Source: Nemertoderma westbladi | Taxonomy: Eukaryota; Animalia; Xenacoelomorpha | Direction of reading: 5' to 3' | DNA: 64,000 nucleotides | NCBI GenBank assembly: GCA_032718475.1 | Contig: JAUCBJ010000359.1 | Location: 23,004-87,003, forward strand | In this document: one piece after another, positions 1 through 64,000 of the stretch | Layout of the letters: each line of letters starts with the position of its first letter | How positions within the stretch are numbered: position 1 is the first letter of the stretch | Notes under the pieces: model-generated | What the model saw: the letters and a program-made list of their open reading frames with translations, nothing else | Told to the model about the DNA's origin: nothing | The model's database searches: none | Position numbers and translations under genes: made by a program

Positions 1-3000
1 AAATATTAGTAAAATAGAGAACGCTACCTATAATGGCAAAATATTAGTAAAATAGAAAACGCTACCTATAATGGCAAAATATTAGTAAAATAGAGAACGC
101 TACCTATAATGGCAAAATAATAGTAAAATAGAGAACGCTACCTATAAGGCAAAATATTAGTAAAATAAAGAATGCTACCTGTAATGGCAAAATATTAGTA
201 AATTAGAGAACGCTACCTATAATGGCAAAATATTAGTAAAATAGAGAACGCTACCTATAATGGCAAAATATTAGTAAAATAGAAAACGCTACCTATAATG
301 GGAAAATATTAGTAAAATAGAGAACGCTACCTGTAATGGCAAAATATTAGTAAAATAGAGAACGCTACCTATAATGGCAAAATATTAGTAAATTAGAGAA
401 CGCTACCTGTAATGGCAAAATATTAGTAAAATAGTGAACGCCATAGAATGGCAAAATATTAGTAAAATAGAGAACGCTACCTATAATGGGAAAATATTAG
501 TAAAATAGAGAACGCTACCTGTAATGGCAAAATAATAGTAAAATAGAGAACGCCATAGAATGGCAAAATATTCGTAAAATAGAGAACGCTACCTATAATG
601 GGAAAATATTAGTAAAATAGAGAACGCTACCTGTAATGGCAAAATATTAGTAAAATAGAGAACGCTACCTATAATGGCAAAATATTAGTAAATTAGAGAA
701 CGCTACCTGTAATGGCAAAATATTAGTAAAATAGAGAACGCCATAGAATGGCATAATATTCGTAAAATAGAGAACACTACCTATAATGGGAAAATATTAG
801 TAAAATAGAGAACGCTACCTGTAATGGCAAAATAATAGTAAAATAGAGAACGCCATAGAATGGCAAAATATTCGTAAAATAGAGAACGCTACCTATAATG
901 GGAAAATATTAGTAAAATAGAGAACGCTACCTGTAATGGCAAAATAATAGTAAAATAGAGAACGCCATAGAATGGCAAAATATTCGTAAAATAGAGAACG
1001 CTACCTATAATGGCAAAATAATAGTAAAATAGAGAACGCCATAGAATGGCAAAATATTAGTAAAATAGAGAACGCTACCTATAATGGCAAAATAATAGTA
1101 AAATAGAGAACGCCATAGAATGGCAAAATATTCGTAAAATAGAGAACGCTACCTATAATGGGAAAATATTAGTAAAATAGAGAACGCTACCTGTAATGGC
1201 AAAATAATAGTAAAATAGAGAACGCCATAGAATGGCAAAATATTCGTAAAATAGAGAACGCTACCTATAATGGGAAAATATTAGTGAAATAGAGAACGCT
1301 ACCTGTAATGGCAAAATAATAGTAAAATAGAGAACGCCATAGAATGGCAAAATATTCGTAAAATAGAGAACGCTACCTATAATGGGAAAATATTAGTAAA
1401 ATAGAGAACGCTACCTGTAATGGCAAAATATTAGTGAAATAGAGAACGCTACCTATAATGGCAAAATATTAGTAAATTAGAGAATGCTACCTATAATGGC
1501 AAAATATTAGTAAAATAGAGAACGCTACCTATAAGGCAAAATATTAGTAAATTAGAGAACGCTACCTATAATGGCAAAATATTAGTAAAATAGAGAACGC
1601 TACCTATAATGGCAAAATATTAGTAAAATAGAGAACGCTACCTATAATGGCAAAATAATAGTAAAATAGAGAACGCCATAGAATGGCAAAATATTCGTAA
1701 AATAGAGAACGCTACCTATAATGGGAAAATATTAGTAAAATAGAGAACGCTACCTGTAATGGCAAAATATTAGTAAAATGGAGAACGCTACCTATAATGG
1801 CAAAATATTAGTAAATTAGAGAATGCTACTTATAATGGCAAAATATTAGTAAAATAGAGAACGCTACCTATAAGGCAAAATATTAGTAAATTAGAGAACG
1901 CTACCTATAATGGCAAAATATTAGTAAAATAGAGAACGCTACCTATAATGGGAAAATATTAGTAAAATAGAAAAAGCTACCTATAATGGGAAAATATTAG
2001 TAAAATAGAGAACGCTACCTATAATGGCAAAATATTAGTAAAATAGAAAACGCTACCTATAATGGCAAAATATTAGTAAAATAGAGAACGCTACCTATAA
2101 TGACAAAATATTAGTAAAATAGAGAACGCTACCTATAATGCAAAATATTAGTAAAATAGAGAACGCTACCTATAATGGCAAAATATTAGTAAAATAGAGA
2201 ACGCTACCTATAATGGCAAAATAATAGTAAAATAGAGAACGCTACCTATAATGGCAAAATATTAGTAAAATAGAATACGCTACCTATAATGGAAAAATAT
2301 TAGTAAAATAGAGAACGCTACCTATAATGGCAAAATAATAGTAAAATAGAGAACGCCATAGAATGGCAAAATATTCGTAAAATAGAGAACGCTACCTATA
2401 ATGGGAAAATATTAGTAAAATAGAGCACGCTACCTGTAATGGCAAAATATTAGTAAAATAGAGAACGCTACCTATAATGGCAAAATATTAGTAAATTAGA
2501 GAACGCTACCTATAATGGCAAAATATTAGTAAAATAGAGAACGCTACCTATAATGGCAAAATATTAGTAAAATAGAAAACGCTACCTATAATGGCAAAAT
2601 ATTAGTAAAATAGAGAACGCTACCTATAATGACAAAATATTAGTAAAATAGAGAACGCTACCTATAATGGCAAAATAATAGTAAAATAGAGAACGCTACC
2701 TATATTGGCAAAATATTAGTAAAATAGAAAACGCTACCTATAATGGAAAAATATTAGTAAAATAGAGAACGCTACCTATAATGGCAAAATAATAGTAAAA
2801 TAGAGAACGCCATAGAATGGCAAAATATTAGTAAAATAGAGAACGCTACCTATAATGGGAAAATATTAGTAAAATAGAGAACGCTACCTGTAATGGCAAA
2901 ATATTAGTAAAATAGAGAACACTACCTATAATGGCAAAATATTAGTAAATTAGAGAACGCTACCTATAATGGCAAAATATTAGTAAAATAGAGAACGCTA

Positions 3001-6000
3001 CCTATAATGGCAAAATATTAGTAAAATAGAAAACGCTACCTATAATGGCAAAATATTAGTAAAATAGAGAATGCTACCTATAATGACAAAATATTAGTAA
3101 AATAGAGAACGCTACCTATAATGGCAAAATAATAATAAAATAGAGAACGCTACCTATAATGGCAAAATATTAGTAAAATAGAAAACGCTACCTATAATGG
3201 AAAAATATTAGTAAAATAGAGAACGCTACCTATAATGGCAAAATAATAGTAAAATAGAGAACGCTACCTATAATAACAAAATATTAGTAAAATAGAAAAC
3301 GCTACCTATAATGGCAAAATATTAGTAAAATAGAGAACGCTACCTATAATGACAAAATATTAGTAAAATAGAGAACGCTACCTATAAGGCAAAATATTAG
3401 TAAAATAGAGAACGCTACCTATAATGGCAAAATATTAGTAAAATAGAGAATGCTACCTATAATGGCAAAATATTAGTAAAATAGAGAACGCTACCTATAA
3501 TGACAAAATATTAGTAAAATAGAGAACGCTACCTATAAGGCAAAATAGTAGTAAAATAGAGAACGCTACCTATAAGGCAAAATATTAGTAAAATAGAGAA
3601 CGCTACCTATAATGGCAAAATATTAGTAAAATAGAGAATGCTACCTATAATGGCAAAATAATAGTAAAATAGAGAACGCTACCTATAAGGCAAAATATTA
3701 GTAAAATAAAGAACGCTACCTATAATGGCAAAATATTAGTAAAATAGAGAATGCTACCTATAATGGCAAAATAATAGTAAAATAGAGAATGCTACCTATA
3801 ATGGCAAAATATTAGTAAAATAGAGAACGCTACCTATAATGACAAAATATTAGTAAAATAGAGAACGCTACCTATAAGGCAAAATATTAGTAAAATAGAG
3901 AACGCTACCTATAATGGCAAAATATTAGTAAAATAGAGAATGCTACCTATAATGGCAAAATAATAGTAAAATAGAGAATGCTACCTATAATGGCAAAATA
4001 TTAGTAAAATAGAAAACGCTACCTATAATGGAAAAATTTTAGTAAAATAGAGAACGCTACCTACAATGGCAAAATAATAGTAAAATAGAGAACGCCATAG
4101 AATGGCAAAATATTCGTAAAATAGAGAACGCTACCTATAATGGGAAAATATTAGTAAAATAGAGAACGCTACCTGTAATGGCCAAATATTAGTAAAATAG
4201 AGAACGCTACCTATAATGGCAAAATATTAGTAAAATAGAGAACGCCACCTATAATGGCAAAATATTAGTAAAATAGAAAACGCTACCTATAATGGCAAAA
4301 TATTAGTAAAATAGAGAACGCTACCTATAATGACAAAATATTAGTAAAATAGAGAACGCTACCTATAAGGCAAAATATTAGTAAAATAGAGAATGCTACC
4401 TGTAATGGCAAAATATTAGTAAATTAGAGAACGCTACCCATAATGGCAAAATATTAGTAAAATAGAGAACGCTACCTATAATGGCAAAATATTAGTAAAA
4501 TAGAGAATGCTACCTATAATGGCAAAATATTAGTAAATTAGAGAACGCTACCTGTAATGGCAAAATATTAGTAAAATAGTGAACGCTACCTATAATGGCA
4601 AAATATTAGTAAAATAGTGAACGCTACCTATAATGGCAAAATATTAGTAAAATAGTGAACGCTACCTATAATGGCAAAACATTAGTAAAATAGAGAACGC
4701 TACCTATAATGGCAAAATATTAGTAAAATAGAAAACGCTACCTACAATGGCAAAATAATAGTAAAATAGAGAACGCCATAGAATGGCAAAATATTCGTAA
4801 AATAGAGAACGCTACCTATAATGGGAAAATATTAGTAAAATAGAGAACGCTACCTGTAATGGCAAAATATTAGTAAAATAGAGAACGCTACCTATAATGG
4901 CAAAATATTAGTAAATTAGAGAACGCTACCTATAATGGCAAAATATTAGTAAAATAGAGAACGCTACCTATAATGGCAAAATATTAGTAAAATAGAAAAC
5001 GCTACCTATAATGGCAAAATATTAGTAAAATAGAGAACGCTACCTATAATGGCAAAATATTAGTAAAATAGAAAACGCTACCTATAATGGCAAAATATTA
5101 GTAAAATAGAGAACGCTACCTATAATGACAAAATATTAGTAAAATAGAGAACGCTACCTATAAGGCAAAATATTAGTAAAATAGAGAATGCTACCTGTAA
5201 TGGCAAAATATTAGTAAATTAGAGAACGCTACCTATAATGGCAAAATATTAGTAAAATAGAGAACGCTACCTATAATGGCAAAATATTAGTAAAATAGAA
5301 AACGCTACCTATAATGGGAAAATATTAGTAAAATAGAGAACGCTACCTGTAATGGCAAAATATTAGTAAAATAGAGAACGCTACCTATAATGGCAAAATA
5401 TTAGTAAATTAGAGAACGCTACCTGTAATGGCAAAATATTAGTAAAATAGTGAACGCTACCTATAATGGCAAAATATTAGTAAAATAGAGAACGCTACCT
5501 ATAATGGCAAAATATTAGTAAAATAGAGAACGCCACCTATAATGGCAAAATATTAGTAAAATAGAAAACGCTACCTATAATGGCAAAATATTAGTAAAAT
5601 AGAGAACGCTACCTATAATGACAAAATATTAGTAAAATAGAGAACGCTACCTATAAGGCAAAATATTAGTAAAATAGAGAATGCTACCTGTAATGGCAAA
5701 ATATTAGTAAATTAGAGAACGCTACCTATAATGGCAAAATATTAGTAAAATAGAGAACGCTACCTATAATGGCAAAATATTAGTAAAATAGAGAATGCTA
5801 CCTATAATGGCAAAATATTAGTAAATTAGAGAACGCTACCTGTAATGGCAAAATATTAGTAAAATAGTGAACGCTACCTATAATGGCAAAATATTAGTAA
5901 AATAGTGAACGCTACCTATAATGGCAAAATAATAGTAAAATAGAGAACGCTACCTATAATGGCAAAATATTAGTAAAATAGAAAACGCTACCTATAATGG

Positions 6001-9000
6001 AAAAATATTAGTAAAATAGAGAACGCTACCTATAATGGCAAAATAATAGTAAAATAGAGAACGCCATAGAATGGCAAAATATTCGTAAAATAGAGAACGC
6101 TACCTATAAGGCAAAATATTAGTAAAATAGAGAATGCTACCTGTAATGGCAAAATATTAGTAAATTAGAGAACGCTACCTATAATGGCAAAATATTAGTA
6201 AATTAGAGAATGCTACTTATAATGGCAAAATATTAGTAAAATAGAGAACGCTACCTATAATGACAAAATATTAGTAAAATAGAGAACGCTACCTATAAGG
6301 CAAAATATTAGTAAAATAGAGAACGCTACCTATAATGGCAAAATATTAGTAAAATAGAGAACGCTACCTATAATGGCAAAATATTAGTAAAATAGAGAAT
6401 GCTACCTATAATGGCAAAATAATAGTAAAATAGAGAACGCTACCTATAAGGCAAAATATTAGTAAAATAAAGAACGCTACCTATAATGGCAAAATATTAG
6501 TGAAATAGAGAATGCTACCTATAATGGCAAAATAATAGTAAAATAGAGAATGCTACCTATAATGGCAAAATATTAGTAAAATAGAGAACGCTACCTATAA
6601 TGACAAAATATTAGTAAAATAGAGAACGCTACCTATAAGGCAAAATATTAGTAAAATAGAGAACGCTACCTATAATGGCAAAATATTAGTAAAATAGAGA
6701 ATGCTACCTATAATGGCAAAATAATAGTAAAATAGAGAATGCTACCTATAATGGCAAAATATTAGTAAAATAGAAAACGCTACCTATAATGGAAAAATTT
6801 TAGTAAAATAGAGAACGCTACCTACAATGGCAAAATAATAGTAAAATAGAGAACGCCATAGAATGGCAAAATATTCGTAAAATAGAGAACGCTACCTATA
6901 ATGGGAAAATATTAGTAAAATAGAGAACGCTACCTGTAATGGCAAAATATTAGTAAAATAGAGAACGCTACCTATAATGGCAAAATATTAGTAAATTAGA
7001 GAACGCTACCTATAATGGCAAAATATTAGTAAAATAGAGAACGCTACCTATAATGGCAAAATATTAGTAAAATAGAAAACGCTACCTATAATGGCAAAAT
7101 ATTAGTAAAATAGAGAACGCTACCTATAATGGCAAAATATTAGTAAAATAGAAAACGCTACCTATAATGGCAAAATATTAGTAAAATAGAGAACGCTACC
7201 TATAATGACAAAATATTAGTAAAATAGAGAACGCTACCTATAAGGCAAAATATTAGTAAAATAGAGAATGCTACCTGTAATGGCAAAATATTAGTAAATT
7301 AGAGAACGCTACCTATAATGGCAAAATATTAGTAAAATAGAGAACGCTACCTATAATGGCAAAATATTAGTAAAATAGAAAACGCTACCTATAATGGCAA
7401 AATATTAGTAAAATAGAGAACGCTACCTGTAATGGCAAAATATTAGTAAAATAGAGAACGCTACCTATAATGGCAAAATATTAGTAAAATAGAGAACGCT
7501 ACCTGTAATGGCAAAATATTAGTAAAATAGAGAACGCTACCTATAATGGCAAAATATTAGTAAAATAGAGAACGCTACCTATAATGGCAAAATATTAGTA
7601 AAATAGAGAACGCTACCTATAATGGCAAAATATTAGTAAAATAGAAAACGCTACCTATAATGGCAAAATATTAGTAAAATAGAGAACGCTACCTATAATG
7701 GCAAAATATTAGTAAAATAGAGAACGCTACCTATAATGGCAAAATATTAGTAAAATAGAGAATGCTACCTGTAATGGCAAAATATTAGTAAATTAGAGAA
7801 CGCTACCTATAATGGCAAAATATTAGTAAAATAGAGAACGCTACCTATAATGGCAAAATATTAGTAAAATAGAGAACGCTACCTATAATGGCAAAATATT
7901 AGTAAATTAGAGAACGCTACCTGTAATGGCAAAATATTAGTAAAATAGTGAACGCTACCTATAATGGCAAAATATTAGTAAAATAGTGAACGCTACCTAT
8001 AATGGCAAAATATTAGTAAAATAGAGAACGCTACCTATAATGGCAAAATATTAGTAAAATAGAGAACGCTACCTATAATGGCAAAATATTAGTAAAATAG
8101 AAAACGCCACCTACAATGGCAAAATAATAGTAAAATAGAGAACGCCATAGAATGGCAAAATATTCGTAAAATAGAGAACGCTACCTATAATGGGAAAATA
8201 TTAGAAAATAGAGAACGCTACCTGTAATGGCAAAATATTAGTAAAATAGAGAACGCTACCTATAATGGCAAAATATTAGTAAATTAGAGAACGCTACCTA
8301 TAATGGCAAAATATTAGTAAAATAGAGAACGCTACCTATAATGGCAAAATATTAGTAAAATAGAAAACGCTACCTATAATGGCAAAATATTAGTAAAATA
8401 GAGAACGCTACCTATAATGGCAAAATATTAGTAAAATAGAAAACGCTACCTATAATGGCAAAATATTAGTAAAATAGAGAACGCTACCTATAATGACAAA
8501 ATATTAGTAAAATAGAGAACGCTACCTATAAGGCAAAATATTAGTAAAATAGAGAATGCTACCTGTAATGGCAAAATATTAGTAAATTAGAGAACGCTAC
8601 CTATAATGGCAAAATATTAGTAAAATAGAGAACGCTACCTATAATGGCAAAATATTAGTAAAATAGAAAACGCTACCTATAATGGGAAAATATTAGTAAA
8701 ATAGAGAACGCTACCTGTAATGGCAAAATATTAGTAAAATAGAGAACGCTACCTATAATGGCAAAATATTAGTAAATTAGAGAACGCTACCTGTAATGGC
8801 AAAATATTAGTAAAATAGTGAACGCTACCTATAATGGCAAAATATTAGTAAAATAGAGAACGCTACCTATAATGGCAAAATATTAGTAAAATAGAGAACG
8901 CCACCTATAATGGCAAAATATTAGTAAAATAGAAAACGCTACCTATAATGGCAAAATATTAGTAAAATAGAGAACGCTACCTATAATGACAAAATATTAG

Positions 9001-12000
9001 TAAAATAGAGAACGCTACCTATAAGGCAAAATATTAGTAAAATAGAGAATGCTACCTGTAATGGCAAAATATTAGTAAATTAGAGAACGCTACCTATAAT
9101 GGCAAAATATTAGTAAAATAGAGAACGCTACCTATAATGGCAAAATATTAGTAAAATAGAGAATGCTACCTATAATGGCAAAATATTAGTAAATTAGAGA
9201 ACGCTACCTGTAATGGCAAAATATTAGTAAAATAGTGAACGCTACCTATAATGGCAAAATATTAGTAAAATAGTGAACGCTACCTATAATGGCAAAATAA
9301 TAGTAAAATAGAGAACGCTACCTATAATGGCAAAATATTAGTAAAATAGAAAACGCTACCTATAATGGCAAAATATTAGTAAAATAGAGAACGCTACCTA
9401 TAATGGCAAAATAATAGTAAAATAGAGAACGCCATAGAATGGCAAAATATTCGTAAAATAGAGAACGCTACCTATAAGGCAAAATATTAGTAAAATAGAG
9501 AATGCTACCTGTAATGGCAAAATATTAGTAAATTAGAGAACGCTACCTATAATGGCAAAATATTAGTAAATTAGAGAATGCTACTTATAATGGCAAAATA
9601 TTAGTAAAATAGAGAACGCTACCTATAAGGCAAAATATTAGTAAATTAGAGAACGCTACCTATAATGGCAAAATATTAGTAAAATAGAGAACGCTACCTA
9701 TAATGGGAAAATATTAGTAAAATAGAAAAAGCTACCTATAATGGGAAAATATTAGTAAAATAGAGAACGCTACCTATAATGGCAAAATATTAGTAAAATA
9801 GAAAACGCTACCTATAATGGCAAAATATTAGTAAAATAGAGAACGCTACCTATAATGACAAAATATTAGTAAAATAGAGAACGCTACCTATAATGCAAAA
9901 TATTAGTAAAATAGAGAACGCTACCTATAATGGCAAAATATTAGTAAAATAGAGAACGCTACCTATAATGGCAAAATAATAGTAAAATAGAGAACGCTAC
10001 CTATAATGGCAAAATATTAGTAAAATAGAAAACGCTACCTATAATGGAAAAATATTAGTAAAATAGAGAACGCTACCTATAATGGCAAAATAATAGTAAA
10101 ATAGAGAACGCCATAGAATGGCAAAATATTCGTAAAATAGAGAACGCTACCTATAATGGGAAAATATTAGTAAAATAGAGCACGCTACCTGTAATGGCAA
10201 AATATTAGTAAAATAGAGAACGCTACCTATAATGGCAAAATATTAGTAAATTAGAGAACGCTACCTATAATGGCAAAATATTAGTAAAATAGAGAACGCT
10301 ACCTATAATGGCAAAATATTAGTAAAATAGAAAACGCTACCTATAATGGCAAAATATTAGTAAAATAGAGAACGCTACCTATAATGACAAAATATTAGTA
10401 AAATAGAGAACGCTACCTATAATGGCAAAATAATAGTAAAATAGAGAACGCTACCTATAATGGCAAAATATTAGTAAAATAGAAAACGCTACCTATAATG
10501 GAAAAATATTAGTAAAATAGAGAACGCTACCTATAATGGCAAAATAATAGTAAAATAGAGAACGCCATAGAATGGCAAAATATTAGTAAAATAGAGAACG
10601 CTACCTATAATGGGAAAATATTAGTAAAATAGAGAACGCTACCTGTAATGGCAAAATATTAGTAAAATAGAGAACACTACCTATAATGGCAAAATATTAG
10701 TAAATTAGAGAACGCTACCTATAATGGCAAAATATTAGTAAAATAGAGAACGCTACCTATAATGGCAAAATATTAGTAAAATAGAAAACGCTACCTATAA
10801 TGGCAAAATATTAGTAAAATAGAGAATGCTACCTATAATGACAAAATATTAGTAAAATAGAGAACGCTACCTATAATGGCAAAATAATAATAAAATAGAG
10901 AACGCTACCTATAATGGCAAAATATTAGTAAAATAGAAAACGCTACCTATAATGGAAAAATATTAGTAAAATAGAGAACGCTACCTATAATGGCAAAATA
11001 ATAGTAAAATAGAGAACGCCATAGAATGGCAAAATATTCGTAAAATAGAGAACGCTACCTATAATGGGAAAATATTAGTAAAATAGAGAACGCTACCTAT
11101 AATGGCAAAATATTAGTAAAATAGAAAACGCTACCTATAATGGCAAAATATTAGTAAAATAGAGAACGCTACCTATAATGACAAAATATTAGTAAAATAG
11201 AGAACGCTACCTATAAGGCAAAATATTAGTAAAATAGAGAACGCTACCTATAATGGCAAAATATTAGTAAAATAGAGAATGCTACCTATAATGGCAAAAT
11301 AATAGTAAAATAGAGAACGCTACCTATAATGGCAAAATATTAGTAAAATAGAAAACGCTACCTATAATGGAAAAATATTAGTAAAATAGAGAACGCTACC
11401 TACAATGGCAAAATAATAGTAAAATAGAGAACGCCATAGAATGGCAAAATATTCGTAAAATAGAGAACGCTACCTATAATGGGAAAATATTAGTAAAATA
11501 GAGAACGCTACCTGTAATGGCAAAATATTAGTAAAATAGAGAACGCTACCTATAATGGCAAAATATTAGTAAATTAGAGAACGCTACCTATAATGGCAAA
11601 ATATTAGTAAAATAGAGAACGCTACCTATAATGGCAAAATATTAGTAAAATAGAAAACGCTACCTATAATGGCAAAATATTAGTAAAATAGAGAACGCTA
11701 CCTATAATGGCAAAATATTAGTAAAATAGAAAACGCTACCTATAATGGCAAAATATTAGTAAAATAGAGAACGCTACCTATAATGACAAAATATTAGTAA
11801 AATAGAGAACGCTACCTATAAGGCAAAATATTAGTAAAATAGAGAATGCTACCTGTAATGGCAAAATATTAGTAAATTAGAGAACGCTACCTATAATGGC
11901 AAAATATTAGTAAAATAGAGAACGCTACCTATAATGGCAAAATATTAGTAAAATAGAAAACGCTACCTATAATGGGAAAATATTAGTAAAATAGAGAACG

Positions 12001-15000
12001 CTACCTGTAATGGCAAAATATTAGTAAAATAGAGAACGCTACCTATAATGGCAAAATATTAGTAAATTAGAGAACGCTACCTGTAATGGCAAAATATTAG
12101 TAAAATAGTGAACGCTACCTATAATGGCAAAATATTAGTAAAATAGAGAACGCTACCTATAATGGCAAAATATTAGTAAAATAGAGAACGCCACCTATAA
12201 TGGCAAAATATTAGTAAAATAGAAAACGCTACCTATAATGGCAAAATATTAGTAAAATAGAGAACGCTACCTATAATGACAAAATATTAGTAAAATAGAG
12301 AACGCTACCTATAAGGCAAAATATTAGTAAAATAGAGAATGCTACCTGTAATGGCAAAATATTAGTAAATTAGAGAACGCTACCTATAATGGCAAAATAT
12401 TAGTAAAATAGAGAACGCTACCTATAATGGCAAAATATTAGTAAAATAGAGAATGCTACCTATAATGGCAAAATATTAGTAAATTAGAGAACGCTACCTG
12501 TAATGGCAAAATATTAGTAAAATAGTGAACGCTACCTATAATGGCAAAATATTAGTAAAATAGTGAACGCTACCTATAATGGCAAAATATTAGTAAAATA
12601 GAGAACGCTACCTATAATGGCAAAATATTAGTAAAATAGAAAACGCTACCTATAATGGCAAAATATTAGTAAAATAGAGAACGCTACCTATAATGACAAA
12701 ATATTAGTAAAATAGAGAAAGCTACCTACCTATAAGGCAAAATATTAGTAAAATAGAGAATGCTACCTGTAATGGCAAAATATTAGTAAAATAGAGAACG
12801 CTACCTATAATGGGAAAATATTAGTAAAATAGAGAACGCTACCTATAATGGCAAAATAATAGTAAATTAGAGAACGCCATAGAATGGCAAAATATTCGTA
12901 AAATAGAGAACGCTACCTATAATGGGAAAATATTAGTAAAATATAGAACGCTACCTATAATGGCAAAATATTAGTAAAATAGAAAACGCTACCTATAATG
13001 GCAAAATATTAGTAAAATAGAGAATGCTACCTATAATGACAAAATATTAGTAAAATAGAGAACGCTACCTATAAGGCAAAATATTAGTAAAATAGAGAAC
13101 GCTACCTATAATGGCAAAATATTAGTAAAATAGAAAACGCTACCTATAATGGCAAAATAATAGTAAAATAGAGAATGCTACCTATAATGGCAAAATATTA
13201 GTAAAATAGAAAACGCTACCTATAATGGAAAAATATTAGTAAAATAGAGAACGCTACCTATAATGGCAAAATAATAGTAAAATAGAGAACGCCATAGAAT
13301 GGCAAAATATTCGTAAAATAGAGAACGCTACCTATAATGGGAAAATATTAGTAAAATAGAGAACGCTACCTGTAATGGCAAAATATTAGTAAAATAGAGA
13401 ACGCTACCTATAATGGCAAAATATTAGTAAATTAGAGAACGCTACCTATAATGGCAAAATATTAGTAAAATAGAGAACGCTACCTATAATGGCAAAATAT
13501 TAGTAAAATAGAAAACGCTACCTATAATGGCAAAATATTAGTAAAATAGAGAACGCTACCTATAATGGCAAAATATTAGTAAAATAGAAAACGCTACCTA
13601 TAATGGCAAAATATTAGTAAAATAGAGAACGCTACCTATAATGACAAAATATTAGTAAAATAGAGAACGCTACCTATAAGGCAAAATATTAGTAAAATAG
13701 AGAATGCTACCTGTAATGGCAAAATATTAGTAAATTAGAGAACGCTACCTATAATGGCAAAATATTAGTAAAATAGAGAACGCTACCTATAATGGCAAAA
13801 TATTAGTAAAATAGAAAACGCTACCTATAATGGGAAAATATTAGTAAAATAGAGAACGCTACCTGTAATGGCAAAATATTAGTAAAATAGAGAACGCTAC
13901 CTATAATGGCAAAATATTAGTAAATAAGAGAACGCTACCTGTAATGGCAAAATATTAGTAAAATAGTGAACGCTACCTATAATGGCAAAATATTAGTAAA
14001 ATAGAGAACGCTACCTATAATGGCAAAATATTAGTAAAATAGAGAACGCTACCTATAATGGCAAAATATTAGTAAAATAGAAAACGCTACCTATAATGGC
14101 AAAATATTAGTAAAATAGAGAACGCTACCTATAATGACAAAATATTAGTAAAATAGAGAACGCTACCTATAAGGCAAAATATTAGTAAAATAGAGAATGC
14201 TACCTGTAATGGCAAAATATTAGTAAATTAGAGAACGCTACCTATAATGGCAAAATATTAGTAAAATAGAGAACGCTACCTATAATGGCAAAATATTAGT
14301 AAAATAGAGAACGCTACCTATAATGGCAAAATATTAGTAAAATAGAGAACGCTACCTGTAATGGCAAAATATTAGTAAAATAGAGAACGCTACCTATAAT
14401 GGCAAAATATTAGTAAAATAGAGAACGCTACCTATAATGGCAAAATATTAGTAAAATAGAGAACGCTACCTATAATGGCAAAATATTAGTAAAATAGAGA
14501 ACGCTACCTATAATGGCAAAATATTAGTAAAATAGAGAACGCTACCTATAATGGCAAAATATTAGTAAAATAGAGAAAGCTACCTATAAGGCAAAATATT
14601 AGTAAAATAGAGAATGCTACCTGTAATGGCAAAATATTAGTAAAATAGAGAACGCTACCTATAATGGGAAAATATTAGTAAAATAGAGAACGCTACCTAT
14701 AATGGCAAAATAATAGTAAAATAGAGAACACTATATAATGGCAAAATATTAGTAAAATAGAGAACGCTACCTATAATGGCAAAATATTAGTAAAATAGAG
14801 AACGCTACCTATAATGGCAAAATATTAGTAAAATAGAGAATGCTACCTATAATGGCAAAATATTAGTAAAATAGAGAACGCTACCTATAATGGCAAAATA
14901 TTAGTAAAATAGAGAACGCTACCTATAAGGCAAAATATTAGTAAAATAGAGAACGCTACCTATAATGGCAAAATATTAGTAAAATAGAGAACGCTACCTA

Positions 15001-18000
15001 TAATGGCAAAATATTAGTAAAATAGAGAACGCTACCTATAATGGCAAAATATTAGTAAAATAGAGAACGCTACCTATAATGGGAAAATATTAGTAAAATA
15101 GAAAAAGCTACCTATAATGGGAAAATATTAGTAAAATAGAGAACGCTACCTATAATGGGAAAATAATAGTAAAATAGAGAACGCTACCTATAATGGGAAA
15201 ATATTAGTAAAATAGAAAAAGCTACCTATAATGGCAAAATATTAGTAAAATAGAGAATGCTACCTATAATGGCAAAATATTAGTAAAATAGAGAACGCTA
15301 CCTATAATGGGAAAATATTAGTAAAATAGAAAAAGCTACCTATAATGGGAAAATATTAGTAAAATAGAGAACGCTACCTATAATGGGAAAATAATAGTAA
15401 AATAGAGAACGCTATAGAATGGCAAAATATTAGTAAAATAGAGAACGCTACCTATAATGGCAAAATATTAGTAAAATAGAGAACGCTACCTATAATGGCA
15501 AAATATTAGTAAAATAGAGAACGCTACCTATAATGGGAAAATATTAGTAAAATAGTGAACGCTACCTATAATGGGAAAATATTAGTAAAATAGAGAACGC
15601 TACCTATAATGGCAAAATATTAGTAAAATAGAGAACGCTACCTATAATGGCAAAACAATAGTAAAATAGAGAACGCTACCTATAATGGGAAAATATTAGT
15701 AAAATAGAGAACGCTACCTATAATGGCAAAATATTAGTAAAATAGAGAACGCTACCTATAATGGCAAAATATTAGTAAAATAGAGAACGCTACCTATAAT
15801 GGCAAAATATTAGTAAAATAGAGAACGCTACCTATAATGGCAAAATAATAGTAAAATAGAGAACGCTACCTATAATGGGAAAATATTAGTAAAATAGAGA
15901 ACGCTACCTATAATGGCAAAATAATAGTAAAATAGAGAACGCTACCTATAATGGGAAAATATTAGTAAAATAGAGAACGCTACCTATAATGGGAAAATAT
16001 TAGTAAAATAGAGAACGCTACCTATAATGGCAAAATATTAGTAAAATAGAGAACGCTACCTATAATGGCAAAATATTAGTAAAATAGAGAACGCTACCTA
16101 TAATGGCAAAATATTAGTAAAATAGAGAACGCTACCTATAATGGGAAAATATTAGTAAAATAGAGAACGCTACCTATAATGGCAAAATATTAGTAAAATA
16201 GAGAACGCTACCTGTAATGGCAAAATATTAGTAAAATAGAGAACGCTACCTATAATGGCAAAATATTAGTAAAATAGAGAACGCTACCTATAATGGCAAA
16301 ATATTAGTAAAATAGAGAACGCTACCTATAATGGCAAAATATTAGTAAAATAGAGAACGCTACCTATAATGGGAAAATATTAGTAAAATAGAGAACGCTA
16401 CCTATAATGGCAAAATATTAGTAAAATAGAGAACGCTACCTATAATGGGAAAATATTAGTAAAATAGAGAACGCTACCTATAATGGGAAAATATTAGTAA
16501 AATAGAGAACGCTACCTATAATGGCAAAATATTAGTAAAATAGAGAACGCTACCTATAATGGCAAAATATTAGTAAAATAGAGAACGCTACCTATAATGG
16601 GAAAATATTAGTAAAATAGAGAACGCTACCTATAATGGCAAAATATTAGTAAAATAGAGAACGCTACCTATAATGGCAAAATATTAGTAAAATAGAGAAC
16701 GCTACCTATAATGGCAAAATATTAGTAAAATAGAGAACGCTACCTGTAATGGCAAAATAATAGTAAAATAGAGAACGCCTACCTATAATGGCAAAATATT
16801 AGTAAAATAGAGAACGCTACCTATAATGGGAAAATATTAGTAAAATAGAGAACGCTACCTATAATGGCAAAATATTAGTAAAATAGAGAACGCTACCTAT
16901 AATGGCAAAATATTAGTAAAATAGAGAACGCTACCTATAATGGGAAAATATTAGTAAAATAGAGAACGCTACCTATAATGGCAAAATATTAGTAAAATAG
17001 AGAACGCTACCTATAATGGCAAAATATTAGTAAAATAGAGAACGCTACCTATAATGGCAAAATAATAGTAAAATAGAGAACGCTACCTATAATGGCAAAA
17101 TATTAGTAAAATAGAGAACGCTACCTATAATGGCAAAATATTAGTAAAATAGAGAACGCTACCTATAATGGCAAAATATTAGTAAAATAGAGAACGCTAC
17201 CTATAATGGCAAAATATTAGTAAAATAGAGAACGCTACCTGTAATGGCAAAATAATAGTAAAATAGAGAACGCTACCTATAATGGCAAAATAATAGTAAA
17301 ATAGAGAACGCTACCTATAATGGGAAAATATTAGTAAAATAGAGAACGCTACCTATAATGGCAAAATAATAGTAAAATAGAGAACGCTATATAATGGCAA
17401 AATATTAGTAAAATAGAGAACGCTACCTATAATGGCAAAATATTAGTAAAATAGAGAACGCTACCTATAATGGCAAAATATTAGTAAAATAGAGAACGCT
17501 ACCTATAATGGCAAAATATTAGTAAAATAGAGAACGCTACCTATAATGGCAAAATATTAGTAAAATAGAGAACGCTACCTATAAGGCAAAATATTAGTAA
17601 AATAGAGAACGCTACCTATAATGGCAAAATATTAGTAAAATAGAGAACGCTACCTATAATGGCAAAATATTAGTAAAATAGAGAACGCTACCTATAATGG
17701 CAAAATATTAGTAAAATAGAGAACGCTACCTATAATGGCAAAATATTAGTAAAATAGAGAACGCTACCTATAATGGCAAAATATTAGTAAAATAGAGAAC
17801 GCTACCTGTAATGGCAAAATATTAGTAAAATAGAGAACGCTACCTATAATGGCAAAATATTAGTAAAATAGAGAACGCTACCTATAATGGCAAAATATTA
17901 GTAAAATAGAGAACGCTACCTATAATGGCAAAATATTAGTAAAATAGAGAACGCTACCTATAATGGCAAAATATTAGTAAAATAGAGAACGCTACCTATA

Positions 18001-21000
18001 ATGGCAAAATATTAGTAAAATAGAGAACGCTACCTATAATGGCAAAATATTAGTAAAATAGAGAACGCTACCTATAATGGCAAAATATTAGTAAAATAGA
18101 GAACGCTACCTATAATGGCAAAATATTAGTAAAATAGAGAACGCTACCTATAATGGCAAAATATTAGTAAAATAGAGAACGCTACCTATAATGGCAAAAT
18201 ATTAGTAAAATAGAGAACGCTACCTATAATGGCAAAATATTAGTAAAATAGAGAACGCTACCTATAATGGCAAAATATTAGTAAAATAGAGAACGCTACC
18301 TATAATGGCAAAATATTAGTAAAATAGAGAACGCTACCTATAATGGCAAAATATTAGTAAAATAGAGAACGCTACCTATAATGGCAAAATATTAGTAAAA
18401 TAGAGAACGCTACCTATAATGGCAAAATATTAGTAAAATAGAGAACGCTACCTATAATGGCAAAATATTAGTAAAATAGAGAACGCTACCTATAATGGCA
18501 AAATATTAGTAAAATAGAGAACGCTACCTATAATGGCAAAATATTAGTAAAATAGAGAACGCTACCTATAATGGCAAAATATTAGTAAAATAGAGAACGC
18601 TACCTATAATGGGAAAATATTAGTAAAATAGAGAACGCTACCTATAATGGGAAAATATTAGTAAAATAGAGAACGCTACCTATAATGGGAAAATATTAGT
18701 AAAATAGAAAAAGCTACCTATAATGGCAAAATATTAGTAAAATAGAGAATGCTACCTATAATGGCAAAATATTAGTAAAATAGAGAACGCTACCTATAAT
18801 GGGAAAATATTAGTAAAATAGAAAAAGCTACCTATAATGGGAAAATATTAGTAAAATAGAGAACGCTACCTATAATGGGAAAATAATAGTAAAATAGAGA
18901 ACGCTATAGAATGGCAAAATATTAGTAAAATAGAGAACGCTACCTATAATGGGAAAATATTAGTAAAATAGAGAACGCTACCTGTAATGGCAAAATATTA
19001 GTAAAATAGAGAACGCTACCTATAATGGCAAAATATTAGTAAAATAGAGAACGCTACCTATAATGGCAAAATATTAGTAAAATAGAGAACGCTACCTATA
19101 ATGGGAAAATATTAGTAAAATAGAGAACGCTACCTATAATGGCAAAATATTAGTAAAATAGAGAACGCTACCTATAATGGCAAAATATTAGTAAAATAGA
19201 GAACGCTACCTATAATGGCAAAATATTAGTAAAATAGAGAACGCTACCTATAATGGGAAAATATTAGTCAAATAGAGAACGCTACCTATAATGGCAAAAT
19301 ATTAGTAAAATAGAGAACGCTACCTGTAATGGCAAAATATTAGTAAAATAGAGAACGCTACCTATAATGGCAAAATAATACTAAAAAAGAGAACGCTACC
19401 TATAATGGGAAAATATTAGTAAAATAGAGAACGCTACCTATAATGGCAAAATAATAGTAAAATAGAGAACGCTACCTATAATGGGAAAATATTAGTAAAA
19501 TAGAGAACGCTACCTATAATGGCAAAATAATAGTAAAATAGAGAACGCTACCTATAATGGGAAAATATTAGTAAAATAGTGAACGCTACCTATAATGGGA
19601 AAATATTAGTAAAATAGAGAACGCTACCTATAATGGCAAAATATTAGTAAAATAGAGAACGCTACCTATAATGGCAAAATAATAGTAAAATAGAGAACGC
19701 TACCTATAATGGGAAAATATTAGTAATATAGAGAACGCTACCTATAATGGCAAAATATTAGTAAAATAGAGAACGCTACCTATAATGGCAAAATATTAGT
19801 AAAATAGAGAACGCTACCTGTAATGGCAAAATATTAGTAAAATAGAGAACGCTACCTATAATGGCAAAATATTAGTAAAATAGAGAACGCTACCTATAAT
19901 GGCAAAATAATAGTAAAATAGAGAACGCTACCTATAATGGCAAAATAATAGTAAAATAGAGAACGCTACCTATAATGGGAAAATATTAGTAAAATAGAGA
20001 ACGCTACCTATAATGGCAAAATATTAGAAAAATAGAGAACGCTACCTATAATGGCAAAATATTAGTAAAATAGAAAAAGCTACCTATAATGGGAAAATAT
20101 TAGTAAAATAGAGAACGCTACCTATAATGGGAAAATAATAGTAAAATAGAGAACGCTACCTATAATGGGAAAATATTAGTAAAATAGAAAAAGCTACCTA
20201 TAATGGCAAAATATTAGTAAAATAGAGAATGCTACCTATAATGGCAAAATATTAGTAAAATAGAGAACGCTACCTATAATGGGAAAATATTAGTAAAATA
20301 GAAAAAGCTACCTATAATGGGAAAATATTAGTAAAATAGAGAACGCTACCTATAATGGGAAAATAATAGTAAAATAGAGAACGCTAGAGAATGGCAAAAT
20401 ATTAGTAAAATAGAGAGCGCTACCTATAATGGGAAAATATTAGTAAAATAGAGAACGCTACCTGTAATGGCAAAATATTAGTAAAATAGAGAACGCTACC
20501 TATAATGGCAAAATATTAGTAAAATAGAGAACGCTACCTATAATGGCAAAATATTAGTAAAATAGAGAACGCTACCTATAATGGGAAAATATTAGTAAAA
20601 TAGTGAACGCTACCTATAATGGGAAAATATTAGTAAAATAGAGAACGCTACCTATAATGGCAAAATATTAGTAAAATAGAGAACGCTACCTATAATGGCA
20701 AAACAATAGTAAAATAGAGAACGCTACCTATAATGGGAAAATATTAGTAAAATAGAGAACGCTACCTATAATGGGAAAATATTAGTCAAATAGAGAACGC
20801 TACCTATAATGGCAAAATATTAGTAAAATAGAGAACGCTACCTGTAATGGCAAAATATTAGTAAAATAGAGAACGCTACCTATAATGGCAAAATAATACT
20901 AAAAAAGAGAACGCTACCTATAATGGGAAAATATTAGTAAAATAGAGAACGCTACCTATAATGGCAAAATAATTGTTAAATAGAGAACGCTACCTATAAT

Positions 21001-24000
21001 GGGAAAATATTAGTAAAATAGAGAACGCTACCTATAATGGCAAAATAATAGTAAAATAGAGAACGCTACCTATAATGGGAAAATATTAGTAAAATAGTGA
21101 ACACTACCTATAATGGGAAAATATTAGTAAAATAGAGAACGCTACCTATAATGGCAAAATATTAGTAAAATAGAGAACGCTACCTATAATGGCAAAATAA
21201 TAGTAAAATAGAGAACGCTACCTATAATGGGAAAATATTTGTAAAGTAGAGAACGCTACCTATAATGGCAAAATATTAGTAAAATAGAGAACGCTACCTA
21301 TAATGGCAAAATATTAGTAAAATAGAGAACGCTACCTGTAATGGCAAAATATTAGTAAAATAGAGAACGCTACCAGTAATGGCAAAATAATAGTAAAATA
21401 GAGAATGCTACCTATAATGGCAAAATAATAGTAAAATAGAGAACGCTACCTATAATGGGAAAATATTAGTAAAATAGAGAACGCTACCTATAATGGCAAA
21501 ATATTAGTAATGGGAAAATATTAGTAAAATAGAGAACGCTACCTATAATGGCAAAATAATAGTAAAATAGAGAACGCTACCTATAATGGCAAAATATTAG
21601 TAAAATAGAGAACGCTACCTGTAATGGCAAAATATTAGTAAAATAGAGAACGCTACCTGTAATGGCAAAATAATAGTAAAATAGAGAACGCTACCTATAA
21701 TGGCAAAATAATAGTAAAATAGAGAACGCTACCTATAATGGGAAAATATTAGTAAAATAGAGAACGCTACCTATAATGGCAAAATATTAGTAAAATAGAG
21801 AACGCTACCTATAATGGCAAAATATTAGTAAAATAGAGAACGCTACCTATAATGGGAAAATATTAGTAAAATAGTGAACGCTACCTATAATGGGAAAATA
21901 TTAGTAAAATAGAGAACGCTACCTATAATGGCAAAATATTAGTAAAATAGAGAACGCTACCTATAATGGCAAAATAATAGTAAAATAGAGAACGCTACCT
22001 ATAATGGGAAAATATTAGTAAAATAGAGAACGCTACCTATAATGGGAAAATATTAGTCAAATAGAGAACGCTACCTATAATGGCAAAATATTAGTAAAAT
22101 AGAGAACGCTACCTATAATGGCAAAATAATAGTAAAAATGAGAACGCTACCTATAATGGCAAAATATTAGTAAAATAGAGAACGCTACCTATAATGGCAA
22201 AATAATAGTAAAATAGAGAACGCTACCTATAATGGGAAAATATTAGTAAAATAGAGAACGCTACCTATAATGGCAAAATATTAGTAAAATAGAGAACGCT
22301 ACCTATAAGGCAACCTATAAGGCAAAATATTAGTAAAATAGAGAACGCTACCTATAATGGGAAAATATTAGTAAAATAGAGAACGCTACCTATAATGGCA
22401 AAATATTAGTAAAATAGAGAACGCTACCTATAAGGCAAAATATTACTAAAATAGAACAGAAAATATAAAATATTTGTAAAATAGAGAACGCTACCTATAA
22501 TGGGAAAATATTAGTAAAATAGAGAACGCTACATATAAGGCAAAATATTAGTAAAATAGAGAACGCTACCTATAATGGGAAAATATTAGTAAAATAGAGA
22601 ACGCTACCTATAAGGCAAAATATTAGTAAAATAAAGAACGCTACCTATAATGGGAAAATATTAGTAAAATAGAGAACACTATATAATGGCAAAATATTAG
22701 TAAAATAGAGAACGCTACCTATAATGGGAAAATATTAGTAAAATAGAGAACGCTACCTATAATGGGAAAATATTAGTAAAATAGAGAACGCTACCTGTAA
22801 TGGCAAAATATTAGTAAAATAGAGAACGCTACCTGTAATGGCAAAATAATAGTAAAATAGAGAACGCTACCTATAATGGCAAAATAATAGTAAAATAGAG
22901 AACGCTACCTATAAGGCAAAATATTAGTAAAATAAAGAACGCTACCTATAATGGGAAAATATTAGTAAAATAGAGAACACTATATAATGGCAAAATATTA
23001 GTAAAATAGAGAACGCTACCTATAATGGGAAAATATTAGTAAAATAGAGAACGCTACCTATAATGGGAAAATATTAGTAAAATAGAGAACGCTACCTGTA
23101 ATGGCAAAATATTAGTAAAATAGAGAACGCTACCTGTAATGGCAAAATAATAGTAAAATAGAGAACGCTACCTATAATGGCAAAATAATAGTAAAATAGA
23201 GAACGCTACCTATAAGGCAAAATATTAGTAAAATAGAGAACGCTACCTATAAAGGGAAAATATTAGTAAAATAGAGAACGCTACCTATAATGGGAAAATA
23301 TTAGTAAAATAGAGAACGCTACCTATAATGGGAAAATATTAGTAAAATAGAGAACGCTACCTATAAGGCAAAATATTAGTAAAATAGAGAACGCTACCTA
23401 TAATGGCAAAATATTAGTAAAATAGAGAACGCTACCTATAATGGCAAAATAATAGTAAAATAGAGAACGCTACCTATAATGGGAAAATATTAGTAAAATA
23501 GAGAACGCTACCTATAATGGGAAAATATTAGTCAAATAGAGAACGCTACCTATAATGGCAAAATATTAGTAAAATAGAGAACGCTACCTATAATGGCAAA
23601 GTAATAGTAAAAAAGAGAATGCTACCTATAATGGCAAAATATTAGTAAAATAGAGAACGCTACCTATAATGGCAAAATAATAGTAAAATAGAGAACGCTA
23701 CCTATAATGGGAAAATATTAGTAAAATAGAGAACGCTACCTATAATGGCAAAATATTAGTAAAATAGAGAACGCTACCTATAAGGCAACCTATAAGGCAA
23801 AATATTAGTAAAATAGAGAACGCTACCTATAATGGGAAAATATTAGTAAAATAGAGAATGCTACCTATAATGGCAAAATATTAGTAAAATAGAGAACGCT
23901 ACCTATAAGGCAAAATATTACTAAAATAGAACAGAAAATATAAAATATTTGTAAAATAGAGAACGCTACCTATAATGGGAAAATATTAGTAAAATAGAGA

Positions 24001-27000
24001 ACGCTACCTATAAGGCAAAATATTAGTAAAATAGAGAACGCTACCTATAATGGGAAATTATTAGTAAAATAGAGAACGCTACCTATAAGGCAAAATATTA
24101 GTAAAATAGAGAACGCTACCTATAATGGGAAAATATTAGTAAAATAGAGAACACTATATAATGGCAAAATATTAGTAAAATAGAGAACGCTACCTATAAT
24201 GGGAAAATATTAGTAAAATAGAGAACGCTACCTATAATGGGAAAATATTAGTAAAATAGATAACGCTACCTATAAGGCAAAATATTAGTAAAATAGAGAA
24301 CGCTACCTATAAAGGGAAAATATTAGTAAAATAGAGAACGCTACCTATAATGGGAAAATATTAGTAAAATAGAGAACGCTACCTATAATGGGAAAATATT
24401 AGTAAAATAGAGAACGCTACCTATAAGGCAAAATATTAGTAAAATAGAGAACGCTACCTATAAAGGGAAAATATTAGTAAAATAGAGAACGCTACCTGTA
24501 ATGGCAAAATATTAGTAAAATAGAGAACGCTACCTATAAAGGGAAAATATTAGTAAAATAGAGAACGCTACCTGTAATGGCAAAATAATAGTAAAATCGA
24601 GAACGCTACCTGTAATGGCAAAATATTAGTAAAATAGAGAACGCTACCTATAAGGCAAAATATTACTAAAATAGAGAACGCTACCTATAATGGGAAAATA
24701 TTAGTAAAATAGTGAACGCTACCTATAATGGGAAAATATTAGTAAAATAGTGAACGCTACCTATAATGGGAAAATATTAGTAAAATAGTGAACGCTACCT
24801 ATAATGGGAAAATATCAGTAAAATAGTGAACGCTACCTGTAATGGCAAAATATTAGTAAAATAGAGAACGCTACCTGTAATGGCAAAATATTAGTAAAAT
24901 AGAGAACGCTACCTATAATGGGAAAATATTAGTAAAATAGAGAACGCTACCTATAAGGCAAAATATTACTAAAATAGAGAACGCTATATAATGGGAAAAT
25001 ATTAGTAAAATAGAGAATGCTACCTATAATGGGAAAATATTAGTAAAATAGAGAACGCTACCTATAAGGCAAAATATTAGTAAAATAGAGAACGCTACCT
25101 ATAAGGCAAAATATTACTAAAATAGAACAGAAAATATAAAATATTTGTAAAATAGAGAACGCTACCTATAAGGCAAAATATTACTAAAATAGAACAGAAA
25201 ATATAAAATATTTGTAAAATAGAGAATGCTACCTATAATGGGAAAATATTAGTAAAATAGAGAACGCTACCTATAATGCAAAATATTACTAAAATAGAAC
25301 AGAAAATATAAAATATTTGTAAAATAGAGAACGCTACCTATAAGGCAAAATATTACTAAAATAGAACAGAAAATATAAAATATTTGTAAAATAGAGAACG
25401 CTACCTATAAGGCAAAATATTACTAAAATAGAACAGAAAATATAAAATATTTGTAAAATAGAGAACGCTACCTATAAGGCAAAATATTACTAAAATAGAA
25501 CAGAAAATATAAAATATTAGTAAAATAGAGAACGCTACCTATAATGGGAAAATATTAGTAAAATAGAGAACGCTACCTATAAGGCAAAATATTTGTAAAA
25601 TAGAGAACGCTACCTATAATGGGAAAATATTAGTAAAATAGAGAACACTATATAATGGCAAAATATTAGTAAAATAGAGAACGCTACCTATAATGGGAAA
25701 ATATTAGTAAAATAGAGAACACTATATAATGGCAAAATATTAGTAAAATAGAGAATGCTACCTATAATGTCAAAATATTAGTAAAATAGAGAACGCTACC
25801 TATAAGGCAAAATATTAGTAAAATAGAGAACGCTACCTATAATGGGAAAATATTAGTAAAATAGAGAACACTACCTATAATGGGAAAATATTAGTAAAAT
25901 AGAGAACGCTACCTATAAGGCAAAGTATTAGTAAAATAGAGAACGCTACCTATAATGGCAAAATATTAGTAAAATAGAGAACGCTACCTATAATGGGAAA
26001 ACATTTGTAAAATAGAGAACGCTACCTATAAGGCAAAATATTAGTAAAATAGAGAACACTATATAATGGCAAAATATTAGTAAAATAGAGAACGCTACCT
26101 ATAATGGGAAAATATTAGTAAAATAGAGAACACTATATAATGGCAAAATATTAGTAAAATAGAGAATGCTACCTATAATGGCAAAATATTAGTAAAATAG
26201 AGAACGCTACCTATAAGGCAAAATATTAGTAAAATAGAGAACGCTACCTATAAGGCAAAATATTAGTAAAATAGAGAACGCTACCTATAATGGGAAAATA
26301 TTAGTAAAATAGAGAACGCTACCTATTAGGCAAAATATTAGTAAAATAGAGAACGCTACCTATAATGGGAAAATATTAGTAAAATAGAGAACGCTACCTA
26401 TAATGGCAAAATATTAGTAAAATAGAGAACGCTATATAATGGTGAAATATTAGTAAAATAGAGAACGCTACCTATAATGGGAAAATATTACTAAAATAGA
26501 ACAGAAAATATAAAATATTTGTAAAATAGAGAACGCTACCTATAATGGGAAAATATTAGTAAAATAGAGAACGCTACCTATAAGGCAAAATATTAGTAAA
26601 ATAGAGAACGCTACCTATAATGGGAAAATATTAGTAAAATAGAGAACGCTACCTATAAGGCAAAATATTACTAAAATAGAACAGAAAATATAAAATATTT
26701 GTAAAATAGAGAACGCTATATAATGGCAAAATATTAATAAAATAGAGAATGCTACCTATAATGGCAAAATATTAGTAAAATAGAGAATGCTACCTATAAG
26801 GCAAAATATTAGTAAAATAGAGAACGCTACCTATAAGGCAAAATATTAGTAAAATAGAGAACGCTACCTATAATGGGAAAATATTAGTAAAATAGAGAAC
26901 GCTACCTATAAGGCAAAATATTAGTAAAATAGAGAACGCTACCTATAATGGGAAAATATTAGTAAAATAGTGAACGCTACCTATAAGGCAAAATATTAGT

Positions 27001-30000
27001 AAAATAGAGAACGCTACCTATAATGGGAAAATATTAGTAAAATAGAGAACGCTACCTATAAGGCAAAATATTACTAAAATAGAACAGAAAATATAAAATA
27101 TTTGTAAAATAGAGAACGCTACCTATAATGGGAAAATATTAGTAAAATAGTGAACGCTACCTATAAGGCAAAATATTTGTAAAATAGAGAACGCTACCTA
27201 TAAGGCAAAATATTACTAAAATAGAACAGAAAATATAAAATATTTGTAAAATAGAGAACGCTACCTATAATGGGAAAATATTAGTAAAATAGAGAACGCT
27301 ACCTATAAGGCAAAATATTACTAAAATAGAACAGAAAATATAAAATATTTGTAAAATAGAGAACGCTACCTATAAGGCAAAATATTACTAAAATAGAACA
27401 GAAAATATAAAATATTTGTAAAATAGAGAACGCTACCTATATGGCAAAATATTACTAAAATAGAACAGAAAATATAAAATATTTGTAAAATAGAGAACGC
27501 TACCTATAAGGCAAAATATTAGTAAAATATAGAACGCTACCTATAATGGCAAAATATTAGTAAAATAGTGAACGCTACCTATAAGGCAAAATATTTGTAA
27601 AATAGAGAACGCTACCTATAAGGCAAAATATTACTAAAATAGAACAGAAAATATAAAATATTTGTAAAATAGAGAACGCTACCTATAATGGGAAAATATT
27701 AGTAAAATAGAGAACGCTACCTATAAGGCAAAATATTACTAAAATAGAACAGAAAATATAAAATATTTGTAAAATAGAGAACGCTACCTATAAGGCAAAA
27801 TATTACTAAAATAGAACAGAAAATATAAAATATTTGTAAAATAGAGAACGCTACCTATAAGGCAAAATATTACTAAAATAGAACAGAAAATATAAAATAT
27901 TTGTAAAATAGAGAACGCTACCTATAAGGCAAAATATTACTAAAATAGAACAGAAAATATAAAATATTTGTAAAATAGAGAACGCTACCTATAAGGCAAA
28001 ATATTACTAAAATAGAACAGAAAATATAAAATATTTGTAAAATAGAGAACGCTACCTATAATGGGAAAATATTAGTAAAATAGAGAACGCTACCTATAAT
28101 GGCGAAATATTAGTAAAATTGTGAACGCTACCTATAAGGCAAAATATTAGTAAAATATAGAACGCTACCTATAATGGCAAAATATTAGTAAAATAGAGAA
28201 TGCTACCTATAAGGCAAAATATTAGTAAAATAGAGAACGCTACCTATAATGGGAAAATATTAGTAAAATAGTGAACGCTACCTATAAGGCAAAATATTAG
28301 TATAATAGAGAACGCTACCTATAATGGGAAAATATTAGTAAAATAGAGAACGCTACCTATAAGGCAAAATATTACTAAAATAGAACAGAAAATATAAAAT
28401 ATTTGTAAAATAGAGAACGCTACCTATAATGGGAAAATATTAGTAAAATAGTGAACGCTACCTATAAGGCAAAATATTTGTAAAATAGAGAACGCTACCT
28501 ATAAGGCAAAATATTACTAAAATAGAACAGAAAATATAAAATATTTGTAAAATAGAGAACGCTACCTATAATGGGAAAATATTAGTAAAATAGAGAACGC
28601 TACCTATAAGGCAAAATATTACTAAAATAGAACAGAAAATATAAAATATTTGTAAAATAGAGAACGCTACCTATAAGGCAAAATATTACTAAAATAGAAC
28701 AGAAAATATAAAATATTTGTAAAATAGAGAACGCTACCTATAAGGCAAAATATTACTAAAATAGAACAGAAAATATAAAATATTTGTAAAATAGAGAACG
28801 CTACCTATAAGGCAAAATATTAGTAAAATATAGAATGCTACCTATAATGGCAAAATATTAGTAAAATAGTGAACGCTACCTATAAGGCAAAATATTTGTA
28901 AAATAGAGAACGCTACCTATAAGGCAAAATATTACTAAAATAGAACAAAAAATATAAAATATTTGTAAAATAGAGAACGCTACCTATAATGGGAAAATAT
29001 TAGTAAAATAGAGAACGCTACCTATAAGGCAAAATAATACTAAAATAGAACAGAAAATATAAAATATTTGTAAAATAGAGAACGCTACCTATAAGGCAAA
29101 ATATTACTAAAATAGAACAGAAAATATAAAATATTTGTAAAATAGAGAACGCTACCTATAAGGCAAAATATTACTAAAATAGAACAGAAAATATAAAATA
29201 TTTGTAAAATAGAGAACGCTACCTATAAGGCAAAATATTACTAAAATAGAACAGAAAATATAAAATATTTGTAAAATAGAGAACGCTACCTATAAGGCAA
29301 AATATTACTAAAATAGAACAGAAAATATAAAATATTTGTAAAATAGAGAATGCTACCTATAATGGGAAAATATTAGTAAAATAGAGAACGCTACCTATAA
29401 TGGCAAAATATTAGTAAAATAGTGAACGCTACCTATAAGGCAAAATATTAGTAAAATATAGAACGCTACCTATAATGGCAAAATATTAGTAAAATAGTGA
29501 ATGCTACCTATAAGGCAAAATATTAGTAAAATAGAGAACGCTACCTATAATGGGAAAATATTAGTAAAATAGAGAACGCTACCTATAAGGCAAAATATTA
29601 CTAAAATAGAACAGAAAATATAAAATATTTGTAAAATAGAGAACGCTACCTATAATGGGAAAATATTACTAAAATAGAACAGAAAATATAAAATATTTGT
29701 AAAATAGAGAACGCTACCTATAATGGGAAAATATTAGTAAAATAGAGAACGCTACCTATAATGGCAAAATATTAGTAAAATAGTGAACGCTACCTATAAG
29801 GCAAAATATTAGTAAAATATAGAACGCTACCTATAATGGCAAAATATTAGTAAAATAGTGAACGCTACCTGTAAGGCAAAATATTTGTAAAATAGAGAAC
29901 GCTACCTATAAGGCAAAATATTACTAAAATAGAACAGAAAATATAAAATATTTGTAAAATAGAGAACGCTACCTATAATGGGAAAATATTAGTAAAATAG

Positions 30001-33000
30001 AGAACGCTACCTATAAGGCAAAATATTACTAAAATAGAACAGAAAATATAAAATATTTGTAAAATAGAGAACGCTACCTATAAGGCAAAATATTACTAAA
30101 ATAGAACAGAAAATATAAAATATTTGTAAAATAGAGAACACTACCTATAATGGGAAAATATTAGTAAAATAGAGAACGCTACCTATAAGGCAAAATATTA
30201 CTAAAATAGAACAGAAAATATAAAATAATTGTAAAATAGAGAACGCTACCTATAATGGGAAAATATTAGTAAAATAGAGAACGCTACCTATAAGGGAAAA
30301 TATTACTAAAATAGAACAGAAAATATAAAATATTTGTAAAATAGAGAACGCTCCCTATAAGGCAAAATATTACTAAAATAGAACAGAAAATATAAAATAT
30401 TTGTAAAATAGAGAACGCTACCTATAATGGGAAAATATTAGTAAAATAGAGAACGTTACCTATAAGGCAAAATATTACTAAAATAGAACAGAAAATATAA
30501 AATATTTGTAAAATAGAGAACGCTACCTATAAGGCAAAATATTACTAAAATAGAACAGAAAATATAAAATATTTGTAAAATAGAGAACGCTACCTATAAG
30601 GCAAAATATTACTAAAATAGAACAGAAAATGTAAAATATTTGTTAAATAGAGAACGCTACCTATAAGGCAAAATATTACTAAAATAGAACAGAAAATATA
30701 AAATATTTGTAAAATAAAGAACGCTACCTATAAGGCAAAGTATTACTAAAATAGAACAGAAAATATAAAATATTTGTAAAATAGAGAACGCTACCTATAA
30801 TGGGAAAATATTAGTAAAATAGAGAACGCTACCTATAATGGCAAAATATTAGTAAAATAGCGAACGCTACCTATAAGGCAAAATATTACTAAAATAGAAC
30901 AGAAAATATAAAATATTTGTAAAATAGAGAATGCTACCTTTGGGAAAATATTAGTAAAATAGAGAACGCTACCTATAAGGCAAAATATTACTAAAATAGA
31001 ACAGAAAATATAAAATATTTGTAAAATAGAGAACGCTACCTATAAGGCAAAATATTACTAAAATAGAACAGAAAATATAAAATATTTGTAAAATAGAGAA
31101 CGCTACCTATAAGGCAAAATATTACTAAAATAGAACAGAAAATATAAAATATTTGTAAAATAGAGAACGCTACCTATAAGGCAAAATATTAGTAAAATAT
31201 AGAATGCTACCTATAATGGCAAAATATTAGTAAAATAGTGAACGCTACCTATAAGGCAAAATATTTGTAAAATAGAGAACGCTACCTATAAGGCAAAATA
31301 TTACTAAAATAGAACAAAAAATATAAAATATTTGTAAAATAGAGAACGCTACCTATAATGGGAAAATATTAGTAAAATAGAGAACGCTACCTATAAGGCA
31401 AAATAATACTAAAATAGAACAGAAAATATAAAATATTTGTAAAATAGAGAACGCTACCTATAAGGCAAAATATTACTAAAATAGAACAGAAAATATAAAA
31501 TATTTGTAAAATAGAGAACGCTACCTATAAGGCAAAATATTACTAAAATAGAACAGAAAATATAAAATATTTGTAAAATAGAGAACGCTACCTATAAGGC
31601 AAAATATTACTAAAATAGAACAGAAAATATAAAATATTTGTAAAATAGAGAACGCTACCTATAAGGCAAAATATTACTAAAATAGAACAGAAAATATAAA
31701 ATATTTGTAAAATAGAGAACGCTACCTATAATGGGAAAATATTAGTAAAATAGAGAACGCTACCTATAATGGCAAAATATTAGTAAAATAGTGAACGCTA
31801 CCTATAAGGCAAAATATTAGTAAAATATAGAACGCTACCTATAATGGCAAAATATTAGTAAAATAGTGAATGCTACCTATAAGGCAAAATATTAGTAAAA
31901 TAGAGAACGCTACCTATAATGGGAAAATATTAGTAAAATAGAGAACGCTACCTATAAGGCAAAATATTACTAAAATAGAACAGAAAATATAAAATATTTG
32001 TAAAATAGAGAACGCTACCTATAATGGGAAAATATTACTAAAATAGAACAGAAAATATAAAATATTTGTAAAATAGAGAACGCTACCTATAATGGGAAAA
32101 TATTAGTAAAATAGAGAACGCTACCTATAATGGCAAAATATTAGTAAAATAGTGAACGCTACCTATAAGGCAAAATATTAGTAAAATATAGAACGCTACC
32201 TATAATGGCAAAATATTAGTAAAATAGTGAACGCTACCTGTAAGGCAAAATATTTGTAAAATAGAGAAAGCTACCTATAAGGCAAAATATTACTAAAATA
32301 GAACAGAAAATATAAAATATTTGTAAAATAGAGAACGCTACCTATAATGGGAAAATATTAGTAAAATAGAGAACGCTACCTATAAGGCAAAATATTACTA
32401 AAATAGAACAGAAAATATAAAATATTTGTAAAATAGAGAACGCTACCTATAAGGCAAAATATTACTAAAATAGAACAGAAAATATAAAATATTTGTAAAA
32501 TAGAGAACACTACCTATAATGGGAAAATATTAGTAAAATAGAGAACGCTACCTATAAGGCAAAATATTACTAAAATAGAACAGAAAATATAAAATATTTG
32601 TAAAATAGAGAACGCTACCTATAATGGGAAAATATTAGTAAAATAGAGAACGCTACCTATAAGGGAAAATATTACTAAAATAGAACAGAAAATATAAAAT
32701 ATTTGTAAAATAGAGAACGCTACCTATAAGGCAAAATATTACTAAAATAGAACAGAAAATATAAAATATTTGTAAAATAGAGAACGCTACCTATAATGGA
32801 AAAATATTAGTAAAATAGAGAACGTTACCTATAAGGCAAAATATTACTAAAATAGAACAGAAAATATAAAATATTTGTAAAATAGAGAACGCTACCTATA
32901 AGGCAAAATATTACTAAAATAGAACAGAAAATATAAAATATTTGTAAAATAGAGAACGCTACCTATAAGGCAAAATATTACTAAAATAGAACAGAAAATA

Positions 33001-36000
33001 TAAAATATTTGTAAAATAGAGAACGCTACCTATAAGGCAAAATATTACTAAAATAGAACAGAAAATATAAAATATTTGTTAAATAGAGAACGCTACCTAT
33101 AAGGCAAAATATTACTAAAATAGAACAGAAAATATAAAATATTTGTAAAATAGAGAACGCTACCTATAATGGGAAAATATTAGTAAAATAGAGAACGCTA
33201 CCTATAATGGCAAAATATTAGTAAAATAGTGAACGCTACCTATAAGGCAAAATAATACTAAAATAGAACAGAAAATATAAAATATTTGTAAAATAGAGAA
33301 CGCTACCTATAAGGCAAAATATTACTAAAATAGAACAGAAAATATAAAATATTTGTAAAATAGAGAACGCTACCTATAAGGCAAAATATTACTAAAATAG
33401 AACAGAAAATATAAAATATTTGTTAAATAGAGAACGCTACCTATAAGGCAAAATATTACTAAAATAGAACAGAAAATATAAAATATTTGTAAAATAGAGA
33501 ACGCTACCTATAATGGGAAAATATTAGTAAAATAGAGAACGCTACCTATAATGGCAAAATATTAGTAAAATAGTGAACGCTACCTATAAGGCAAAATAAT
33601 ACTAAAATAGAACAAAAAATATAAAATATTTGTAAAATAGAGAACGCTACCTATAATGGGAAAATATTAGTAAAATAGAGAACGCTACCTATAAGGCAAA
33701 ATAATACTAAAATAGAACAGAAAATATAAAATATTTGTAAAATAGAGAACGCTACCTATAAGGCAAAATATTACTAAAATAGAACAGAAAATATAAAATA
33801 TTTGTAAAATAGAGAACGCTACCTATAAGGCAAAATATTACTAAAATAGAACAGAAAATATAAAATATTTGTAAAATAGAGAACGCTACCTATAAGGCAA
33901 AATATTACTAAAATAGAACAGAAAATATAAAATATTTGTAAAATAGAGAACGCTACCTATAAGGCAAAATATTACTAAAATAGAACAGAAAATATAAAAT
34001 ATTTGTAAAATAGAGAACGCTACCTATAATGGGAAAATATTAGTAAAATAGAGAACGCTACCTATAATGGCAAAATATTAGTAAAATAGTGAACGCTACC
34101 TATAAGGCAAAATATTAGTAAAATATAGAACGCTACCTATAATGGCAAAATATTAGTAAAATAGTGAATGCTACCTATAAGGCAAAATATTAGTAAAATA
34201 GAGAACGCTACCTATAATGGGAAAATATTAGTAAAATAGAGAACGCTACCTATAAGGCAAAATATTACTAAAATAGAACAGAAAATATAAAATATTTGTA
34301 AAATAGAGAACGCTACCTATAATGGGAAAATATTACTAAAATAGAACAGAAAATATAAAATATTTGTAAAATAGAGAACGCTACCTATAATGGGAAAATA
34401 TTAGTAAAATAGAGAACGCTACCTATAATGGCAAAATATTAGTAAAATAGTGAACGCTACCTATAAGGCAAAATATTAGTAAAATATAGAACGCTACCTA
34501 TAATGGCAAAATATTAGTAAAATAGTGAACGCTACCTGTAAGGCAAAATATTTGTAAAATAGAGAACGCTACCTATAAGGCAAAATATTACTAAAATAGA
34601 ACAGAAAATATAAAATATTTGTAAAATAGAGAACGCTACCTATAATGGGAAAATATTAGTAAAATAGAGAACGCTACCTATAAGGCAAAATATTACTAAA
34701 ATAGAACAGAAAATATAAAATATTTGTAAAATAGAGAACGCTACCTATAAGGCAAAATATTACTAAAATAGAACAGAAAATATAAAATATTTGTAAAATA
34801 GAGAACACTACCTATAATGGGAAAATATTAGTAAAATAGAGAACGCTACCTATAAGGCAAAATATTACTAAAATAGAACAGAAAATATAAAATATTTGTA
34901 AAATAGAGAACGCTACCTATAATGGGAAAATATTAGTAAAATAGAGAACGCTACCTATAAGGGAAAATATTACTAAAATAGAACAGAAAATATAAAATAT
35001 TTGTAAAATAGAGAACGCTACCTATAAGGCAAAATATTACTAAAATAGAACAGAAAATATAAAATATTTGTAAAATAGAGAACGCTACCTATAATGGAAA
35101 AATATTAGTAAAATAGAGAACGTTACCTATAAGGCAAAATATTACTAAAATAGAACAGAAAATATAAAATATTTGTAAAATAGAGAACGCTACCTATAAG
35201 GCAAAATATTACTAAAATAGAACAGAAAATATAAAATATTTGTAAAATAGAGAACGCTACCTATAAGGCAAAATATTACTAAAATAGAACAGAAAATATA
35301 AAATATTTGTAAAATAGAGAACGCTACCTATAAGGCAAAATATTACTAAAATAGAACAGAAAATATAAAATATTTGTTAAATAGAGAACGCTACCTATAA
35401 GGCAAAATATTACTAAAATAGAACAGAAAATATAAAATATTTGTAAAATAGAGAACGCTACCTATAATGGGAAAATATTAGTAAAATAGAGAACGCTACC
35501 TATAATGGCAAAATATTAGTAAAATAGTGAACGCTACCTATAAGGCAAAATATTAGTAAAATATAGAACGCTACCTATAATGGCAAAATATTAGTAAAAT
35601 AGTGAATGCTACCTATAAGGCAAAATATTAGTAAAATAGAGAACGCTACCTATAATGGGAAAATATTAGTAAAATAGAGAACGCTACCTATAATGGCAAA
35701 ATATTAGTAAAATAGTGAACGCTACCTATAAGGCAAAATATTAGTAAAATATAGAACGCTACCTATAATGGCAAAATATTAGTAAAATAGTGAACGCTAC
35801 CTGTAAGGCAAAATATTTGTAAAATAGAGAACGCTACCTATAAGGCAAAATATTACTAAAATAGAACAGAAAATATAAAATATTTGTAAAATAGAGAACG
35901 CTACCTATAATGGGAAAATATTAGTAAAATAGAGAACGCTACCTATAAGGCAAAATATTACTAAAATGGAACAGAAAATATAAAATATTTGTAAAATAGA

Positions 36001-39000
36001 GAACGCTACCTATAAGGCAAAATATTACTAAAATAGAACAGAAAATATAAAATATTTGTAAAATAGAGAACACTACCTATAATGGGAAAATATTAGTAAA
36101 ATAGAGAACGCTACCTATAAGGCAAAATATTACTAAAATAGAACAGAAAATATAAAATCTTTGTAAAATAGAGAACGCTACCTATAATGGGAAAATATTA
36201 GTAAAATAGAGAACGCTACCTATAAGGCAAAATATTACTAAAATAGAACAGAAAATATAAAATATTTGTAAAATAGAGAACGCTACCTATAAGGCAAAAT
36301 ATTACTAAAATAGAACAGAAAATATAAAATATTTGTAAAATAGAGAACGCTACCTATAAGGCAAAATATTACTAAAATAGAACAGAAAATATAAAATATT
36401 TGTAAAATAGAGAACGCTACCTATAAGGCAAAATATTACTAAAATAGAACAGAAAATATAAAATATTTGTAAAATAGAGAACGCTACCTATAATGGGAAA
36501 ATATTAGTAAAATAGAGAACGCTACCTATAAGGCAAAATATTACTAAAATAGAACAGAAAATATAAAATATTTGTAAAATAGAGAACGCTACCTATAAGG
36601 CAAAATATTACTAAAATAGAACAGAAAATATAAAATATTTGTAAAATAGAGAACGCTACCTATAATGGGAAAATATTAGTAAAATAGAGAACGCTACCTA
36701 TAAGGCAAAATATTACTAAAATAGAGAACGCTACCTATAATGGGAAAATATTAGTAAAATAGAGAACGCTACCTATAAGGCAAAATATTAGTAAAATAGA
36801 GAACGCTACCTATAATGGGAAAATATTAGTAAAATAGAGAACACTATATAATGGCAAAATATTAGTAAAATAGAGAACGCTACCTATAATGGGAAAATAT
36901 TAGTAAAATAGAGAACGCTACCTATAATGGGAAAATATTAGTAAAATAGAGAATGCTACCTATAAGGCAAAATATTAGTAAAATAGAGAACGCTACCTAT
37001 AAAGGCAAAATATTAGTCAAATAGAGAACGCTACCTATAAAGGGAAAATATTAGTAAAATAGAGAACGCTACCTATAATGGGAAAATATTAGTAAAATAG
37101 AGAACGCTACCTATAATGGGAAAATATTAGTAAAATAGAGAACGCTACCTATAAGGCAAAATATTAGTAAAATAGAGAACGCTACCTATAAAGGAAAAAT
37201 ATTAGTAAAATAGAGAACGCTACCTGTAATGGCAAAATATTAGTAAAATAGAGAACGCTACCTATAAAGGGAAAATATTAGTAAAATAGAGAACGCTACC
37301 TGTAATGGCAAAATAATAGTAAAATCGAGAACGCTACCTGTAATGGCAAAATATTAGTAAAATAGAGAACGCTACCTATAAGGCAAAATATTACTCAAAT
37401 AGAACAGAAAATATAAAATATTTGTAAAATAGAGAACGCTACCTATAAGGCAAAATATTACTAAAATAGAACAGAAAATATAAAATATTTGTAAAATAGA
37501 GAACGCTACCTATAAGGCAAAATATTACTAAAATAGAACAGAAAATATAAAATATTTGTAAAATAGAGAACGCTACCTATAATGGGAAAATATTAGTAAA
37601 ATAGAGAACGCTACCTATAAGGCAAAATATTAGTAAAATAGAGAACGCTACCTATAATTGGAAAATATTAGTAAAATAGAGAACGCTACCTATAAGGCAA
37701 AATATTAGTAAAATAGAGAACGCTACCTATAATGGGAAAATATTAGTAAAATAGAGAACACTATATAATGGCAAAATATTAGTAAAATAGAGAACGCTAC
37801 CTATAATGGGAAAATATTAGTAAAATAGAGAACGCTACCTATAATGGGAAAATATTAGTAAAATAGAGAACGCTACCTATAAGGCAAAATATTAGTAAAA
37901 TAGAGAACGCTACCTATAAAGGCAAAATATTAGTCAAATAGAGAACGCTACCTATAAAGGGAAAATATTTGTAAAATAGAGAACGCTACCTATAATGGGA
38001 AAATATTAGTAAAATAGAGAACGCTACCTATAATGGGAAAATATTAGTAAAATAGAGAACGCTACCTATAAGGCAAAATATTAGTAAAATAGAGAACGCT
38101 ACCTATAAAGGGAAAATATTAGTAAAATAGAGAACGCTACCTGTAATGGCAAAATATTAGTAAAATAGAGAACGCTACCTATAAAGGGAAAATATTAGTA
38201 AAATAGAGAACGCTACCTGTAATGGCAAAATAATAGTAAAATCGAGAACGCTACCTGTAATGGCAAAATATTAGTAAAATATAGAACGCTACCTATAAGG
38301 CAAAATATTACTAAAATAGAGAATGCTACCTATAATGGGAAAATATTAGTAAAATAGTGAACGCTACCTATAATGGGAAAATATTAGTAAAATAGTGAAC
38401 GCTACCTATAATGGGAAAATATTAGTAAAATAGTGAACGCTACCTATAATGGGAAAATATTAGTAAAATAGTGAACGCTACCTGTAATGGCAAAATATTA
38501 GTAAAATAGAGAACGCTACCTGAAATGGCAAAATATTAGTAAAATAGAGAACGCTACCTATAATGGGAAAATATTAGTAAAATAGAGAACGCTACCTATA
38601 AGGCAAAATATTACTAAAATAGAGAACGCTATATAATGGGAAAATATTAGTAAAATAGAGAATGCTACCTATAATGGGAAAATATTAGTAAAATAGAGAA
38701 CGCTACCTATAAGGCAAAATATTACTAAAATAGAGAACGCTACCTATAATGGGAAAATATTAGTAAAATAGTGAGCGCTACCTATAATGGGAAAATATTA
38801 GTAAAATAGTGAACGCTACCTATAATGGGAAAATATTAGTAAAATAGTGAACGCTACCTATAATGGGAAAATATTAGTAAAATAGTGAACGCTACCTGTA
38901 ATGGCAAAATATTAGTAAAATAGAGAACGCTACCTGTAATGGCAAAATATTAGTAAAATAGAGAACGCTACCTATAATGGGAAAATATTAGTAAAATAGA

Positions 39001-40341
39001 GAACGCTACCTATAAGGCAAAATATTACTAAAATAGAGAACGCTATATAATGGGAAAATATTAGTAAAATAGTGAACGCTACCTATAATGGCAAAATATT
39101 AGTAAAATAGAGAATGCTACCTATAATGGCAAAATAATAGTAAAAAAGAATAGAAAATATAAAATATTTGTAAAATAGAGAACGCTACCTGTAATGGCAA
39201 AATATTAGTAAAATAGAGAACGCTACCTATAATGGGAAAATATTAGTAAAATAGTGAACGCTACCTATAATGGGAAAATATTAGTAAAATAGTGAACGCT
39301 ACCTATAATGGGAAAATATTAGTAAAATAGTGAACGCTACCTATAATGGGAAAATATTAGTAAAATAGTGAACGCTACCTGTAATGGCAAAATATTAGTA
39401 AAATAGAGAACGCTATATAATGGGAAAATATTAGTAAAATAGTGAACGATACCTATAATGGCAAAATATTAGTAAAATAGAGAATGCTATAGAATGGGAA
39501 AATATTAGTAAAATAGTGAACGCTACCTATAATGGCAAAATAATAGTAAAAAAGAATAGAAAATATAAAATATTTGTAAAATAGTGAACGCTACCTGTAA
39601 AGGCAAAATATTAGTAAAATAGAGAACGCTACCTATAATGGGAAAATATTAGTAAAATAGAGAACGCTACCTATAAGGCAAAATATTAGTAAAATAGAGA
39701 ACGCTATATAATGGGAAAATACTAGTAAAATAGTGAACGCTACCTATAATGGCAAAATATTAGTAAAATAGAGAACGCTACCTATAAGGCAAAATATTAG
39801 TAAAATAGAGAACGCTACCTATAATGGGAAAATATTAGTAAAATAGAGAACGCTACCTATAAGGCAAAATAATACTAAAATAGAGAACGCTATATAATGG
39901 GAAAATATTAGTAAAATAGTGAACGCTACCTATAATGGCAAAATATTAGTAAAATAGAGAACGCTACCTATAATGGCAAAATAATAGTAAAAAAGAATAG
40001 AAAATATAAAATATTTGTAAAATAGAGAATGCTACCTGTAATGGCAAAATATTAGTAAAATAGAGAACGCTACCTATAATGGGAAAATATTAGTAAAATG
40101 GAGAACGCTACCTATAAGGCAAAATATTAGTAAAATAGAGAACGCTATATAATGGGAAAATATTAGTAAAATAGTGAACGCTACCTATAATGGCAAAATA
40201 TTAGTAAAATAGAGAACGCTACCTATAATGGGAAAATATTAGTAAAATAGAGAACGCTACCTATAAGGCAAAATATTAGTAAAATAGAGAACGCTACCTA
40301 TAATGGGAAAATATTAGTAAAATAGAGAACGCTACCTATAA
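1..40341 (+). repeat. Tandem satellite DNA array, 38-bp consensus monomer AAAATATTAGTAAAATAGAGAACGCTACCTATAATGGC with 36/37/67-bp variants
   Basis: Monomer start recurs at positions 1 and 39 (period 38). Uninterrupted head-to-tail copies run for 40 kb. Monomer is 18 A, 9 T, 6 G, 5 C. No unique spacers and no ORFs in the track. Confidence 0.99.
25090..37560 (+). repeat. Satellite sub-domain rich in a derived 67-bp composite unit (30-bp AAAATATTACTAAAATAGAACAGAAAATAT + 37-bp AAAATATTTGTAAAATAGAGAACGCTACCTATAAGGC)
   Basis: CTATAAGGC recurs at 27721 and 27788 (67 bp). The unit first appears singly at ~22440 and ~23915 and dominates ~27-36.6 kb. Boundaries approximate. Confidence 0.93.
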
Positions 40342-40375
40342 TCGACCCTTTTGCTAACTCAGTAATCAGACAGTC

Positions 40376-41929
40376 ATGAGCCAGTCACAATCAGTAGTTA
40401 ATAGGCATGTGTCCGGTCCTAATGCGGGTACCGGTGCAGGAGAACCCAGTAACAGGCGTGAGAGTTCTGGTAATACCACACCGGTTATTTCTGATAACTT
40501 ATTGGATGCAAATATGTGTAGACCCGACGGTGGCAATGTTATGGACACCAGTAGTACAGATGGTACCGGCCTCGAGAATTGTTTAACCAACTCCTCCTGG
40601 GCCGGGTCAACTCCAGGTGAACCGGTACCGGTAGTTGTAAATACGTGTTTGTCTTTTGCACTGCAATGTTTTTCTAATTCAGTATTTGGAATCGGTAGTA
40701 CTGCCTGCCTGAAGCGTTTCTCTCCTGAGCAGATTTGGGCATCCAAGGTTCTATTATTTAACAAGTGTCTGGGATCAAGTTCGGACTTGATCAATAGGCG
40801 AGATACTGCTGAACGTTCAGCTGCAGAAGCTAATGTCAAAGACATATGGGATAAGATTCGCGATCTCGATCGAGCGGGTAAGTTACCCCTAATAGCGGTG
40901 GATGCATTGGATGCTTTATCGCTTCCATCGTTTCCGATTACGAATGATTCAGATAGTGTAAATCAGGCAGATCAGTCAGCGGGTTTCTCTATGATTGAGG
41001 ACCGATTTCACTGTCTAACTGAGACTTTTACGTGTCAGATGAAGGCTATGGAGGTTGCATTTGCTGCGGAGTTGACTAAAGTAAACAGTAAGCTCGAATG
41101 CCTTAATGGTAAGATGGGTACATCACTGTCTGGGCAAGTCATATCGACATCGGTGAATGCGAATAGGGGCGTTCCACTAAGAGAATCGGGCGGACAGGAA
41201 CCATTGCCGGTTCCGCCGCTCCTTGACAGAGGAACGTTTCAAGATGTAGCGATAGCGAGGCACCAGCGGGTGGCGCAGCAGCATCAGCCATCAGGGGGTG
41301 GCTATCATACACGAGGTAACCTGACACAGCAAAGAGGGGGCGTTCATTCTGGGATGTTGGACAGACAGCCAGGGTCGCTTTCACGGGGTTACTATTCTCC
41401 GTTGGCCTCGCCGGCAGGCTCTCCGTCGATTGGGTATAATAGAGATAGAGGTAGTGTGAAGCGTCCGCGTCAGTCTTCCGACGACGGCGTTATCGAAGTG
41501 CAAGTTCAGGATGGCAGCGAGTTAGAGTGGCGCACTAAACAGTCGAAAACTCAGCGGCGCGAAAGTAAACGAATGGTGGTTGGTACAAAGAGTAGTCCTG
41601 GGGCGGATGGAGCACAGTCTCAGGCGGGCCTACGTGCTGCTCCGGCAGAGATTTTTGTTTCTCGTTGCTGTTCAGGGACCACCGCGAATGATATTATCCA
41701 GTGCTTTGCGTTGAAGAACGTTGATATACTGCCGAGTGCTGTTAGGAAGGTGTCCAGCGATGATTCCCGGGCAGCTAGTTTTCGTGTTGCGGTGCGAAGA
41801 CACCAATTAGACGTGGCGTTCAATGCTGAGATGTGGCCATCCGGTGTTTATGTGAGGGAGTGGGTCTATCGACCGTATCGTAGACCTGAACCTGAGAGGA
41901 GTGGCCTTGGAGACTTTCGTCGACAGTGA
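40376..41929 (+). CDS. LINE A ORF1 protein (517 aa), putative nucleic-acid chaperone with C-terminal RRM-like domain
   Basis: Intact ATG-to-TGA ORF directly upstream of the APE-RT ORF. Coiled-coil-like stretch (MKAMEVAFAAELTKVNSKLECLNGKM) and disordered G/S/R-rich middle. The C-terminal IFVSR...SFRVAV...MWPSGVYVREW pattern is typical of invertebrate LINE ORF1s. Confidence 0.85.
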   Translation: MSQSQSVVNRHVSGPNAGTGAGEPSNRRESSGNTTPVISDNLLDANMCRPDGGNVMDTSSTDGTGLENCLTNSSWAGSTPGEPVPVVVNTCLSFALQCFSNSVFGIGSTACLKRFSPEQIWASKVLLFNKCLGSSSDLINRRDTAERSAAEANVKDIWDKIRDLDRAGKLPLIAVDALDALSLPSFPITNDSDSVNQADQSAGFSMIEDRFHCLTETFTCQMKAMEVAFAAELTKVNSKLECLNGKMGTSLSGQVISTSVNANRGVPLRESGGQEPLPVPPLLDRGTFQDVAIARHQRVAQQHQPSGGGYHTRGNLTQQRGGVHSGMLDRQPGSLSRGYYSPLASPAGSPSIGYNRDRGSVKRPRQSSDDGVIEVQVQDGSELEWRTKQSKTQRRESKRMVVGTKSSPGADGAQSQAGLRAAPAEIFVSRCCSGTTANDIIQCFALKNVDILPSAVRKVSSDDSRAASFRVAVRRHQLDVAFNAEMWPSGVYVREWVYRPYRRPEPERSGLGDFRRQ

Positions 41930-41999
41930 TCTCCAGGCCGGATGTTGGTTAGTCACTCGAACTGCGTAATGAAACTGTGTTTCGAAATCTCTCTTAACA

Positions 42000-44900
42000 A
42001 TGGCTACTGCACTTTCTCATGGCACAAACTTGAATGTTAATAATAATACTGTATCAATTGTGTCATATAATTCGACCGGTATGGGAATTGATAAAGTAGA
42101 CTTCATTAATACATTATTGTTAGGCACGGATATTGTTTGTATTCAGGAACATTTTATTTTGAAAGACAATTGTTATAAATTTAGGTTGTTTTTCCCCGAT
42201 TGTGATTACGGCGTAGTCCCGGCGACTTTTTTGAGTGATGAAGTTTCTCGTGGTAGACCAAGCGGCGGTCTTTGTATCCTTTGGAAAAAATCGCTATCTA
42301 AATATATTTCTATAATCAATACTGGTAATAATATTAGATATCAGGCAGTTATTTTTAATTTTCCAAATAACAAGTTGCTGTTGATCAATTCATATTTTCC
42401 GGTAGATAATCAGAACAGCCCTACAGTTTCAGAGGAGTTGTTCACTTTGCTTAATAGTATCAAGGACACAGTAACTACGTCACAGTTTGATAATCTGTTA
42501 TGGGTGGGAGATTTAAATGCAGATTTAAATCGTAGTTCGATACATGTACGTACTGTAATTGATTACATAGAAACCCTTTCCATTTTTTGTTTATGGAACG
42601 TTTTCCCAATTGACTACACTTACTTGTCAATGTTCAACAATGTTATCCACCGTTCTACAATAGATCATTTTCTTGTTAGCCACAATTTATTAGATGCTTG
42701 TTTTGAGGCCAATGTTATTCATTCTGGTGCAAATATATCAAACCACAGCCCTATATATTTTAAATTTAAAGTTGATGCTTTAAATCCCAATATTATTTCT
42801 GAGCCTCCTCCAGTTAAATATTCTTATGATAAAGCAACTGATCAACAAAAGGCAAGTTATCATTCGTTACTGAATGATTTGCTGATAAATGTTTCTTTAG
42901 AGACTGATTGTCATAATTGCAATAATCTTTTATGTTCTAAACCTGAACATCGGTTGTTTATTGAAAAATACACAATGCAGCTATTGGAGGCTATTGAGAA
43001 TGCAGCTGAGATTTTGCCACATACTGGAGGCGTTATAAACCGCAAGCGATTTCAAATATTGCCCGGTTGGAACGAACATGTGAGAGATTTTAAAATAGAT
43101 GCTATGTTTTGGCATGATGTTTGGAGTGCTGCGGGGAAACCAACTGGTGCTAATAGTTATCTCTTTCATAAACGCCGTACTACTCGTGCCCAATATCAAT
43201 ATGCTATACGCAGGTTAAAAAAAGCACAGGGTATCATTAAACGTAATAAAATTTTGCAGGCCTGTTTAAGTGGTACTACTGGTATTTTTGATGAAATCAA
43301 AAAATTTAGAGGGAATGTGCGAGTGCAATCGAGTTCTATTAATGGTAAAACTGATTCGTCAGATATTGCGGATATTTTTGCTAATATTTATAATGTTTTA
43401 TATAATCAGGACATTTCTTGTGATGTGAAATTATCGGATGTTGAATCCAAGCTGGCTGACGAAATTAAAAAGATTAATAACACTAATGTGAATAATGTGA
43501 ACCAACCCAATGGTACTGGCCTTAGTGAACTTTTATCGCCCCGTATTATACATGAGGCTTTACTGCGATTAAAGAATAATAAATCAGACGTCAGTTACAG
43601 TTTTGATTCCGGTGCACTGATTAATGGCGGTGCTTTTCTTGAAAGTCACCTTGCCAAGTTATTTAATGCTTTCTTATCACATGGCTTTGTGTCTAAATGT
43701 TTGTTATCTATTTCTATGATACCAATTGTGAAAAATAAGTTGGGGGACATTTCTGCAGATACTAATTATAGGACTATTGCAATATCTGCGTTACTTTTGA
43801 AAGTTTTTGAGTGAGTAATGTTATTAGGGGAAGGTTCGAAATTAAAATTGGATGATCTCCAATTTGGTTTCCGTAGTGAATCTAGAGTACTGTGATGTGC
43901 ACTATGCACTATTGCTCTAGTGCACTAGTGCACTATTACTATGCCAGACATTCAACGCCAGTTTTTGGGTGCCTGTTGGATTTCACGAAGGCTTTTGACC
44001 TGATCCAATGGCCAATTCTATTTTTGGAGTTACTAAAAAAGGGATTTTCTGTGTTATATCTAAGGTGTTTGCTTTTCATTTACTGTAATCAAATTTGTGC
44101 GGTGAAATGGTTAAATAGCGATTCGTTTAAATTCTCAATCACTAACGGAGTACGTCAAGGTGCAGTATGCTCCCCTATTTTGTTTTGCATTGTTCTGAAT
44201 ATGCTGATTAGTTCATTACGTAAATCTCAGGTAGGTTGCTTTATTGGTAATTATTATTTTGGGGTATTAGCGTACGCAGACGATGTGTTTTTACTTTGTC
44301 CTTCAGTAGTAGGCCTTCAGTTTATGGTTAATCTGTGTAAAGAATTTTGCAGTAAGTATAATCTACGACTGAGTACTGATGTTAATGTGGAAAAGTGTAA
44401 ATGTAAATGTATCCCGTTTGGTTTCCGTTGGAATCCACCGGCATTTCGAATAGAAATTAATGATATTCAATTGCCTTGGGTTAAAGAGGCTACTCATCTA
44501 GGAATACTTATCGATTATAAGTGCCGTTTAACTGGTGATATTTTGCGAAAAAGGGGACAATTTATTGGTAAACTAAATAATATTAAGCAAGAATTTGGAT
44601 TTGCACATCCTAGTAATATTTTACAAATACAGAGATTATATGCAATGTCGTTTTATGGTAGTAATACCTGGAATTTGTGGTCTAATGAGTGCCGTAGATT
44701 ATTAACAAGTTGGAATATTAACGTTAGGATTACCTGTCGTCTACCATACAATTCTCATAGGTTCATAGTGCAGGAAATTCCGGGTTTTATGCACCCATGG
44801 GTGATTATTTGTAAAAATTTCGTAACTTTCAGCAATACTTTATTACACTCAAATAGGACGTGCATACGGTTTTTAGCTAAACTGTTGTTATCGGATTGCA

Positions 44901-45139
44901 GGTCAATAAGTGGTAGAAATTTACGTAATATTGCAACAGAGTGTGATACTTCAAACCTATCTATTTTAACGCCTGCATTAATTAGTACGAAACTTAAGTA
45001 TGTTCCTATTCCATCAGGTGAAGAATGGAAAGTAGATACATGTAAAGATTTAATTGATGCCTTAATCGGTTTTTCGGTGATTCCGGGTTTTGAGGGTGAA
45101 GAGATCCAAAGTTTACTAAACTATATTTCATCGTGCTAG
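42000..45139 (+). pseudogene. LINE A ORF2: apurinic-like endonuclease + reverse transcriptase, disrupted (nonsense codon at 43812-43814, frameshift at ~43884)
   Basis: APE motifs SYNSTG, CIQEH, GDLNAD, IDHF, SNH. RT motifs NYRTIA, QFGF, LDFTKAFD, GVRQG, YADD. ORFs 42000..43814 and 43892..45139 join into one. TGA stands where element C has Trp (KLFEWVM), and an extra AG in TCTAGAGTACT shifts the frame. Confidence 0.94.
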
Positions 45140-45355
45140 AAGTAAGTAAATAGTTATTTTTTCGTTAACTTTTGTTGTATGTATAAGTATTGTGCATATT
45201 GAATATAGTATATTCCCGTGCCTTTTATACACCACACTACGTACGCTCTTTATAATATGTGCTACTAATAATTACTATACTACAGTGCTGTGCCATTACT
45301 TATTAATGTTGTGTTACTTTACTTAATTTGTACTTATACGTTGTATAATGTACGT

Positions 45356-45376
45356 AATAAACAAATAAACAAATAA
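45356..45376 (+). repeat. LINE A 3' tandem tail (AAATAAAC)n
   Basis: AATAAAC AAATAAAC AAATAA is followed immediately by satellite GGCAAAATATTACT. Confidence 0.85.
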
Positions 45377-46917
45377 GGCAAAATATTACTAAAATAGAGA
45401 ACGCTACCTATAATGGGAAAATATTAGTAAAATAGAGAACACTATATAATGGCAAAATATTAGTAAAATAGAGAACGCTACCTATAATGGGAAAATATTA
45501 GTAAAATAGAGAACGCTACCTATAAGGCAAAATATTAGTAAAATAGAGAACGCTACCTATAATGGGAAAATATTAGTAAAATAGAGAACGCTACCTATAA
45601 GGCAAAATATTAGTAAAATAGAGAACGCTACCTATAATGGGAAAATATTAGTAAAATAGAGAACGCTACCTATAATGGCAAAATATTAGTAAAATAGAGA
45701 ACGCTACCTATAAGGCAAAATATTACTAAAATAGAACAGAAAATATAAAATATTTGTAAAATAGAGAACGCTACCTATAATGGGAAAATATTAGTAAAAT
45801 AGAGAACGCTACCTATAAGGCAAAATATTAGTAAAATAGAGAATGCTACCTATAATGGGAAAATATTAGTAAAATAGAGAACGCTACCTATAAGGCAAAA
45901 TATTAGTAAAATAGAGAACGCTACCTATAATGGGAAAATATTAGTAAAATAGAGAACACTATATAATGGCAAAATATTAGTAAAATAGAGAACGCTACCT
46001 ATAATGGGAAAATATTAGTAAAATAGAGAACGCTACCTATAATGGGAAAATATTAGTAAAATAGAGAACGCTACCTATAAGGCAAAATATTAGTAAAATA
46101 GAGAACGCTACCTAAAAGGGAAAATATTAGTAAAATAGAGAACGCTACCTGTAATGGCAAAATATTAGTAAAATAGAGAATGCTACCTATAATGGCAAAA
46201 TATTAGTAAAATAGAGAACGCTATATAATGGCAAAATATTAGTAAAATAGAGAACGCTACCTATAATGGGAAAATATTAGTAAAATAGAGAACGCTACCT
46301 ATAATGGCAAAATATTAGTAAAATAGAGAACGCTATATAATGGCAAAATATTAGTAAAATAGAGAACGCTACCTATAATGGGAAAATATTAGTAAAATAG
46401 AGAACGCTACCTATAAGGCAAAATATTACTAAAATAGAGAACGCTACCTATAATGGGAAAATATTAGTAAAATAGTGAACGCTACCTATAATGGGAAAAT
46501 ATTAGTAAAATAGTGAACGCTACCTATAATGGGAAAATATTAGTAAAATAGTGAACGCTACCTATAATGGGAAAATATTAGTAAAATAGTGAACGCTACC
46601 TGTAATGGCAAAATATTAGTAAAATAGAGAACACTACCTGTAATGGCAAAATATTAGTAAAATAGAGAACACTACCTATAATGGGAAAATATTAGTAAAA
46701 TAGAGAACGCTACCTATAAGGCAAAATATTACTAAAATAGAGAACGCTATATAATGGGAAAATATTAGTAAAATAGTGAACGCTACCTATAATGGGAAAA
46801 TATTAGTAAAATAGTGAACGCTACCTATAAGGCAAAATATTAGTAAAATAGAGAACGCTACCTGTAATGGCAAAATATTAGTAAAATGGAGAACGCTACC
46901 TGTAATTGCAAAATAAT
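45377..46917 (+). repeat. 38-bp satellite segment between LINE A and LINE B
   Basis: Same monomer and orientation as 1-40341. Confidence 0.98.
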
Positions 46918-46929
46918 AATAATAATAAT
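46912..46929 (-). repeat. LINE B 3' tail (ATT)6
   Basis: AATAATAATAATAATAAT on + strand merges with satellite variant GCAAAATAAT. AATAAA lies ~12 nt upstream on the minus strand. Confidence 0.85.
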
Positions 46930-47040
46930 ATAATACTTTCTTTTATTTCCATAACCCAAATATATATATATATATAAATGAGGCAGCACCGTAATGAATT
47001 ACTTTAGCTGATAATAGCTGGAAATAAGTGTCAAGTAGGG

Positions 47041-47063
47041 CTTGCAGGGGCTCGCCTGCCAAG
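47041..47063 (-). other. Candidate 3' UTR stem-loop of LINE B
   Basis: CTTGCAGG-ggctcg-CCTG(c)CAAG gives an 8-bp stem with one bulge, GC-rich in an AT-rich UTR, ~110 nt from the tail. L2/CR1-group LINEs use 3' stem-loops for RT recognition. Confidence 0.45.
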
Positions 47064-48755
47064 ACTACAGTGGAGTTGAACTAATACACAAAATTAGCTA
47101 ATTAATTAAGTAAACAGTTGCCGGTAATATATAATTATCATCACAGTCACCCAGACACAATAATTTCGTGACACATCCCGAGGCAGGATAGCGGCACGAA
47201 AATAAATGTCAACAAATAATGCATCCCTCATTGATCCTTACACACATAATTGGTTTTATGTTATGCCGTCGTATCGATGATATTGGCTGATAAATTTTTT
47301 TTTAATTGAATTGAGAAATGATTTGTAGTCCTTTTGTAGTTTAGTTGATTTATCTAAAGAGTTCCAGATTTTTATTAATGATACAATTATACTTGAGAAA
47401 CCATAATCATTATTTGTACTTGGTATTTTAATATTTCCTGTTCTAGAATTAATAATTTGATCGGCAGTAGTGTTTTTAATAGTTTTGTTATTAGTAGTAT
47501 AATGTGGGTTTCCCTGTATTCTAATGTTGTTTGTATGTAAAAGTGGTAGTTGTAATTGTTTGAAAGGGCGTGATAGTTTATTTACATATTTATAAAAAAA
47601 TTTTAAACCAGTGTACTCTCTAAGTGAGTATAGATTTGGTAATTTAGCTAAGGTGCGTAGCTGCGTGCCAGTCAGGTCACGTATTTTTTTACTGAAAACT
47701 ATGCGAAGGCCGTAATTTTGTTGTTTATCTAGGTTGTATAATAGTTCTTTATATCCATGTTTTTTATGTAGGGGCGCTAGTAAATTACTACAGTAATTGT
47801 GATGTGGTAAAACTGTTGCCTTAAATATATTTAATTTAGTTTTAACAGATAACTGGCCCTTGATTCTCCGCAAACAGGAGTTCGCCAGTCCCATTTTATT
47901 AGATATGGATTTAATTTGGCACTTCCAATTCAATTTATTATCTATATAGACGCCCAAATATTTTATATTTTCAGATTGGGGTATTATGGTATTTTTTGTT
48001 GTTAGTTTTATATCATCAGTTTCAGGGGAGCGACTGTGCGGGGATAATAGTAAGAATTCTGTCTTGTCCGTATTAAGGTTTAGGTGTAGGTTTGCAAAAG
48101 TAGTCTCTAGGTCATTTACTTGTTTTTCTAGTGTCGCCGTAGCTATTTTTGGATCAGTATGTGAAAAAAATATCAGAGTGTCATCAGCGTATTGCACAAG
48201 ATCAAGATCAAAGAAAGTTTTTAAATTATTTACATATAAAAGGAATAATAGTGGTCCTAACTGCGTTCCTTGAGGTACCCCCCTGTTTATAGTTTCCCAT
48301 TTTGAATAAGTCTCATTTATTTTAACACGTTGTGGCCTGTCCCTTAAGAAATTTTCTAGCAGTGTAATGGCGGTCCGATGTAATCCCAGGCATTTTAGTT
48401 TTTTAAGCAGAATCGCGTGGTTTAAAGAATTGAAAGCCTTAGAGAGATCCAAAGCAGCTACAGCCACAAATTTATTTTTATCTACTTGTGCTCTCCATGA
48501 CTCTGTGGTATAAATAATTGCATCAGATGTGGAATAGCCCTTTTGGAAACCAAATTGTTTTTTATTAATCAATTTATGCTTATTTATGTAGATGTATAAT
48601 TGGTTTCTTATTACTTTTTCAAAAATTTTCTCAAATGTCGATGTTACAGATATTGGGCGGTAATTTTCGGGGTCTAAAATGTCACCTTTTTTATATACAG
48701 GAGTTATATCACTTAGTTTCAGTTTCTGAGGGAAGACTGAAGTGGTTAGACATTT

Positions 48756-49592
48756 GTGGCTGGCCACGAGAAAAGGGACCTTATGTCACCGGAGGTCGAT
48801 TTTGAGTTATTAGGCCTATGAGATGCAGAATTTTCCAGAGATTTTAACAAAAAAAACTGTGTCTCAATATCTATTTCTAAAAAAAAGTTATAGCGATTTA
48901 TGTGAAGGTGAATCGGGTAGCAAAAAAATTTTTATTAATAGCGGTTATAATAAGCGATTATTAAAAAAAATGGAAAATATTAATAATATCAAAGCAATTC
49001 TTACTATATAGTTAGGCAGCTCAGTGTTATTCGGCTTTTTATACAACTTTTAACACTTTGAAACTATTAATATTGTTCATGAACTATTTTAAAAAAAATT
49101 TTGCAAAATTTTCAAAAAAACATGTAACCAAAAAAATTTTTTTTTAATTTAAAATTTTTTCAAAAAGATAAATTTTTTTAACAAAATTTAAAATTATTTG
49201 TATTTTGAATTCTTTATTGGGATTACAAAATTTAAGAACTAACGAAGATAAATTAAGAAAATGACAGCCATATTGCATTTAAAAAATAACTGTAGGCCTA
49301 CAGTACCTACATATTACAGTAGTACAAATACAATTTATTAGTCCTAAATTCAGACATGAAAACCCTAAGACAGTGTTATATACAACACTGCAACATCTTA
49401 TATAGCTTCCTGTAATTAGTTATTTCCTAGGTATATTGAATATCAGAACCAATTTGAATTTCCCTCATCGTTTTATACATTTCTAAATTGATAATCCAAT
49501 TAAATTTGTTCAAAAATAGAGGGAAACTTTAAACGCGATTATCTCAGAATCAGGTTTTGCGACATAAGGTCCCTTTTCTCGTGGCCAGCCAC
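48756..49592. mobile_element. 837-bp non-autonomous DNA transposon (MITE), Sola1-like
   Basis: Perfect 32-bp TIRs GTGGCTGGCCACGAGAAAAGGGACCTTATGTC (48756-48787 and reverse complement 49561-49592). ATTT is duplicated at 48752-48755 and 49593-49596. Very AT-rich non-coding interior. A 4-bp AWWT duplication with short TIRs fits Sola1, but the superfamily call is less certain than the element. Confidence 0.9.
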
Positions 49593-51185
49593 ATTTATTG
49601 ATAATAAGTGTTAATGGAGTAACTATTTGGTATCTAACAAGCTTAATAATTTTAGGTGGCATACTGGATGGACCATTTGGTTTATTTATATTTATTTTGC
49701 TTAGGATATCAAATACTTCCATGTCACTAACGTTGAAAAATGCAAATTCAGGCCTTAACTGCATCTGCGATTCTTCATTGTAAGAAGTGGTATTATTAGA
49801 CCAATCCTTATTGTAGTGATGGGAAGTATTTGATGTTTTGAGTCCTAGGTTTAAAAATACCCTATTGAAAATCTTAGCGATACTGGATTTAGTGTTGTAA
49901 ATAATATTGTCCATATCCCTTAAGCGATTAATTTTGGTTTGTGCCTTTTTTTTATTTAGAATAGAATTAATTATATTCCACCGCAGTTTTGGATCCTTCG
50001 CAGTGCCAAATTTATCCCGCATGTGCTGGTTTTTCATATACTTATTTAGATTATTATATTTGTTACGTGCACTTTTGAAGGCTTTATAATAAAAATCCTG
50101 TTTTGTGGATCGCCATTGTTGTAGTTTGTTCATTTTTTCTTTACGTAGTTCTTCAAGCTCCTTCGTCCACCATGGAGTATTGATCGGCGGTTTTTTGTTC
50201 TCGACAATCAATATTCTCCTGAATGGCGCATGGATATCAAGAACGGCCTCCATTTTCGCTTCCAAATAGTCATAGCAAAAATTTACGTCCGGACTGTGAT
50301 ACAATGGCGACCAATCAATTTTGTTAATGTCCTCAATGAATTTTGATTCCGAAAATTGTTTGAAGTTTCTAATAGTTTTCCAACTTTTTTCATTATTTTG
50401 GTTGTCCAATTTGTAATTTATATTTGTATTTAATATTACAGTTTTGTGATCAGAAAAATCGCAAAATATAGTAGATGTGTTAATTATTGGTAGATTGTTA
50501 TCTGAGGTGATAATGAGGTCAAGTAAGGAGTTTTTGTTTTTCCAAAACGAGTCGGTTCGCTGCTATTAATTAATTTCAGGTCGTATTTAGAAAGCATTTC
50601 ATGGAGATCCCTTGTTTTAATGTTATTTTTATCAAGAATATCGATATTAAAGTCACCTCCCATTATAATCTCGGTCGATGGATTGTTAATAGCATTCTCG
50701 ATTTCCTCACTGAAATCTGTTATGAAATTCTTTGAGTTGGGTGGGTTATAAGTAACATTTATAAGAAATCGATTATCTACTTCAACCCAAAGCGAGTCGT
50801 ACGGTACCTTCTTATTTTTTATTTTGATGTCAGGACGTATTTTTTGAGACATGTTGTCTGGTATATACAATAATACCCCACCTCCTCGTTTCCTCCTGCG
50901 ATCGCGATCGCATCGATGAACGTTGAATCCCGGCAGAGCAATGGAGCGGTTCGAGTGTCTTTGTTTCAGCCAAGATTCTGTGATACCTATTATTATATTG
51001 CTTGAAATACCAGACAAGATATCCTTTAGTTCGTCATAATTTTTTACTAAGCTACGGGTATTTAAGATCATATATTTCAGATTGTTTTGATTTATAATTA
51101 AGTGTTCTCGAATATTATCAGTATTTTTACTACTCCTCCTACGTTCTGACTGTTTATTTAATTTAATATTTATTTTTTTTAGGAT

Positions 51186-51212
51186 TGGTCCTGGGTTTAG
51201 GTGTATATCTCC
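51186..51212 (-). other. 2A-like (StopGo) motif GDIHLNPGP in LINE B ORF2
   Basis: QLIHRCGDIHLNPGP matches D(V/I)ExNPGP except E->H. It lies just upstream of the APE domain, where 2A-like peptides are known in APE-type non-LTR elements. Confidence 0.8.
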
Positions 51213-52322
51213 ACATCTATGAATTAGCTGAGAGATTATTAAAGCATGTATTATAGATATTTGTATAAGGATAGGAGTTAACAGTGCAATTATGTCTATA
51301 ATTATATTTGCTTTGGAAGTTAATTTAGAAGTGTTATTTATAGAGCATATTATTGAGTTATTGTTAGTGGTAGTTTTATTTTTATTTGGTGATTTATGAG
51401 ATACGAGACCTGGCTGCCACCAGCTACACGCGCTAATGTATATTATTATTATTGTATTTAAACTACGTCTAATTGAAGTACTGGTGGGACATAGATGAGT
51501 AAGTATTCTTATTGTTAGTGATGTTAAAATGAAGTTTGATATTAGTATTGCTATTGGTAGAGTTGTAGTCAGTATGGAGGTAATAGATTTGTCAGTAAGC
51601 TTACGTTGAGTATAAAGAGATATATTGACTAGTAGTCCTAGTATTATATTACATATTACGAGTGTCGATACCATTAAATTATATTTTAATTTGTATTTTT
51701 TGGATTTATATTTGATATACCGTAATGCACCCGTTATCAATGAATTAAGATACGACATAGTAGATATGCATACTTTTGAGAAAATTTTTCGACGAATTAA
51801 ATTGCAAATGATAGTAAATATAAATTTGGTTGAGATATATGTAAATATATATATCAACTTTAATAAGGAGGAGGGATGTATCATTCCACTACCTATAATA
51901 ACAACCAACAATCGTAACAATGTGTAACCATTACAACAATGATGTATAATTTGTAGTTTTACTTTATGTGACGTATTAAAAACGGCAGGTTTGATGTATA
52001 ATTTGAGCCCCCGCTTCGCAAGTTTTACGAATGTTAATATTAAAAAAGAAAATAGGAGGCGCTGATTGAACATTAGTATAAGACAGCAGAAATCACAAAA
52101 TATAGTCATACCAGAGAATTTCTCAAAGCGACCATTGCAGTAAAATAGAGTATCGCAGTAAAATATACTAAGTATAATCATTATACTATAAAAAATGGTA
52201 AAATTTATCATTAAATAACAAGTGAACATTATAAAATGGTCATTCTGGATATTATTTAGAGATACAGTCGATCTGGATAAAATGTTAAAAATACGTTTGA
52301 TATATTTATTTACGATTTATCA

Positions 52323-52957
52323 TTAAAAATATTGCTCAGTCAGCGGTGTGCTGCTGGCTGTAATTGCTCTAATTAAGGCTATCGCAGAATCGACTATTGG
52401 GTTACTGTCATTACGATTCATTCCGCGATTCCCGTATTGATTGATCGCATCCAACGGAGTTGGCCGCTGCAACTGCCGAGATGTTGCCGTGTTGAATTGT
52501 TGTAGCTGCGGGTTTCTGTACATCGGCTGGTTATGTGGGATTTGCCGTCCCATGGATGGAGGAAAACTCCAGGCCGATTGTATTGGAAATTGGCGGCTTG
52601 GGAGAGACGGGAACTCTAGCGAGTTGTTCATTAGATGAGCTGGTTGTGGGTTACCGGTATTCGAGCGAATGAATGGTTGCCGGATCGTTCTGACGGTTTG
52701 ATCTTTGTTTGTTAGCTTTGTTCCGTGTAGCTGCGATTTAATGTTCCTTGCTAAGATACCTACATACTTTGCCGCGATATGCTTGGAATCGACTAAGTGA
52801 GATTGTGTTATATTATCCTGAGGAACGAGAATCACGCCATTAATATTAGCACATAGAGTTTGTAGTGCCTTGTTAATCGGTTCCACTTTGACATCGGATC
52901 TAACGATGAGCTCGGATACGTAAAAACGACAATTTGGCCACCGTTTACGCAGGTAAA
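52323..52957 (-). pseudogene. LINE B ORF1, 5'-truncated: C-terminal half of SGNH/GDSL esterase-like domain plus Q/P/N-rich tail
   Basis: Frame stays open upstream of the track's GTG start to the junction: YLRKRWPNCRFYVSELIVRSDVKVEPINKALQTLC...QDNITQSHLVDSKHIAAKYVGILARNIK. DxxH followed by a helix fits SGNH block V, and esterase ORF1s are established in CR1/L2-group LINEs. Confidence 0.72.
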
Positions 52958-52961
52958 AAAA

Positions 52962-55900
52962 AAAATATTAGTAAAATAGAGAACGCTACCTATAATGGGA
53001 AAATATTAGTAAAATAGTGAATGCTACCTATAAGGCAAAATATTAGTAAAATAGTGAACGCTACCTATAATGGGAAAATATTAGTAAAATAGTGAACGCT
53101 ACCTATAAGGCAAAATATTAGTAAAATAGAGAACGCTACCTGTAATGGCAAAATATTAGTAAAATAGAGAACGCTACCTATAATGGCAAAATAATAGTAA
53201 AAAAGAACAGAAAATATAAAATATTTGTAAAATAGAGAACGCTACCTGTAATGGCAAAATATTAGTAAAATAGAGAACACTACCTATAATGGGAAAATAT
53301 TAGTAAAATAGAGAACGCTACCTGTAATGGCAAAATATTAGTAAAATAGAGAATGCTACCTATAATGGGAAAATATTAGTAAAATAGAGAACGCTACCTG
53401 TAATGGCAAAATATTAGTAAAATAGAGAACGCTACCTGTAATGGCAAAATATTAGTAAAATAGAGAACGCTACCTGTAATGGCAAAATATTAGTAAAATA
53501 GAGAACGCTACCTATAATGGCAAAATATTAGTAAAATAGAAAATGCTACCTGTAATGGCAAAATATTAGTAAAATAGAGAACGCTACCTATAATGGGAAA
53601 ATATTAGTAAAATAGAGAACGATACCTATAAGCCAAAATATTAGAAAAATAGAGAACGCTACCTATAATGGGAAAATATTAGTAAAATAGAGAACGATAC
53701 CTATAAGCCAAAATATTAGAAAAATAGAGAACGCTACCTATAATGGGAAAATATTAGTAAAATAGAGAATGCTACCTATAAGGCAAAATATTAGTAAAAT
53801 AGAGAACGCTACCTATAAGGCAAAATATTAGTAAAATAGAGAACGCTACCTATAATGGGAAAATATTAGTAAAATAGAGAACGATACCTATAAGCCAAAA
53901 TATTAGTAAAATAGAGAACGCTACCTATAATGGCAAAATATTAGTAAAATAGAGAACGCTACCTATAAGGCAAAATATTAGTAAAATAGAGAACGCTACC
54001 TGTAATGGCAAAATATTAGTAAAATAGAGAACGCTACCTAAAATGGCAAAATATTAGTAAAATAGAGAACGCTACCTGTAATGGGAAAATATTAGTAAAA
54101 TAGAGAACGCTACCTATAAAGGCAAAATATTAGTAAAATAGAGAAAGCTACCTATAATGGCAAAATATTAGTAAAATAGAGAACGCTACCTATAATGGGA
54201 AAATATTAGTAAAATAGAGAACGCTACCTATAATGGGAAAATATTAGTAAAATAGAGAATGCTACCTATAATGGGAAAATATTAGTAAAATAGAGAAAGC
54301 TACCTATAATGGGAAAATATTAGTAAAATAGAGAACGCTACCTATAATGGGAAAATATTAGTAAAATAGAGAACGCTACCTATAATGGCAAAATATTAGT
54401 AAAATAGAGAACGCTACCTGTAATGGCAAAATATTAGTAAAATAGAGAACGCTACCTATAAGGCAAAATATTAGTAAAATAGAGAACGCTACCTATAATG
54501 GGAAAATATTAGTAAAATAGAGAACGCTACCTATAATGGGAAAATATTAGTAAAATAGAGAACACTACATATAAGGCAAAATATTACTAAAATAGAGAAC
54601 GCTACCTATAATGGGAAAATATTAGTAAAATAGTGAACGCTACCTATAATGGGAAAATATTAGTAAAATAGTGAACGCTACCTGTAATGGCAAAATATTA
54701 GTAAAATAGAGAACGCTACCTATAATGGCAAAATATTAGTAAAATAGAGAACGCTACCTGTAATGGCAAAATATTAGTAAAATAGAGAACGCTACCTATA
54801 ATGGGAAAATATTAGTAAAATAGAGAACGCTACCTATAAGGCAAAATATTACTAAAATAGAGAACGCTACCTATAATGGGAAAATATTAGTAAAATAGTG
54901 AACGCTACCTATAATGGGAAAATGTTAGTAAAATAGTGAACGCTACCTGTAATGGCAAAATATTAGTAAAATAGAGAACGCTACCTGTAATGGCAAAATA
55001 TTAGTAAAATAGAGAACGCTACCTAGAATGGGAAAATATTAGTAAAATAGTGAACGCTACCTATAATGGCAAAATATTAGTAAAATAGAGAACGCTACCT
55101 ATAATGGCAAAATATTAGTAAAATAGAGAACGCTACCTGTAATGGCAAAATATTAGTAAAATAGAGAACGCTACCTATAATGGGAAAATATTAGTAAAAT
55201 AGAGAACACTACCTATAAGGCAAAATATTACTAAAATAGAGAACGCTACCTATAATGGGAAAATATTAGTAAAATAGTGAACGCTACCTATAATGGTGAA
55301 ATATTAGTAAAATAGAGAACGCTACCTATAATGGGAAAATATTAGTAAAATAGAGAACGCTACCTGTAATGGCAAAATATTAGTAAAATAGAGAATGCTA
55401 CCTATAATGGCAAAATATTAGTAAAATAGAGAACGCTACCTATAAGGCAAAATATTAGTAAAATAGAGAACGCTACCTGTAATGGCAAAATAATAGTAAA
55501 ATAGAGAACGCTACCTATAATGGCAAAATATTAGTAAAATAGAGAACGCTACCTGTAATGGCCAAATATTAGTAAAATAGAGAACGCTACCTGTAATGGC
55601 CAAATATTAGTAAAATAGAGAACGCTACCTGTAATGGGAAAATATTAGTAAAATAGAGAACGCTACCTGTAATGGCAAAATATTAGTAAAATAGAGAACG
55701 CTATATAATGGTGAAATATTAGTAAAATAGAGAACGCTACCTATAATGGGAAAATATTAGTAAAATAGAGAACGCTACCTGTAATGGCAAAATATTAGTA
55801 AAATAGAGAATGCTACCTATAATGGCAAAATATTAGTAAAATAGAGAACGCTACCTGTAATGGCCAAATATTAGTAAAATAGAGAACGCTACCTATAAAT

Positions 55901-58900
55901 GGCAAAATATTAGTAAAATAGAGAACGCTACCTATAATGGCAAAATATTAGTAAAATAGAGAACGCTACCTATAATGGCAAAATATTAGTAAAATAGAGA
56001 ACGCTACCTATAATGGGAAAATATTAGTAAAATAGAGAATGCTACCTGTAATGGCAAAATATTAGTAAAATAGAGAACGCTACCTATAATGGCAAAATAT
56101 TAGTAAAATAGAGAACGCTACCTGTAATGGCCAAATATTAGTAAAATAGAGAACGCTACCTGTAATGGCCAAATATTAGTAAAATAGAGAACGCTACCTG
56201 TAATGGGAAAATATTAGTAAAATAGAGAACGCTACCTGTAATGGCAAAATATTAGTAAAATAGAGAACGCTATATAATGGTGAAATATTAGTAAAATAGA
56301 GAACGCTACCTATAATGGGAAAATATTAGTAAAATAGAGAACGCTACCTGTAATGGCAAAATATTAGTAAAATAGAGAATGCTACCTATAATGGCAAAAT
56401 ATTAGTAAAATAGAGAACGCTACCTGTAATGGCAAAATATTAGTAAAATAGAGAACGCTACCTATAAGGCAAAATATTAGTAAAATAGAGAACGCTACCT
56501 ATAATGGGAAAATATTAGTAAAATAGAGAACGCTACCTATAATGGGAAAATATTAGTAAAATAGAGAACACTACATATAAGGCAAAATATTACTAAAATA
56601 GAGAACGCTACCTATAATGGGAAAATATTAGTAAAATAGTGAACGCTACCTATAATGGGAAAATATTAGTAAAATAGTGAACGCTACCTGTAATGGCAAA
56701 ATATTAGTAAAATAGAGAACGCTACCTATAATGGCAAAATATTAGTAAAATAGAGAACGCTACCTGTAATGGCAAAATATTAGTAAAATAGAGAACGCTA
56801 CCTATAATGGGAAAATATTATTAAAATAGAGAACGCTACCTATAAGGCAAAATATTACTAAAATAGAGAACGCTACCTATAATGGGAAAATATTAGTAAA
56901 ATAGAGAACACTATATAATGGCAAAATATTAGTAAAATAGAGAACGCTACCTATAATGGGAAAATATTAGTAAAATAGAGAACACTATATAATGGCAAAA
57001 TATTAGTAAAATAGAGAATGCTACCTATAATGGCAAAATATTAGTAAAATAGAGAACGCTACCTATAAGGCAAAATATTAGTAAAATAGAGAACGCTACC
57101 TATAATGGGAAAATATTAGTAAAATAGAGAACGCTACCTATAAGGCAAAATATTAGTAAAATAGAGAACGCTACCTATAATGGGAAAATATTAGTAAATA
57201 GAGAACGCTACCTATAATGGCAAAATATTAGTAAAATAGAGAACGCTACCTATAAGGCAAAATATTACTAAAATAGAACAGAAAACATAAAATATTTGTA
57301 AAATAGAGAACGCTACCTATAATGGGAAAATATTAGTAAAATAGAGAACGCTACCTACCTATAAGGCAAAATATTAGTAAAATAGAGAACGCTACCTATA
57401 ATGGGAAAATATTAGTAAAATAGAGAATGCTACCTATAAGGCAAAATATTAGTAAAATAGAGAACGCTACCTATAATGGGAAAATATTAGTAAAATAGAG
57501 AACACTATATAATGGCAAAATATTAGTAAAATAGAGAACGCTACCTATAAGGGGAAAATATTAGTAAAATAGAGAACGCTACCTATAATGGGAAAATATT
57601 AGTAAAATAGAGAACGCTACCTATAAGGCAAAACATTAGTAAAATAGAGAACGCTACCTAAAAGGGAAAATATTAGTAAAATAGAGAACGCTACCTGTAA
57701 TGGCAAAATATTAGTAAAATAGAGAATGCTACCTATAATGGCAAAATATTAGTAAAATAGAGAACGCTATATAATGGCAAAATATTAGTAAAATAGAGAA
57801 CGCTACCTATAATGGGAAAATATTAGTAAAATAGAGAATGCTACCTATAATGGCAAAATATTAGTAAAATAGAGAACGCTATATAATGGCAAAATATTAG
57901 TAAAATAGAGAACGCTACCTATAATGGGAAAATATTAGTAAAATAGAGAACGCTACCTATAAGGCAAAATATTACTAAAATAGAGAACGCTACCTATAAT
58001 GGGAAAATATTAGTAAAATAGTGAACGCTACCTATAATGGGAAAATATTAGTAAAATAGTGAACGCTACCTATAATGGGAAAATATTAGTAAAATAGTGA
58101 ACGCTTCCTATAATGGGAAAATATTAGTAAAATAGTGAACGCTACCTGTAATGGCAAAATATTAGTAAAATAGAGAACACTACCTGTAATGGCAAAATAT
58201 TAGTAAAATAGAGAACGCTACCTATAATGGGAAAATATTAGTAAAATAGAGAACGCTACCTATAAGGCAAAATATTACTAAAATAGAGAACGCTATATAA
58301 TGGGAAAATATTAGTAAAATAGAGAATGCTACCTATAATGGGAAAATATTAGTAAAATAGAGAACGCTACCTATAAGGCAAAATATTACTAAAATAGAGA
58401 ACGCTACCTATAATGGGAAAATATTAGTAAAATAGTGAACGCTACCTATAATGGGAAAATATTATTAAAATAGTGAACGCTACCTGTAATGGCAAAATAT
58501 TAGTAAAATAGAGAACGCTACCTATAATGGGAAAATACTAGTAAAATAGAGAACGCTACCTATAAGGCAAAATATTACTAAAATAGAGAACGCTATATAA
58601 TGGGAAAATATTAGTAAAATAGTGAACGCAACCTATAATGGCAAAATATTAGTAAAATAGAGAACGCTACCTATAAGGCAAAATATTATTAAAATAGTGA
58701 ACGCTACCTGTAATGGCCAAATATTAGTAAAATAGAGAACGCTACCTATAATGGCAAAATATTAGTAAAATAGAGAACGCTACCTATAAGGCAAAATATT
58801 AGTAAAATAGAGAACGCTACCTGTAATGGCAAAATATTAGTAAAATAGAGAACGCTACCTATAATGGGAAAATATTAGTAAAATAGAGAACGCTACCTAT

Positions 58901-60778
58901 AAGGCAAAATATTACTAAAATAGAGAACGCTATATAATGGGAAAATATTAGTAAAATAGTGAACGCTACCTATAATGGGAAAATATTAGTAAAATAGTGA
59001 ACGCTACCTATAAGGCAAAATATTAGTAAAATAGAGAACGCTACCTGTAATGGCAAAATATTAGTAAAATAGAGAACGCTACCTATAATGGCAAAATAAT
59101 AGTAAAAAAGAACAGAAAATATAAAATATTTGTAAAATAGAGAACGCTACCTGTAATGGCAAAATATTAGTAAAATAGAGAACGCTACCTATAATGGGAA
59201 AATATTAGTAAAATAGAGAACGCTACCTGTAATGGCAAAATATTAGTAAAATAGAGAATGCTACCTATAATGGGAAAATATTAGTAAAATAGAGAACGCT
59301 ACCTGTAATGGCAAAATATTAGTAAAATAGAGAACGCTACCTGTAATGGCAAAATATTAGTAAAATAGAGAACGCTACCTGTAATGGCAAAATATTAGTA
59401 AAATAGAGAACGCTACCTATAATGGCAAAATATTAGTAAAATAGAAAATGCTACCTGTAATGGCAAAATATTAGTAAAATAGAGAACGCTACCTATAATG
59501 GGAAAATATTAGTAAAATAGAGAACGATACCTATAAGCCAAAATATTAGAAAAATAGAGAACGCTACCTATAATGGGAAAATATTAGTAAAATAGAGAAT
59601 GCTACCTATAAGGCAAAATATTAGTAAAATAGAGAACGCTACCTATAAGGCAAAATATTAGTAAAATAGAGAACGCTACCTATAATGGGAAAATATTAGT
59701 AAAATAGTGAACGCTACCTATAATGGGAAAATATTAGTAAAATAGTGAACGCTACCTGTAATGGCAAAATATTAGTAAAATAGAGAACGCTACCTATAAT
59801 GGCAAAATATTAGTAAAATAGAGAACGCTACCTGTAATGGCAAAATATTAGTAAAATAGAGAACGCTACCTATAATGGGAAAATATTAGTAAAATAGAGA
59901 ACGCTACCTATAAGGCAAAATATTACTAAAATAGAGAACGCTACCTATAATGGGAAAATATTAGTAAAATAGAGAACGCTACCTATAATGGGAAAATATT
60001 AGTAAAATAGAGAACGCTACCTGTAATGGCAAAATATTAGTAAAATAGAGAATGCTACCTATAATGGCAAAATATTAGTAAAATAGAGAACGCTACCTGT
60101 AATGGCAAAATATTAGTAAAATAGAGAACGCTACCTATAAGGCAAAATATTACTAAAATAGAGAACGCTACCTATAATGGGAAAATATTAGTAAAATAGT
60201 GAACGCTACCTATAATGGGAAAATATTAGTAAAATAGTGAACGCTACCTGTAATGGCAAAATATTAGTAAAATAGAGAACGCTACCTATAATGGCAAAAT
60301 ATTAGTAAAATAGAGAACGCTACCTGTAATGGCAAAATATTAGTAAAATAGAGAACGCTACCTATAATGGGAAAATATTAGTAAAATAGAGAACGCTACC
60401 TATAAGGCAAAATATTACTAAAATAGAGAACGCTACCTATAATGGGAAAATATTAGTAAAATAGAGAACACTACCTATAATGGGAAAATATTAGTAAAAT
60501 AGTGAACGCTACCTATAATGGCAAAATATTAGTAAAATAGAGAACACTATATAATGGCAAAATATTAGTAAAATAGAGAACGCTACCTATAATGGCAAAA
60601 TATTAGTAAAATAGAGAACGCTACCTATAATGGGAAAATATTAGTAAAATAGAGAACACTATATAATGGCAAAATATTAGTAAAATAGAGAATGCTACCT
60701 ATAATGGCAAAATATTAGTAAAATAGAGAACGCTACCTATAAGGCAAAATATTAGTAAAATAGAGAACGCTACCTATA
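52962..60778 (+). repeat. 38-bp satellite segment between LINE B and LINE C
   Basis: Same monomer with local variants (GATACCTATAAGCC, GGCCAAAT, GGTGAAAT, ACACTACATA). Confidence 0.98.
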
Positions 60779-62305
60779 TGTTAAACCTTTCCGTGACGAG
60801 TCTATCTTTTGGCATAGTGTCTGGGTGTCTGCTGGGTGTCCGAATGTTTCTCAAAATGCACATCTATTTCATATGCGTAGAGTTACAAGGGCTCAGTTTA
60901 AATATGCTGTGCGACGGTTGAAACGCGCTTCTGATAACATTCAGCGAGACAAATTACTGCAAGCCTGTTTGAGAAACAATCAACAGATATTCGAGGAGAT
61001 TAAGAAGCTGCGTCGGGTGTCGCCTGTAGTTAGTTCTAGAATAGATGACTGTGTTGACTCACAGTCAATAGCTGATCGCTTTGCTTCAATTTACTCCACA
61101 TTGTTTAATCAACCTTATAACTCAAATTTGGAAGGTTTACGGCAGCAGATTCATGAGAAATTGGACAGTTGTGATAGGGATGCATTGCGGCTTATAACTT
61201 CAGAGCTAGTTTGGGAGGCTATGAATAAGCTTAAAAGTTCTAAGTCAGATGTAGCCTTTGGATTTGATTCGGACTGCTTAATCAATGCGGGCCCGGAATT
61301 TAGAGAGCAATTAGTTAGGTTATTTAACTTGTTTCTTGTTCATGGTTTTGTACCTCAATTTCTTCTGACTTGCGTTATATTACCTTTAATTAAAGATAAG
61401 CTGGGTGATCAAGCCGTCTCTAGTAACTACCGTGCAATAGCTTTGTCATCATTGTTAATCAAACTATTTGAATGGGTAATGTTGCTGTCACAATCTGAAT
61501 GCCTTTCATTGGATGAGCTGCAGTTCGGTTTTCAGTCTGGTACGGGGACAAGCCAGTGCTCGTGGGTGGCCTCAGAGGTGATTGGTCATTACTCCAGGTA
61601 CAATACACCAGTATATGGGAGTCTACTTGACCTCACAAAGGCATTCGATATGGTCGAGTGGTGTAAACTATTCTTGGAACTGATCAAAAAGGGTTTCTCT
61701 CCGTTATTCCTACGTACCCTACTGTGGATATATTCCAATCAATCCTGTTGTGTCCGTTGGAATGAAACTTTATCGTCTCCTTTCGGTATTTCTAATGGTG
61801 TAAAACAGGGATCTGTGGCCTCGCCAATTCTGTTTTGCATTCTTCTCAACTCGCTCCTTGTGCGTCTGCGAGAGGCAGGTGTAGGATGCTGGATAGGCAC
61901 ATATTTCTTGGGTGCACTAGCATACGCGGATTATATTTTCTTGTTGTGCCCATCTCTGTGCGGCCTTCACTTTATGGTTTCATTATGCGAAAGATTTGCA
62001 CAAGATAATGATTTAGTTTTCAGTACAAATGTAACTCCAGAGAAGTCTAAATCGAAATGTATTGCATTTAGCAACTCGACGCGTTGGAGGGAACCTGCTG
62101 CCAGAATACATTTAAATGGTCACGATTTGCCATGGGTTCGTGAGGCAGTTCATTTGGGGCATGTTTTTGATTTTCGCAATAGTATGGTGTCTGATGTACT
62201 GAAAAAACGCGGCCAATTAATAGGTAAATTAAATGCACTAAGACAAGAGTTTTATTTTTCTGATCCTTATTTATTGTGCGATATCCAGCGGATTTACGCA
62301 ACTTG
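60779..62305 (+). mobile_element. LINE C: internal ORF2 fragment of an RTEX-like element related to but diverged from LINE A; both ends missing
   Basis: Starts at VKPFRDESIFWHSVWVSAGCP (cf. A: VRDFKIDAMFWHDVWSAAGKP) and ends at DIQRIYATC, abutting satellite. No 3' UTR or tail. Confidence 0.92.
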
Positions 62306-62309
62306 TTAG
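60780..62309 (+). pseudogene. Partial reverse transcriptase of LINE C with catalytic YADD changed to YADY
   Basis: Motifs NYRAIA, QFGF, LDLTKAFD, GVKQG, AYADYIF. Stop codon TAG is supplied by the satellite junction. No true start codon and no endonuclease. Confidence 0.9.
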
Positions 62310-63605
62310 TAAAATAGAGAACGCTACCTATAATGGGAAAATATTAGTAAAATAGAGAACGCTACCTATAAGGCAAAATATTACTAAAATAGAGAACGCT
62401 ACCTATAATGGGAAAATATTAGTAAAATAGTGAACGCTACCTATAATGGGAAAATACTAGTAAAATAGAGAACGCTACCTATAAGGCAAAATATTACTAA
62501 AATAGAGAACGCTATATAATGGGAAAATATTAGTAAAATAGTGAACGCTACCTATAATGGGAAAATATTAGTAAAATAGAGAATGCTACCTATAATGGGA
62601 AAATATTAGTAAAATAGAGAAAGCTACCTATAATGGAAAAATATTAGTAAAATAGAGAACGCTACCTATAATGGGAAAATATTAGTAAAATAGAGAACGC
62701 TACCTATAATGGCAAAATATTAGTAAAATAGAGAACGCTACCTGTAATGGCAAAATATTAGTAAAATAGAGAACGCTACCTATAAGGCAAAATATTAGTA
62801 AAATAGAGAACGCTACCTATAATGGGAAAATATTAGTAAAATAGAGAACGCTACCTATAATGGGAAAATATTAGTAAAATAGAGAACACTACATATAAGG
62901 CAAAATATTACTAAAATAGAGAACGCTACCTATAATGGGAAAATATTAGTAAAATAGTGAACGCTACCTATAATGGGAAAATATTAGTAAAATAGTGAAC
63001 GCTACCTATAATGGCAAAATATTAGTAAAATAGAGAACGCTACCTATAATGGCAAAATATTAGTAAAATAGAGAACGCTACCTGTAATGGCAAAATATTA
63101 GTAAAATAGAGAACGCTACCTATAATGGGAAAATATTAGTAAAATAGAGAACGCTACCTATAAGGCAAAATATTACTAAAATAGAGAACGCTACCTATAA
63201 TGGGAAAATATTAGTAAAATAGTGAACGCTACCTATAATGGGAAAATGTTAGTAAAATAGAGAACGCTACCTATAATGGCAAAATATTAGTAAAATAGAG
63301 AACGCTACCTGTAATGGCAAAATATTAGTAAAATAGAGAACGCTACCTAGAATGGGAAAATATTAGTAAAATAGTGAACGCTACCTATAATGGCAAAATA
63401 TTAGTAAAATAGAGAACGCTACCTATAATGGCAAAATATTAGTAAAATAGAGAACGCTACCTGTAATGGCAAAATATTAGTAAAATAGAGAACGCTACCT
63501 ATAATGGGAAAATATTAGTAAAATAGAGAACGCTACCTATAAGGCAAAATATTACTAAAATAGAGAACGCTACCTATAATAGGAAAATATTAGTAAAATA
63601 GTGAA
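62306..63605 (+). repeat. 38-bp satellite segment
   Basis: Same monomer, + orientation. Confidence 0.98.
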
Positions 63606-64000
63606 TATTTACTAATATTTTCCCATTATAGGTAGCGTTCACTATTTTACTAATATTTTCCCATTATAGGTAGCGTTCTCTATTTTAGTAATATTTTGCC
63701 TTATATGTAGTGTTCTCTATTTTACTAATATTTTCCCATTATAGGTAGCGTTCTCTATTTTACTAATATTTTCCCATTATAGGTAGCGTTCACTATTTTA
63801 CTAATATTTTCCCATTCTAGGTAGCGTTCTCTATTTTACTAATATTTTGCCATTACAGGTAGCGTTCTCTATTTTACTAATATTTTGCCATTATAGGTAG
63901 CGTTCTCTATTTTACTAATATTTTCCCATTATAGGTAGCGTTCTCTATTTTACTAATATTTTCCCATTATAGGTAGCTTTCTCTATTTTACTAATATTTT
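63606..64000 (-). repeat. 38-bp satellite in inverted orientation
   Basis: TATTTTACTAATATTTTCCCATTATAGGTAGCGTTCTC is the reverse complement of the monomer and runs to the window end. Confidence 0.98.

What the first reader, a model, noticed from the sequence alone, without database searches (positions are those of the whole stretch)
51186..52229. LINE ORF2 carrying a ~340-aa multi-pass-membrane-like leader separated from APE-RT by a 2A-like motif
Seen: 339 stop-free codons in very AT-rich DNA precede GDIHLNPGP, in frame with the endonuclease. They contain roughly 6-8 hydrophobic stretches (e.g. INFTIFYSIMIILSIFYC, LMVSTLVICNIILGLLVNISLY, ILTTTLPIAILISNFILTSL, IIIDIIALLTPILIQISIIHALII) separated by basic loops (RYIKYKSKKYKLK, HKSPNKNK). 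Known: 2A-like StopGo peptides occur upstream of APE in CR1/L2-group LINEs, but I know of no characterised polytopic membrane protein in that position. Inference: the element may make a separate membrane protein by ribosomal skipping, or a membrane-tethered APE-RT on read-through. That would imply membrane-associated assembly or cell-to-cell transfer.
Basis: partly seen in the sequence, partly recalled or inferred. Interest (0 to 1): 0.8.

Follow-up and report, generated by a model that had tools for sequence, protein, structure and literature searches.

The report
Giant membrane-like leader on LINE enzyme
A young jumping gene (a LINE) begins its copying enzyme with a 339-residue greasy leader, about twice as long as that of any relative we found, ending in a ribosome-skipping-type motif; the leader likely parks the ribosome on internal membranes and rations how much free enzyme is released, which is untested.

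Summary
Observation confirmed (minus strand). A 5'-truncated CR1-group LINE sits in a 38-bp satellite. ORF2 opens with 339 stop-free codons (chance about 1e-11), then GDIHLNPG|P, then APE. High-depth contigs of 3 of 4 runs laid keep the leader open (3 substitutions, one in-frame deletion) and lack this copy's frameshift and nested insertion. Five clear and two weak hydrophobic segments exist, not 6-8. Only residues 186-339 beat a base-composition null (p about 0.001); residues 1-185 do not (p about 0.2). The leader has no homolog, family or fold match. A short hydrophobic, acid-poor leader before a 2A-like motif is a lineage trait: 11 of the 15 nearest RT hits, 23 of 120 listed, 20-166 aa. Here it is 348 aa and follows an ORF1. 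The E-to-H motif is a doubtful skipper: 6 of 21 published H-variants skip. Best reading (0.45): ER docking plus partial StopGo that rations free APE-RT, with an N-terminal extension taken from T-rich spacer. Nothing supports cell-to-cell transfer. The scan noted shorter such leaders on other genomes before. New variant of a known kind; interest 0.5.

The parts
46912..52952 (-). 5'-truncated CR1-group LINE copy inserted in a 38-bp satellite array
   Evidence: Satellite arrays end near 46927 and resume near 52962; contigs of X1, X2 and X3 run on unlike the window beyond 52952 (tables 7, 8); AATAAA and (ATT)n tail at the 3' end
52323..52952 (-). 3' part of ORF1 (about 209 codons): about 70 residues that may be the end of an SGNH/GDSL-type domain (DxxH present), then a P/Q/N-rich tail
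   Evidence: Open frame. No Pfam or PDB match. ESM Atlas: unnamed clusters 0.92-0.94, GDSL clusters 0.86-0.87, a lead only. No BLASTP match to the GDSL-bearing ORF1 of L056
52230..52325 (-). ORF1/ORF2 junction: three in-frame stops, then 29 open codons; two mini-frames (MINRK*, MTIL*); both the first ORF1 stop and the ORF2 ATG lie in TAATG overlaps
   Evidence: Sequence and three-frame translation; TAATG is common in AT-rich DNA, so little weight
51213..52229 (-). 339-codon hydrophobic leader of ORF2; Met at 1, 7, 17, 41, 53, 116, 158, 186 and none after; 5 acidic residues
   Evidence: open in high-depth contigs of X1, X2, X3
51675..52229 (-). Residues 1-185: likely lineage-specific extension; segments 5-23 and 47-65 clear, 108-126 and 127-145 weak
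   Evidence: P(open) 6e-7; segments p 0.24, GRAVY p 0.20, DENQ depletion p 0.008 against the composition null
51213..51674 (-). Residues 186-339: Met-started part like the relatives' leaders in size and make-up; segments 185-203, 226-244, 309-327
   Evidence: P(open) 2e-5; segments p 0.001, GRAVY p 0.0007; relatives' leaders 20-166 aa
51186..51212 (-). 2A-like motif GDIHLNPG|P, H in place of the conserved E
   Evidence: Sequence; same position in 23 of 120 listed RT relatives
50430..51080 (-). APE endonuclease domain (limits approximate), broken in this copy by a 1-base frameshift near 50530
   Evidence: Pfam PF03372/PF14529; contigs of X1, X2, X3 carry one more base there (table 4)
48750..49590 (.). 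Nested non-coding element with 31-bp terminal inverted repeats and an 8-bp target duplication (7 of 8 alike), hAT-MITE-like (label recalled), interrupting ORF2
   Evidence: contigs of X1, X2, X3 join 48749 to 49591 without it, and depth over it is far higher than over the LINE (tables 2, 5)
47256..48749 (-). Reverse transcriptase and C-terminal part of ORF2
   Evidence: Pfam PF00078 E 3e-34
46912..47255 (-). 3' UTR with AATAAA (about 46947-46942) and (ATT)n tail (about 46934-46912)

Best explanation
This LINE's ORF2 begins with a 339-residue hydrophobic leader and a 2A-like motif, and the leader likely docks the translating ribosome and the element's RNA on the endoplasmic reticulum, where the motif would stall the ribosome and release only part of the endonuclease-reverse transcriptase as free enzyme. 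Shown: open frame, conservation in sister copies, hydrophobic acid-poor make-up, the same layout in shorter form across relatives. Inferred steps: (1) ribosomes finishing ORF1 re-initiate at the first AUG, 88 nt on; (2) the first hydrophobic segments engage SRP and insert; (3) at the 2A-like helix a minority of ribosomes skip the Gly-Pro bond, giving free Pro-APE-RT that binds its own RNA and does target-primed reverse transcription; (4) the rest give a membrane-tethered fusion (enzyme predicted on the cytosolic side: 9 K/R against 2 D/E in residues 338-368, counted by hand) or a stalled product that is degraded, which limits enzyme dose; (5) residues 186-348 are the inherited leader, and residues 1-185 are a recent extension from T-rich spacer DNA kept open because the start moved upstream.
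For: Frame open against odds of about 1e-11 and in both halves separately; still open in high-depth contigs of 3 of 4 runs laid, which also lack the frameshift and nested element. No Met between 186 and the APE start, so ORF2 cannot start just before the motif. 23 of 120 listed RT relatives, 11 of the top 15, have NPGP before APE; 18 of these 23 have at least one hydrophobic segment in the leader, 12 have one upstream of the 2A helix, 5 have three or more, against 2 of 97 motif-less proteins in their first 120 aa. Pooled relatives' leaders: GRAVY 0.85, 3.3% D/E; window 0.72, 1.5%. In 8 close pairs the leader is 26-41% identical (77% in the closest pair) where APE is 62-73% and RT 67-75% (88% and 91%), so character is kept while sequence drifts. 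PMC4981915 shows N-terminal 2A-like peptides acting as signal sequence and recoder at once (passages). PMC13405545 reports reduced protein abundance for 59% of ORF2p 2A-like peptides tested (passage). An exact DIHLNPGP core skipped in a Leu-rich context, and E14H was the one tolerated change at D12/E14/N16 in P2A (10.64898/2026.09.24.754024).
Against: No expression, translation or localisation data. Residue shuffles give as many segments (p 0.16); residues 1-185 do not beat the composition null; on a recalled insertion scale, summed without position terms, only 2 of 7 segments are favourable alone. The E-to-H Crack-15_BF peptide had very low activity (PMC3708506); only 6 of 21 D[IV]HxNPGP peptides skip and 8 of 21 do nothing, and 1 of 5 with RCGD[IV]H skips; the window's peptide has only two Leu in positions -19 to -10, where reduction-type peptides have 3-6. 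The window's leader shows no sequence similarity to any relative's leader (best E 0.05 among 22), so the homology of residues 186-348 to them rests on position and make-up only. All three leader differences from the contigs change the residue; dN/dS could not be measured. Motif-less hits may be gene calls that start late, which inflates the contrast.
Confidence: 0.45

Rival explanations
1. Passive spacer: the leader is kept open only because ORF2 must be entered right after ORF1. Its greasiness is mostly a by-product of T-rich DNA, and only the last 30 residues (the 2A helix) matter.
For: Residues 1-185 match the composition null; segments no more clustered than residue shuffles; no homolog, no Pfam family, no Atlas hit with recognition 1074, below the level of known families, no fold match; leaders drift fast and vary 20-348 aa. 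T-rich DNA yields TM-prone frames (PMC7005711, title and abstract start only).
Against: Residues 186-339 exceed the null at p about 0.001; residues 1-300, without the 2A helix, still exceed it (p 0.01-0.02; D+E p 0.004). 12 of 23 relatives have a segment upstream of the 2A helix. A 339-codon passive spacer is costly when a Met lies at the APE start.
Confidence: 0.27
2. One reading: efficient StopGo releases a stable 347-residue multi-pass membrane protein that, with a lipid-binding ORF1, helps pack the RNP into vesicles or pass it between cells.
For: Size and five clear segments; frame maintained; esterase ORF1s bind liposomes and vesicle transfer has been speculated (PMC3905857, passages); an env-less LTR clade (mdg1) evolved cell-to-cell transfer (PMC13269885, passage); L056 also pairs a GDSL-type ORF1 with a hydrophobic leader.
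Against: Non-canonical motif with mixed activity record; no conserved fold or family; ORF2-level translation would give few molecules (inference from LINE biology); the esterase call for this ORF1 is only a lead.
Confidence: 0.12
3. No skipping: the active form is the whole 1374-residue fusion, tethered to ER or nuclear envelope with APE-RT facing cytosol or nucleoplasm, which would bias assembly or insertion to the nuclear periphery.
For: Continuous family frame of 1375 codons by arithmetic on contig differences; 8 of 21 H-variants neither skip nor reduce; basic stretch after the last helix; insertion in satellite.
Against: Two unrelated LINE copies without NPGP in their listed frames sit in the same satellite, so the site says nothing specific; the NPGP core is kept across relatives, which a pure linker would not need.
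Confidence: 0.11
4. ORF2 really starts at Met186 (or at the APE Met387), and the upstream open frame is chance.
For: Met186 gives a 163-residue leader, at the top of the relatives' range, and begins a strong hydrophobic segment.
Against: P(open) for codons 1-185 is 6e-7; seven AUGs lie upstream in frame.
Confidence: 0.05

Closest known systems
[quoted passage not shown] 2013, PMC3708506; Luke et al., PMC3894237)
   Same: 2A-like motif in the N-terminal region of ORF2p directly before APE; non-canonical residue at the E position as in Crack-15_BF (E to H).
   Different: There the 2A lies about 40-80 aa from the ORF2 start and most elements lack ORF1; here it ends at residue 348 and an ORF1 precedes it. 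Neither paper contains 'membrane' or 'hydrophobic'.
N-terminal 2A-like signal sequences of sea-urchin NLR proteins (Roulston et al. 2016, PMC4981915)
   Same: Hydrophobic stretch plus 2A motif giving two fates: uncleaved product to the secretory path, downstream product in the cytosol.
   Different: About 26 aa, host immune genes; here 348 aa with several segments, in a LINE.
Eukaryotic 'reduction-class' 2A-like peptides (Snell and Matreyek 2026 preprint, PMC13405545)
   Same: Hydrophobic helix before an NPGP core in LINE ORF2p; proposed to throttle expression.
   Different: Only 20-mers tested; the window's peptide is Ile-rich with two Leu; upstream leaders not treated in the passages read.
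Esterase-type ORF1p LINEs such as ZfL2-1 (Schneider et al. 2013, PMC3905857)
   Same: CR1-group LINE; ORF1 here may end in an SGNH-type domain; membrane link proposed.
   Different: Membrane binding there is peripheral and by ORF1p; esterase identity here is not established.
Unnamed CR1-group ORF2 proteins P0005-P0017 and P0022/23/25/28/34
   Same: Hydrophobic, acid-poor leader, NPGP, APE, RT; P0025 has 5 segments in 166 aa.
   Different: Leaders at most 166 aa from the called start (173 stop-to-motif in locus L056); no sequence similarity to the window's leader; RT only 32-40% identical.

Membership tests
APE-type non-LTR retrotransposon (LINE) | APE endonuclease upstream of an RT in ORF2 | tested here: met
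   Pfam PF03372/PF14529 (below curated cut-off) and PF00078 E 3e-34
APE-type non-LTR retrotransposon (LINE) | No LTR; 5' truncation; simple-repeat or A-rich 3' tail | tested here: met
   ORF1 cut at 52952 while contigs run on; (ATT)n tail; self-BLAST of 46901-53100 listed only satellite matches among the 60 shown
CR1 group (CR1/L2/Crack/Daphne), exact clade | RT phylogeny with named reference elements | tested here: inconclusive
   Tree of 70 RTs puts it among 2A-bearing unnamed lineages on a long branch with weak support (0.74); no Repbase references were available; the group label rests on recalled motifs and the tail type
2A-bearing LINEs (Odon et al. 2013) | 2A-like motif in the ORF2p N-terminal region before APE | tested here: met
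   GDIHLNPGP directly before APE
2A-bearing LINEs (Odon et al. 2013) | Motif about 40-80 aa from the ORF2 start | tested here: not met
   Ends at residue 348 from the first AUG, 163 from the last upstream AUG
2A-bearing LINEs (Odon et al. 2013) | ORF1 usually absent (majority trait with named exceptions) | tested here: not met
   ORF1 3' part present
Class A 2A/StopGo peptide | Canonical D(V/I)ExNPGP core | tested here: not met
   DIHLNPGP, H for E
Class A 2A/StopGo peptide | Hydrophobic helix upstream in register | tested here: met
   KD 2.5 at 309-327; with D as position 12's numbering, positions 6, 7 and 11 are L, I and G
Class A 2A/StopGo peptide | Measured peptide-bond skipping | not testable with these tools
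   Published H-variants: 6 of 21 skip
Polytopic membrane protein | Several segments hydrophobic enough to span a membrane, beyond composition | tested here: inconclusive
   Beats base-composition null (p 0.006) but not residue shuffles (p 0.16); N-terminal half not significant; single-sequence model all-helical but pLDDT 52, pTM 0.33
Viral envelope or fusogen proteins | Sequence or fold likeness to Env, class I-III or FAST-type fusogens | tested here: inconclusive
   No match at E<=0.001 in PDB or BFVD, but the model is low-confidence; no Pfam hit
SGNH-esterase ORF1p LINEs | SGNH/GDSL domain in ORF1 | tested here: inconclusive
   Only the 3' part is in the window; Pfam, PDB and pairwise negative; Atlas GDSL leads 0.86-0.87

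The most novel reading that the evidence does not exclude
A LINE has grown its pre-2A leader into a true multi-pass membrane protein that StopGo releases as a third gene product, and with a lipid-binding ORF1 it builds RNPs on membranes and ships them in vesicles between cells: an envelope-like function in a non-LTR element, born partly de novo from spacer DNA.
Probability: 0.1. Interest if true: 0.88.

Novelty: new variant of a known kind. Interest (0 to 1): 0.5.

Why it matters
2A-like motifs in LINEs have been known since 2006-2013, but what the peptide upstream of them does is open. The leader is hydrophobic and acid-poor across the lineage, which the 2A papers checked here do not mention, and this family is the extreme case: 348 residues, with an ORF1 in place. 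That makes it a good test object. A leader this long can be tagged, localised, truncated at Met186 and swapped, which separates ER docking and dose control from a passive spacer. If the released product were a stable membrane protein used for transfer, LINEs would have an envelope-like function they are thought to lack.

Tried and rejected
No genome is held for this window, so individual copies and dN/dS could not be obtained. No RNA holder listed; no evidence on expression either way. Leader searches were blank: 0 of 3326 candidates of 607-2000 aa (other lengths not searched with that tool), 0 of 1.84 billion representatives, no Atlas hit, no Pfam family, no look-alike among scan findings. 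A profile search meant to find ORF2s over about 1200 aa with long leaders covered only 1954-5000 aa and gave 2 uninformative proteins, so long-leader ORF2s of 1250-1950 aa were not surveyed on purpose; 'longest leader' holds only for the 120 listed of 2475 hits and for 80 loci from 1 of 64 parts of the metagenome collection. Single-sequence AlphaFold2 failed even on APE (pLDDT 42) and gave pLDDT 52 for the leader; fold searches on it gave nothing at E<=0.001; VIA-align not run. No internal duplication in the leader. Hydropathy correlation at substituted sites in relatives' leaders (0.15-0.45) was not used, since the code and the alignment give such values without selection. X5 covers only 51719-51806 of the leader; holes prove nothing. 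Contig depth was not used as copy number. The branch at 51806 was considered as an alternative leader and set aside: its 30 loose bases read open in frame in X1/X2 but end in a stop in X5 (read by hand), which fits a 5'-truncated copy's flank. An artefact or opposite-strand shadow frame was rejected: no long frame on the + strand covers the leader except a 103-codon one.

Full report
Setting. The window is mostly a 38-bp satellite interrupted by three LINE insertions. The finding lies in the middle one, on the minus strand, about 46912-52952. From its 5' end: the 3' part of ORF1, three in-frame stops, ORF2 with leader, 2A-like motif, APE, linker and RT, a 3' UTR and an (ATT)n tail. This copy is dead: a 1-base frameshift near 50530 and an 841-base element with terminal inverted repeats at 48750-49590 break ORF2. 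No whole genome was held.

From the ATG at 52229, 339 codons precede GDIHLNPGP, in frame with APE. At this base composition a stop is expected every 14 codons; the chance of an open frame is about 8e-12, and the other five frames hold 13-49 stops. Both halves are separately improbable (6e-7 for codons 1-185, 2e-5 for 186-339). There is no Met between residue 186 and the APE start (Met387, counted by hand), so ORF2 cannot begin just before the motif.

Sister copies. Three public DNA runs, from two studies, hold 85% of the sampled words; one of them may be the window's own source. Four runs were laid. High-depth contigs of X1, X2 and X3 cover the whole leader and differ from the window at three bases and by one in-frame 3-base deletion (leader tables shown in full); the changes are T3S, L123I and S256N, none a stop. 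The same contigs have the base missing at 50530 and join across the nested element, which by arithmetic gives one frame of 1375 codons. Depth rises from the 5' to the 3' part in all three runs and contigs branch at 51806 (X1, X2, X5) and 51402 (X3), as 5'-truncated copies would cause; depth is not a copy number, contigs drop rare variants, and no contig spans the element. About 0.3-0.6% difference marks a young family; this is too little for dN/dS.

Is it a membrane protein? Kyte-Doolittle 19-mers give five clear segments (5-23, 47-65, 185-203, 226-244, 309-327) and two weak ones (108-126, 127-145); APE and RT give none. Against stop-free random frames of the same base composition the leader has more segments (6 vs 1.8, p 0.006), higher GRAVY (p 0.004) and fewer acids (5 vs 14, p 0.005). 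Against residue shuffles it does not (p 0.16). Split at Met186, the C-terminal part is clearly above the null (p about 0.001) and the N-terminal part is not (p 0.20-0.24), though it is poor in D/E/N/Q (p 0.008). These p-values are uncorrected, and the null is conservative because hydrophobic codons themselves raise T content. The leader has no homolog, family or Atlas hit. The single-sequence model is all-helical and low in confidence and matches nothing.

Relatives. An RT search gave 2475 hits of 871-2485 aa; 120 were listed. 23 of these 120, and 11 of the top 15, carry NPGP before APE, 20-166 residues from the called start (median 87). 18 of 23 have at least one hydrophobic segment, 10 two or more, 5 three or more, and 12 have one upstream of the 2A helix; 2 of 97 motif-less proteins have one in their first 120 residues, though some of those may be late gene calls. 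Their pooled leaders have GRAVY 0.85 and 3.3% D/E, like the window's 0.72 and 1.5%. In eight close pairs the leader is 26-41% identical (77% in the closest) where APE is 62-73% and RT 67-75%; two distant pairs of the ten compared were uninformative. None resembles the window's leader in sequence (best E 0.05). In 80 metagenome loci, 9 carry such a motif, 23-173 codons from the upstream stop, one of them cut by the contig end; L056 has an AlkB plus GDSL-type ORF1 just before a 173-codon hydrophobic leader with a degenerate motif. An RT tree of 70 rows (the window, 23 motif-bearing hits, 45 of 97 motif-less hits, one outgroup from the window) places the element among motif-bearing lineages with weak support. 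So the layout is a lineage trait, and this family has about twice the longest leader seen in this limited sample.

Does the motif skip? The conserved E is H. Odon et al. (PMC3708506; parts 1-3 of 6 read) found very low activity for an E-to-H Crack peptide and place LINE 2As about 40-80 aa from the ORF2 start, mostly in elements without ORF1. In supplementary file 3 of PMC13405545, 29 rows contain DIH or DVH; I dropped 8 that are not D[IV]HxNPGP. Of the 21 left, 6 skip, 8 neither skip nor reduce, 3 reduce without skipping and 4 fall off; 9 show reduced protein. The one exact DIHLNPGP peptide skipped and reduced; 1 of 5 RCGD[IV]H peptides skipped. A 2026 mutational scan found E14H the only tolerated change at D12/E14/N16, in P2A and not F2A (10.64898/2026.09.24.754024; passages and section 31; its supplements were not available and may hold closer peptides). 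PMC12338488 lists DIHLNPGP peptides from metagenomes without activity data in the rows seen (passages and supplement rows). Skipping here is open, likely partial.

Mechanism. I commit at 0.45 to ER docking plus partial StopGo that rations free APE-RT, with residues 1-185 a recent extension from T-rich spacer. Re-initiation after ORF1 is inferred from SART1 and LINE-1 (PMC5972666, passages); the TAATG overlaps at the junction fit but are common in such DNA. Dual fate of signal-plus-2A products is shown for sea-urchin NLRs (PMC4981915, passages). The ER-docking and rationing wording was sharpened by earlier scan notes, which are unchecked and not independent evidence. A passive spacer (0.27) is the main rival. 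A released membrane protein for vesicle or cell-to-cell transfer (0.12) has only analogies behind it (PMC3905857 and PMC13269885, passages), and the esterase call for this ORF1 is a lead only. A tethered active fusion (0.11) and a start at Met186 (0.05) are the rest.

What is in print. Full-text searches returned no paper on a multi-segment hydrophobic leader before a LINE 2A; PMC3708506 and PMC3894237 (part 1 of 3 read) contain none of 'membrane', 'hydrophobic' or 'signal sequence'. The library lacks most subscription papers, and Repbase and Dfam could not be searched. The scan itself noted leaders of about 100-151 residues on other genomes.

Verdict. A real, maintained, unusually long hydrophobic leader on a 2A-bearing CR1-group LINE: a new variant of a known kind, function untested. 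Interest 0.5.

Noticed in passing
window 40358-45139 (+): A second, unrelated LINE in the satellite: 523-codon ORF1, APE frame of 613 codons and RT frame of 417 codons, with a break near 43814-43886; no NPGP motif in these frames.
   Followed up: partly
window 60759-62309 (+): 5'-truncated LINE fragment with RT, similar in type to the element at 40358-45139; used as tree outgroup.
   Followed up: partly
window 48750-49590: Abundant non-coding element with 31-bp terminal inverted repeats and an 8-bp target duplication, nested in the LINE; summed contig depth up to about 40 times that of the LINE.
   Followed up: partly
window 1-40342, 45373-46927, 52962-60778, 62306-64000: 38-bp satellite of about 1380 copies; it flips orientation at about 63606.
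   Followed up: no
window 49843-51098: Contigs of a diverged sister subfamily (about 88-90% alike) cover APE and linker but stop matching at 51098, just short of the 2A motif, with 109 unlike bases beyond: its leader may be far more diverged.
   Followed up: no
window 51806: Contigs of X1, X2 and X5 leave the element here for another sequence; likely the flank of a 5'-truncated copy, but an alternative 5' module is not excluded.
   Followed up: partly
L056:780-2824 (+): LINE with ORF1 bearing an AlkB-type 2OG-Fe(II) oxygenase (PF13532 E 5e-18) and a GDSL-type domain (PF13472 E 3e-6, below cut-off), followed by a hydrophobic leader ending in ILNPGP without the Asp.
   Followed up: partly
P0022, P0023, P0025, P0028, P0034: A family of LINE ORF2s with three to five hydrophobic segments before a variant motif SG[IV]ExNPGP that lacks the Asp; good material for dN/dS if their DNA can be had.
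   Followed up: partly
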